From Pristiophorus japonicus (Eukaryota): 64,000 nucleotides of DNA. Within the stretch, counting starts at the first letter, position 1. Every line of letters begins with the position of its first letter. The notes under the pieces are model-generated. The model worked only from the letters and a program-made list of their open reading frames with translations, was not told the DNA's origin and searched no databases. The stretch is taken from the NCBI RefSeq assembly GCF_044704955.1, contig NC_091995.1, forward strand, positions 1,178,001 to 1,242,000. The letters run 5' to 3'. The position numbers and the translations under genes are program-made. Below are positions 1-64,000 of the stretch, piece by piece.

Positions 1-24
1 ACAGCCCAATGACCTCCGACAGTG

Positions 25-39
25 GCGCCATCTGGTGGC
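25..39 (-). promoter_or_regulatory. CTCF-binding motif
   Basis: GCCACCAGATGGCGC matches the CCASYAGRKGGCRS core exactly and lies just beyond the candidate tapasin poly(A) site. Confidence 0.6.
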
Positions 40-181
40 TAGTAACTCCAAGCATACATACATGACAGTTTTCTCCCTACCTATCCGAGCGCTGCCAAGA
101 GTGAGAATCCTTCGGAGTGTCTTAGCAACCAGTCGCCTGCAGATCACAAGACACAGAGACAGGTGGAGGGAGAAGCAAACC

Positions 182-187
182 TTTATT
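182..187 (-). terminator. Polyadenylation signal AATAAA (candidate tapasin 3' end)
   Basis: tttatt on the + strand. Downstream on the minus strand: ggtttgcttctcc...tgtctctgtgtcttgtg. Confidence 0.5.
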
Positions 188-921
188 TTTTTTTTTTAAA
201 AACATACTTTCTTGTTGCTTGATTTACATGTTTGAAATTTCTCCACAGCTGACTTAAAAACCACCAAAGAGGGACGTAAAAAAAAAAATTATTGCAAAGG
301 TTGGGAATCTAAAATAAGCATAAAACGACATGAACATCTTCTGGACACTCAGCAACCTCGCTTCGGAGCATAGCCTTTAGTACCTTGAAACTTTACCTGT
401 TTAACCCTCCCCTGGCCTGCTGGCCTCCACATAATGTGGGTAATCCATATCCCTTAATACATTTACCTAAAAAAAATCCATCTATCTCCGTCTTGAAAGC
501 TCCAATTGACCCCCAGCACCGACAGCCTGTTGGAGGAGCGAGCGAGCATGCTGAAATACCAGTTCGACCCCTGCCACCTACTTGCTCTCCCCCTCTCAGC
601 TTAAGGGTACTTCATCGATGCTGGTACAAGATCTGATTGGGGGAGAGGATTGTCTCTGGTCACCACTGGTTACTAACATTAAAGACAGTAGCCAACAAGT
701 ATCTTGTGCTTGAGACCTCCAGTACAATCAGAATAGTGAAAGAAAGAGAGGGCTAGTATTTATACCGCACATTATCATGTTCTCTGGGTATCCCAACCAA
801 TGGATTACTAATAGTGCAGTGTTCTAAGTAAAACTGTCCCTGATCCTGATTTCACTCAAAAGAATGACTTGACAAAAATCCCCCCACTATGTTTACAGTG
901 TCACGAACACACAGACACACA

Positions 922-1235
922 ACATCATCATCATTATAGGTGCTCCCTCGAACGAGGATGACTTGCTTCCATGAGAGTTCACAGATGTTTCAATGGAGGG
1001 CCCGATATTCCAGTCCTGAACTCCAATTGAAGGGTGGAAGATGCCTGAGCCTGGATTGTTTTAACGTGTGGTGACCGTCACACATCAGCCACCACACGGG
1101 GCTTGACAGAGCTCGGCCTTTATCCATTGGCAAGGGTTAACCAGGACGGCTGGAGACCTGCACTGCTGCTGGGACCCAGTGTGCTCACATATCGCAGTGT
1201 GGGCTGGGCCCGTGCTGCCCCTGGGCCCTCGGCTC
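922..1235 (-). mobile_element. Non-autonomous retroposon (SINE-like) with RTE-type 3' tail; copies at ~22315-22725(+) and ~49165-49600(+)
   Basis: Three near-identical copies. The 3' end (gtggaagcaagtc...gagggaccgcctatgatgatg) resembles that of the RTE LINEs in this window. Confidence 0.75.
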
Positions 1236-1239
1236 TTTA

Positions 1240-1975
1240 TATTTACAGTGTCATTAACTCACACACACACACACACCCCCCAGAGGGAATCTCCCCACTG
1301 TGTTTACAGTGTCACTAACACACACACCCCCCCCCCCCCAGAGGGAATCTCCCCCGTGTTTACAGTGTTACTAAAACACACTCACACACACACACGAGGG
1401 AATCTCCCCCCGAGTTTACAGTGTCACTAACACACACACACACACTCACAACCCCCCCAGAGGGAATCTTCCCCCCCCCGTGTTTACAGTGTCACTAACA
1501 CACACACACACCACCCCCCCGAGGGAATCTCCCCCCTGTGTTTACAGTGTCACTAACACACACACACACCACCCCCCCGAGGGAATCTCCCCCCCGTGTT
1601 TACAGTGTCACTAACACACACACACACCCCCCCCAGAGGGAATCTCCCCCCTGTGTTTACAGTGTTACTAACACACACTCACCCCCCAGAGGGAATCTCC
1701 CCCCCGTGTTTACAGTGTCACTAACACACACACACACACACACACAACCCCCCCAGAGGGAATCTCCCAGTGTTTACAGTGTCACTAACACACACACACA
1801 CACACACCCCCCAGAGGGAATCTCCCCCCCGTGTTTACAGTGTCACTAACACAGACACACACACACACACACACACACACAACCCCCCCAGAGGGAATCT
1901 CCCCCTGTGTTTACAGTGTTACTAACACACACTCACCCCCCAGAGGGAATCTCCCCCCCGTGTTTACAGTGTCAC

Positions 1976-2009
<34 letters not shown>

Positions 2010-2205
2010 CCCCCCCAGAGGGAATCTCCCCAGTGTTTACAGTGTCACTAACACACACCCCCCCCAGAGGGAATCTCCCCCTGTGTTTACAGTGTTACTA
2101 AAACACACACACACACGAGGGAATCTCCCCCTGTGTTTACAGTGTTACTAAAACACACACACACACGAGGGAATCTCCCACTTGTGTTTACAGTGTCACT
2201 AACAC
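1240..2205. repeat. Minisatellite, 16 units of about 55-70 bp: TGTTTACAGTGTCACTAA(CA)n(C)nAGAGGGAATCTCCCC
   Basis: Directly visible tandem array; unit length varies through the CA and C tracts. Confidence 0.95.
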
Positions 2206-3671
2206 AAAGAGACTGGGAGAACTGCCTTCCCAACATTTTGAATTTTCAGCAACTAAGCCTAAAACAGTACAGAGCAATGTGGCGCAGAGCAGTTTCAATC
2301 ACAATTATTTCAAGTTTTCAACACAATCTTCAGAGAGTTATTTACATGATCCAATCAGAAAGCAACTGCACCCAATGTAAATGTTTTATAAATCCAAGCC
2401 ACACACAAGCAAGTGGAAAGAGACAAAAACCAAGATACAGTGAGTCTTGCTTCTGTACAGAAAAGCATCGGGCTGGGACTGAGGAGTTGAGTGGCCCCAT
2501 TGCAGCTCCAGCTGGACCTGTAAAAGGAACAAACATTGCTTACTACTGAGGTTCAAGTAGAAGGCCCACCACCACATTCTCCAGAGCAAGTAGGGACTAC
2601 AATAAATGTGGCCATCCCAGCGATGAACATAAAAACAGAAGAAATAGGAGCAGGAGTAGGCCATGCGGCCCCTCGAGCCTGCTCCATTTAATACGATCAT
2701 TGCTGATCCGATCATAGACTCAGCTCCACTTCCCTGCCTGCTCCCCATAACCCCTTTATTCCCTTATACCTGTTGATGAATGCATCATAACAAAGCTGGT
2801 CTATTTACATCACTGCTGTACACTGATCACAGAGAACACATCTTGGTGGTGAGGGGCATACAGACCTGCATTCCTCAGTCTATCTCACACTGTCCCTTCT
2901 GCACACAGTAAGTATACAGCCCACAGTGAGCTTGGTCTAGTATAGACCCACAGTGAGCTACTACAGAGATCAACTAATGCAAATTACTTGATAAAGCGAC
3001 TGAAGATATGGGTGAGGGGTGAGGCATTGATAAAAATCATTACTGTCACCAATCTAAAGATAATTCGTTACACAAGTCACTTGCGAAAGTATCTCTCAAA
3101 CACACAGCCATGTCTCAGGCTGTTGTAACCATCAGGTGAGGGAGATTGAGCAAGAGAGTGCATTATATTGGTAACAGAGTGAAGAACTCTCACTACACAA
3201 TTCCCTCAGCACTACCACCTACTGGTCACCAGTTCTTACCCAAACCTCAGTCATAAGACTTACCAGTTTCTCGTTCTTGGCTAAACCCTCAGTCATAAGA
3301 TACTCAGCCCTAAGTCGTTAGGCTCGAGGGGCCGTATGGCCCAATCCTGCTCCTATTTCTTATGTTCTTACCTAATGCTTCCTTTTATCTTACCCAAGAC
3401 CAAGAAACAAGTCTTTTATTGGATCAAGTGGCAGTTCACTGCATGTAGAAGCCAGTGATGTTGACCAAACACTGAGGATATTAACCTCTTTTGTCCAGTC
3501 TGGAAAGCTCATATCCAAACACCCGCCATCCCAACAAGTCCAGTCTAGTATCGAGTTCTGCTTGTGCTCGGCTTCGCTCTCTCTCTCTCTGTCTCTCTCT
3601 CTCTCTGTCTGTCTGTCTGTCTGCCTCTCTCTCTCTCTCTCTCTCTCTCCGTCTCTGCCTCTCTCTGCCTC

Positions 3672-6172
3672 TCCAGTGGTGTACATTTAAGGAGATATTT
3701 CACAACTCTCAAGAAAAATATATTACAGTGAGGAGGAAAGGGTGTAAGAGAAAAGATAGCCATCCGTGGCTAACTAAAGAAATAAAGGACAGTATCCAAT
3801 TAAAAACAAGGGCATACAAAGTGACCAAAACTAGTGGGAGGACAGAGGGGAGTTAGATGTGGCCCTTACGGCCAAAGGAATCAAGGGGTATGGAGAGAAA
3901 GCAGGAAAGGGATACTGAAGAAATGATCAGCCATAATCTTATTGAATGGTGGTGCAGGCTCAAAGGGCCGAATGGCCTACTCCTGCACCTATTTTCTATG
4001 TTTCTATGTTTTTATGTAGCTTTTAAAAGCCAGCAAAGAACAATTAAAAAAATGATTAAGAAAGGGAAGATAGCCTATGAAAGTAAACTAGCACAAGATA
4101 TAAAAACAGATAGCAAGAGTTTCTATAGGTATATAAAAAGGAAAAGAGTGGCTAAAGTAAATGTTGGTCCCTTAGAGGATGAGACCGGGGAATTAGTAAT
4201 GCGGAACATGGAGATGGTAGAAACTCTGAACAAATATTTTGTATTAGTCTTTACGGTAGAGGACACGAATAATATTCCGACAGTGGATAGTCAAGGGGCT
4301 ATAGGGGGAGAGGAACGTAACACAATCACAATAAGGAGGTGGTACTCAGTACTCTAATGGGGCAAAAGGCAGATAAATCCCCTGGACCTGATGGCTTGCA
4401 TCCTTAAGAGAAGTAGCGGCAGGGATTGTGGATGCATTGATTGTAATTTACCAAAATTCCCTGGATTCTGGGGAGGTCCCAGCAGATTGGAAAACTGCAA
4501 ATGTAACGCCCCTATTTAAAAAAGGAGGCAGACAAAAAGCAGGAAACTATAGACCAGTTAGCCCAACATCTGTGGTTGGGAAAATGTTGGCGTCAATTTG
4601 TCATGTATTTCACCATCTTGCAATGACAATAGTTATGTAACTGTATCTCATGTACACTTTACCTGTACCCTTGTAATGCACACCCTGACCACAGGGGGTG
4701 AGCTTGCAGGAGTGAGCTCCTCACCTGGGCTTCCAGGTATAAAAGGGGAGGTCCCACCCAGGATCAATGCTCTTTAGTCCTGGGAATAAAGTGAAGGTCA
4801 CAGAGTGACCGTGTCTGATATATCCATGCCTCGTGTGAGTTTGTAACAAGGTGCAGAGACACTACACAATTATTAAAGAAGCAGTAGCAGGACATTTGGA
4901 AAAGCAAAATTCAGTCAGGCAGAGTCAGCATGGATTTATGAAGGGGAAGTCATGTTTGACAAATTTGTTGAAATTCTTTGAGGATGTAATGAACAGGGTG
5001 GATAAAGGGGAACCAGTGGATGTGCTGTATTTGGACTTCCAGAAGGCATCTGACAAGGTGCCACATAAAAGGTTACTGCACAAGATAAAAGTTCACAGGG
5101 TTGGGGGTAATATATTAGCATGGATAGAGGATTGGCTAACTAACAGAAAACAGAGAGTCAGGATAAATGGTTCATTCTCTCGTTGGCAACTAGTAACTAG
5201 TGGGATGTCGCAGGGATCAGTGCTGGGACCCCAACTATTTACAATCTATATTAACGACTTGGAAGAAGGGACTGAGTGTAACGTAGCCAAGTTTTCTGAC
5301 GATACAAAGATGGGAAGAAAAGTATTGTGTGAGGAGGACACAAAAAATCTGCAAAAGGACAAAGACAGGCTAAGTGAGTGGGCAAAAATTTGCAGAAAAA
5401 AATCAAAGAGCAAGTTATTATTTAAATGGAGAAAGATTGCAAAGTGCCACAGTACAGCGGGACCTGGAGGTACTTGTGCATGAAACACAAAAGGATAGTA
5501 TGCAGTTACAGCAAGTGATCAGAAAGGCCAATGGTATCTTGGCCTTTATTGCAAAAGGAATGGAGTATAAAAGCAGGGAAGTCTTACTGCAGCTATATAA
5601 TGTATTGGTGAGGCCACACCTGGAATACTGCGTGCAGTTTTGGTTTTCATATTTACAAAAGGATATACTTGCTTTGGAGGCAGTTCAGAGAAGGTTCACT
5701 CGGTTGATTCCGGGGATGAGGGGGTTGACTTATGAGGAATGGTTGAGGAGGTTGGGCCTCTACTCATTGGAATTCAGAAGAATGAGAAGTGATCTTATCG
5801 AAACGTATAAGATTATGAGGGAGCTTGACAAGGTGGATGCAGAGAGGATGTTTCCACTGATGGGGGAGACTAGAACGAGAGGTGATCTTAGAATAAGGGG
5901 TCACCCATTTAAAACTGAGATGAGGAGGAATTTCTTCTCTCAGAGGGTTGTAAATCTGTGGAATTCGCTGCCTCAGAGAGCTGTGGAAGCTGGGACATTG
6001 AATAAATTTAAGACAGAGATAGACAATTTCTTAAACGCTAAGGGATTATGGGGAGCGGGCAGGGAAGTGGAGCTGAGTCCATGATCAGATCAGCTATGAT
6101 CGTATTAAATGGCGGAGCAGGCTCGAGAGGCCGTATGGCCTACTCCTGCTCCTATTTCTTTTGTTCTTTTGT
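3672..6172 (+). mobile_element. CR1 LINE, 5'-truncated and degenerate, with a nested CR1 fragment and solo LTR
   Basis: RT motifs QHGFMKGKSCLTNL, PQGSVLGP-like, [17 protein letters not shown]; characteristic 3' tail. Confidence 0.9.
4599..4866 (+). mobile_element. Solo LTR (268 bp) inserted in a CR1
   Basis: TG...CA ends, 5-bp TSD CAATT (4594-4598 and 4867-4871), TATAAAA near 4738 and AATAAA at 4785-4790. The CR1 sequence resumes across it. Confidence 0.85.
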
Positions 6173-6592
6173 TCTCTCTGTCTCACTCACTCTGCCTCTC
6201 TCTCTCTTTCACTCACTCTCCCTCTGCCTCGCTCTCTCTCTCTCTCTCTCTGCCGCTCACTCTCCCTCTGCCTCACTTTCTCTACCCCTCTCTCTGTCCC
6301 TGCCTCACTTTCTCTACCCCTCTCTCTGCCCCTCCCTCTGCCTCACTTTCTCTACCCCTCTCTCTCTGCCCCGCACCCTCCCTCTGCCCCTCTCTCATTC
6401 TCCCTCTCTGTCCCTCTCTTGCNNNNNNNNNNNNNNNNNNNNNNNNNNNNNNNNNNNNNNNNNNNNNNNNNNNNNNNNNNNNNNNNNNNNNNNNNNNNNN
6501 NNNNNNNNNNNNNNNNNNNNNNNNNNNNNNNNNNNNNNNNNNNNNNNNNNNNNNNNNNNNNTACCGCCCCACACCCCCCTCCCTCCCCCCCG

Positions 6593-6623
<31 letters not shown>

Positions 6624-6755
6624 CCTCTGTCGCTCTCTCACGCTGTCTCAGTCTACCGCCCCACCCCCCTCCCCCCCGCTCTCTCTGCCCCTCTCTCGCT
6701 CTCTCAGCCTACTGCCCCACCCCCCCTCCCCCCCGCTCTCTCTGCCCCTCTCTCT
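6173..6755. repeat. (CT)-rich low-complexity repeat spanning assembly gap 6423-6561
   Basis: CT/CCCT repeats with 139 N. Confidence 0.95.
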
Positions 6756-7001
6756 TGTGAAATTGGAACTGGAAATCTAGGTAATGGGGAGGCAGCGCAG
6801 TTTGTCAAGTGATGGTACTCGCCACAGCTTGGTGTCACGGTGTAGACAGATGGTCTGTGGAGCAACGCCTGCCATTTACTGACTGTGAAATGGAGAGGTG
6901 AATGGTAACAGGGGCTTACATCATGCACTGGAGACGGGAGGGATTCTCAGCTTATACGTACCGTCAATGCTTCAGCTCCTCACTGACCGCAGTCCAAGGG
7001 T

Positions 7002-7016
7002 TTATTCACTTTTCCC
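7002..7016 (-). CDS. TAPBP: Tapasin exon 8 coding part (GKSE-stop)
   Basis: tcttttcttccctctctattccag|GGG AAA AGT GAA TAA. Completes the KxKxx dilysine ER-retrieval motif (K-G-K-S-E). Confidence 0.85.
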   Translation of the reverse strand, partial: GKSE

Positions 7017-10000
7017 CTGGAATAGAGAGGGAAGAAAAGACCAGAATGTAGTGACAAGTAACAGACAGTGTTTGACCTCTCTGCCTGAGACTAAGAGTCC
7101 ATTTCCACTTGCTGCACCTTGACCTGAGAGTAAAGCAGACACACCAGTCTCTTGCTAACCCAATTTCTCCCTTTTACTTGCTTTGGAGGTGAGAAGGAGG
7201 AACTGAAGGAAATCCTTATTAGGTGGGAAATTGTGTTCGGGAAATTGATAGGATTGAAGGCCGATAAATCCCCGGGGCCTGATAGTCTGCATCCCAGAGT
7301 ACTTAAGGAAGTAGCCCTAGAAATAGTGGATGCATTGGTGATCATTTTCCAACAGTCTATCAACTCTGGATCAGTTCCTATGGACTGGAGGGTAGCTAAT
7401 GTAACATCACTTTTTAAGAAAGGAGGGAGAGAGAAAACGGGTAATTATAGACCAGTTAGTCTGACATCAGTAGTGGGGAAAAATATTGGAATCAATTATT
7501 AAAGATGAAATCGCAGCACATTTGGAAAGCAGTGACGGGATCGGTCCAAGTCAGCATGGATTTATGAAAGGGAAATCATGCTTGACAAATCTTCTAGAAT
7601 TATTTGAGAATGTAACTAGTAGACTGGACAAGGGAGAACCAATGGATGTGGTGTATTTGGACTTTCAAAAGGCTTTTGACAAGGTCACACACAAGAGACT
7701 GGTGTGCAAAATTAAAGTACATGGCATTGGGGGTAATGTACTGACATGGATAGAGAACTGGTTGGCAGACAGGAAGCAGAGAGTCGGGATAAACGGCTCC
7801 TTTTCAGAATGACAGGTAGTGACTAGTGGAGTGCCGCAGAGCTCAGTGCTGGGACCCCAGCTATTTACAATATACATTAATGATTTGGATGAGGGAATTG
7901 AGTGTAATATCTCCAAGTTTGCAGATGACACTAAACTGGGTGGCGGTGTGAGCTGTGAGGAGGACGCGAAGAGGCTGCAGGGTGACTTAGACAGGTTAGG
8001 TGAATGGACAAACGTGTGGCTGATGCAGTATAATGTGGATAAATGTGAGGTTATCCACTTTGGTAGCAAAAACACGAAGGCAGAATATTATCTGAAGATG
8101 GCAGATTAGGAAAAGGGGAGGTGCAACGAGACCTGGGTGTCATGGTACATCAGTCATTGAAAGTTGGCATGCAGGTACAGCAGGCGGTGAAGGCGGCAAA
8201 TGGTATGTTGGCCTTCATAGTGAGAGGATTTGAGTATAGGAGCAGGGAGGTCTTACTGCAGTTGTACAGGGCCTTGGTGAGCCCTCACCTGGAATATTGT
8301 GTTCAGTTTTGGTCTCCTAATCGGATTTCTTGCTATTGAGGGAGCAAAGGTTCACCATACTGATTCCAGGGATGGTAGGACTGACATATGAGGAGAGACT
8401 GGATCAACTGGGCCTGTATTCATTGGAGTTTAGAAGGATGAGAGGGGGTCTCATAGCAACATATAAAATTTTGACGGGACTGGACAGGTTAGATACAGGA
8501 AGAATGTTTCTGATATTGGGGAAGTCCAGAACCAGTGGACATAGTCTTAGGATAAGGGGTAAGCTATTTAGGACTGAGATGAGGAGACACTTCTTCACTC
8601 AGAGTTGTTAACCTGTGGAATTCCCTACCGCAGAGAGTTGTTGATGCCAGTTCATTGGATATATTCAAGAGGGAGTTAGATATGGCGTTTACGGCTAAGG
8701 GGATCAAGGGATATGGAGAGAAAGCAGGAAAGGGGTACTGAGGGAATGATCAACCATGATCTTATTGAATGGCGGTGCAGGCTCGAAGGGCCGAATGGCC
8801 TACTCCTGCACCTATTTTCTATGTTTTTATGTTTCTATGTTTCAGAGAAGGTTCACTTGGTTGATTCTGGAGATTAGGGGGTTGATTATGAGGAAAGGTT
8901 GAGTCGGTTGGGCCTCTACTCATTGTAATTCAGAAGAATGAGAGGTGATCTTATCAAAACATATAAGATTATGAGATGGATGCAGAGAGGATGTTTCCAC
9001 TGATGGGGGAGACTAGAACTAGGGGGCATAATCTTATAATAAGGGGCTGCCCATTTAAAACTGAGATGAGGAGGAATTTCTTCTCTCAGAGGATTGTAAA
9101 TCTGTGGAATTTGCTGCCTCGGAGAGCTGTGGAAGCCGGGACATTGAATAAATTTAAGACCGAAATAGATATTTTCTTAAATGGTAAGGGAATAAGAGGT
9201 TATGGGGAGCGGGCAGAGAAGTGGAGCTGAGTCTATGATCGGATCAGCAATGATTGTATTAAATGGCGGAGCAGGCTCCAGGGGCCGTATGGCCTACTCC
9301 TGCTCCTATTTCTTATATTCTTATGAAGGCAATGATTTCATTGTGGGCTCCACAAGCACGGTCGACCCCTTACCCAGATGGTTACTGTTCATGTGGGCAT
9401 CTTGACAGTGACTGACTATCCAACCAGTTGATTCTGACCCAGTCAGAACCACAGGGGTCACAGTCTCAGAATAAGGGGTCGGCCATTTAAGACTGAGATG
9501 AGGAGAAACTTTTTCACTCAGAGGGTGGTAAATCTTATCGAAACGTGTAAGATTATGAGGGGGCTTGACAAGGTGGATGCAGAGAGGATGTTTCCACTGA
9601 TGGGGGAGACTAGAGCTAAGGGGCATGATCTTAGAATAAGGGGCCACCCATTTAAAACTGAGATGAGGAGAAATTTACTTTCTCGGAGGGTTGTAAATCT
9701 GTGGAATTCGCTGCTCCAGAGAGCTGTGGAAGCTGGGTCATTGAATAAATTTAAAACAGAAATAGACAGTTTCTTAACCGATAAGGGAATAAGGGGTTAT
9801 GGGGAGCGGGCAGGGAAGTGGAGCTGAGTCCATGATCAGATCAGCCATGTTCGTATTAAATGGCGGAGCAGGCTCGAGGGGCCATATGGCCTACTCCTGC
9901 TCCTATTTCTGATGTTCTTATGCTCTAAGAACTGCCCCAACCAGAAGGATCGCCCCACACCATCTCTGCTCCCTTCTCTCCAAACGGCGAGTTGGAGGGA

Positions 10001-13000
10001 GCTACTGTTAGCCCTGACTGCCCGACCTGCTGCCTCAGTTAATGGAAATATTTGGAGCTTGTGTCGATCTTTTACCTTGGTTTCTTCCATTGAGCCAAAT
10101 ACAAGAGGATAAACTGTTGGAGAGAAAAGAAACAGTGGTGATTTTCAGATGTGATCCCTTCTCTCAACAACATACACCGCTTTGAAGCTGACGGCCCAGA
10201 AATCCCGGCCTCCCCAGGTCTGTACGGCGTGTGTAGGGACCCGGGAAAGCATCGCAAAAGTCGTTTTCAACGCACAATGCGCATGTGCTGAAAACCAGCT
10301 TTTCCCATTTGTCAAGTTTCTGGCTCAACAATCATCCACATCTCGGGAGCGAGGACATTCGGTTGGGCAAGATTGCGGGATTTACTCATATCTTGCCGGG
10401 CAAATGTCCTTAAAACTCTGCGCCTGATAAAAGCAGGCGTATAGCCGCCTGTTACAGGTGTAAGAGTTTAAAACATACAAAATACAATTAAATTACATTT
10501 TAAAAACACACATTTTTAAAAATCCTGCCCACTACGTTGCATTTATTTTTAACCATAATTAAAACTTTTTTTAAACATCAGCATTTTTTTTCTTTAAAAA
10601 ACATTTCTATCAACTTTAATTTCGATAGTGTATTTATGTGAGGTGTTTTTTTTAATGTTTTATGTAGTATTTGGGTGTTTCTCATTCACAGTAATAGGAG
10701 TTTCGGATTTACAAAACTCCTATTACTGCGAATGAGAAAACTTTACCGTGATTGGGTGCCCAGGCCCACGTGACTCCTGCGGAAGTCCCGACATGAACGC
10801 GCTACGTTGCGCAAGAAGAGGAGGCCTCGAATCCGGGATCTCGGGCAGGCGTTCGACCAAAAGGTAAGTGTGCAAAACTACCACCAAGCTCATGGTCTAC
10901 AGGGCTGTAGTGATACCCGCCCTCCTGTATGGTTTAGAGACATGGACCATGTACAGTAGGCACTTCAAGTCACTGGAGAAATACCACCAACGATGTCTCC
11001 GCAAGATCCTACAAATCCCCTGGGAGGACAGACGCACCAACGTTAGCGTCCTCGACCAGGCCAACATCCCCAGCTTCGAAGCACTGACCACACTCGATCA
11101 GCTCCGCTGGGCAGGCCACATTGTTCGAATGCCAGACACGAGACTCCCAAAGAAAGCGCTCTACTCGGAACTCCTTCGCGGCAAATGAGCCAAAGGTGGG
11201 CAGAGGAAACGTTACAGGGACACCCTCAAAGCCCCACCGACACCTGGGAGTCCATGGCCAAAGACCGCCCTAAGTGGAGGAAGTGCATCCAGGAGGGCGC
11301 TGAGCACCTCGAGTCTCGTCGCCGAGAGCATGAGAAACCAAGCGCAGGCAGCGGAAGGAGCGTGCGGCAAACCAGTTCCACCCTCCCCTTCCCTCAACCA
11401 CTGTCTGTCCCACCTGTGACAGGGACTGTGGTTCTCGTATTGGACTGTTCAGCCATCGAAGAACTCATGTTAAGAGTGGAAGCAAGTCTTCCGCGATTCC
11501 GAGGAACCGCCTATGATGATGATGATGATGATGAAGTGTGCATCTTTACTTTACTTTTAGTCGAATGCCCGCGGGAAGAAGAAACAGGGATCTCTGTGCC
11601 ATCGAAACTGCCCCAAGGCACCTCCCAGCAGCACAATCAGACACAGCACATATGGAGATACTGGGACCGATGACCAGAAGTCTGGCCAAAGTCGGAGGGC
11701 CGGAAATACATTACCGCCCGTTTTGAAGCGGTACTGGTGGCGGGGCGGTAAATCTAGCGCCGGGAAATGGTTTGCGTCTTCAGCCACAAAATTGGGCCCC
11801 GAGTGTGGGGCGGGGCGGGGCGCTAAGGGAGGCGTTCCACACCTCTGAGGGGGCTAGGCCGGCTGAGCATGGGAAGATCCCGAGCTAAAGATTCAGCCTC
11901 CGAGCGCCCAGGGAGGCTTCCCTGGGGAAAAAGAAAATCGGCAAAAAACAACATTCCCAATACCTTACTGACGCCACATAAACATAAATTGCAAACAATA
12001 AAAAGAATTACACTTACCTCGGGTGGGCCTTCCTTCCCTTTCGGTACAGCTCGGACCGCCCGCTTTCCCAGGCGGACCTCCAGAAATCAAATATCAGAGC
12101 AGTGTCACAACCAGGGGGTGTTGCACACCGACTCGCCTCTCCCGGGTGGTACTGCTCCACGCACCCCCCCACCCCACCGTATTCCCAGCACCGGATGTCC
12201 CGGCGGGGAGCTGGGAGCTGGCCACACGCCCAGAAATTATTTCTGCCTCCATTACCGCCCATCAGACAGAGGCGGCGACTAATGAAATTTACACCCCCCC
12301 ATCCCCGCTCCTCCTCGAGGGGCTTTATGGAGCAGCTTAACGGAGGATCGAGAGGTGGAAAGGTTTAGGGAGGGAATTCCATGGCATGTGGCCTCAGCAA
12401 CTGAAGGCACGCCAACCAACGGTGCAGCGATTAAAATCAGGGATGTTCAAGAGGACAGAATTGGAGGAGAGTAGAGATCTCGGAGGGTTGTAGGGCTGGA
12501 GGAAGTTACAGAGATAGGGAAGGGTGTACGGACTGGAGGAGGTTACAGAGATAGGGAGGGTTGTAGGGCTGGAGGAGGTTACAGGGACAGGGAGGTTTGT
12601 GGGGCAGGAGGAGGGTACAGAAATAGGGAGGGGTGTAGGGGCTGGAGGGGATTGCAGAGATAGGGAGAGTTGTAGAGGCTGGAGGTTAGAGAGATAGGGA
12701 GGGTTGTAGTGCTGGAGGAGGTTACAGAGATAGGGAGGGTTGTAGGGCTGGAGGAGGTTACAGAGATAGGGAGGAGTGTAGGGCTGGAGGAGGTTACAGA
12801 GATAGGGAGGGGTGTAGGGGCTGGAGGAGGTTACAGAGATAGGGAGGGTTGTAGGGCTGGAGGAGGTTACAGAGATAGGGAGGGGTGTGGGGCTGGAGGA
12901 GGTTACAGAGATAGGGAGGGGTGTGGGGCTGGAGGAGGATTACAGGGATAGGGAGGGGTGTAGGGCTGGAGGAGGTTACAGGGATAGGGACGGATGTAGG

Positions 13001-16000
13001 GGCTGGAGGAGGTTACAGAGATAGGGAGGGTTGTAGTGCTGGAGGAGGTTACACCGATAGGGAGGGTTGTAGGGCTGGAGGAGGTTACAGGGATAGGGAG
13101 GGGCGAGGCCACGGAGGGACTGAACGATCCCCAGCCTGTTCCGTGCTCCGGGACGGAGAAACAATAGAACCACCTGTGCAACCATCGTCTCCCTGTCCGC
13201 TCTGCAGACTCCTGGTCAGAACCGAGGGCTCGCTGTGCTGCCGTGGTCCGATGAAAGAGCGCGCGACAAAGCAAAGCAAGCGCTCTACTCGGAACTCCTA
13301 TACGGCAAGCTATCCCCAGATGGGTAGAGGAAACGTTTCAAGGACACCCTCAAAGTCTCCCTGATAAAGTGCAACATCCCCACCGACGACCTCGGGACGT
13401 CCCAAACAAGCATTGAAGTACTTTCGAAGTGCAGGCCCTGTTGAAATTGTGCACAGCAAGCTCCCACAAACAGCAAAGTGATAATGACCAGATAATCTGT
13501 TCGTTATTTAATGATGTTAATTGAGGGATAAACATTGGCCCCAGGACACTGGGGATAACTTCCCTGCTCTTCTACAAAATAGTGCCACGGGGTCTTTTAC
13601 GTCCACTTGAGAAAGGTTTAACATCTCATCTGAAAGACAGCACCTCCGACAGTGCGGCACACCCTCAGTCCTGCCCCTCCGACAGTGCGCCGCTCCCTCA
13701 GCACTGCCCCTTCGACAGTGCGGCACTCCCTCAGTACCACCCCTCCAACAGTGCGGCGCTCCCTCAGCACTCCCTCAGCACTGCCCCTCTGACAGTACGA
13801 CTCTCCCTCAGTACTGCCCCTCCGACAGTGCAACACTCCCTCAGTACTGCCCCTCCGACAGTGCAACACTCCCTCAGTACTGCCCCTCCGACAGTGCGAC
13901 ACTCCCTCAGTACTGCCCCTGCGACAGTGCGCCGCTCCTTCAGCACTGCACTGGGAGTGTCAGCCTAGGTTTATGTACTCAAGTCCCTGGAGTGTGGGAC
14001 TTGAACCCACAACCAGCGGCGAGGGTGCTGCCCACTGAGCCACTGCAGAACAGAAAGCACTTATAGACTAATCGGCAAAGCAGTTTAAAGCGCATGCGAG
14101 TGAGGTGATTACCTTTGGCAGCAAGTAACCAGCATAACAGTTTCAGTATTCCGTACAGGATAAAGGCACAAATAAACATCCCAATCGCATCTTCGATGGT
14201 AGGACCAGCAGCTCCTGCAGGGAGATGGAGAAACCCTGTTACTGACCTTTTGGTCCCGGCACTTGTGCCCGTCAGCTATATCCTAATCTTAACATAAGAA
14301 CATCAGAAATAGGAGCAGGAGTCGGCCATACGGCCCCTCGAGCCTGCTCCGCCATTTAATACCATCATGGCTGATCCAATCATAGACTCAGCTTCACTTC
14401 TCTGCCCACTCCCCATAACCTCTTAATCCCTTATCAGTTACAAAACTGTCTATTTCTGTCTTAAATTTATTCAATGTCCCAGCTTCCACAGCTCTCAGAC
14501 AGCGAATTCTACAGATTTACAACTCTCGGAGAGAATTTCTTCTCATCTCAGTTTTAAATGGGCGGCCTCTTATTCTAAGATTATGCCCCCTAGTTCTAGT
14601 CTCCCCCATCAGTGGAAACATCCTCTCTGCATCCAACTTGTCAAGCCCCCTCATAATCTTGTAACTTTTCAGCAAGAATCCTCCTGGGTCCAGAACCCGA
14701 TTTGGAGAGTCTCGCCATTGTCAGTGTCAGCATTGCCTTTTAACAGATTTTTGAACGATAGGAGAGTTGAAGGTTATGGTGAGCGGGCACGGAAGTAGAG
14801 TTGAGGCCAAGATCAGATCAGCCATGATCTTATTGAATGATGGAGCAGGCTCGAGGGGCCAAATGGCCAATTCCTGCTCCTATGGCTTTTGTTCCCGTGT
14901 CCCGTGATGCCAGGTGTGGATGTATCGGGGTAGGTCTGGGGGCCAATTTGCATGTCATCCGCTCCTTACAGAATCAGCTGCTTCTCAGAGTAACACCCCT
15001 CGAACTAATCATCCACTCGGCCAAAATCCACACTCTGCCCAGCAATCAGCTCCCAGATAGGCAGGGGTGTAGGGGCGGGAGGAGGTTACAGAGAGATAGG
15101 GAGAGTGTAGGGGCTGGAGGAGGTTACAGAGAGATAGGGAGTGGTGTAGGGCTGGAGGAGGTTACAGAGATAGGGAGGGGTGTAGGGGCTGGAGGAGGTT
15201 ACAGAGATAGGGAGGGGTGTAGCGGCTGGAGGAGGTTACAGAGATAGGGAGAGGTGTAGGGCTGGAGGAGGTTACAGAGATAGGGAGGGGTGTAGGGGAT
15301 GGAGGAGGTTACAGAGATAGGGAGGGGTGTAGGGGCTGGAGGAGGTTACAGAGATAGGGAGGGGTGTAGGGCTGGTGGAGATTACAGAGATAGGGAGGGG
15401 TGTAGGGGCTGGAGGAGGTTACAGAGATAGGGAGGGGTGTAGGGGCTGGAGGAGGTTACAGAGATATGGAGGGGTGTAGGGCTGGAAGAGGTTACAGAGA
15501 TAGGGAGGGATATAGGGGCTGGAGGAGGTTACAGAGATATGGGGGGATGTAGGGGCTGGTGGAGGTTACAGAGATAGGGAGGGGTGTAGGGCTGGGAGGG
15601 TTTGCAGAGATAGGGAGAGGTGTAGGGCTGGAGGAGGTTACAGAGATAGGGAGGGGTGTATGGCTGGAGGAGGTTACAGAGATTGGGAGAGTTGAACGGC
15701 TGGAGGAGGTTACAGAGATAGGGAGGAGTGTAGGGGCTGGAGGAGGTTACAGAGATAGGGAGAGGTGTAGGGCTGGAGGAGGTTACAGAGATAGGGAGGG
15801 GTGTAGGGGATGGAGGAGGTTACAGAGATAGGGAGGGGTGTAGGGGCTGGAGGAGGTTACAGAGATAGGGAGGGGTGTAGGGCTGGTGGAGATTACAGAG
15901 ATAGGGAGGGGTGTAGGGGCTGGAGGAGGTTACAGAGATAGGGAGGGGTGTAGGGGCTGGAGGAGGTTACAGAGATATGGAGGGGTGTAGGGCTGGAAGA

Positions 16001-19000
16001 GGTTACAGAGATAGGGAGGGATATAGGGGCTGGAGGAGGTTACAGAGATATGGAGGGATGTAGGGGCTGGTGGAGGTTACAGAGATAGGGAGGGGTGTAG
16101 GGCTGGGGGGGTTTGCAGAGATAGGGAGGGGTGTAGGGCTGGAGGAGGTTACAGAGATAGGGAGGGGTGTATGGCTGGAGGAGGTTACAGAGATTGGGAG
16201 GGGTGAAGGGCTGGAGGAGGTTGCAGAGATAGGGAGGGGTGTAGGGCTGGAGGAGGTTACAGAGATAGGGAGCGGTGTAGGGGCTGGAGGAGGTTACAGA
16301 GATAGGAAGGTGTGTAGGGCTGGAGGGGGTTGCAGAGATAGGGAGGGGTGTAGGGCTGGAGGGGGTTACAGAGATAGGGAGGGGTGTAGGGCTGGAGGGG
16401 GTTGCAGAGATAGGGAGGGGTGTAGGGCTGGAGGGGGTTACAGAGATAGGGAGGGGTGTATGGGCTGGAGGGGGTTACAGAGATAGGGAGGGGTGTAGTG
16501 GCTGGAGGGGGTTGCAGAGATAGGGAGGGGTGTAGGGCTGGAGGGGGTTACAGAGATAGGGAGTGGTGTAGGGCTGGAGGGGGTTACAGAGATAGGGAGG
16601 GGTGTAGGGGCTGGAGGGGGTTGCAGAGATAGGGAGGGGTGTAGGGGCTGGAGGGGGTTGCAGAGATAGGGAGGGGTGTAGGGGCTGGAGGGGGTTGCAG
16701 AGATAGGGAGGGGTGTAGGGGGCTGGAGGAGGTTACAGAGATAGGGAGGGGTGTAGGGGCTGGAGGGGGTTGCAGAGATAGGGAGGAGGCCGTCCCATTG
16801 AAACACTCCTGTTATATGTGGCTGGAATGCACACAGCCGCAGCTAATAGTATTTTTAACAGGGTGATCCCGTTATTAACAGGGGTCCTTATCAAATCACA
16901 GAATGATGGCTGCTGAGGGCACAGAAGGCCTTTCAGCTCATCATGTCCATGCTAGATATTGCGATTCGCTTTAATCAGGGTGCCAGAGGCAAGGCCTCCT
17001 GTTTAAACTGCTGCAATGTACAAAATGCTCGTCACCAGATTGGGTCAATAAGCTGAGGCGGGGTGGGGGGAGCGTGGGGTGGGCGAATCCCCTCACGAGC
17101 CCGCGCCCCCAATGCCGAGACTCTCAGGGCAGGCATACGATGGAATATCGAAGCCTGATTGGCAGCGGCTAATCTGCACATAGACCGGTGACGTGGGTCC
17201 TCGGGTCTTGACCACGGACTCTGTAGTTCAAATCGAGTCCAGGTCAACCACTCGTTCAAGCACTCAGTGTGTTACCTCCTGTTTCACCTTTCCGGCCACA
17301 TATCCACAGCATAACTAAGACCGCCTATTTCCACCTCCTGGAATATCGCCCAGCTCCGCCCCTGCCTCAGCTCATTCGCTGTTGAAACCCTCATCCATGC
17401 TTTTGTTACCTGTAGACTTGAGTATTCCAACGCACTCCTGGCTGGCCTCCCACATTCTACCCTCCGTAAATAGAGGTGATCCAAAACTCGGCTGCCCCTT
17501 GTCCTAACTCACACCGAGTCCCGCTCACCCATCACCCTCTGTGCTCCCCGACCCTCATTGGCTCCCGGTTAAGCAACGCCTCGATTTCAAAATTCTCCAT
17601 CCTAGTTTACAAACCCCTCCATGGCCCTCACCCCACCCTATCTCTGTAACCTCCTCCAGCCCCACAACTGCGCCCCCCCCCCCCCCCCACTCCGAGATAT
17701 CTGCGCTCCTCTAATTCTGCCCTCCTGAGCATCCCTGATTATAATCGCTCATATGAACATAAGAAATAGGAGCAGGAGTAGGCCATACGGCCCCTCGAGC
17801 CTGCTCCGTCATTTAATACGATCATGGCTGATCCGATCATGGACTCAGCTCCACTTCCCTGCCCGCTCCCTTATCCCCTTATTCCCTTATCGGATAAGAA
17901 ACTGTCTATCTCTGTCTTAAATTTATTCAATGTCCCGGCTTCCACAGCTCTCTGAGGCAGTGAATTCCACAGATTTACAACCCTCTGAGAGAAGAAATTC
18001 CTCCTCATCTCAGTTTTAAATGGGCGGCCCCTTATTCTAAGACCATGCCCCCTAGTTCTAGTCTCCCCCATCAGTGGAAACATCCTCTCTGCATCCACCT
18101 TGTCAAGCCCCCTCATAATCTTATATGTTTCGATAAGGTCACCTCTCATTCTTCTGAATTCCAATGAGTAGAGGCCCAACCTCCTCAACCTTTCCTCATA
18201 AGTCAACCCCCTCATCCCCGGAATCAACCGGGTGAACCTTCTCTGAACTGCCTCCAAAACAAGAATATCCTTTCGCACCTCGAGTCTCAACGCTGAGAGC
18301 ATGCAGAAATCAAGCGTAGGCAGCGGAAAGAGTGTGTGGCAAACCAGTCCCACCCTCCCCTTCCCTCAACAACTATCTGTCCCACCTGTGACAGAGACTG
18401 TGGTTCTCGTATTGGACTGTTCAGCCACCAAAGAACTCACTTCAGGAGTGGAAGCAAGTCTTCCTCGATTCCGAGGGACTGCCTACGATGATGATCCTTT
18501 CGTAAACCATCGGTGGCCGTGCCTTCAGCTGCCTGGGCTGCAAGCTCTCCCTCCCTCAACCTCTTCGTCTCTCTGTCTCTTTCCTCCTTCAAGATGCTCC
18601 TTAAAACCTCCCTGTTTGACCAAGCTTTTGGTCATCTGCGCTAATTTCTCCTTAAAAGGCTCGGTGTCAAATTTTTATCTCCTGTGAAGCGCCTTGGGAC
18701 GTTTCGCTGCGTTAAAGGTGCTATATAAATACAGGTTGTTGTTGTCGTTACCTGCCACCTTCAGAGTGACACTCTTCCTGACCGCTGACTGCACAGACAC
18801 GTGGTCGGCGTGGCAGGTGTAGACCGTGTCGTGGTCGCCCGGCCCGGATCTGATGGTGATGTAGCTCGTGGTGTTGTATGTGCCTGTGGGGTTCCTGCGG
18901 TGGCCACTCAGCCAGCTCTTGGTGATTTGTTCCGCGCTGCTGTTGCCGGCCGTCTTTCTGATCCACGTGACGATGACGTCCAGGGGGTAGTAGTCACTGA

Positions 19001-22000
19001 CCTCGCACAGCAGCGTCTGTTCCTGGCCGGGTGTCAGGTACAGGGGATCGGGGCTCAGTGAGAGTCTGGGCGGCTCTGTCAACACAAATTACATCATCTA
19101 ATAACCAGCGCCTTCCGCGCACGCAAGCTGCACACCGATATCTATCACCCCGCAGCTGGCAAGTACTGGCTCGGGGTAGCACTCTTGTCTCTGCTTCGGA
19201 AGGTTGTGGGTTCAAGTCCCACGAGTGAGAGTATGAGAGTATGAGAGTGTGAGAGTATGAGTGTATGAGAGAGTGAGAGAGTGAGTGTGTGAGAGTGAGT
19301 GTGAGAGAGTGAGTGTGAGAGAGTGAGTNNNNNNNNNNNNNNNNNNNNNNNNNNNNNNNNNNNNNNNNNNNNNNNNNNNNNNNNNNNNNNNNNNNNNNNN
19401 NNNNNNNNNNNNNNNNNNNNNNNNNNNNNNNNNNNNNNNNNNNNNNNNNNNNNNNNNNNNNNNNNNNNNNTAAGGGGAGGGGTGTATGGGGGACTGAGGG
19501 GAGGGGTGTATGGGGGACTGAGGGGAGGGGTGTATCAGCGAGGAGGCACAGAGGTGTATGGGACTGGGGGAGGGGTGTATCAGGGACTGAGGGGAGGGGT
19601 GTATTGGGGAGGGGGTGATGGGCGAATGGGACTAAGGGGAGGGGTGCATCAGGGAGGGGGCACAGGGGGAATTAGGACTGAGGGGAGGAGAATGGGTGGA
19701 GGTGGATACTCTTGTTGAGAACCAGCACGGGCACAAGGGGTCAAAGGGACTCCTTTTTGTGCTGCCTGAATCCACGGACTGTGATACACTCACCGTACCA
19801 CAGCAAGTTAATGCCCTGTACCTGGGCGGTGAATGATGAATGGGTGCGAGAGTCAGGTACTGAAGGCAAGGAGCACGCTCAGCACTGTACCCCAGCAGAG
19901 GGCAACACCTTCAGGGGGCAATGGGGCCAACAGACAGGCCAACATATGAACCTAAGAACATAAGAAATAGGAGCAGGAGTAGGCCATTCGTCCCCTCGAG
20001 CCTGCTCCGCCATTCAATAAGACCATGGCTGATCCGATCATGGACTCAGCTCCACTTCCCTGCCTGCTCCCCTTATCGTTTAAGAAACTGTCTATCTCTG
20101 TCTTAAATCTATTCAATGTCCCATTCCACAGCTCCCTGAGGCAGTGCATTCCACAGATTTACAACCCTCAGAGAAGAAATTTCTCCTCTTCTCAGTTTGA
20201 AATGGGCGGCCCCTTATTCTAAGATCTTGCCCCCTAGTTCTAGTCTCCCCCATCAGTGGAAACATCCTCTCTGCATCCACCTTGTCAAGCCCCCTCATAA
20301 TCTTATACGTTTCGATAAGATCACCTCCCGTTCTTCTGAATTCCAATGAGTAGAAGCCCAACCTCCTCAACCTTTCCTCATAAGTCAACCCCCTCATCCC
20401 CGGAATCAACGAAGTGAACCTTCTCTGAACTGCCTCCAAAGCAAGTATATCCTTTCGTAAATATGGAAACCAAAACTGCACGCAGTATTCCAGTGGCCTC
20501 ACCAATACCCTGTATAACTGGAGCAAGACTTCCCTGCTTTTATACTCCATCCCCTTTGCAATAAAGGCCAAGAGACCATTGGCCTTCCAGAATGGCCTAA
20601 TGCTGCTCCTATTTTCTATGTTTCTAAATGATACTTTGTCCTTATGTTTTTCCGACCAAAGTGGATAACTTCACATTTATCCACGTTATACTGCATCTGC
20701 CACGTGTTTGCCCACTCACTCAACCTAAGTAAATCGCCTTGCAGCATCTTTGCATCCTCCTCACAACCCCACCTAGTTTTGTGTCATCGGCAAACTTGGA
20801 AATGTTACATTTGCTTCCCTCATCCAAATCATGAATACATGGTTTACCTGAGACCTCCAGGTCCACGGACTGCTGGGCGTGCAGGTTGGGCATGTAGATG
20901 GTACAGATATAGGTGCCCTCGTGTCGCATGCCGACGTCGCGGATCAGCAGAGAGGCGTTGCCGCGACTGTGGAGCTGGTAGAAAAACATCTCGGTGCCCT
21001 CCTGCGCCACATCCACCCGGTCCCGCGCCCCGTTGTAGGCATACACCAGGTGCCCGCTGCCCTTGAACTGGTAGCGCCACTCCACCGCAAAACCAGTCTT
21101 CCTGTCCATGGCAAAGTTGCAATCCAGCAGCAGGTCCTGCCCCAGCTTCGAGCGCATGGACGGGGTCCGGGTGAAAACATTCAGCACAACTGCGACAGGA
21201 GAAGGAATCACAGAAAGAAAGACTTGCATTTGTATAAGAACATAAAGAAACAGGAGCAGGAGCGGGCCATGCGGCCCCTCGAGCCTGCTCCTCCATTTAA
21301 TACCATCATGGCTGATCTAATCCATTGACTCAGCTCCACTTCCCTGCCCGCTCCCCATAACCCCTTATTCCCTTATCGGTTCAGAAACTGTCTATCTCTG
21401 TCTTAAATTTATTCAATGTCCCAGCTTCCAGAGCTCTCTGAGGCAGCGAATTCCACAGATTTACAACCCTCTGAGAAAAGAAATTCCTCCTCATCTCAGT
21501 TTTAAATGGGCGGCCCCTTATTCTAAGACTATGCCCCCTAGTTCTAGTCTCCCCCATCAGTGGAGACATCCTCTCTGCATCCACCTTGTCTGCATCCCAG
21601 GGTCTTAAGAGAAGTAGCGGCAGAAATTGTGGATGCATTGGTTGTAATTTACCAAAATTCCCTGGATTCTGGGGAGGACCCAGCAGATTGGAAAATTGCA
21701 AATGTAACGCCAATATTTAAAAAAGGAGGCAGACAAAAAGCAGGAAACTATTGACCAGTTAGCCTAACATCTGTGGTTGGGAAAATGTTGGAGTCCATTA
21801 TTAAAGAAGCAGTAACAGGACATTTGGAAAAGCAAAATTCGGTCAGGCAGAGTCAGCATGGATTTATGAAGGGGAAGTCATGTTTGACAAATTTTCTGGA
21901 ATTCTTTGAGGATGTAACGAACAGGGTGGATAAAAGGGAACCAGTGGATGTGGTGTATTTGGACTTCCAGAAGGCATTTGACAAGGTGCCACATAAAAGG

Positions 22001-25000
22001 TTACTGCACAAGATAAAAGTTCACGGGATTGGGGGTAATATATTAGCATGGATAGAGGATTGACTAACTAACAGAAAACAGAGCGTCGGGATAAATGGGT
22101 CATTCTCTGGTTGACAATCAGTAACTAGTGGGGTGCCGCAGGGATCAGTGCTGGGACCCCAACTATTTACAATCTATATTAACGATTTGAAAGAAAGGAC
22201 CGAGTGTAACGTAGCCAAGTTTGCTGACGATACAAAGATGGGAGGAAAAGCAATGTGTGAGGAGGACACAAAAAATCTGCAAAAGGACATAGACAGGCTA
22301 AGTGAGTGGCTGAGACTCGGTGAGAGATTGTGGTGGAGGTGCAGCGAGTGTTTTGTGGCACAGGAGCGGTGAGAGATCGTGGCGGAAGTGCGTTGAATGA
22401 GGGTACAGGGCCCAGAAGAGGCGAGGGCCCAGGGGCAGCACGGGCCCAGCCCATACTGCGATATGTGAGTGCACTGGGTCCGTGCAGCAGAGCAGGTCTC
22501 CAGCCGTCCTGGTTAACCCTTGCCACTGGATAAAGGCCGAGCTCTGTCAAGCCCGTGTGGTGGCTGATTTGTGACGGTCACCACACGTTAAAACAATCCA
22601 GGCTCAGGCATCTTCCACCCTTCAATTGGAGTTCAGGCCTGGAATATCGGGCCCTCCATTGAAACATCTGTGAACCCATGTGGAAGCAAGTCCTCCTGGT
22701 TCCAGGGACCGCCGATGATGAAGATGTTGCTGGTACCTGATGTTTGATGTGGGGAGCTGTCCTCCAGCCCACTGGGACCCGAGATGACCCGATGGATGCT
22801 GGCCACACTGAACAAACGGTCAAATGTGCGTAGGTGGCTGGCAAACCAGGTGCTCGAGTCGTAGGCAGGGGTCCTCTCGTCCTCAGTGAGGTGCGTGGCC
22901 CAGTTGACCTCCGTCTCTTGTGGGATGTACCTGTTGATCTCACAGTGCGGCTTCTCGGACGGATTCGGGGGCTTTTTGAAACCGGGGTGTGTGATGATTC
23001 TGGAGTAATCTATTTCAGAAAATAAAAAGGTGGAGAAAAGAAAACAAACTGCATGAAATAACTGGGTAATTCTTGTCAATCATTTGTCTGTTACATCACT
23101 GGAGAAATACCACCAACAATGTCTCCTGCAAATCCCCCGGGGGGACAGACGCACCAACGTTAGCGTCCTCACTCAGGCCAACATCCCCAGCATCGAAGCA
23201 CTGACCACACTCGACCAGCTCCGCTGGGCGGGCCACATTGTTCACATGCCCGACATGAGACTCCCAAAGCAAGCGCTCTACTCGGAACTCCTTCACGGCA
23301 AGCGAGCCCCAGGTGGGCAGAGGAAACGTTACAGGGACACCCTCAAAGCCTCCCTGATAAAGTGCGACACCCCCACCGACACCTGGGAGTCCCTGGCCAA
23401 AGACTGCCCTGAGTGGAGGAAGTGCATTCGGGAGGGCGCTGAGCACCTCGAGTCTCGTCGCCGAGAGCATGCAGAAACCAAGCACAGGCAGCGGAAGGAG
23501 CGTGCGGCAAACCAGTCCCACCCTCCCCTTCCCTCAACCTGTGGCAGGGACTGTGGTTCTCGTATTGGACTGTTCAGTCACCTGAGAACTCACTTTAAGA
23601 GTGGAAGCAAGAATTCCTCGATTCTGAGGGACTGCCTATGATGATGATATTATTGTGTGAGTATGTATGTGTGTGTAATTGTGTGTTATTATGTGAGTGT
23701 GTATGTGCGTATAATTGTGCATGTGTGTGTTACTATGTGTGTGTGCGTGTGTATATGTGTGTTGTGTGTGCGTGTGTAAGTGCGTATAATTGTGTATGTG
23801 TTTGTTATTATGTGTGAGTGCGTGTGTGTGTGCGTGCACACATACGTGTGAGGCTTAAGATAGAAACTGTAACATTGCACGAACGATTGCTTCGTTCAAT
23901 CTCTGGTTTATAAGAAATATTTTGTAGCCATTTAGCACACGGGTTATGGGAGCACCTTCACCACACGGACTGCAGCGGTTCGCAAGCGTGGCTCACCACC
24001 ACCTTCTCCAGCGCAGTCAGGGATGGGGCAATAAATGCCGGCCTTGCCAGCGATGCCCACATCCTGTGAACGAACGAAAGGAAAAAAATGCTGTGAAATC
24101 TCACCGAGAACATCCAGAAACAGGCTGAGCTTTGGATCCGAGGGCAGGGCCAGGTCCCGGGGCAATTCTGTCTCCTCCCCATTTCGGTACGCGACTTGGC
24201 GGAGCAACATCAAGGCCGGCTCCTGGACAATGGAGCTGGGGAAAGAGCTCTTCGCACCCCCTTCCTCCACAAACCAGCATTCCACCACCATGCCAAGGTC
24301 CAACAACCTATCCAGGCTGATCACTGTGTAGAGAAAGGGCTGATTCGTTACCCCGACACTGACGAACATAGTACATACAAACATAGAAAGTAGGAGCAGG
24401 AGTAGGCCATTCGGCCCTTCGAGCCTGCACCGCCATTCAATATGATCATGGCTGATCCTCTATTTCAACACCATATTCCCGCTTTCTCCCCATTCCCCTT
24501 GATGTCTTTTGTTTCTAGAAATCTATCTATCTCCCTCTTAAATATATTCAGTGCCTTCTGTGGTAGAGAATTCCACAGGTTCACCACCCTCTGAGTGAAA
24601 ACATTTCTCCTCAACTCGGTCCTAAATTTCCTGCCCCGTATCCTGAGACTGTGACCCCTTGTTCTAGACTTCCCAGCCCGGGGGAAACATCCTCCCCGCA
24701 TCCAGTCTGTCCAACCCCGTCAGAATTTTATACGTTTCAATGAGATCCCCTCTCATTCTTCTAAACTCTAGTGAATACAGGCCCAGTCGACCCAATCTCT
24801 CCTCATACCACAGTCCTGCCATCCCAGGAATCAGTCTGGTGAACCTTCGCTGCACTCCCTCTGTGGCAAGTATATCCTTTCTTAGGTAAGGAGACCAAAA
24901 CTGCACACAATACTCCAGGTGTGGTCTCACCAAGGCCCTGTATAACTGTAGTGAGACATCCTTGCTCCTGTACTCAAATCCTTTTGCAATGAAGGCCAAC

Positions 25001-28000
25001 ATACCATTTGCCCCTAACTGCTTGCTGCACCTGCCTGTTTGCTTTCAATGATTGGTGTACATCGGCACTTCCCGAGCCATCACAACAACAACTTGTATTT
25101 CTATAGAGCCTTTAACGCAGAGAAACGACCCAAGGTGCTTCACAGGAGTATTATACAATAAAAATTTGACACCGAGCCGCATAAGTAGAAATTAGCGCAG
25201 GTGACCAAAAGCTTGGTCAAAGAGGGAGGTTTTAAGGAGCGTCTTGGAGGAAAGAGAGAGAGGCGGAGAGGTTTAGGGAGGGAGTTCCAGAGCTTGGGGC
25301 CCAGGCAGCTGAAGGCACGGCCACCGATGGTGGAGCGATTATAATCAGGGATGGTCAGGAGGGCAGAATTAGAGGAGCGCAGACATCTTGTGGGGCTGGA
25401 GGAGATTACAGAGATAGGGAGGGGCAAGGGCCATGGAGAGATTTGTAAGCAAGGATGAGAATTTTGAAATTGAGGCGTTGCTTAACCGGGAGCCAATGTA
25501 GGTCGGCGAGCACAGGGGGTGATGGGTGAGCAGGACTTGGTGCGAGTTAGGACACGGGAAGCCGAGTTTTGGAACACCTCTAGATTACGGAGGGTAGAAT
25601 GTAGGAGGCCAGCCAGGAGTGCGTTGGAATAGTCAAGTCTAGAGGTAAAAAAGCCATAGATGAGGGCTTCAGCAGCGGATGAGCTGAGGCACGGGTGGAG
25701 ACGGGCGATGTTACGGAGGTGGATATAGGCGGTTTTAGTTATGCTGTGGATATGTGGCTGGAAGCTCATTTCAGGGTCAAATATGACACCTGGGTTGCGA
25801 ACAGTCTGGTTCATCCTCAGACAGGAGTTGGGCAGAGGGACATCATTCTAATCTTGTTGGTGATTTCCAGGAAAGATCGCTATGTTGGTTCCTGCCTATT
25901 GCCAGTGACAGGAGATTGGTCCTGTTCTCCAGTTACAATCTATACAAATATATTCAACATCTTAAAGCTGCCCATTTGCTGGTTTTCCCATTATAAATTC
26001 CCATGGCCACATTTACAATGGGATCTGCCTGTGTAAATTTGTCACCTTCTCCCTGTATCTGTGCTCCAGCCCCACCACTGGTGGGAGGGTGTCATTACAG
26101 AAACGTACACTTACACAGGCCAAAGGTGGGCAGAGGAAACGTTACAGGGACACCCTCAAAGCCTCCTTGATAAAGTGCAACATCCCCACTGACACCTGGC
26201 AGTCCCTGGCCAAAGACTGCCCTAAGTGGAGGAAGTGCATCCGGGAGGGTGCTGAGCACCTCGAGTCTCATCGCCAAGAGCATGCAGAAATGAAGCGCAG
26301 GCAGCGAAAGGAGCGTGCGGCAAACCAGTCCCACCCTCCCTTACCCTCAACGACTATCTGTCCCACCTGTGACAGGGACTGTGATTCTCAAATTGGATTG
26401 TTCAGTCGCCTAAGGACTCATTTTAAGAGTGGATGCAACACCACGGGAGGTCGACTGGTCAACGCATCTGGTGTAACCCAAAAGCACACAACTGACTATT
26501 TCCATCGCTTATATAGATACAGCCCAGTGCAGTACAATTAGAGTAATTGGCAGAACTTAAGGCAGGAGGCTCAGATGTGTGTCAGTATTTACAGAGGATC
26601 CCCGTAAGTGTGTCAGTATTACAGGGGGTCACCGGGAGTGTGTCAGTATCTACACAGGGTCCCCTGGAGTGCGTCAGTATTTACAGGGGGTCCCCAGGGA
26701 GTGGATGCAACACCACGGGAGGTCGACTGGTCAACGCAGCTGCTGTAACCCAAAAGCACCCAACTGACTATTTCCATCGCTTATATAGATACAGCCCAGT
26801 GCAGTACAATTAGAGTAATTGGCAGAACTTAAGGCAGGAGGCTCAGATGTGTGTCAGTATTTACAGAGGATCCCCATAAGTGTGTCAGTATCTACACGGG
26901 GTCCCCGGGAGTGTGTCAGTATTTACAAGGGGTCCCCGGGGAGTGTGTCAGTATTTACAGGGGGTCCCCGGGAGCGTGTCAGTATTTACAGGGGGTCCCC
27001 GGGAGTGTGTCAGTAGTTACAGGGGGTCCCCAGGAGTGTGTCAGTATTTACAGGGGGTCCCCAGGTGTGTCAGTATTTACAGGGGGTCCCCGGGAGCGTG
27101 TCAGTAGTTACAGGGGGTCTTTCCAACATTATACTCCATCTGCCAAATTTTCACCCACTCACTTAGCCTAGCTATGTCCTTTTTCAGATTTTCTGTGTCC
27201 TCCTCACACGTTGCTTTTCCTCCCATCTTTGTATCATCAGCAATCTTGGCTACGTTACACTCGGTCCCTTCTTCCAAGTCATTAATATAGATTGTAAATA
27301 GTTGGGGTCCCAGCACTGATCCCTGCGGCACCCCACTAGTTACTGATTGCCAATCCGAGAATGAACATTTTATCCCGACTCTCTGTTTTCTGTTCGTTAG
27401 CCAATCCTCTATCCATGCTAATTTTACCCCCAACCCCGTGAACTTTTATCTTGTGCAGTAACCTTTTATGTGCCACCTTGTCAAATGTCTTCTGGAAGTC
27501 CAAATACACCACATCCACTGGTTCCCTTTATCCACCCTGTTCATTACATACTCAAAAAATTCCAGAAAATTTGTCAAACATGACTTCCCCTTCATAAATC
27601 CATGCTGACTCTGCCTGACCGAATTTTGCTTTTCCAAATGTCCTGCTACTGCTTCTTGAATAATGGACTCCAACATTTTCCGAACCACAGATGTTAGGCT
27701 AACTGGTCTATAGTTTCCTGCTTTTTGTCTGCCTCCTTTTTTAAATAGGGGCGTTACAGGTTAAATAGGTTAAAGGGTCCAAATATAAATTTGGAAAAGG
27801 CAGCAAGTATTCGCTTGTGTTTAGAACACTATGGATTGATCTGCTTGAGGTGTTTCAAGATGATTGATTGAAAGATTTGATGGGGTAGTTAGTTTCTATT
27901 TGCTATGTTGGGAGAATCCAGGACAAATGGGCACAATCTCCAAATTACAGTTCAGGAGTGAAATCAACAAGCACTTTTTATCCACACAAAGAGTCGTGGA

Positions 28001-30403
28001 AATCATAGAATCATAGAAGTTTACAGCACAGAAGGAGGCCATTTCGACCCATCGTGTCCGTGCCGGCCGACTAAGCACTACCCAGCCTAATCCCACTTTC
28101 CAGCTCTCGGTCCGTAGCCCTGTAGGTTACAGCACTTCAGGTGCACATCCAAGTACTTTTTAAATGTGGTGAGGGTTTCTGCCTCTACCACCCTATCAGG
28201 CAGTGAGTTCCAGACCCCCACCATCCTCTGGGTGACAAATGTTCCCCTCAAATCCCCTCTAAACCTTCCCCCAATTACTTTAAATTTATGCCCCCTGGTT
28301 GTTGACCCCTCTGCTAAGGGAAAAAGGCCCTTTTTATCCTTTCTATCCAGGCCCCTCATCATTTTATACACCTCAATGAAGTTTCCCGTCAGCCCCCTCT
28401 GTTCCAAGGAAACAAACCCAGCCTATCCAATCTTTCCTCATCGCTAAGATTCTCCACTCCCAGCAACATCCTCGTAAATCTCCTCTGCACCCTCTCCAGT
28501 GCAATCACATCCTTCCTGTAATGTGGTGACCAGACCTGCACGCAGTACTCTAGCTGTAACCTAACTAGTGTTTTATACAATTCAAGCATAAGTTTTTGTA
28601 TTCTATGCTTCGGCTAATAAAGGCAAGCATTCCGTGTGCCTTCTTAACCACCTTATCCACCTGGCCTGCTACCTTCAGGGATCTGCACTCCACGATCTTA
28701 GTGAACAAATGTCCCCTCCAATCCCCTCTAAACCTCCCCCCAATTACTTTAAATCCTGCCAATTACTTGAAATATGGAACCCTTTCCCGCAGAAGGCTGT
28801 GGATGCTGGGTCGGGGTGCGGTCAATTGCTTTTTTTCAAAACTGTGATTGATAGAATTGTCAGGTCAGGGTATTAAGTCGGGTTGCCCGCTGCATGAATT
28901 CCCGGAGGCAGCATCCTCTCACCGACTCCCTCCAACAGCCCCGTCCCCACACTCCTGTCATTGGTCGCCAGACATGTCCATCTGTGCAAAGCCCTGCCTT
29001 CCCAGGGCCAATCACAAAGCTTTACCCGATTGGCTGGTCCTTAACTGTCAGTCAAAAAAAAACTTGCATTTATATAGCGCCTTTCACGACATCGCAAAGC
29101 ACTTTACAGCCAATTAAGTCGTTTTGGAGTGTAGCCATTGTTGTAATGTGGGAAACTTGGCAGCCAATTTGTGCACAGCAAGCTCCCACACACAGCAATG
29201 TGATAATGACCAGATCATGTTTTTTTTTTTAGTTATGTTGATTGAGGGATACATATTGGCCACAGGACACAGACATATAAGATTATGAGGGGGTTTGACA
29301 AGGTGGATGCAGAGAGGATGTTTCCACTGATGGGGGAGACTAGAACTAGGGGGCATAATCTTAGAATAAGGGGCCGCCCATTTAAAACTGAGATGAGGAG
29401 GAATTTCTTCTCTCAGAGGGTTGAAAATCTGTGGAATTCACTGCCTCAGAGAGTTGTGGAAATTGGGACATTGAATAAATTTAAGACAAGAGCAAAGAGC
29501 TAGACAGTTTTCTTAACCAATAAGGGAATAAGGGGTTATGGGGAGCGGGCAGGGAAGTGGACCTGAGTCTATGATCAGATCAGCCATGATCGTATTAAAT
29601 GGTGGAACAGGCTCGGGGGGCCATATGGCATACTCCTGCTCCCATTTCTTACGATACCGGGGATAACTCCCCTGCTCTTCTTCGAAATAGGGCCATGGGA
29701 TCTTTTACAAAAGGGCAGACGGGTCCTCGGTTCAACGTCTCATCCGATAGACGGCACTTCCGACAGTGCAGCACTCCCTCAGCACTACCCCTTCGACAGT
29801 GCGGCGCTCCCTCAGTACTGCCCCTTCGACAGTGTGGCTCTCCCTCAGTACTGCCCCTTCGACAGTGCGGCACTCCCTCAGTACTGCCTCTCCAACAGTG
29901 CGGCACTCCCTCAGTACTGCCCCTCCGACAGTGCGGCGCTCCCTCAGTACTGCCCCTCCGACAGTGCGGCGCTCCCTCAGCACTGCCCCTCCGACACTGC
30001 GGCGCTCCCTCAGCACTGCCCCTCCGACACTGCGGCGCTCCCTCAGCACTGCCCCTCCGACACTGCGGCGCTCCCTCAGTACTGCACTGGAAGTGTCGGT
30101 TAGATTTTCGTGCTCGATTCCCTGGAGTGTGGGGCTTGAACCCACAACCTTCTGACTCAGAGGGGAGAGTGCTGGGCAGTCCGGGAGGGTATCAAGGGGC
30201 AGGAATCAAAGGCTGGAGATCAGCCGACTGGCCTGAAGAGGGGCCGAATGGCCTCCTCCTGTTCCTTGCGGTGCTCGCAGGGTAAAAGTTAAAGCAGACA
30301 CTTGCAGCTGTGCGGGGCTGAAAGGAGGCGAGAGGTGCTTACCTGGGAGGGAGCAGAGTGCGACCAGGGTCGACAGCTTGTATATGGTGCTGATTTCCCC
30401 CAT
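7002..30403 (-). CDS. TAPBP: Tapasin (TAP-binding protein), complete spliced CDS, 8 coding exons, 457 aa
   Basis: Exons 30343-30403, 24105-24323, 22737-23009, 20848-21189, 18752-19075, 14113-14214, 10076-10113 and 7002-7016 all have GT/AG ends with matching phases and sum to 1374 nt with no internal stop. Motifs VECWFVE, PHCE, EWRYQFKGSGH, GNASL, GPTIEDAIGMF..F...G.LK and C-terminal KGKSE match tapasin. Confidence 0.95.
7186..9925 (+). mobile_element. Cluster of CR1 LINE copies (two subfamilies) in tapasin intron 7
   Basis: Frameshifted RT ORFs 7152-8611, 8976-9230 and 9498-9827; (tttctatg)n and (ttcttatg)n tails. Confidence 0.9.
10076..10113 (-). CDS. TAPBP: Tapasin exon 7 (cytoplasmic tail VYPLVFGSMEETK)
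   Basis: Strong polypyrimidine acceptor tttcttttctctccaacag| and donor AAG|gtaaaa. 38 nt, phase 1 to phase 0. Confidence 0.85.
10190..10865. mobile_element. Probable non-autonomous DNA-transposon-like interspersed repeat (related sequence in inverted orientation at ~58140-58470)
   Basis: 10340-10440 resembles the reverse complement of 58375-58465; GC-rich arms around an AT-rich core. Family not identified. Confidence 0.45.
10868..11535 (+). mobile_element. RTE-clade LINE 3' fragment (further copies ~13260-13400, 18277-18495, 23095-23650, 26115-26432)
   Basis: ORF2 C-terminus LLYGLETW...QLRWAGHIVRMPDTRLPK, a C2H2-like end and a (GAT)n tail. Confidence 0.88.
12480..13110. repeat. 33-34 bp G-rich minisatellite (GAGATAGGGAGGGGTGTAGGGCTGGAGGAGGTTACA) expanded from an L2-like LINE segment
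   Basis: The unit's reverse complement is the PPYLCNLLQP-coding segment present once in the L2-like copies. Confidence 0.9.
13400..14050 (-). mobile_element. tRNA-derived SINE with internal 33-bp tandem repeat (CCCTCAGTACTGCCCCTCCGACAGTGCGGCGCT)n; copies ~29055-30180, 30920-31620, 32975-33910, 41320-41485
   Basis: B-box-like GGTTCAAGTCC head, shared body and (TTTC)n tail; the 33-bp unit copy number varies among copies. Confidence 0.8.
14113..14214 (-). CDS. TAPBP: Tapasin exon 6 (connecting peptide and transmembrane helix)
   Basis: ccctgcag| acceptor and AAG|gtaatc donor, 102 nt. Encodes GAAGPTIEDAIGMFICAFILYGILKLLCWLLAAK, with the intramembrane Lys (14141-14143) typical of TAP-binding tapasin. 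Confidence 0.94.
15055..16788. repeat. Same 33-34 bp G-rich minisatellite, about 1.7 kb array
   Basis: Tandem array in tapasin intron 5. Confidence 0.95.
17285..18748 (+). mobile_element. L2-like LINE 3' part interrupted by a minus-strand CR1 (~17753-18275) and an RTE fragment; other L2-like copies on minus at ~25083-25838, 31910-32510, 50892-51630, 61837-62450
   Basis: HIHSITKTAY.HL, SRLDYSNALLAGL and GGRAFSCLGPKLWNSLP motifs; (GTT)n tail. Confidence 0.85.
18752..19075 (-). CDS. TAPBP: Tapasin exon 5 (IgC1 domain)
   Basis: ttgtgttgacag| acceptor and CAG|gtaacg donor, 324 nt. Encodes EPPRLSL...LLCEVSDYYPLDVIVTW...SGHRRNPTGTYN...YTCHADHVS. Confidence 0.96.
19225..19705. repeat. (GA/GT) and GGGA-rich simple repeats around assembly gap 19329-19470
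   Basis: 142 N flanked by low-complexity repeats. Confidence 0.9.
19892..19905 (+). promoter_or_regulatory. CTCF-like motif in the tapasin intron between coding exons 4 and 5
   Basis: CCAGCAGAGGGCAA in unique sequence. Confidence 0.4.
19950..22310. mobile_element. CR1 fragments flanking tapasin exon 4 (minus ~19950-20840 and ~21232-21590; plus ~21588-22310)
   Basis: CR1 RT and 3' motifs in the ORF track. Confidence 0.85.
20848..21189 (-). CDS. TAPBP: Tapasin exon 4 (IgV-like domain)
   Basis: ctcctgtcgcag| acceptor and CAG|gtaaac donor, 342 nt. Encodes VVLNVFTRTP...LLLDCNF...VEWRYQFKGSGH...GNASLLI...EGTYICTIYMPNLHAQQSVDLEVS. Confidence 0.96.
22737..23009 (-). CDS. TAPBP: Tapasin exon 3 (N-domain)
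   Basis: ttttctgaaatag| acceptor and CAG|gtacca donor, 273 nt. Encodes DYSRII...KPHCEINRYIPQETEVNWATHLT...FSVASIHR... Confidence 0.95.
24105..24323 (-). CDS. TAPBP: Tapasin exon 2 (N-domain start, editing loop)
   Basis: ctttctctacacag| acceptor and G|gtgaga donor, 219 nt. Encodes VISLDRLLDLGMVVECWFVEEGGAKSSFPSSIVQEPALMLLRQ...SDPKLSLFLDVL. Confidence 0.95.
24376..28700 (-). mobile_element. CR1 copies in tapasin intron 1 (~24376-25062, 27118-27760, 28000-28700)
   Basis: CR1 RT motifs on the minus strand; distinct tail types. Confidence 0.85.
26427..27120. repeat. 272-bp direct duplication followed by a ~30-bp minisatellite (GTGTGTCAGTATTTACAGGGGGTCCCCGGGA)n
   Basis: Copies start at 26427 and 26699; the ORFs at 26547 and 26819 start identically. 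Confidence 0.9.
30343..30403 (-). CDS. TAPBP: Tapasin coding exon 1 (signal peptide MGEISTIYKLSTLVALCSLP)
   Basis: ATG in good Kozak context (gtgATGG). 61 nt ending in phase 1 at CAG|gtaagc. Joins exon 2 as ...CSLP-VISLD, a plausible signal peptide. Confidence 0.85.
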
Positions 30404-30504
30404 CACCGGCAACAAACGCGTCCTGCAGGGTCAATTGTTACAAGAATCTCCCTCGGACCAGCGCTGCTTGGAGCCTGTAGTCGCTGCTGAACTCAACCTT
30501 GTCC

Positions 30505-30532
30505 CTTTCACTTTCGTTTGTGTTTCCTGGAA
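30505..30532. promoter_or_regulatory. Composite ISRE/IRF-E (GAAAGTGAAA) and GAS (TTCCTGGAA) interferon-response element
   Basis: Exact IRF consensus at 30506-30515 (minus strand aaacGAAAGTGAAAggg) and STAT palindrome TTCNNNGAA at 30524-30532. They are 8 bp apart, about 100 bp upstream of the tapasin ATG. Confidence 0.75.
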
Positions 30533-30606
30533 TCACCCTGTACCAAGTGAGAGGCGGGGAGGGGAGAGACAGAGGGACAGAGGGTTACCCCGGGGCTCCG
30601 GCTTAC

Positions 30607-30760
30607 CCGCACCTCCCACCCACTGACACAAGCGGCCCCTCGCTCTTTGCCTGGGCCCTGGTATCTTGCCGTGCTCCAGGTGCGGGCCAAGGCTCCCGTT
30701 TCAGCCGGCAGCGGAATTCGCTCCTCCCTCTTTGCAGCAAGTGAGCTTGTCCTAAACCGC
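30607..30760 (-). other. TAPBP: Probable non-coding first exon / TSS region of tapasin
   Basis: GC-rich unique sequence ending at a CGG|gtaagc donor (30606), with a matching acceptor ccctgcag| at 30423, 19 nt before the ATG. The 5' end is not determinable. Confidence 0.55.
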
Positions 30761-30765
30761 TGCTA

Positions 30766-30789
30766 GGGACTTTACAGCAGAATTCCCCC
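30766..30789. promoter_or_regulatory. Two kappaB-like sites in the tapasin promoter region
   Basis: GGGACTTTAC (30766-30775) and minus-strand GGGGAATTCT are each one mismatch from GGGRNWYYCC. Confidence 0.35.
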
Positions 30790-33700
30790 ATTATCTGCCC
30801 TTTCACCACAACAGGAGCAGGCCATTCGGCCCCTTGAACCTGCACCACCATTCAATAAGACCATGGCTGATCTGCCACCTCAACTCTACTTTCCCCATTA
30901 TCCCTTGATTCCCCCCACCAAGAAAGAAAGACTTGGATTTATATAGCGCCTTTCACAACCATCGGATGTCGCAAAGCGCTTTGCAGCCAATCAAGTACTT
31001 TTGGAGTCACTGTTGTAATGTGGGAAACGCGGCAGCCACTTTGCGCACAGCAAGCTCCCACAAACAGCAGTGTGATACTGACCCAGATCATCTGTTTTTT
31101 TGTTATGTTGCTTGAGGGATAAATATTGGCCCCAGGACACTGGGGATAACTCCCCTGCTCTTCTTCGGAATAGTGCCCTGGGATCTTTTACATCCACCCG
31201 AGAGGGCCTCGGTTTAATGTTTCATCCGAAAGACGGTACCTCCGACAGAGCAGCGCTTTCTCAGTACTGCCCCTCCGACACTGCGACACTCCCTCAGTAC
31301 TGCCCCTCTGACAGTGCGGCGCTCCCTCAGTACTGCCCCTCTGACAGTGCGGCGCTCCCACAGTACTGCCCTTCTGACAGTGCAGCACTCCCTCAGCACT
31401 GCCCCTCCGACAGTGCGGCACTCCCTCAGTACTGCCCCTCCGACAGTGCGGCGCTCCCTCAGTACTGCCCCTCCGACAGTGCGGTGCTCCCTCAGCCCTG
31501 CCCCTCCGACAGTGCGGCACTCCCTCAGCACTGCACTGGAGTGTCAGCCGAGATTGATGTGCTCAAGTTCCTCGGAAGTGGACTCGGAAGCTAGAGTCCC
31601 ACCCACTGAGCCACAGGTCACACCGTTGGAACAGAGAATTGGAGAAGGGTTTGAAAATGAAGACTATCAAAGGGTATAGGGAAGGTCAGGGAAATGTGAT
31701 CAGAACCAGCCAGCGTGTGTGGTGGGCCGAGTGGCCTTGTTATGCTACAATTATCATGGCTCCCTATTTATAGAAATCAGACTGCAAGGAGATTTTCTTG
31801 GAAATGATTTTATTAAATTGCATAAAAATTGAAAGTGGTTAAATATTAAACAGATGAAAAAAGTTGCAAGTATCATTCTAAATCAACATGTATCGAAATC
31901 CATCTGTTCAACAACAACAACTACAACAACATGTATTTATGTAGCGCCTTTAATGTAGTAAAACGTCCCAAGGTGCTTCACAGCCATGGTAAAAGAAAAA
32001 AAAATGACACTGAGCCACATAAGGAGAAATTATCGCAGGAGCTTGGTCAAAGAGGGAGGTTTTAACGAGCGTCTTGAAGGAGGAAAGTGAGGTGGAGAGG
32101 CTTAGGGAGGGAGTTCCAGAGCTTGGGGCCCAGGCAGCTGAAGGCACGGCCACCGATGGTGGAGCGATTATAATCAGGGATGGTCAGGAGGGCAGAATTA
32201 GAGGAGCGCAGACATCTCGGGGGGTTGTGGGGCTGGAGGAGATTACAGAGATAGGGAGGTGCGAAGGCCAAGGAGGGATTTTTAAACAAGGATGAGAATT
32301 TTGAAATCGAGGCGTTGTTTAACCGGGAGCCAATGTAGGTCAGCGAGCACAGGGGGTGATGGGTGAGTGGGACTCGGTGCGAGTTAGGACACGGGGTCAG
32401 TGAGCACAGGGGGTGATGGGTGAGCAGGACTCGGTGCGAGTTAGGACACGGGGGCAGTGAGCACAGGGGGTGATGGGTGAGCGGGACTAGGTGTGAGTTA
32501 GGACACGGGCCTGGTCATGCAAACATCCCTGTAGTACTAACAGCCACTGGCTGATACATTCTGCACATTTATTGAAGGAGGGAGACGATGTCCATGTTGT
32601 GTAGGAAGGTCCTCACACTAGGGCGACCATATTTTCTAAACCCAATCCGGAGGTTCACGGAGTGTTAGCACAGCAAGGTTGCCAGAACAGTAAATGTGGG
32701 AGGCGTACCGTAGCACTGAAATATTTTATCAGCCTGTAGTTTAACAGTTGCACACACGCACTATTAATGCAAAACACATGTGCATATAATCATTGTGACG
32801 TCAAAATATTGAAGCACTTTCAGACACCTGACTCCTCCCCCAGTAAGTGAGGTCACACCCTCCCCCTCCCCCAGTGAGTGAGGTCACACCCTCCCCCAGT
32901 GAGTGAGGTCACACCCTCCCCTTCCCCCAGTGAGTGAGGTCACACCTTCTCCCCCTCCCCCAGTGATTGATAGTAAGAAAGACTTGCATTTATATAGCAC
33001 CTTTCATGACCACCGGACGTATCAAAGCACGTCACAGCCAATGAAATACTTTTGAAATGTAGTCACTTTTGTAATGTGGGAAAGGCGGCAGCCAGTTTGT
33101 GTACAGCAAGCTCCCACGTACAGCAATGTGATAATGACCAGATAATCTGCTTTTGTTTTGTTGATTGATGGACAAATAGTGTCCAGGACACCTGGGATAA
33201 CTCCCCTGCTCTTCTTCACAATAGTGCCCTGGGATCTTTTACTTCCACCTCAGAGAGCAGACGGGGCCTCGGTTTAATGTCTCATTCGAAAGACGGCAGC
33301 TCCAACAGTGCAGCACTCCCTCAGTACTGCCCCTCCGACAGTGCGGCGCTCCCTCAGTACTGCCCCTCCGACAGTGCGGCGCACCCTCAGTACTGCCCCT
33401 CCGACAGTGCGGCGCTCCCTCAGTACTGCCCCTCCGACAGTGCGGCGCTCCCTCAGTACTGCCCCTCCAACAGTACAGGGCTCCCTCAGTACTGCCCCTC
33501 CGACAGTGCGGTGCTCCCTCAGTACTGCCCCTCCGACACTCCCTCAGTACTGCCCCTCCAACAGTGCGGCTCTCCCTCAGTACTGCCTCTCCGACAGTGC
33601 GGCTCTCCCTCAGTACAGCCCCTCCGACAGTGCGGCTCTCCCTCAGCACGGCCCCTCTGACAGTGCGGTGCTCCCTCAGTACTGCCCCTCCGACAGTGCG

Positions 33701-34525
33701 GCTCTCCCTCAGCACTGCCCCTCCGACAGTGCGGCTCTCCCTCAGCACTGCCCCTCCAACAGTGCGGCTCTCCCTCAGTACTGCCCCTCCGACAGTGCGG
33801 CTCTCCCTCAGCACTGCCCCTCTGACAGTGCGGCTCTCCCTCAGCACTGCCCCTCTGACAGTGCGGCGCTCCCTCAGTACTGCCCCTCCGACAGTGCGGT
33901 GCTCCCTTTCGACGTGGCCTGGAGCGTGCGGGAGGGGAGAGCCGCCGGAAAGCGCCTGCCGACGTTAGCGGATGGCCGAGTGGGGCGTAAGTGGACTAGT
34001 GCCCACTGAGATGGCAGATTCCGGCGGGCGTGTGAGTCGGCAGCAGAACTGGGGAAGGGCCACTGGCTGGAGGCAGGTCTGTCCCCGACGGTAAGAAGGA
34101 AGATCGTGGAAAAAAGATAAGTGGACATTTTTTATTTGTTTTTCCCACAGTGACTTGCCTGGATGAGGTCCCCTTGAAAGTCTTCGTTTATTTTTCAGGT
34201 CGTCAACCCTCCGTGGGCCCGATTCCATCCTCGGCGGCACTTGGGTGGCAAATGCCACTGCCCGCCGTGAATGAGGCCTCCCGCCCACTGCCGCCCAGAA
34301 TGGCGGTATATGTTGTCCAGTTGCTGCCTGCCGACCTTCGAGGGACCTTAGGGATGAAAACTCCACCGAAAATACCGTCCGGTACATCGGCAGCACCTTG
34401 GGCGGCACTTGGCCGTGCGGAGGCCTTGACCAAAATCGGCCCCCGAGAAACAAAAAATATAATAATGGATTTCAAAAGGGAAAGTCTTGTTTGACCACCC
34501 TCATTTAATTTTTTGAAGAGGTGAC

Positions 34526-37500
34526 TATTGTGTTCCAAACACAGATGAGACTGCACACAGGGAGGTTAAAGTAACAGTGACCCAGGCTTAAATAAGACAC
34601 TCCAGAGTGAGGAACAGGCCTTAGGGGCCGGCTTATATACAGTGTTCCCAAGGGATGCTGGGATCCCTTGGGACTTCAGGGGATGCGCTCCCTGGTGGCG
34701 GAACATGGGAGTGCATGCTTTACAGATACACAACATCACTGCCCCCACCAAAGTCAAAGTGAAAACTATTTACAAGGTGAGGCGGTCGGGAGCCTTTCTT
34801 TCCCTGGTGGACCGCCTCGGTACAAATGTTTGTTCTGGTGCGTTGGCTGTGCCCTCACTGGGCTGGCGTGTTGTTGGCCCTGCAGGGCTGCTGGGTGAGC
34901 CTGGCCTTGCTGGGCTGTTGGGCGTGATGGGTTTGATTTCCTGGTCCGAGGTGGTGTCGTTGATCCTTTGGGTGTGTGTTGTGGGCTCGAAAAAGGTGGT
35001 GTCTGCTGTGGGTTGTTCAGGGCAGTCTGTGAACCGTAGCCTCGTTTGGTCCAGGTGCTCTCTGCAAATTTGTCCATTGTCTAGTTTGACTACAAACACC
35101 CTACTCCCTTCTTTAGCTATCACCGTGCCCGCGATCCACTTGGGACCATGACCATAGTTTAGCACATACACAGGGTCATTCAGATCAATTTCCCGTGACA
35201 CAGTGGTGCGACCATCATTTACGTTTTGTTGCTGCCGCCTGCTCTCTACCTGATCATACAGGTTGGGGTGAACCAGCAAGAGTCTGGTTTTAAGTGTCCT
35301 TTTCATGAGTAGCTCAGCCGGGGGCATCCCTGTGAGCAAGTGAGGTCTCGTGCGGTAGCTGAGCAGTACTCGGGACAGGCGGGTTTGGAGTGAGCCTTCT
35401 GTGACTCGTTTAAGGCTCTGTTTGATGGTTTGTACTGCCCGCTCTGCCTGCCCTTTGGAGGCTGGTTTAAACGGGGCTGAGGTGACATGTTTGATCCCAT
35501 TGCAGGTCATGAATTCTTTAAATTCGGCACTGGTGAAACATGGCCCGTTGTCACTGATCAGTATGTCAGGCAGGCCGTGGGTGGCAAACATGGCCCTCAG
35601 GCTTTCAATGGTGGTGGTGGCTGTGCTTCCCGACATTATTTCACATTCAATCCATTTTGAAAAAGCATCCACTCCCACCAAGAACATTTTACCGAGAAAC
35701 GGGCCCGCATAGTCGACATGGATCCTCGTCCATGATCTGGAGGGCCAGGACCACAAACTTAGTGGTGCCTCTCTGGACGCGTTGCTCAACTGAGCACATA
35801 CGCTGCATTGCTGTACACAGGACTCTAAGTCAGAGTCGATACCCGGCCACCACATGTGGGATCTGGCTTTTGCTTTCATTATTACTATACCAGGGTGTGT
35901 GCTGTGGAGATCCGAGATGAACATCTCCCTGCCCTTTTTTGGTAGCACTACGTGGTTACCCCACAACAGTCAGCTCGTCCTTTCGTCGCTGGAACGGCTT
36001 GATTAGCTCTTGCATTTCAACGGGGATGCTGGCCCAGCTCCCATGCAGTACACAGTTTTTTACTAGGGACAGCAGAGGATCTTGGCTGGTCCAAGTCCTA
36101 ATCTGGCAGGCCGTGACAGGTGATTTATCATTTTCAAACGCTTCCATCAACAAGTCTGCGAGCTGCGCCACCATTAACAAGTTTACAGGCTGCACCATTT
36201 CCACCCCCTTGGTGGGCTCTGTGGCGGATGGTATAGTTGTACGCTGATAGCGCGAGTGCCCACCTTTGTATGCGGGCTGAGGCATTAGTATTTATCCCCT
36301 TGTTTTCAGCGAACAGGGAATGAGGGGCTTGTGATCGGTTTCCAGCTCAAATTTGAGGCCATTGAGGGCATTTTCTTTACCCCGAACACACACGCTAATA
36401 CCTCTTTCTCAATCATGCTGTAGGCCCTCTCAGCCTTAGAGACAAGCTCTTGGAAGCATAGGCGAAAGGTTGCAACTTCCCCGCAACATTAGCTTTTGTA
36501 ATACACACCCGATTCCGTACGACGACACGTCACATGCGAACGTCACATGCGAGCACAAGTCTTTTACACGGGTTATACAATGCAAGCAGCTTGTTGGAGC
36601 ATAAAATGTTTCTGGCTTTCTCAAAAGCAATTACTTGTTTTTTTCCCCATACCCAGTTCTCACTTTTGCGCAATAACACATGTAGGGGCTCTACAAAGGT
36701 GTTTAACCCCGGTAGGAAGTTACCAAAATAGTTGAGGAGTCCCAGGAATGACCGCAGCTCCGTGACGTTCTGTGGCCTGGGCGCGTTCCTGATAGCCTCT
36801 GTCTTGGTGTCTGTGGGCCGAATGCCGACCGCCCCGATCTTTCTCCGCAAAAACTCCACTTCTGTTGCCATGAAGACGCATTTCGACCTCTTCAGCCGCA
36901 GCCCTACGCGATCCAGTCGCTGGAGGATCTCCTCCAGGTTTTGTAGGTGCTCGGCGGTGTCCCGACCCGTGACCAATATGTTGTCCTGAAAGACCATCGT
37001 GTGTGGTGCCGACTTGAGTAGGCTCTCCATGTTTCTCTGGAAGATCGCTGCAGCCGACCGAATTCCAAACGGGCATCTGTTGTAGATGAACAGTCCCTTG
37101 TGCGTGTTGATGCAGGTGAGGCCCTTCGAAGACTCCTCCAGCTCTTGCATCATGTAAGCTGAAGTCAGGTCGAGCTTGGTGAATGTCTTGCCTCCTGTCA
37201 GCGTCGCAAATAGGTCGTCTGCCTTAGGTAGCGGGTATTGGTCCTGTAGCGAGAAACGATTAATAGTTACTTTATAATCGCCACAAATACTGACCGTGCC
37301 ATCACTTTTGAGTGCTGGAACAGTTGGGCTGGCCCACTCGTTGAATTCCACTGGGGAGATGATGCCCTCGCGTTGCAGCCTGTCCAGCTCGATTTCAACT
37401 CTCTCCCTCATCATGTGAGGTACCGCTCGCGCCTTGTGGTGAATGGGTCGTGCCTCTGGGACCATGTGGATCCGCACCTTCGCCCCGGAAAAGTTTCTAA

Positions 37501-39075
37501 TGCCTGGCTCAAAAAGGGAAGGAAATTTGTTCAGAACCTGGGTACATGAGGCCTCATCGACATGTGATAGCGCTCGGATGTCATCCCAGTTCCAGCAGAT
37601 TTTACCCAGCCAGATCCTTCCAAGCAGTGTGGGGCCATCGCCCAGGACAATTCAGAGTGGCAGTCCATGCACCGTGCCCTCGTAGGTGACCTTGACCATA
37701 GCGCTGCCCAGGACAGTGATAAGCTCTTTGGTGTACGTTCTCAGTTTCGTGTGGATGGGGCTCAGGGCTGGTCTGAATGCCTTGTTGCACCACAGTCTCT
37801 CAAACATCTTTTTACTCATGATGGATTGGCTAGCACCAGTGTCCAGCTCCATGGCTACGGGTAAGCCATTCAATTTTATGTTTAGCATTATAGGTGGACA
37901 TTTTGTCGAAAATGTGTGCACCCCGTGTACTTCAGCATCTGCCTCCTCTCTCTGAGGCTGGAAATTGCCTAGATGCACCATGGACTGATCTTCCTCTGCC
38001 ACGTGGTGGTTAGCCGGTTTTGCAGAGCTTGCAGCTCGTTTGCAAGCTCGTTGGAGGTGCGCCATTGTTCCACAGCTCTTGCAAACATACCCTTTGAAGC
38101 GGCATGAATAGGCTGAATGGAAGCCTCCACAATGCCAACAAGGTGTGAATTGCCTTGCATTCATCCTTTGTTGGGGACTCTGAGTCATCTGGGTCACCTG
38201 AGGCATGCTGGCAGTTGCAGACTCGTGGTTTCTGCCCTGTACATTTCTGATCGCAAACACAGTTACAGTTAATTTATGAACATTGCTAGCACTTGTGTGC
38301 TGAGAGATTTGTTTGGTGTTATCACTGGTGGACATAAACGCCTGTGCTATCGCAATGGCCTTACTGAGGGTCGGTGTCTCTACAGTCAAAAGTTTTTGTA
38401 GGATGGTCTCGTGGCCAATGCCCAGTACAAAAAAGTCTCTGAGCATTTGCTCCAGGTAGCCATCAAACTCACATTGTCCTGCAAGTCGCCTGAACTCGGC
38501 GACGTAGCTCGCCACTTCCTGACCTTCAGATCGCTGGCACGTGTAGAACCGATATCTCGCCATCAGCACGCTCTCCCTCGGGTTAAGATGCACCCGAACC
38601 AGTGTACACAGCTCCTCATACGACTTATCTGTGGGTTTCACTGGAGCCAGAAGATTCTTCATGAGGCTATAGGTCGGTGCCCCGCAGACTGTGAGGAGGA
38701 CCGCTCTCCTTTTTGCAGCGCTTTCTTCTCCGTCCAGCTCGTTGGCTACAAAGAACAGATCTAGCCGTTTGAATTAGGCTTCCCAGTCCCCACCCTCTGA
38801 GAACTTCTCCAGGATACCCACAGTTTGCTGCATCTTTGCATTGGATTCGTATTCTCGTCGCCAATTATTGTGTTCCTAACACAGATGAGGCTGCAAACAG
38901 GGAGGTTAAAGTAACAGTGACCTAGTCTTTAATAAGACACTCCAGAGTGAGGAACAGGCCTTAGGGGCCGGCTTATATAGAGTGCTCCCAAGGGATGCTG
39001 GGATCCCTTGGTATTTCACGGGATGAGCTCCCTGGTGGCGGAACATGGGAGTGCATGCTTTACAGATACACAACA
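34526..39075 (-). mobile_element. Full-length, inactivated Ty3/Gypsy (Mag-like) LTR retrotransposon
   Basis: 210-bp LTRs at 34526-34735 and 38866-39075 (12 mismatches by eye). PBS TGGCGACGAG (tRNA-Ser(GCT)-type) next to the 5' LTR. Gag with two CCHC-type knuckles, protease LDTGA, RT with the catalytic motif mutated to FQDN, integrase HHCC and DDE. Degenerate TSD gtgac/gtaat; inserted in a CR1. Confidence 0.92.
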
Positions 39076-42000
39076 GTAATGGAGAGAGTAGACAAGGGCA
39101 ATGCAGTAGATGTAACCTATCTAGGTTTTCAAAAGGCCTTCGATAAGGTACCCCATAATAGACTGATGGACAAGGTCAGAGAATGCGGAATTAGGAGACA
39201 GGTAGCAGAATGGATAGTTAACTGGCTTCAAGACAGAAAGCAGAGCGTTGCGGGGGAGCGGGGGGGTAGGGGGCGCGCTTAAAAGGTAGCAATTCACAGT
39301 GGCAAAAGGTGGGTGGTGGTGTTCCACAAGGATCAGTGTTGTTCACAATTTATATTGACGATTTAGACTTTGGACTCAAAAACAAAATTTCTAAATTTGC
39401 AGATGACACCAAATTGGGAGGGGGGGGGCGGGATAATAGTCTTAACTGAGGAGGACTTGCAACAAATTACAGAGAACAGCGAGTCAGGATAAATGGTTCA
39501 TTCTCTGATTGGTAACCAGTAACTAGTGGGGTGCCGCAGGGATCAGCGCTGGGACCCCAACTATTTACACTCTATATTAACGACTTGGAAGAAGGGACTG
39601 AGTGCAATGTAGCCAATTTTGCTGACGATACAAAGATGGGAGGAAAAGCAATGTGTGAGGAGGACATGAAAAATCTGCAAAAGGACATAGACAGGCTAAG
39701 TGAATGGGCAAAAATTTGGCAGATGGAGTGTAATGTTGGAAAGTGAGATCATGCACTTTGGCAGAAAAAAAATCAAAGAGTAAGTTATTTAAATGGAGAA
39801 AGATGGCAAAGTGCTGCAGTACAATGGGACCTGGGGGTACTTGTGCATGAAACACAAAAGGTTAGTATGCAGGTCCAGCAAGTGATCAGGAAGGCCAATG
39901 GAATCTTGGCCTTTATTGCAAAGGGGTTGATTCCAGAGATGAGGTGGTTGACTTATGAAGAAAGGTTGAGTAGATTGGGCCTCTACTCATTGGAAGTCAG
40001 AAGAATGAGAGGTGATCTTATCAAAACGTATAAGATTATGAGGGGGCTTGACAAGGTGGATGCAGAGAGGATGTTTCCACTGATGGGGGAGACTAGAACT
40101 AGGGAACATGATCTTAGACTAAGGGGCCGCTCATTTAAAACTGAGATGAGGAGAAATTTCTTCTCTCAGAGGGTTGTAAATCTGTGGAATTCACTGCCCC
40201 AGAGAGCTGTGGAAGCTGGGACATTGAATAAATTTAAGACGGAGATAGAGAGTTTCTTAACCGATAAGGGACTAAGGGGTTGTGGGGAGTGGGCAGGGAA
40301 GTGGAGCTGAGTCCATGATCGGATCAGCCATGATCATATTAAATGGCGGAGCAGGCTCGAGGGGCCGTATGGCCGACTCCTGCTCCTATTTCTTATGGTC
40401 TTATATTCTTATTAATAAACTTGCAGAATGATCATATAATTGGCAAATGAAGTTCAACACAGATAAATGTGAGGTATTACATTTTGGTTGGAAGAATAGG
40501 GAGGTCACTTATTACTTGGTGGGAGCGTGTCTAGGTGGGGTGGAGGAACCCTCTTCTTCTTAGGCAATCCAGGATGATTTAGAGGTAGAGAAACAAAGGG
40601 ATCTCGCAGTACAAATACACAACTCACCAGAAGTTGCGTCACTGGTTAGCAAGGCCATAAAAAAAAAGCAAACCAAGATCTCGGGTTTATTTCTGGAGGG
40701 ATAGAATTGAAAAGTAGAACCGTTATGCTAAACCTGGATCAGACCTTGGTTAGACCACACTTGGAGCACTACGCACAGTTCTGGTCGCCATATTATAAAA
40801 AGGATATAGAGGCACTGGAGAGGGGGCAGAGAAGATTTACAAGGATGATACCAGAAATGCGAGGGTGTACCTATCAGGGAAGGATGAACAGGCTGGGTCT
40901 CGTTTCTCTTGAAAAAAGAAGGATGAGGGGTGACCTAATAGAGGTCTTTAAAATTATGAAAATTTTTGATGGAGTGGATGCAGAGAGAGTGTTTCCACTT
41001 GTGGGGAAGAGCATAACTAGAGGCTATCAATATAAGATAGTCAGCAAGAAATCCAATCGGGAATTCAGAAGAAACGTCTTTACCCAGAAAGTGGTGAGAA
41101 TGTGGAACTCGCTGCCACAGGGAGTGGTTGAAGCGAATAGTATCGATGCGTTTCCGGGGAGACTAGACAAGTATATGAGGGAGAATGGAATAGAGAGTTA
41201 CGCTGACTGATTTAGATGAGGAAAGATGGGAAGGCTTGAGTGGAGCATAAACACCGGCATGGACTGGTTGGGGCGAATGGCCGGTTTCTGTGTCACGTAT
41301 CTGATGTAATCCTGTGTAATTATCACAGTGCTGTTTGTGGGAGCTTGCTGTGCGCAAACTGGCTGCCGCGTTTCTCACATTACAACAATGACTACACTTC
41401 ACAAAGTGCTTCCTTGGCTGTAAAACGCTTTGGGAGGTCCGGTGGTCGTGAAAGGCGCTATATAAATCCAAGTCTTTCTTTCTTTCAATTGGCCGCTGCT
41501 TCCCAGGTGTAAGGATGAAATTAACAATAATCAGTCAGTGTTCAGGAAAAATAATAAAGCAAATTATTATTTAAATGGAGACTACAGAATGCTGCAGTAC
41601 AGCGGGACCTGGGGGTACTTGTGCATGAAACACAAAAAGTTAGTATGCAGGTACAGCAAGTGATCAGGAAGGCCAATGTTGGTCTTTATTGCAAGGGGGA
41701 TGGAGTATAAAAGCAGGGAAGTCCTGCTACAGTTGTACAGGGTATTGGTGAGGCCACACCTGGAATACTGCGTGCAGTTTTGGTTCCTTATTTAAGGAAG
41801 GATATACTTGCATTGAAGGCATTTCAGAGAAGGTTCACTCGGTTGATTCCTGAGATGAAGGGGTTGGCTTATGAAGAAAATTTGAGCAGGTTGGGCCTCT
41901 ACTCATTGGAGTTTAGAACAATGAGAGGCGATCTTATTGAAACATACAAGATACTGAAGGGGCTTGACCATGTCGATGCAGAGAGGATGTTCCCCTCGTG

Positions 42001-42320
42001 GAGGAATCTAGAACTAGGGGGCATAGTTTCAAAATAAGGGGCCACCCATTTAGAATGGAAATGAGGAGGAATTTTTTCTCTCCGAGGGTTGTAAATCTGT
42101 GGAATTCTATGCCCCAGAGAGCTGTGGGGGCTGGGTCATTGAATAAATTTAAGGTGGAGATAGACAGATTTTTGAGTGATAAGGGAATAAAGGGTTATGG
42201 GGAGCGGGCAGGGAAGTGGAGCTGAGTCCATGATCGGATCAGCCATGGTCGTATTGAATGGCAGAACAGGCTCGAGGGGCCGTATGGCCGACTCCTGCTA
42301 CTATTTCTTATGTTCTTATG
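39076..42320 (+). mobile_element. Nested CR1 copies downstream of the SOUL-like stop codon
   Basis: ORFs 39531-40310, 40707-41210 and 41780-42225. Confidence 0.85.
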
Positions 42321-42641
42321 TTCGCACTCCCGATCACTGTCCCAGAAATCACTGTCCCAGGAAGGGTGAGTGCACGTAATTCAGTGATCGGGGCGTGTGG
42401 ATGTCCTCTTCGCACTCGAATCGGCTGCTCACTGAGTACTGACCACTGGGAGGAGGTACAGAGAGTCAGAGGGGGGAAACCAGGGGGAAGGAGTGAAACA
42501 GATCCAGCAGTGAGGAGGACAGGAGAGGGGAGGCGAGTTGAGCGAGGCAGCGAGAGATCGGGCGGGTAACTGTTGGTGTTTCGTGCCCTCCCGATCAGTC
42601 GGCTGGTGGTGTGCTGCAGGATGTGATGGGGCTCGGCGGCA

Positions 42642-42741
42642 TCACACCAACAAGTATGGCCTCCTGTACCTGCTGCTACACTTGGGTGTTCCCCGGGCCA
42701 GGTACCACACCTCGGTGTGTCGATTGAGGAATGTCAGCGGG
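42642..42741 (-). CDS. SOUL-like last coding exon (SPLTFLNRHTEVWYLARGTPKCSSRYRRPYLLV-stop)
   Basis: ttgttccctccgcag| acceptor, TGA stop, and the C-terminal NRH.EVW SOUL signature. Confidence 0.9.
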
Positions 42742-45700
42742 CTGCGGAGGGAACAACAGCAAAAGTGACAAATTACTCAGCACAAAACCCTCGCCATTTG
42801 CTCAACAGCTTCCTCAACAAACTGTGTTCATGCACCTCGGCCCCAAGCAGCGGAAGGGGCAAAGGGAGTAATGGGATTAAACAGTGTTCCCCATTCACCC
42901 ACCTCCATCCCCTGTCCCCCCGTTACCCCTCACCGGCCCCCCGTTACACCTCCCTCCGTCCCCGTTACCCCTGCCCGTCCCCGTTACCCCTCCCCCGTCC
43001 CCGTTACCCCTGCCCGTCCCCGTTACCCCTCCCCCGTCCCCGTTACCCCTCCCCGTCCCTGTCCCCCCGTTACACCTCCCCAGCCCCCCGTTACACCTCC
43101 CCATCCCCGTTACCCCTCCCCCTGTCCCCATTACCCCTGCCCGTCCCCGTTACCCCTCCCCCGTCCCTGTCCCCCCGCTACACCTCCCCAGCCCCCCGTT
43201 ACACCTCCCCGTCCCCATTACCCCTCCCCCTGTCCCCATTACCCCTGCCCGTCCCCGTTACCCCTCCCCCGTCCCTGTCCCCCCGCTACACCTCCCCAGC
43301 CCCCCGTTACACCTCCCCGTCCCCGTTACCCCTCCCCCTGTCCCCATTACCCCTGCCCGTCCCCGTTACCCCTCCCCCGTCCCTGTCCCACCGTTACCCC
43401 TCCCCCGCCCCCATTACCACTCCCCGTCCCTGTCCCACCATTACCCCTCCCCCGCCCCCGTTACCCCTCCCCCGTCCCTGTCCCACCGTTACCCCTCCAC
43501 GGCCCCCCGTTACCCCTCCCCATTACCCCTCCCCCTGGCCCCGTTACCCCTCCCCACCCCTGTCCCCCCGTTACCTCTCTCCCGCCCCTGTCCCACCGTT
43601 ACCCCACCCCCGCCCCCGATACCCCGCCCCGTCCCCGTTACCCTTCCCCCATCCCCGTTACCCCTCCCCGTCCCCGTTACAGATCCCCGTTACCACGCCC
43701 CGTCCCCGTTACCCTTCCCCCGTCCCCGTTACCCTTCCCCCGTCCCCGTTACCCCGTCCCCATTACCCCTCCCCTGTCCGCGTTACCCCTCCCCCATCCC
43801 CATTACCCCTCCCCGTCCCTGTCCCCCGGTTACCCCCTCCCTGTCTCCGTTACCCCTCCCTGTCCCTGTCCCCCCGTTACCCCTCCCTGTCCCCGTTTAA
43901 CTAATTTACTGGAATTCTTTGAGGATATAACGAGCATGGTGGATAGAGGTGTACCGATAGATGTGGTGTATTTAGATTTCCAAAAGGCATTCGATAAGGT
44001 GCCACACAAAAGGTTACTGCAGAAGATAAAGGTACGCGGAGTCAGAGGAAATGTATTAGCATGGATAGAGAATTGGCTGGCGAACAGAAAGCAGAGAGTC
44101 GTGATAAATGGGTCCTTTTCGGGTTGGAAATCAGTGGTTAGTGGTGTGCCACAGGGATCAGTGCTGGGATCACAACTGTTTACAATATACATAGATGACC
44201 TGGAAGAGGGGACAGAGTGCAGTGTAACAAAATTTGCAGATGACACAAAGCTTAGTGGGAAAGTGCGTTGTGTAGAGGACACAGAGAGGCTGCAAAGAGA
44301 TTTAGATAGGTTAAGCGAATGGGCTAAGGTTTGGCAGATGGAATACAATGTCGGAAAGTGTGAGGTCATCCACCTTGGGAAAAAAAACAGTAAAAGGGAA
44401 TATTATTTGAATGAGGAGAAATTACAACATGCTGCGGTGCAGAGGGACCTGGGGGTACTTGTGCATGAATCCCAAAAAGTTAGTTTGCAGGTGCAGCAGG
44501 TAATCAGGAAGGCGAATGGAATGTTGGCCTTCATTGCGAGAGGGATGGAGTACAAAAGCAGGGAGGTCCTGCTGCAACTGTACAGGGTATTGGTGAGGCC
44601 GCACCTGGAGTACTGCGTGCAGTTTTGGTCACCTTACTTATGGAAGGATATACTGGCTTTGGAGGGGGTACAGAGACGATTCACTAGGCTGATTCCGGAG
44701 ATGAAGAGGTTACCTTATGATGATAGATTGAGTAGACTGGGTCTTTACTCATTGGAGTTCAGAAGGATGAGGGGTGATCTTATAGAAACATTTAAAATAA
44801 TGAAAGGGATAGACAAGATAGAGGCGGAGAGGTTGTTTCCACTGGTCGGGGAGACTAGAACTAGGGGGCACAGCCTCAAAATACGGGGGAGCCAATTTAA
44901 AACCGAGTTGAGAAGGAATTTCTTCTCCCAGAGGGTTGTGAATCTGTGGAATTCTCTGCCCAAGGAAGCAGTTGAGGCTAGCTCATTGAATGTATTCAAA
45001 TCACAGATAGATAAATTTTTATCCAATAAGGTAATTAAGGGTTACGGGGAGCGGGCGGGTAAGTGGAGCTGAGTCCACGCCCAGATCAACCATGATCTTG
45101 TTGAATGGCGGAGCAGGCTCGAGGGGCTAGATGGCCTACTCCTGTTCCTAATTCTTATGTTCTTATGTTCTTACTCCCTCCCCTGTCCCTGTCCCCCGTT
45201 ACCCCTCCCTGTCCCCGTTACCCCCTCCCCCGTCCACCCTCCCCTGTTCCCCCATTACCCCCCCGCCCCCGTTAACCCCTCCCCCATCCCCGTTACCCCC
45301 TCCCCGTTCCCCATTACCCCCTCCCCGTTCCCCCATTACCCCCTCCCCATCCCCCATTACCCCCTCCCCAATCTCCCATTACCCCTCCCCATTCCCCCAT
45401 TACCCCTCCGCCTCGCCCCATTACCCCCTTCCCCATTACCCCTCCCCGCCCCCCCATTACCCCTTCCCCATTCCCCCATTACCCCTCCCCATTCCCCCAT
45501 TACCTCCTCCTCCTGCCCCCGTTCCCCCTCTCCCGTTCCACATTCCCCCATTTTTCCCTCCCTGTTCCCCCTCCCCCCGTTCCCTCGTCCCCCCGTTCCC
45601 CATTTCCCCCTCCCCGTTCTCCCGTTACCCCCTCCCCGTTCCCTGTTACCCTTCCCCCATTCCCCTCCTCGCCCCACCGTTACCCCTCCCCCATCCCTAT

Positions 45701-48700
45701 TACCCCTCCCCGCCCCGGTTACCCCCTCCCCCATTCCCCTCCCCGTTCCCACTTTACCCCTCCCTGTCCCCCGTTACCCCTCCCTCGTTCCCCCGTTACC
45801 CCCTCCCCCATTCCCCCATTACACCTCCCCGCCCCCGCCCCGTCCCCCCGCCCCGTCCCCCGTTACCCCCTCCCTGCCCCCTCCCCGTTACCTCCTCCCC
45901 CGCTCCCCCACTACCCCTTCCCCGTCCCCCCATTACCCCCTCCCCCGTTTCCCCACCCCATTCCCCCATTCACCCCTCCGCTGTTCCTCCTGCCTCCGTT
46001 CCCCCATCTCCCGTTCCCTGTTCCCCCATTTTCACCTCCCCGTTCCCCCTCCCCGTTCCCTCGCCCGCCCGTTCCCCCTCTCACATTCTCCATTCCCCAT
46101 TACCCCCTCCCCATTCGCCCATTACCCCATTACCCCATTCCCAATTCCCCTCCTCGCCCCCCCGTTTCCCCCTCCCCGCCCCCCTCCCCCTGTTCTCCCG
46201 TCCCCCCTCCCCCGGTTCCCCGTTCCCCCCTCCAGTTACCCCATCCCTGTTCTCCCCTCCCCCTTTCCCCCTCCCCTGTTCCCTCCCTCCTGTCACCCGT
46301 CCCCCCTCCCCATTCCCCCGTCCCCTCTCCCCCGTTTCCCTCCTCCCCATTCCCCATTCCCTCTCCCCTCCCCCATTCCCCCTCCCCCTCGCCGCCGTTA
46401 CTCCCTCCCCTGTTACCCCTCCCCAGGTTCCCCTTTCCCATCCCCATTCCCCCATAACCCCTTTCCCCCATTGCCCCCTCCCTGTTTCCCCTCCCCATTC
46501 CCCCCTCCCCTGTCCCCCTGTTCCCTCCTCCCCCGCTCCCTCCTCCCCGTTCCCTCCTCCCCTATCCCCCTGCTACCCCCTCCCCCGATCTCCCCGTCCC
46601 CCTGTTCCTCCCTCCCCATTTCCCATTCCCCCATCTCCTGTCCCCCAGTTCCCCCCGTTCCCTCCGCCCCTGCTTCCCCGCTCCCCCGTTCCCCCTGCCC
46701 CGCACCCCCTCCCTTGCACACCCGCTCCCCCTTCCCCGCTCCCCCCTTACCCCGTCCGCTCCCCCGTTCCCCCTTTCCCCCTCCCCGCTCCCCCGTTCCC
46801 CCTGCCCCGCACCCCCTCCCCTGCACACCTGCTCCCCCTTCCCCGCTCCCCCCTTACCCCGTCCACTCCCCGTTCCCCCTTTCCCCCCTCCCCCGCTCCC
46901 CCCTTGCCCCCCAACTCCCCCGGCATGATCCCTACCTGTTATAACGCGCCGTGTAGAAACGATCCCACTGGAACTGCTCCCCTTCCCGAAGCAGGCTTTC
47001 GTACAGCTTCTCTGAGATCCGCCGTTGATTGAAGAACCAGCCCTCGTACGATTTCACAAACATCGCCATTGGGGGGAATCGCTTCAGGAACACCTACAAT
47101 GGAAAGGAAAGGTTAGTATCACGCTGGGTGTGCCCCGGGGTTGCACCTGTCACTGGCCCCCTGACCCCCGCTCCCAGCACTGACAGACAAGTGACGTTGC
47201 CCTGGGTGATTGAAGACGCAATCGGCTGCTGAGCAGGACGAGTTTCCTGGCGTGTCGGGGAGCAGGGGGCGATGAGGCAGCGGGGAGGTGGAGGTAGGCT
47301 GAGAGAGGCCACAAATTTCAAAATTAACAGGGACCCCTGCATCCACCAACTCCCCCCCCCCCCCCACCCGTCGGAGTACGCTGTCGTTCACACCCCTACC
47401 CCAGGCCCCGCAAGGGGTCCCCGAGCCTCCACAAGCCCCAGGCCTCAGCCTCTCCCCACTGGCATCCACTGCCAAAGCCCTTGTCTGGTGCTGAGGTTAA
47501 GCCCAAGGTCCATTGCCTCGGGTCCAACATCCCACTCACGTCAGTCCTTCATATTTCTGCCTGGCCGGGAGAAGGTGCCTGGGAGTTCAAATGGCTCGGG
47601 CCTGATGCTGGGGAAAATCTGCAAAATGAAATAGACAGGCTAAATGAGGTGTCAAAGATTTGGCAGATGGGAGTATAATGTTGGAAAGTGTGAGGTTATG
47701 CACTTTGGCAGAAAAAAATCAAAGAACAAGTTATTATTTAGATGGAGAAAGATTGCAAAGTGCTGCAGTACAGCGGGACCTGGGGGTACTTGTGCATGAA
47801 ACACAAAAGGTTAGTATGCAGGTACAGCAAGTGATCAGGAAGGCCAATGGAATCTTGGCCTTTATTGCAAAGGGGATGGAGTATAAAAGCAGGGAAGTCT
47901 TGCTACAGTTATACAGGGTATTGGTGAGGCCACACCTGGAATACTGCGTGCAGTTTTGGTTTCCATATTTACAAATGTATATACTTGCTTTGGAGACAGT
48001 TCAGAGAAGGTTCACTCGGTTGATTCCAGGGATGAGGGAGTTGACTTATGAGGAAAGGTTGAGTAGGTTGGGCCTCTACTTATTGGAATTCAGAAGAAAG
48101 AGAGGTGATCTTATCGAAACGTATAAGATTATGAGGGGGCTTGACAAGGTGGATGCAGAGAGGATGTTTCCACTGATGGGGGAGACTAGAACTAGGGGGC
48201 ATGGTCTTAGAATAAGGGGCCGCCCATTTAAAACTGAGATGAGGAGGAATTTCTTCTCTCTGAGGGTTGTAAATCTGTGGAATTCGCTGCCTCAGAGAGC
48301 TGTGGAAGCCGGGACATTGAGTATATTTAAGACAGAAATAGACAGTTTCTTAACCGATAAGGGAATAAGGGGTTATGGGGAGCGGGCAGGGAAGTGGAGC
48401 TGAGCCCATGATCAGATCAGCCATGATCGTATTAAATGACGGAGCAGGCTCGAGGGGCTGTATGGCCTACTCCTGCTCCTATTTCTGATGTCCTTATGTG
48501 ATGTTTTGCTGCGGAGATCGGTCACAATGGGGACGGTGACTACACCCGAGGGGCAAAGACACGGCGATGACAGCAACTGAGGTGCGGAAGTTGGGGTGGG
48601 TGGGGGGGTGGCGGAGTCACCGCCACGGTGATGTCATCACGGCGCCGTGTCACCTCGGCTCTTCCCTTCACTTAAAAGGGCGCGCCCCTGCGATTTTTAA

Positions 48701-51700
48701 ACTTTGGCCCACTGGGCCCCGGGGGAGGGTTTCAGTTGGCAGCCCAGCTGAACCCGGGGGGGGGCATAATTGTCGGGCCAGAGACGGCAGGCGGCCGACA
48801 AAAAAAAAACATGGCGGCAGTGTCAGTGCGCCCGCCTCTTTAATGGAAGCTGCACTGTCGCTGGAGAAGGCCGCAGCCTCACTGGACCACCGGGGAAAAG
48901 CTTGTTTTAGCACCCCCGGGCGGGACGAAGATTTCCGAGGGGATTTTCGGGGTTAACAGGCCTTAAGGAAAGGGGCAATTTCGACCCTTCATCCATGCCC
49001 AGAGCAGCTGTTGGATACCAAATGTTTGCACAGTTTGGCAGGTCACGATGCACTAAAGAACAGCGTGGTCCTTGAACCTTCTTCCTACTTGGGATTGGAT
49101 GGCTCAATAACAGGATCATTATTAACCAAGAGGCTGGGATCCACAGGTTAACTAATATGGTCTCATTACAGTTTGGCGAATGTTTGGTGTGGAGGTGCGG
49201 CAAGAGATCGTGGCGGAGGTGCGGCGAGTGTTTTTGTAGTGGAGGAGCGGTAAGAGATCGTGGCAGAAGTGCGCCGAATGATGTTACAGGGCCCAGAAGA
49301 GCCGAGGGCCCAGGGGCAGCACAGGTCAGCCCACACTGTGCGATATGTGAGCGCACTGGGTCCATGCAGCAGAGCAGGTCTCCAGCCGTCCTGGTTAACC
49401 CTTGCCACTGGATAAAGGCCGAGCTCTGTCAAGCCCGTGTGGTGGCTGATGTGTGACGGTCACCACACGTTAAAACAATCCAGGCTCAGGCATCTTCCAC
49501 CCTTCAATTGGAATTCAGGACTGGAATATCGGGTCCATCGAAACACCTGTGAACTCGTGGAAGCAAGTCATCCTCGTTCGAGGGACCGCCTATGATGATG
49601 GTCGAGGGAAAGCGCGTGGTGTGTTGGGAGCTCCTTGTTAGAATCAAGGGGGTCCAGATAACATCTGACGGACAAAGTCCTCTCTCTGTTATTTTAGTGG
49701 AGGCATCAACCCAATTTGAAAATATAATAGCATGGATATAAGATTGGCTGACAAAACAGAAAACAGAGAATCGGGATAAATGCTTCATTCTCTGGTTGGC
49801 AATCAGTAACGAGTGGGGTGCCGCAGGGATCAGTGCTGGGACCCCAACTATTTACAATCTATATTAACAACTTGGAAGAGGCGACTGAGTGTAACGTAGC
49901 CAAGTTTGCTGACGATACAAAGATGGGAGGAAGGGTAATGTGTGAGGAGGAAATAAAGACTCTGCAGGAGGACATAGACAGGCTAAGTGAGTGGGCAAGA
50001 ATTTGGCAGATGGAGTATAATGTTGGAAAATGTGAGGTCATGCACTTTGGCAGAAGAAAATCAAAGAGCAAGGTATTATTTAAATGGAGAAAGATTGCAA
50101 AGTGCTGCAGTACAACAGGACCTGGGGGTCCTGGTGCATGAAACACAAAAGGATAGTATGCAGGTACAGCAAGTGGTCAGGAAGGCCAATGGTATCTTGG
50201 CCTTTATTGCAAAGGGGATGGAGTATAAAAGCAGGGCAGTCTTGTTACAGCTGTACAGGGTATTGGTGAGGCCACACCTGGAATACGGCGTGTAGTTTTG
50301 GTTTCCATATTTACGAAAGGATATACTTGCTGTGGGGGCAGTTGAGAGAAGGTTCACTCGGTTGATTCCGGAGATGAGGGATTGACTTATGAGGAAAGGT
50401 TGAGTAGGTTGGTCCTCTACTCATTGGAATTCATACGAATGAGAGGGGATCTTATTGAAACATATAAGATTATGAGGGGGCTTGACAAGGTGGATGCAGA
50501 GAGGATGTTTCCACTGATGGGGGAGACTAGAACTAGGGGGCATAATCTTAGAATAAGGGGCCTCCCATTTAAAATTGAGCTGAGGAGGAATTTCTTCTCA
50601 GAGGGTTGTAAATCTGTGGAATTCGCTGCCTCAGAGAGCTGTGGAAGCTGGGACATTGAATAAATTTAAGACAGAAATAGACAGTTTCTTGAACGGTAAG
50701 GGATAAGGGGTTATGGGGAGTGGGCAGGGAAGTGGAGCTAAGTCCATGATCAGATCAGCCATGATCGTATTAAATGGCGGAGCCGGCTCGGGGGGCCGTA
50801 TGGCCTACTCCTGCTCCTATTCCTTAAGTTCTTATGTTCAATTAAGGCAAAACGGGTTCATGGCGCCAGATCTCTTCCGAGCCTTGTACCCAACAACAAC
50901 TTGTATTTATATAGCGCCTTTAACATCGTGAAACATCCCAAGGCGCTTCACAGAAGGATTATGAGATAAAAAAATTGACACCAAGCCACATAACTATAAA
51001 TTAGCACAGGTGACCAAAAGCTTGGTCAAAGAGATAGGTTTCGAGGAGTGTCTTGAAGGAGGAAAGAGAGGGAGAGAGGCGGAGAGGTTGAGGGAGGGAT
51101 TTCCAGAGCTTGGGGCCCAGGCAGCTGAAGGCACGGCCACCGATGGTGGAGCGATTATAATCAGGGATGGTCAGGAGGGCAGAATTAGAGGAGCGCAGAC
51201 ATCTCGGGGGGGGTTGTGGGGCTGGAGGAGATTACAGAGATAGGGAGGGGCGAGGGCCATGGAGGGATTTGTAAACAAGGAGGAGAATTTTGAAATCGAG
51301 GCGCTGCTTAACCGGAAGCCAATGTAGGTCGGCGAGCACAGAGGAGCGGGACTTGGTGCAAGTTAGGACACGGGGAATCCGAGTTTTGGATCACCTCTAG
51401 TTTACGTAGGGTAGAATGTGGGAGGCCAGCCAGGAGTGCCTTGGAATAGACAAGCCTAGCGGTAACAAAGGCATGGATGAGGGCTTCAGCAGTGGATGAG
51501 CTGAGGCAGGGGCGGAGACGGGTGATGTTACAGAGGTGGAAATAGGCGGTCTTAGTTATGCTGCGGATATGTGGTCACAAGCTCATTTCAGGGTCAAATG
51601 TGACACCAAGTTTGCGAACAGTCTGGTTCTTCACCCCAGGTGAAACTGAACCTCTGCCTGATGATCCGATGACCCCAAGGGTGCCCCCCCCACCCTCCCC

Positions 51701-54700
51701 GATGACCCCAAAGGTGCCCCCCACACCGGCCCTCCCCCCCGTCCCGACCCCATCGGAATACCCAGGAGTGGTGAGCTCCTGCGTAGGATGGGTGCACAAG
51801 CCAATTTCAGGGCAACTCTGGGTATGTACGCACTTCGGGAAGTTAGAGCGGGGTGGGTGGGACAGGCCCCTCGAAATGGCACACTTGGCAAATGGCTGGT
51901 TACCGCAATCTGGAAAATTGATCAATGAGGGAGGAAAGGCCCGATCTTCATCAGTTCACCTGGGGAATGCTGGATATCAGGGACCTGATTGGCAGTGCCA
52001 CGCTAAGGGGCCTGAAGGCAGGAAACATCTTGTATGAGGGAATTCCTGCATCTGCATCTCGGTGGCTAAACAACATAACATAAGAACATAAGAAAAAGGA
52101 GCAGGAATAGGCCATAGGGCCCCTCGAGCCTGCTCCGCCATTTAATACGATCATGGCTGATCCGATCATGGACCCAGCTCCACTTCCCTGCCCGCTCCCC
52201 ATTACCCCTTAATCCCTTAACGGTTAAGAAATGTCTATTTCTGTCTTAAATTTATTCAATGTCCCGGCTTCCACAGCTCTCTGAGGCAGAGAATTCCATA
52301 GATTTACAACCCTCTGAAAGAAGAAATTTTTCCCCTTCTCAGTTTTAAATGGGCAGCCCCTTATTCTAAGATTATGCCCCCTAGTTCTAGTCTTCCTCAT
52401 CAGTGGAAACATCCTCTCTGCATCCACCTTGTCAAGCCCCTCATAATCTTATACGTTTCGATAAGATCACCTCTCATTCTTCTAAATTCCAATGAGTAGA
52501 GGCCCGACTTACGCAACCTTTGCTCATAGGTTAACCTCCTCATCTCCAGAATCAACCTTGTGAACCTTCTCTGAATTGCCTCCAAAGCAAGTACATCCTT
52601 TCGTAAATATGGAAACCAAAACTGCACGCAGTATTCCAGGTGTGGTCTCACCAATATCATGTACAACTGTAGCAAGACTTCCCTGCTTTTATACTCCATC
52701 CCCTTTGCAATAAAGGCCAAGATTCCATTGGCCTTCCTGATCACTTGCTGTACCTGCATACTAACCTTTTGTGTTTCATGCACAAGTACCCCCAGGTCCC
52801 TCTGTGCTGCGGCACTTTGCAATCTTTCTCTATTTAAATAATACCTTGCTTTTTGATTTTTTTCTGCCAAATTGCATGACCTCACACTTTCCAACATTAT
52901 ACTCCATCTGCCAAATTCTTGCCCACTCACTTAGCCTGTCTATGTCCTTTTGCAGATTATTTGTGTCCTCCTCACACATTGCTTTTCCTCCCATCTTTGT
53001 ATCGTCAGCAAACTTGGCTACGTTACACTCGGTCCCTTCTTCCAAGTCGTTAATATAGATTGTAAATAGTTGGGGTCCCAGCACTGATCCCTGCGGCACC
53101 CCACTCGTTACTGGTTGCCAACCAGGGAATGAACCATTTTTCCCGACTTTCTCTTTTATGTTAGTTAGCCAATCCTCTATCCATGCTATTATATTAATCC
53201 CAACCTTGTGAACTTTAATCTTGTGCGGTAACCTTTTATGTGGCACCTTGTCAAATGCCTTCTGGAAGTCCAAATACACCACATCCACAAAGGGTCGGAG
53301 ACCAAGCATAATCAGGACCCATCGACATATCCGCCCCACCCCTGTTTTTCTCTACCAAGCCCCAATCCAGTTACAACGCCTAAAAAGCCGAAGGGAATTC
53401 ATGGCCAATGTCTCCGAATCATAGAAGTTGACAGCACGGAAGGAGGCCATTTCGGCCCATCGTGTCCGCGCCGGCCGACCAAGAGCTACCCAGCCTAATC
53501 CCACTTTCCCGCTCTCGGTCCGTAGCCCTGTAGGTTACAGCACTTCAAGTGCACATCCAGGTACTTTTTAAATGTGGTGAGGGTTTCTGCCTCTACCACC
53601 CTTTCAGGCAGTGAGTTCCAGACCCCCACCACCCTCTGGGTGAAGAAATTTCCCCTCAAATCCCCTGTAAACCTCCCCCCAATTTAATTCTACACCCCCT
53701 GGTTATTGACCCCTTTTCTAAGGGAATAGGCCCTTCCTATCCACTCTATCCAGGCCCCTCATAATTTTATACACTGCAATAAGGCCTCGCCCTGAACTAA
53801 CGGAGAGAGGGCTGTGAAGAGAACACGTCAAACGGTTGTCAGCTAATATCACTAGTAGGGAGCTCGAGCCCCACGTACCCTGGTACATAAGAAAATAAGA
53901 AATAGGAGCAGGAGTCAGCCATTTGGCCCCTCGAGCCTGCTCCGCCATTCAATAAGATCATGGCTGATCTGCTCCTGGCCTCAACTCCACTTCCCTGCCC
54001 ACTCCCCATAACCCTTGACTCACTTATCTTTCAAAAATCTGTCTATCCGCACCTTAAATATATTCAATGACCCAGCCTCCACAGCTCTCTGGGGCAGTGA
54101 ATTCCACAGATTTACAACCCTCTGAGAGAAGAAATTCTTCCTCATTTCCGTTTTAAATGGGCGACCCCTTATTCTGAAACTATGCCCCCTAGTTCTAGAT
54201 TCCCCCACGAGGGGAAACATCCTCTCTGCATCCACCTTGTCAAGCCCCCTCAGAATCTTGTACTTTTCAATAAGATCACCTCCTAGTCTTCTAAACGCCA
54301 ATGAATATAGGCCCAACTTGTTCAACCTTTCTTCATATGACAACCCCCTCATCTCAAGAATCAACCTCGTCAACCTTCTCTGAACAGCCTCCAATGCAAG
54401 TATATCCTTCCTTAAATACGGAGACCAAAACTGCACGCAGTACTCCAGGTGCGGCCTCACCAATACCCTGTACAGTTGTAGCAGGACTTCCCTGCTTTTA
54501 TACGCCATCCTCTTGCAATAAAGGCCAACATTCCATTTGGCTTCCTAATTACTTGCTGTACTTGCCGGTATTACCAGTTCACATGTTGACAGGGTGTGAG
54601 AGTACCCGGTGGCAAGAATATCTCAGTTTTGCCAGCAAGGCTCCTAGTCTCCACAGATACGATGGATGCTGGAGTCTGTCACTGGAAGAGGTGCAAAAAG

Positions 54701-57700
54701 CCACACTCACGGCTGTGTCCCTGGGAGCTGGGGGATTGGTGAAATATCTTCTGGGAACCATAGAATATACAGCTGTCTCTCGGGGCAAGCCATTGATATT
54801 CCTGAAGGTGGTGAGGATAGGTGCAGTCCGCTCTAACTGAATACCTGGGGAAACACGAAGACAAGTCATCAGCTCTAGGTTAACCTGTACAGCCCAGAAT
54901 CACACTCAGACAGCATGTTAACCAGGTCACTACTGACACCAGGGCAGCCTAGAAACACATTCAGCCAGCACTTCACAACAAGAAAGTAATTAAATTAAGC
55001 TGCTTGCTCCTTGATTGTAAACAGAATGTTATCACTATGGTAACCATCTTGGTTTAACTCATTGGACTTGGTTGTGTTTCACTTTATTTTGGCTCAGTGT
55101 ACCTTAGCTTGATATTGTTTGGTTTGGCTCGACATGGCTTTGTTTGGTTTAAATTAGTTTGGTTTGCTTTGGTTTGGTTAGTGTGGGTTGGTTTGGTTTG
55201 GCTTAAGAACATAAGAACATAAGAAATAGGAGCAGGAGTAGGCCATACGGCCCCTCGAGCCTGCTCCGCCATTTAATACGATCATGGCTGATCCGATCAT
55301 GGACTCAGCTCCACTTCCCCGCCCGCTCCCCATAACCCTTTACTACCTTATCACTCAAAAATCTGTCTATCTCTCTCTTAAATTTATTCAATGACCCAGC
55401 CTCCACAGCTCTCTGAGGCAGCGAATTCCACAGATTTACAACCCTCAGAGAAGAAATTCCTCCTCATCTCAGTTTTAAATGGGCGGCCCCTTATTCTAAG
55501 ACTATGCCCCCTAGTTCTAGTCTCCCCCATTAGTGGAAGCATCCTCTCTGCATCCACCTTGTCAAGCCCTCTCATAATCTTATACATTTCGATAAGATCA
55601 CCTCTCATTCTTCTGAATTCCAATGAGTAGAGGCCCAACCTGCTCAACCTTTCCTCATAAGTCAACCCCCTCATCTCCGGAATCAACCTTGGCTTGGCTT
55701 GAATTAGTTTAGTTTGGTTTGGCTGGTTTTGAATTAGTTTGGTTTGGCTTGGCTTGATAGTTTGGTTTGGTTTGATTTGATTTGGCTTGAATTAGTTTGG
55801 CTTGGCTTGGGTTTAATTAGTTCGGCTTGGGTTGATTGGATTTGGCCTGAATTAGTTTGGCTTGGCTTGGGTTTAATTAGTTCGGCTTGGGTTGATTGGA
55901 TTTGGCCTGAATTAGTTTGGCTTGGCTTGGTCCTCTTTGCTTTGGTTTGTTTGAGCTGGATGTGTTTTCCTTAGCTTGCTGTTTTTTCTTGGGTTGTATG
56001 TAAATCAAGCCTCCCAGGGCTCTTGTTCATTTAGCTCACGATTTTCCGCCATTGCCTACCTGGTTCATTTTTCTTATGAAAGTATTCCTTTAGGCGGGCG
56101 ATAGCTTGATAACTCTGCTCATTGGAAGCAATAAAAGTCCCAATCCACATACTGGGTTCGTAGATACGTGTCTGTTGGGAAAAACACAATGTCAGCACTG
56201 GTGCACTTGCTCAGGCTGCACTTTGCTCAGTCTAAATATCAATGGCTCACATCTTACTGGCCCACCAATGTGGCACTTTTATGAAAGACTTTCATTTACT
56301 ACTTATACAATTTTTTTAACACTCACCAAATGCTAGATGGATCTTTATGTCATTTTTACAAAGAATCAGCCTGTATTTCTACACCGCCTTTCATAACCTT
56401 GAATAAGTAATCAGGAAGGCAAATGGAATGTTGGCCTTTATTGCAAAGGGGGATGGATAAAAGCAGAGAAGTCCTGCGACAACTGTATAGGGTATGGGTG
56501 AGGCCACACCTAGAGTACTGCGTGCAGTTTTGGTCTCCTTATTTAAGGAAGGATATACTTGCATTGGAGGCAGTTCAGAGAAGGTTCACGAGGTTGATTC
56601 CTGAGATGAAGGGGTTGTCTTACGAAGAAAGGTTCAGCAGATTGGGCTTATACTCATTGGAGTTTAGAAGAATGAGAGGTGATCTTATTGAAACGTATAA
56701 GATTCTGAGAGGGCTCGACAGGGTAGATACAGAGAGGATATTTCCCCTCATGGGGGAATCTAGAACTAGGGGGAATAGTTTCAGAATAAGGGGCTACCCA
56801 TTTAAAATGGAGATGAGGAGGAATTTCTTCTCTCAGAGGGTCGTGAACCTTTGGAACTCTCTACCCCAGAGAGCTGTGGAGGCTGGGTCATTGAATATAT
56901 TTAAGGTGGAGATCGACAGATCTTTGAACGATAAGGGAGTCAAGGGTGATGGGGAGCGGTCAGGGAAATTGAGGCAAGGTCAGATCAGCCATGATCTTAT
57001 TGAATGGCGGAGCAGGCTCGAGGGGCTCCTATTTCTGATGTTCATCCACTAATATCCAGCATTGTAAAGTCAGCGGCAAAAGCTCAAAGGTCAGGTACAG
57101 ATGGAACACGGAGCTGACTGACTCTCGGCGCTTTGTGATGGTTGGTCCTTATTTTTCTTTCTTGTTATTTTTAATTTGCCATTGCATCTCCAAAAACATC
57201 TTGGCCCTGAAATTGTGGTCGGAGGCTTCCCGTGGGTGGATGCCTCCAACCACAGAAATATTTACGGAAGTATCTGATGGTCCCAGAGGAATGAACACTT
57301 GCGGTCTGAGTCCTCCAGGTGCAGCCCAGCGTAAGAGCCCACATATTCCAGGAGCATCTGTGCAGCCTGGGATCACATGGGCCAGGATCAACCAATGAAA
57401 ATGGCCTGTCCCCATTCACAGTAATTGTGAGTTTCGTTTGTACGGAGATCCATTCAATTTCATGACCACTGGAATCTTGGCCTGTATTGCAAAGAGGATG
57501 GAGTATAAAAGCAGGGAAGTCTTGCTACAGTTATACAGGGTATTGGTGAGGCCACACCTGGAATACTGCGTGCAGTTTTGGTTTCCATATTTACGAAAGG
57601 ATATACTTGCTTTGGAGGCAGTTCAGAGAAGGTTCACTCGGTTGATTCCGGGGATGAGGGGGTTGACTTATGAGGAAAGGTTGAGTAGGTTGGGCCTCTA

Positions 57701-60700
57701 CTCATTGGAATTCAGCAGAATGAGAGGTGATCTTATCGAAACGTATAAGATTATGAGGGGCTTGACAAGGTGGATGCAGAGAGGATGTTTCCACTGATGG
57801 GGGAGACTAGAACTAGGGGGCGTAATCTTAGAATAAGGGGCCGCCCATTTAAAACTGAGATGAGGAGGAATTTCTTTTCTCAGAGGGTTGTAAATCTGTG
57901 GAATTCGCTGCCTCAGAGAGCTGTGGAAGCTGGGACATTGAATAAGTCTCTGAATAAGACAGAGATAGACAGATTCTTAACCGTTAAGGGAATAAGGGGT
58001 TATGGGGAGCGGGCAGGGAAGTGGAGCTGAGTCCATGATCAGATCAGCCATGATCGTATTAAATGGCGGAGCAGGCTCGAGGGGCCGTATGGCCGACTTG
58101 TGCACCTACTTCTTATGTTCTTATGTTCTAAGAATGTGGATACTCCCAAAACACACATAAACATTTTAAATAAGTAACATACACACCATATATTTAAAAT
58201 TAATTGAGGTTGAATTTAATTAAATGCTTTAGACAAAAATGTATTTTTTCGAGAAAAAAAATTAAATGTTTTAATAAACTCACCTTAATGAACAGGGTTT
58301 TTAATATAAAAATTAATGATAACACTTTATTTTTCTATTTTTTTAAAACTCTTACACTGATACAGCTTTTAGCAGGTGTAAGAGTTTGAAGGACATTCGC
58401 TGGGCAAGACTTGAGCATATAGCCGAAATCTCCACTTGCAAAAGCTCGTCTCCCGGGGATGCATGTTCGCAAGTGCCGTATTTAGGTGATTTGCCGTAGA
58501 GAGAGTGCAACGAAGGTTCACCAGACTGATTCCTGGGATGGGGGGGATTGTCCTATGAGGAGAGATTGAGCAGACTGGGCCGAGTTTAGAAGAATGCGAA
58601 ATGATCTCATTGAAACAGACACAATTCTTACACGGGCTTGACAGGTTAGATGCAGGATAGATATTTCCTCTGACTGGGGAGTCTAGAACCAGGGGTCACA
58701 GTCTCAGAATAAGGGGTCGTCCATTTAAGACTGAGATGAGGAGAAACTTCTTCACTCAGAGGGTGGTGAATCTCTGGAATTCTCTACCCCAGAGAGTTGT
58801 GGAGGGTCAGTCGTTGACTATATTCGAGACAGAGATCAATAGATTTTTGGATATTAAGGGAATCAAAGGATAGCTATCAAACTGGAACAATACAGAGGAG
58901 GATTTCCTGGAGTGCATAGGGGATGGTTTTCTGGACCAATATGTCGAGGAACCAACTAGAGAGCTGGCCATCCCAGACTGGGTGTTGTGTAAAGAGAGAG
59001 GATTAATTAGCAATCTTGTTATGCGAGGCCCTTTAGGAAAGAGTGACCATAATATGGTAAAATTCTTCATTAAGATGGAGAGTGACACAGTTAATTCAGA
59101 GACTAAGATCCTGAACTTAAAGAAAGGTAACTTCGATGGTATGAGACGTGAATTGGCTAGGATAGACTGGCGAATGATACTTAAAGGATTGACGGTGGAT
59201 AGGCAATAGCAGACATTTAAAAATCACATGGATGAACTTCAACAATTGTACATCACTGTCTGGCATAAAAATAAAACGGGGAAGGTGGCTCAACCGTGGC
59301 TAACAAGGGAAATTAGGGATAGCGTTAAATCCAAGGAAGAGGCATATAAATTGGCCAGAAAAAGCAGCAAACCTGAGGACTGGGAGAAATTTAGAATTCA
59401 GCAGAGGAGGACAAAGGGTTTAATTAGGAGGGGGAAAACAGAATATGAGAGTAAGCTTGCAGGGCACATAAAAACTGACTGCAAAAGCTTCTATAGATAT
59501 GTGAAGAGAAAAAGATTAGTGAAGACAAATGTAGGTCCCTTACAGTCAGAATCAGGTGAATTTATAATGGAGAACAAAAAAATGGCACACCAATTGAACA
59601 AATACTTTGGTTCTGTCTTCACTAAGGAAGACACAAATAACCTTCCGGAAATACTAGGGGTCCGAGGGTCTAGCGAGAAGGAGGAACTGAAGGAAATCCT
59701 TATTAGTCAGGAAATTGTGTTAGGGAAATTGATAGGATTGAAGGCCGATAAATCTCCAGGGCCTGATAGTCTGCATCCCAGAGTACGTAAGTAAGTGGCG
59801 CTAGAAATAGTGGATACATTGGTGATCATTTTCCAACATTCTATAGACTCTGGATCAGTTCCTATGGATTGGAGGGTAGCTAATGTAACCCCACTTTTTG
59901 GGAGGGAGAGAGAAAACGGAATTATAGACCGGTTAGCCTGACATCGGTAGTGGGGAAAATGTTGGAATCAATTATTAAGGATGAAATAGCAGCGCATTTG
60001 GAAAGCAGTGACAGGATTGGTCCAAGTCAGCATGGATTTATGAAAGGGAAATCATGCTTGACAAATCTTCTAGAATTTTTTGAGGATGTAACTAGTAGAG
60101 TGGACAAGGGAGAACCAGTGGATGTGGTGTATTTGGACTTTCAAAAAGCTTTTGACAAGAGATTAGTGTGCAAAATCAAAGCACATGGTATTGGGGGTAA
60201 TGTACTGACGTAGATAGAGATCTGGTTGGCAGACAGGAGCAAAGAGTAGGAATAAACTTATCCTTTTCAGAATGGCAGGCAGTGACTAGTGGGGCACCGC
60301 AAGGTTCAGTGCTGGGACCCCAGCTATTTACAATATACATTAATGATTTAGACGAAGGAATTGAATGTAATATCTCCAAGTTTGCAGATGACACTAAGCT
60401 GGGTGGCAGTGTGAGTTGTGACGAGGATGCTAAGAGGCTGCAGGGTGACTTGGACAGGTTAGGTGAGTGGGCAAATGCATGGCAGATACAGTATAATGTG
60501 GATAAATGTGAGGTTATCCATTTTGGTGGCAAAAACAGGAAGGCAGAATATTAACTGAATGATGACAGATTAGGAAAAGGGAGGTGCAACGAGATCTGGG
60601 TGTCATGGTACATCAGTCATTGAAAGTTGGCATGCAGGTACAGCAGGTGGTGAAGAAGGCAAATGGCATGTTGGCCTTCATAGCGAGAGGATTTGAGTAT

Positions 60701-62664
60701 AGGAGCAGGGAGGTCATACTGCAGTTGCACAGGGCTTTGGTGAGGCCACACCTTGAATATTGTGTTCAGTTTTGGTCTCCTAATCTGAGGAAGGACATTC
60801 TTGCTATTGAGGGAGTGCAGCGAAGGTTCACCAGACTGATTCCCGGGATGGCAGCACTGACATATGAAGAAAGACTGGATAGACTGGGCTTATATTCACT
60901 GAAATTTAGAAGGATGAGAGGGGATCTCGTAGAAACATATAAAATTATGACAGGATTGGACAGATTAGATGCAGGAAGAATGTTCCCGATGTTGGGGAAG
61001 TCCAGAACCAGGGGTCACAGTCCAAGGATAAGGGGTAAGCCATTTAGGACCGAGATGAGGAGAAACTTCTTCACTCAGAGAGTTGTGAACCTGTGGAATT
61101 CTCTACCGCAGAGAGTTGTTGAGGCCAATTCGTTGGACATATTCAAAAGGGAGCTAGATGTGACCCTTACGGCTAAAGGGACCAAGTGGTATGGAGAGAA
61201 AGCAGGAATGGGGTACTGAGGGAATGATCAGGCATGATCATATTGAATGGTGGAGCAGGCTCGAGGGGCCGAATGGCCGACTCCTGCTGCTAATTCTTAT
61301 GCTGTTATGTTCTTAACATACAGGCTGCTTGAGCAGAAAAGGCCATTTGTTCATTTTCCCTCTTTTCTTATTGACACCAATTTTAATGGCAGAGTCTTGG
61401 CTCATGCTGCACAGCCCTCCAACCCTACCCCAAAAATCTTAATCATGGAAATTAGAGCTAGGCCCATTCAGAGTGAAATCAGGAAGCACTTTTTCCACAC
61501 AAAGTATCGTGGAAATCTCGACCTCTCTTCCCGTTCCCCCTCCCCCAAAAGGCTGTGGATCCATTAGAATTTTCAAGACTGAGATCAATGGATTTTTGTT
61601 TTGTTGTTTTGGTGTCAAGAGATATGCAGAAAATGCGGGTCGAGGAAGTTTAAGTACGGATTAGTTATGGTTTAGTAGAATGTCAGAATAGGTTCGAGGA
61701 GCTGAATGGCCTCCTCCTATTCCTATGTAAGAAATAGGAATGTTGTACTGAGGGCCAGTGTAAAACGACCTTATCTTTGCTACCACTGGACAGAGCAAGA
61801 ATCGCAGATCTCAGTTCTCCACATTCGATCATTTAAACAACAACAACAACTTATATTTATATAGAGCCTTCAACATAGTGAAACGTCCCAAGGCGCTTCA
61901 CAGGAGTATTATGAGATAACAAAAATTCACACCGAGCCACATAAGGAGAAATTAGCGCAGGTGACCAAAAGCTTGGTCAAAGAGGTATGTTTTATGGAGC
62001 GTCTTGGAGGAGGAAAGAGATGTAGAGAGGCGGAGAGGTTTAAGGAGAGAGTTCCAGAGCTAGGGGCCCAGGCAGCTGAAGGCACGGCCACCGATTGTGG
62101 AGCGATTATAATCAGGGATGGTCAGGAGGGCAGAGTTATAGGAGTGCAGATACCTCGCGGCGGGGGGAGGGTTGTGGGGCTGGAGGAGATTACAGAGATA
62201 GGGAGGGGTGAGGGCCATGGAGGAATTTGAAGACAAGGATGAGAATTTTGAAATCGAGGCGATGCTTAACCGGAAGCCAATGTAGGTCAGCGAGCACAGG
62301 GGGTGATGGGTGAACGGGACTCGGTGCGAGTTAGGACACGGGGCAGCCGAGTTTTGGATCACCTCTAGTTTACGCAAGGGTAGAATGTGAGAGGCCAGCC
62401 AGGAGTGCGTTGGAACAGTCAAGTCTGGAGGGAGCAAAGGCACGGATGGGAAAGGATGGATAAAGTAACATATTGATGCGTGTAGATAGGAAAGTGAGGT
62501 GGGAGCTAATTTCAGAACGCATTGATGTCCACTGATGTCTGAGTGTGGTTAGTTTGATTAGCACGCGGTGCCTATGCAAGATTACCTCATAATCTGAACT
62601 CCTGCACATGGACACGAAGGAGTAACACTGCTGAACCTCGCTGCAATAGTACGGCCTTCGTTGT
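42642..62664 (-). CDS. SOUL/HEBP-family heme-binding-like protein, 5' partial (5 exons in window, 193 aa)
   Basis: Exons 62586-62664, 56060-56171, 54711-54844, 46936-47093 and 42642-42741 join in phase (2/0/1/0/2). The protein carries SOUL motifs YETRIYEPSVW, RL..Y....NEPG, TAPI, NPPAPRD.AV, FVKSYEGW and YNSP...NRHTEVW. Confidence 0.9.
42900..43895. repeat. C-rich minisatellite (CCCCGTTACCCCT-based)
   Basis: Visible tandem array; the source of the spurious Pro-rich ORFs. Confidence 0.95.
43896..45172 (+). mobile_element. Young 5'-truncated CR1 with an uninterrupted ORF2 C-terminus (~390 codons)
   Basis: Open from LTNLLEFFE to RAGKWS-stop (45072), with FADD intact; (ttcttatg)n tail. Confidence 0.92.
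45173..46922. repeat. C-rich low-complexity/minisatellite tract abutting the SOUL exon D donor
   Basis: About 1.75 kb of CCCC(G/A)TT(A/C)C repeats. Confidence 0.95.
46936..47093 (-). CDS. SOUL-like exon D (VFLKRFPPMAMFVKSYEGW...FYTARYN)
   Basis: Perfect branch point TACTAAC (47118-47112), polypyrimidine tract and tag| acceptor; CAG|gtaggg donor; 158 nt. Confidence 0.9.
54711..54844 (-). CDS. SOUL-like exon C (GIQLERTAPIL...FTNPPAPRDTA)
   Basis: gtgtttccccag| acceptor and GCC|gtgagt donor, 134 nt. Lies within ORF 54579..54869(-). Confidence 0.9.
55065..55950. repeat. (GGTTT/GGCTT)n pentamer repeat interrupted by a CR1; includes a 60-bp exact duplication
   Basis: Visible pentamer repeats; lines 55801 and 55861 are identical. 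Confidence 0.85.
56060..56171 (-). CDS. SOUL-like exon B (TRIYEPSVWIGT...ARLKEYFHKKNEP)
   Basis: gtttttcccaacag| acceptor and CAG|gtaggc donor, 112 nt. Confidence 0.88.
58490..61315 (+). mobile_element. Long degenerate CR1 (end of endonuclease SDHN motif through RT) preceded by a CR1 3' fragment
   Basis: ORFs 58982-59209 (PLGKSDHNMV), 59228-59794 and 59950-61219. Confidence 0.9.
62586..62664 (-). CDS. SOUL-like exon A (QRRPYYCSEVQQCYSFVSMCRSSDYE)
   Basis: gattttgcag| acceptor and GAG|gtaatc donor, 79 nt. Cys-x5-Cys-x6-Cys N-terminal motif like that of secreted-type fish SOUL proteins. Confidence 0.85.
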
Positions 62665-62857
62665 CTGCAAAATCCAACGGTGGCATTTAATCCTTACAGG
62701 TCATTGCACCATGAGTCAGTCAACCACATTGAAACCCATTCCTAATAAGAACATAAGAAATAGCAGCAGGAGTAGGCCATACGGCCCCTCGAGCCTGCTC
62801 CACCATTTAATACGATCATGGCTGATCTGATGATGGACTCAGCTCCACTTCCCTGCC

Positions 62858-63530
62858 TGTTGGGGAGCGTTTCCAGAGCAAAGGCACCTGTGGCAAAATG
62901 TTAGAATTAAATATGTGTGGCAGGACATGTATGAAGATGGCTACCAGTAATTCAGCGAAGCACTAAGGGAATGCAGCAAGCAGAAATGGACCACATTCCT
63001 AGTTACTGATAATTGCCGTTTCTCACACGGGAATACACAGAAAAGATCAGCTCAGCAGATGTCTCTAATCAACAGGCTTCCAGGCCCCAGACAAGATGTC
63101 CCGGTAGAATAATAGAACAATAGTACTCCTGTAACAGGATTAAGATAAGGAAACTACTCAAAGACAGCACCCAAGGACAGTAAGATAAGCGGGGGACCTG
63201 GACAATGTCAGAAGACCATGAGTAACCCTTAGTACCACATGAGGCGATCACATAGCCACCTAATGTTTAGAGACCAATTCTATTGGTCTAATTGAATCTA
63301 TATGTAATCTATAATCAATATGATTGGATAGTGTCCAGCCGAAATGGGCTGATGTAACTGTAGTAAACTGTTGTAAAACATATAAAAATCCATGAAATCC
63401 TTAGTTCAGCGGAGAGAGGTGCCTGGATGAACCAGTGGCTTCATCTCCCCGCCGGCGTGATAAACCGTTTTGATGTATGGAACTGACCCAGAGTGACGAG
63501 TGATTCTTGGAGGGAACATTCGTGCTAACA
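62858..63530 (+). mobile_element. Solo LTR (673 bp) inserted in a CR1 3' end
   Basis: TGTT...AACA inverted termini, 5-bp TSD CTGCC (62853-62857 and 63531-63535), CCAAT/ATTGG boxes and TATAAAA near 63381. Confidence 0.85.
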
Positions 63531-64000
63531 CTGCCCACTCCCCATAACCCCTTAATCCCTTATTGGTTAAGAAACTGTCTATCTCTTTGTCTTAAATTTA
63601 TTCAATGTCCCAGCTTCCACAACTCTCTGAGGCAGCGAATTCCACAGATTTACAACCCTCTGAGAGAAGAAATTCCTCCTCATCTCAGTTTTAAATGGGC
63701 GGCCCCTTATTCTAAGATTATGCCCCCTAGTTCTAGTCTCCCCCATCAGTGGAAACATCCTCTCTGCACCCACCTTGTCAAGTTCCCTCATAATCTTATA
63801 TGTTTCGATAAGATCCCCTCTTTCATCTGAATTTCAATGAGTAGAGGCCCAACCTCCTCAACCTTTCCTCATAAGTCAACCCCCTCATCCCCGGAATCAA
63901 CCGAGTGAACCTTCTCTGAACTGCCTCCAAAGCAAGTTTATCCTTTCGTAAATATGGATGGTTTCCCTAGGGAAATAGTGGAAGCAGTTAATATGGATTC

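What the first reader, a model, noticed from the sequence alone, without database searches (positions are those of the whole stretch)
42642..62664. Hidden, divergent SOUL/HEBP heme-binding-family gene directly upstream of tapasin on the same strand
Seen: five small exons (79, 112, 134, 158, 100 nt) buried in about 20 kb of CR1 splice in phase to a 193-aa open frame. Only two of them are touched by the ORF track. Knowledge: YE.R.Y....W, TAP, NPP.P.D, YNSP and NRH.EVW are SOUL-domain signatures. In mammals TAPBP's neighbours are ZBTB22/DAXX and RGL2, not a SOUL gene. Human HEBP1 lies on 12p13, the arm that carries the tapasin paralogue TAPBPL, and yields the FPR3-agonist peptide F2L. Inference: this may be an ancestral MHC-linked SOUL gene, a heme- or ligand-binding factor embedded in the shark class I antigen-processing region and lost from the mammalian MHC.
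Basis: partly seen in the sequence, partly recalled or inferred. Interest (0 to 1): 0.8.

Follow-up and report, generated by a model that had tools for sequence, protein, structure and literature searches.

The report
Secreted-type SOUL gene beside shark tapasin
The five small exons are real and belong to an already annotated Japanese sawshark gene ("heme-binding protein 2-like"), whose shark-and-ray relatives all carry a secretion signal and four conserved cysteines and which also sits just upstream of tapasin in a sawfish, a linkage that the papers I searched do not discuss.

Summary
Observation confirmed. Five minus-strand exons (62664-62586, 56171-56060, 54844-54711, 47093-46936, 42741-42642) have canonical AG/GT sites and fit in phase. 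Their translations are 100% identical to residues 21-213 of the database protein P0011, Pristiophorus japonicus "heme-binding protein 2-like" (213 aa). P0011 hits Pfam SOUL at 104 bits, E 1.2e-29.

So the gene is annotated, not hidden. Coding exon 1, a 20-residue signal peptide, lies beyond the window end.

Eleven elasmobranch orthologues exist. Ten of them share the signal peptide, and all have four cysteines in the mature protein, the one exception being an apparently mis-modelled C-terminus. This suggests a secretory-pathway SOUL protein, unlike cytosolic HEBP1/HEBP2. The heme-ligand histidine of mouse SOUL is replaced.

Tapasin exons lie about 18 kb downstream on the same strand. In the sawfish, a published supplementary table lists "heme-binding protein 2-like" directly upstream of tapasin on the same strand. 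The white shark orthologue appears to be on the TAPBP chromosome.

The linkage is therefore probably elasmobranch-wide. Ancestry in all jawed vertebrates and any heme or antigen-processing role remain untested.

The parts
62586..62664 (-). Encodes residues 21-46 (QRRPYYCSEVQQCYSFVSMCRSSDYE) with three conserved cysteines. AG acceptor at 62666-62665, donor gtaatc.
   Evidence: tblastn of P0011 is 100% identical inside the exon; orthologue hits E about 1e-8.
56060..56171 (-). Coding exon 3, 112 nt (TRIYEPSMWIG...KKNEP).
   Evidence: Pfam SOUL E 0.011, profile positions 19-56. Splice sites. tblastn. Contig depth in run X10 ends exactly at its 5' edge.
54711..54844 (-). Coding exon 4, 134 nt (GIQLERTAPILT...NPPAPRDTA).
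   Evidence: tblastn E 1e-11 to 1e-19 against orthologues and 100% to P0011. Alone it has no Pfam or PDB hit.
46936..47093 (-). Coding exon 5, 158 nt (VFLKRFPPMAMFVKSYEGW...YTARYN).
   Evidence: Pfam SOUL E 0.0027, profile positions 104-158. PDB HEBP2 E 0.05. The big search returned P0001 at 63% identity, E 3.7e-12. Splice sites.
42642..42741 (-). Last coding exon, 100 nt (S)PLTFLNRHTEVWYLARGTPKCSSRYRRPYLLV plus TGA. Holds the fourth conserved cysteine.
   Evidence: tblastn.
42918..46911 (.). C-rich minisatellite arrays (about 20-bp unit, G-rich on the gene's sense strand) that fill most of the last intron, interrupted by a CR1 copy at about 43900-45070.
   Evidence: ORF list.
34770..38662 (-). 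LTR-retrotransposon-like ORFs (gag/protease-like, RT-like and integrase-like by eye) in the spacer between the SOUL gene and tapasin.
   Evidence: ORF translations. Read by eye, not scanned against a family library.
18675..24384 (-). Tapasin-family gene. The N-domain is carried in ORFs 24384-23944 and 23079-22633, the IgV exon in 21229-20720 and the IgC1 exon in 19085-18675. These are ORF bounds, not exact exon bounds.
   Evidence: PDB: IgV matches TAPBPR and tapasin at E 1e-14. IgC matches TAPBPR at 2e-14. The N-domain exon matches tapasin only, E 4e-4. Pfam V-set and C1-set.

Best explanation
The region holds coding exons 2-6 of the Pristiophorus japonicus gene that public databases call 'heme-binding protein 2-like' (213 aa). 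It belongs to a single-copy clade of SOUL-domain (PF04832) proteins found in sharks and rays. Shown: the exon structure, identity to the database protein, SOUL-domain membership, descent that follows the shark/ray split, and a position directly upstream of tapasin on the same strand here and in the sawfish. Inferred: the precursor has a cleavable N-terminal signal peptide (conserved ..QGVxA|Q..). The mature protein of about 195 residues has four conserved cysteines, three just before and at the start of the SOUL domain and one near the C-terminus, which probably form two disulfides. It would therefore work in the secretory pathway or outside the cell, not in the cytosol like HEBP1/HEBP2. Most likely it uses the SOUL (GyrI-like) pocket to bind a small hydrophobic or planar ligand such as a tetrapyrrole, but not through the His42 ligand of mouse SOUL, which is Ala or Ile here. 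The adjacency to tapasin is an old, conserved micro-synteny of the elasmobranch MHC. A functional link to antigen processing is not shown.
For: Exons, phases and splice sites. Per-exon Pfam SOUL hits are collinear, and exon 5 hits HEBP2 in PDB. P0011 is 100% identical to all five exons and scores 104 bits on Pfam SOUL, E 1.2e-29. Eleven elasmobranch orthologues were found. Alignments A1 and A2 show the signal peptide in 10 of 11 sequences, invariant C27, C33 and C40, and a C-terminal Cys in 10 of 11. One search counts four or five cysteines per whole sequence; by the alignment the fifth lies in the signal peptide of three rays and in the odd N-terminus of Stegostoma, and one of the four in the Heptranchias isoform lies in its aberrant C-terminus. 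The tree splits sharks from batoids at 100/99. The A1 profile scores 80.8 bits on HEBP2 and 49.7 bits on HEBP1 in PDB, and the His of human YEIRHY aligns with Ala. His42 is described as the mouse SOUL heme ligand in PMC6321638. The ESM Atlas model has pTM 0.79 with SOUL-only neighbours. In the sawfish, LOC127585936 'heme-binding protein 2-like' (+, 910800-920236) comes directly before LOC127585928 'tapasin-like' (+, 922097-934977). The white shark orthologue P0010 sits on a contig of 115,848,844 bp, which fits the TAPBP chromosome, where an unnamed gene lies directly upstream of TAPBP on the same strand. Transcription: the depth bins of run X10 fit one contig of depth 5.5 that covers 56171-56057 and 54841-54789. 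That is an exon-exon junction with the expected 3-nt GTA ambiguity, and the unique intron sequence has no depth (the arithmetic is my inference).
Against: No signal-peptide predictor was available, so secretion rests on sequence features and the cysteine pattern. My AlphaFold model was poor (pLDDT 43.8), so disulfide geometry and the pocket could not be checked. Ligand binding is inferred from family membership only, and the one known heme ligand residue is absent. The exon-exon joint was not among the joints printed, and X10's library kind and organism are not on record. The sawshark branch is long (0.5 against a median of 0.27), although only 6 of 45 otherwise invariant positions differ, mostly conservatively. 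Synteny was seen in annotation for one other species only.
Confidence: 0.85

Rival explanations
1. One reading: an ancestral jawed-vertebrate MHC-linked SOUL gene, paired with tapasin before the bony-fish split and perhaps before the 2R duplications (mirrored by HEBP1 and TAPBPL on human 12p13), and later lost from the mammalian MHC.
For: The linkage is old within elasmobranchs: it is present in the sawshark window and in the sawfish table, and the gene tree follows the species split.
Against: All 11 relatives found are elasmobranch. No chimaera or bony-fish member was seen, although the word search cannot reach distant kin. By profile score the clade is nearer HEBP2 (80.8 bits) than HEBP1 (49.7 bits), which does not favour a simple HEBP1 ohnologue. 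No paper in the library links HEBP/SOUL with tapasin or TAPBPL.
Confidence: 0.2
2. An ER-luminal partner of tapasin or the peptide-loading machinery, kept next to tapasin because the two are co-regulated or co-adapted.
For: Head-to-tail arrangement on the same strand, only 1.9 kb apart in the compact sawfish genome. The signal peptide puts it in the same compartment as tapasin's luminal domains.
Against: No KDEL-type or other retention signal is visible at the variable C-termini. There is no expression or interaction data. Conserved adjacency alone is common for unrelated genes.
Confidence: 0.08
3. An ordinary cytosolic HEBP2 orthologue. The hydrophobic N-terminus would then be an annotation artefact.
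For: NCBI names it HEBP2-like, and HEBP2 is the best PDB match.
Against: The same N-terminal exon (MLPVLL..LHLL.QGV.AQ) is modelled independently in 10 of 11 species, with an invariant Ala at -1. Four cysteines absent from the aligned human HEBP2 stretch are conserved. Identity to HEBP2 is low: the word searches seeded with these proteins returned no canonical HEBP1/2.
Confidence: 0.04
4. A decaying or non-functional copy in the sawshark, with the open frame kept by chance and a long branch.
For: Long terminal branch. Introns swollen by CR1 and satellite DNA. FGGW has become YEGW.
Against: All five exons are open, with canonical splice sites, and all four cysteines and 39 of 45 clade-invariant positions are kept. 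A contig in run X10 fits a spliced transcript.
Confidence: 0.03

Closest known systems
HEBP2 / SOUL (human and mouse heme-binding protein 2; PDB 3R8J, 4AYZ, 5GQQ)
   Same: Same Pfam domain (PF04832) over its whole length. It is the best solved-structure match of the clade profile (80.8 bits, E 7e-22). Shared motifs are YE.R.Y....W, TAP(V/I), PP.P.D, YNSP and RxNE(V/I)W.
   Different: HEBP2 is described as cytosolic or mitochondria-associated and has no signal peptide (literature; PMC6321638, PMC3174058). This clade has a signal peptide, four conserved cysteines and Ala/Ile in place of the His42 heme ligand. It sits in the MHC next to tapasin, whereas human HEBP2 is on 6q24 (my knowledge).
HEBP1 / p22HBP (PDB 2GOV, 2HVA, 4A1M, 7OON)
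   Same: Same SOUL fold and domain. A cytosolic tetrapyrrole binder that uses no axial His ligand (knowledge), so it shows that the fold can bind porphyrins through the pocket alone.
   Different: A weaker match (49.7 bits). It has no signal peptide or cysteine pattern.
Automatically annotated 'heme-binding protein 2-like' genes of elasmobranchs, for example Pristis pectinata LOC127585936
   Same: These are the orthologues: 44-62% identity to the sawshark protein, with the same signal peptide and cysteines. LOC127585936 has the same position directly upstream of tapasin.
   Different: Nothing of substance. They are computer-named, and I found no paper in the library that discusses them.

Membership tests
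SOUL / HEBP family (Pfam PF04832) | Match to the SOUL profile above the curated cut-off (27 bits) over the full domain | tested here: met
   Exon by exon: exon 3 scores 16.2 bits (profile 19-56) and exon 5 scores 18.2 bits (profile 104-158), collinear but each under the cut-off. The database protein P0011, identical to the exons, scores 104 bits, E 1.2e-29, profile 3-172 of 173.
SOUL / HEBP family (Pfam PF04832) | SOUL (GyrI-like, two beta-alpha-beta-beta repeats) fold | tested here: inconclusive
   The ESM Atlas model of this exact protein (pTM 0.79) has only SOUL clusters as nearest structures, TM 0.73-0.87. My own AlphaFold2 model was too poor to search (pLDDT 43.8), although the order of its secondary-structure elements fits.
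SOUL / HEBP family (Pfam PF04832) | Binds heme or another tetrapyrrole | not testable with these tools
   This needs recombinant protein and hemin or protoporphyrin titration.
HEBP2 (SOUL proper) orthologue | Heme-ligand histidine (mouse SOUL His42, in YEIRHY) | tested here: not met
   In the profile alignment to human HEBP2 the His aligns with Ala in the clade consensus and Ile in the sawshark (YETRIY). The role of the residue is from PMC6321638.
HEBP2 (SOUL proper) orthologue | Cytosolic protein without a signal peptide | tested here: not met
   Ten of 11 clade members begin MLP(V/L)L..LHLL.QGV.A|Q, and four cysteines are conserved. This rests on sequence features; no predictor was run.
HEBP2 (SOUL proper) orthologue | Groups with HEBP2 to the exclusion of HEBP1 and other soul paralogues in a phylogeny | not tested
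Only a score difference is available, 80.8 against 49.7 bits.
Tapasin (TAPBP), identity of the downstream neighbour | Tapasin-type N-terminal domain followed by IgV and IgC1 domains | tested here: met
   The N-domain exon matches tapasin only (E 4e-4, PHCE..R..P motif). IgV matches tapasin and TAPBPR equally. The IgC1 exon's best hits are TAPBPR. Pfam finds V-set and C1-set. TAPBP versus TAPBPL is therefore likely but not proven by sequence; the sawfish counterpart is labelled TAPBP in the MHC.

The most novel reading that the evidence does not exclude
Elasmobranchs keep a secreted or ER-luminal SOUL-domain protein, disulfide-stabilised and lacking the classical heme-ligand His, locked head-to-tail to tapasin since before sharks and rays split. 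It could be a still unknown luminal component or regulator of MHC class I loading, or an MHC-encoded innate ligand- or heme-scavenging factor. It could also be a relic of a pre-2R tapasin-SOUL gene pair whose other copy survives as TAPBPL and HEBP1 on human 12p13.
Probability: 0.1. Interest if true: 0.8.

Novelty: new member of a known kind. Interest (0 to 1): 0.4.

Why it matters
The gene itself is ordinary in kind: a SOUL-domain protein, already machine-annotated. Two points are not in the literature I could search. First, an elasmobranch-wide SOUL clade appears to be targeted to the secretory pathway. Second, it has stayed the immediate upstream neighbour of tapasin in a shark and a ray, lineages that split early in elasmobranch history. 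For comparative immunogenetics it adds one more elasmobranch-specific resident of the MHC. It also gives a cheap, testable question: is it co-expressed with tapasin, is it secreted, and what does it bind? For MHC paralogy studies it offers a possible extra marker, SOUL genes next to tapasin-family genes, if a phylogeny supports it.

Tried and rejected
1. Exon 4 alone against PDB gave only chance antibody Fc matches. Exons 2, 4 and 6 alone gave no Pfam hit.

2. Reads: no run is on record as RNA, and nearly all laid contigs were CR1 copies. Only X10 touched the exons.

3. I looked for the signal-peptide exon between 62665 and 64000, using ATG plus an open frame plus a phase-2 GT donor, and tblastn with orthologues. 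There was no credible candidate.

5. AlphaFold2 with the 11-sequence alignment gave pLDDT 43.8. I ran no fold search on it.

6. The word search with a single protein and with the profile found only elasmobranch proteins. Human HEBP2 scores 80 bits against the profile, so canonical HEBPs were simply not among the word-sharing candidates. This blank says nothing about absence, and a third search was not worth its cost.

7. Literature searches for HEBP/SOUL with shark, MHC, tapasin, TAPBPL or signal peptide found nothing relevant.

Whole-protein analyses used the natural database proteins returned by the tools. N runs (6423-6561, 19329-19470) were left alone.
Full report
**What is there**

A motif scan of all six frames put the SOUL-like motifs on the minus strand.
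- 62664-62586 (79 nt)
- 56171-56060 (112 nt)
- 54844-54711 (134 nt)
- 47093-46936 (158 nt)
- 42741-42642 (100 nt, ending in TGA)

Every acceptor is a pyrimidine tract plus AG. Every donor starts with GT (gtaatc, gtaggc, gtgagt, gtaggg). The codon phases fit across all four junctions.

**Exon-by-exon family tests**

I never joined the exons in a search, a fold or a script.
- Against Pfam, the 112-nt exon hits SOUL (PF04832) at E 0.011, profile positions 19-56.
- The 158-nt exon hits SOUL at E 0.0027, positions 104-158. The two hits are collinear, and each is under the 27-bit cut-off alone.
- The 158-nt exon's only PDB matches are five HEBP2 chains, E about 0.05-0.09.
- The 134-nt exon alone gives only chance matches.

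**The gene is already on record**

The big search with the 158-nt exon returned one true relative. This was P0001, Heptranchias perlo "heme-binding protein 2-like", 63% identical, E 3.7e-12.

Word searches seeded with P0001, and then with an alignment, returned eleven proteins. All are from sharks and rays, all carry PF04832, and all are named HEBP2-like or, once, HEBP1-like.

One of them, P0011, is from Pristiophorus japonicus (213 aa, UniParc UPI00398E460F). P0011 as a whole scores 104 bits on Pfam SOUL, E 1.2e-29, profile 3-172 of 173.

So the window is Japanese sawshark, in agreement with earlier scan notes. The gene is real and it is not hidden.

Residues 1-20 of P0011 (MLPLFVVMLHLLSQGVLAQL) have no match in the window. 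No ATG-to-donor candidate in 62665-64000 looks like them. The 79-nt exon starts at an AG acceptor with one base of a split codon. It is therefore coding exon 2, and coding exon 1 lies beyond position 64000.

In the alignment of the eleven orthologues, ten start with M-L-P-(V/L)-L-..-L-H-L-L-.-Q-G-V-.-A-Q. This is a short hydrophobic core followed by small residues at -3 and -1 (Ala invariant), which is the pattern of a cleavable signal peptide. The Stegostoma model has a different N-terminus and is probably mis-annotated.

Three cysteines just behind the signal peptide (C27, C33, C40) are invariant, and a fourth near the C-terminus (..P(R/K)C..) is present in 10 of 11. One search counts four or five cysteines per whole sequence. 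By the alignment, the fifth lies in the signal peptide of three rays and in the odd N-terminus of Stegostoma. In the Heptranchias isoform, one of the four lies in its apparently mis-modelled C-terminus rather than at the conserved site.

Cytosolic HEBP1 and HEBP2 have neither feature. I infer a secretory-pathway protein with two disulfides. This is an inference from sequence, since no signal-peptide predictor was at hand.

**Relation to HEBP1 and HEBP2**

A profile of the clade scores 80.8 bits (E 7e-22) on human HEBP2 and 49.7 bits (E 2e-12) on HEBP1 in the PDB, over positions 44-199. In that alignment the His of human YEIRHY aligns with Ala in the clade consensus and Ile in the sawshark. By literature numbering this is His42, the heme ligand of mouse SOUL (PMC6321638). 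Heme binding by that route is therefore excluded, although pocket binding as in HEBP1 remains possible.

The ESM Atlas holds this exact protein with a model of pTM 0.79, and its nearest clusters are all SOUL. My own AlphaFold2 run on the 11-sequence alignment was poor (pLDDT 43.8), so I did not search with it.

A proper phylogeny with HEBP1, HEBP2 and the soul paralogues could not be made, because no such sequences could be fetched.

**Descent and constraint**

A maximum-likelihood tree of the eleven proteins separates sharks from batoids at 100/99 support and groups the galeomorph sharks. This is what single-copy orthologues inherited from the elasmobranch ancestor should show.

The sawshark branch is long (0.5). 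However, the protein differs at only 6 of 45 positions that are invariant in the others, mostly conservatively. Two other species show the same count. All frames and splice sites are intact.

**Transcription**

No listed run is on record as RNA, and almost everything laid was CR1. In run X10 the only depth on unique sequence falls in these bins:

| Bin | Depth |
|---|---|
| 56008-56074 | 1.48 |
| 56075-56141 | 5.5 |
| 56142-56208 | 2.46 |
| 54802-54868 | 3.28 |
| 54735-54801 | 1.07 |

For one contig of depth 5.5 these figures equal 18, 67, 30, 40 and 13 covered positions. That places the contig at 56171-56057 and 54841-54789.

The contig therefore starts exactly at the acceptor of the 112-nt exon. 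It overshoots that exon's donor by three bases (intron gta), and it starts three bases inside the next exon, which also begins GTA. This is the footprint of a single spliced sequence with an ambiguous 3-nt junction, and the unique intron parts have no depth. This is my inference from the bins.

**The neighbour**

On the same strand, ORFs at 24384-23944, 23079-22633, 21229-20720 and 19085-18675 carry a tapasin-type N-domain, an IgV exon and an IgC1 exon.
- The N-domain exon matches only tapasin in the PDB (E 4e-4).
- The IgV exon matches tapasin and TAPBPR equally.
- The IgC1 exon's best matches are TAPBPR.

Between the SOUL stop codon (42642) and the first recognisable tapasin exon I see only CR1 copies, satellites and an LTR-retrotransposon-like block at 34770-38662. 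"Directly upstream of tapasin on the same strand" therefore holds, with about 18 kb between them.

**Is the linkage real elsewhere?**

Supplementary file 1 of Verissimo et al. 2023 (PMC10751288) reproduces the NCBI gene list of sawfish chromosome 34. LOC127585936 "heme-binding protein 2-like" (+, 910800-920236) is followed directly by LOC127585928 "tapasin-like", which the authors mark TAPBP (+, 922097-934977). On one side lie vps52, gpank1 and a SLAMF9-like gene. On the other lie nelfe, SKIV2L and C2/BF. The main text never mentions heme or SOUL.

In the white shark list, an unnamed gene (LOC121291738) lies directly upstream of TAPBP on the same strand. The white shark orthologue P0010 lies on a contig of 115,848,844 bp, which fits that chromosome. 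This is suggestive but not proven.

No paper in the library connects HEBP/SOUL with tapasin, TAPBPL or the shark MHC.

**Verdict**

The family assignment is right. The linkage is real and at least elasmobranch-wide in its main lines.

The gene is not hidden. Its first exon is outside the window. It is most likely a secreted or luminal SOUL protein rather than a cytosolic heme-binding protein.

The claims that it is ancestral to all jawed vertebrates, that it binds heme, and that it acts in antigen processing are all untested. Only elasmobranch relatives were found, with searches that cannot exclude distant ones.

Noticed in passing
window 42918-43894 and 45213-46911: The last intron of the SOUL gene is mostly a C-rich minisatellite (unit about 20 bp, CCCCGTTACCCCTCCCCCGT; higher-order units of 108 and 216 bp), split by a CR1 copy. 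On the gene's sense strand it is G-rich with runs of four or five G. It gives long spurious proline-rich ORFs on the + strand.
   Followed up: partly
window 34770-38662 (-): Three long ORFs (336, 315 and 398 aa) that look like the gag/protease, reverse transcriptase and integrase of an LTR retrotransposon lie between the SOUL gene and tapasin. They are largely open, so the insertion may be young.
   Followed up: no
window 29600-34000 and 13580-13970: Arrays of a repeat that reads ..SAALPQYCPSD.. / ..STAPPTVR(R/H)SL.. in several frames on both strands. This is a minisatellite giving many overlapping ORFs of 80-230 aa, and it is not a gene as far as I can tell.
   Followed up: no
window 12700-16500: A tandem repeat whose + strand reads GVGLEEVTEIGRGVG.. 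/ GGGYRDREGC.. over several kb, downstream of the tapasin exons.
   Followed up: no
window 18675-19085 (-) against 22633-23079 (-): The tapasin-family gene is mixed in its nearest solved relatives. The IgC1 exon's best PDB hits are TAPBPR, with no tapasin among the top 60, whereas the N-domain exon matches tapasin only. A proper TAPBP/TAPBPL phylogeny for this gene would be worthwhile.
   Followed up: partly
P0001 (Heptranchias perlo isoform X3) and P0006 (Stegostoma tigrinum): P0001 diverges from all orthologues right after ..YTARYN, at the position of the last intron, so it looks like a read-through or alternative last exon that loses the NE(V/I)W motif and the fourth cysteine. P0006 has a 40-residue different N-terminus without a signal peptide. 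Both look like annotation artefacts or minor isoforms.
   Followed up: no
alignment A2, columns for residues about 129-150: The four batoid orthologues have lost the FPPM..FVK.FGGW stretch that sharks keep (for example SPAQ..FVR.AS..). This is a lineage difference inside the SOUL domain that might change the pocket.
   Followed up: no
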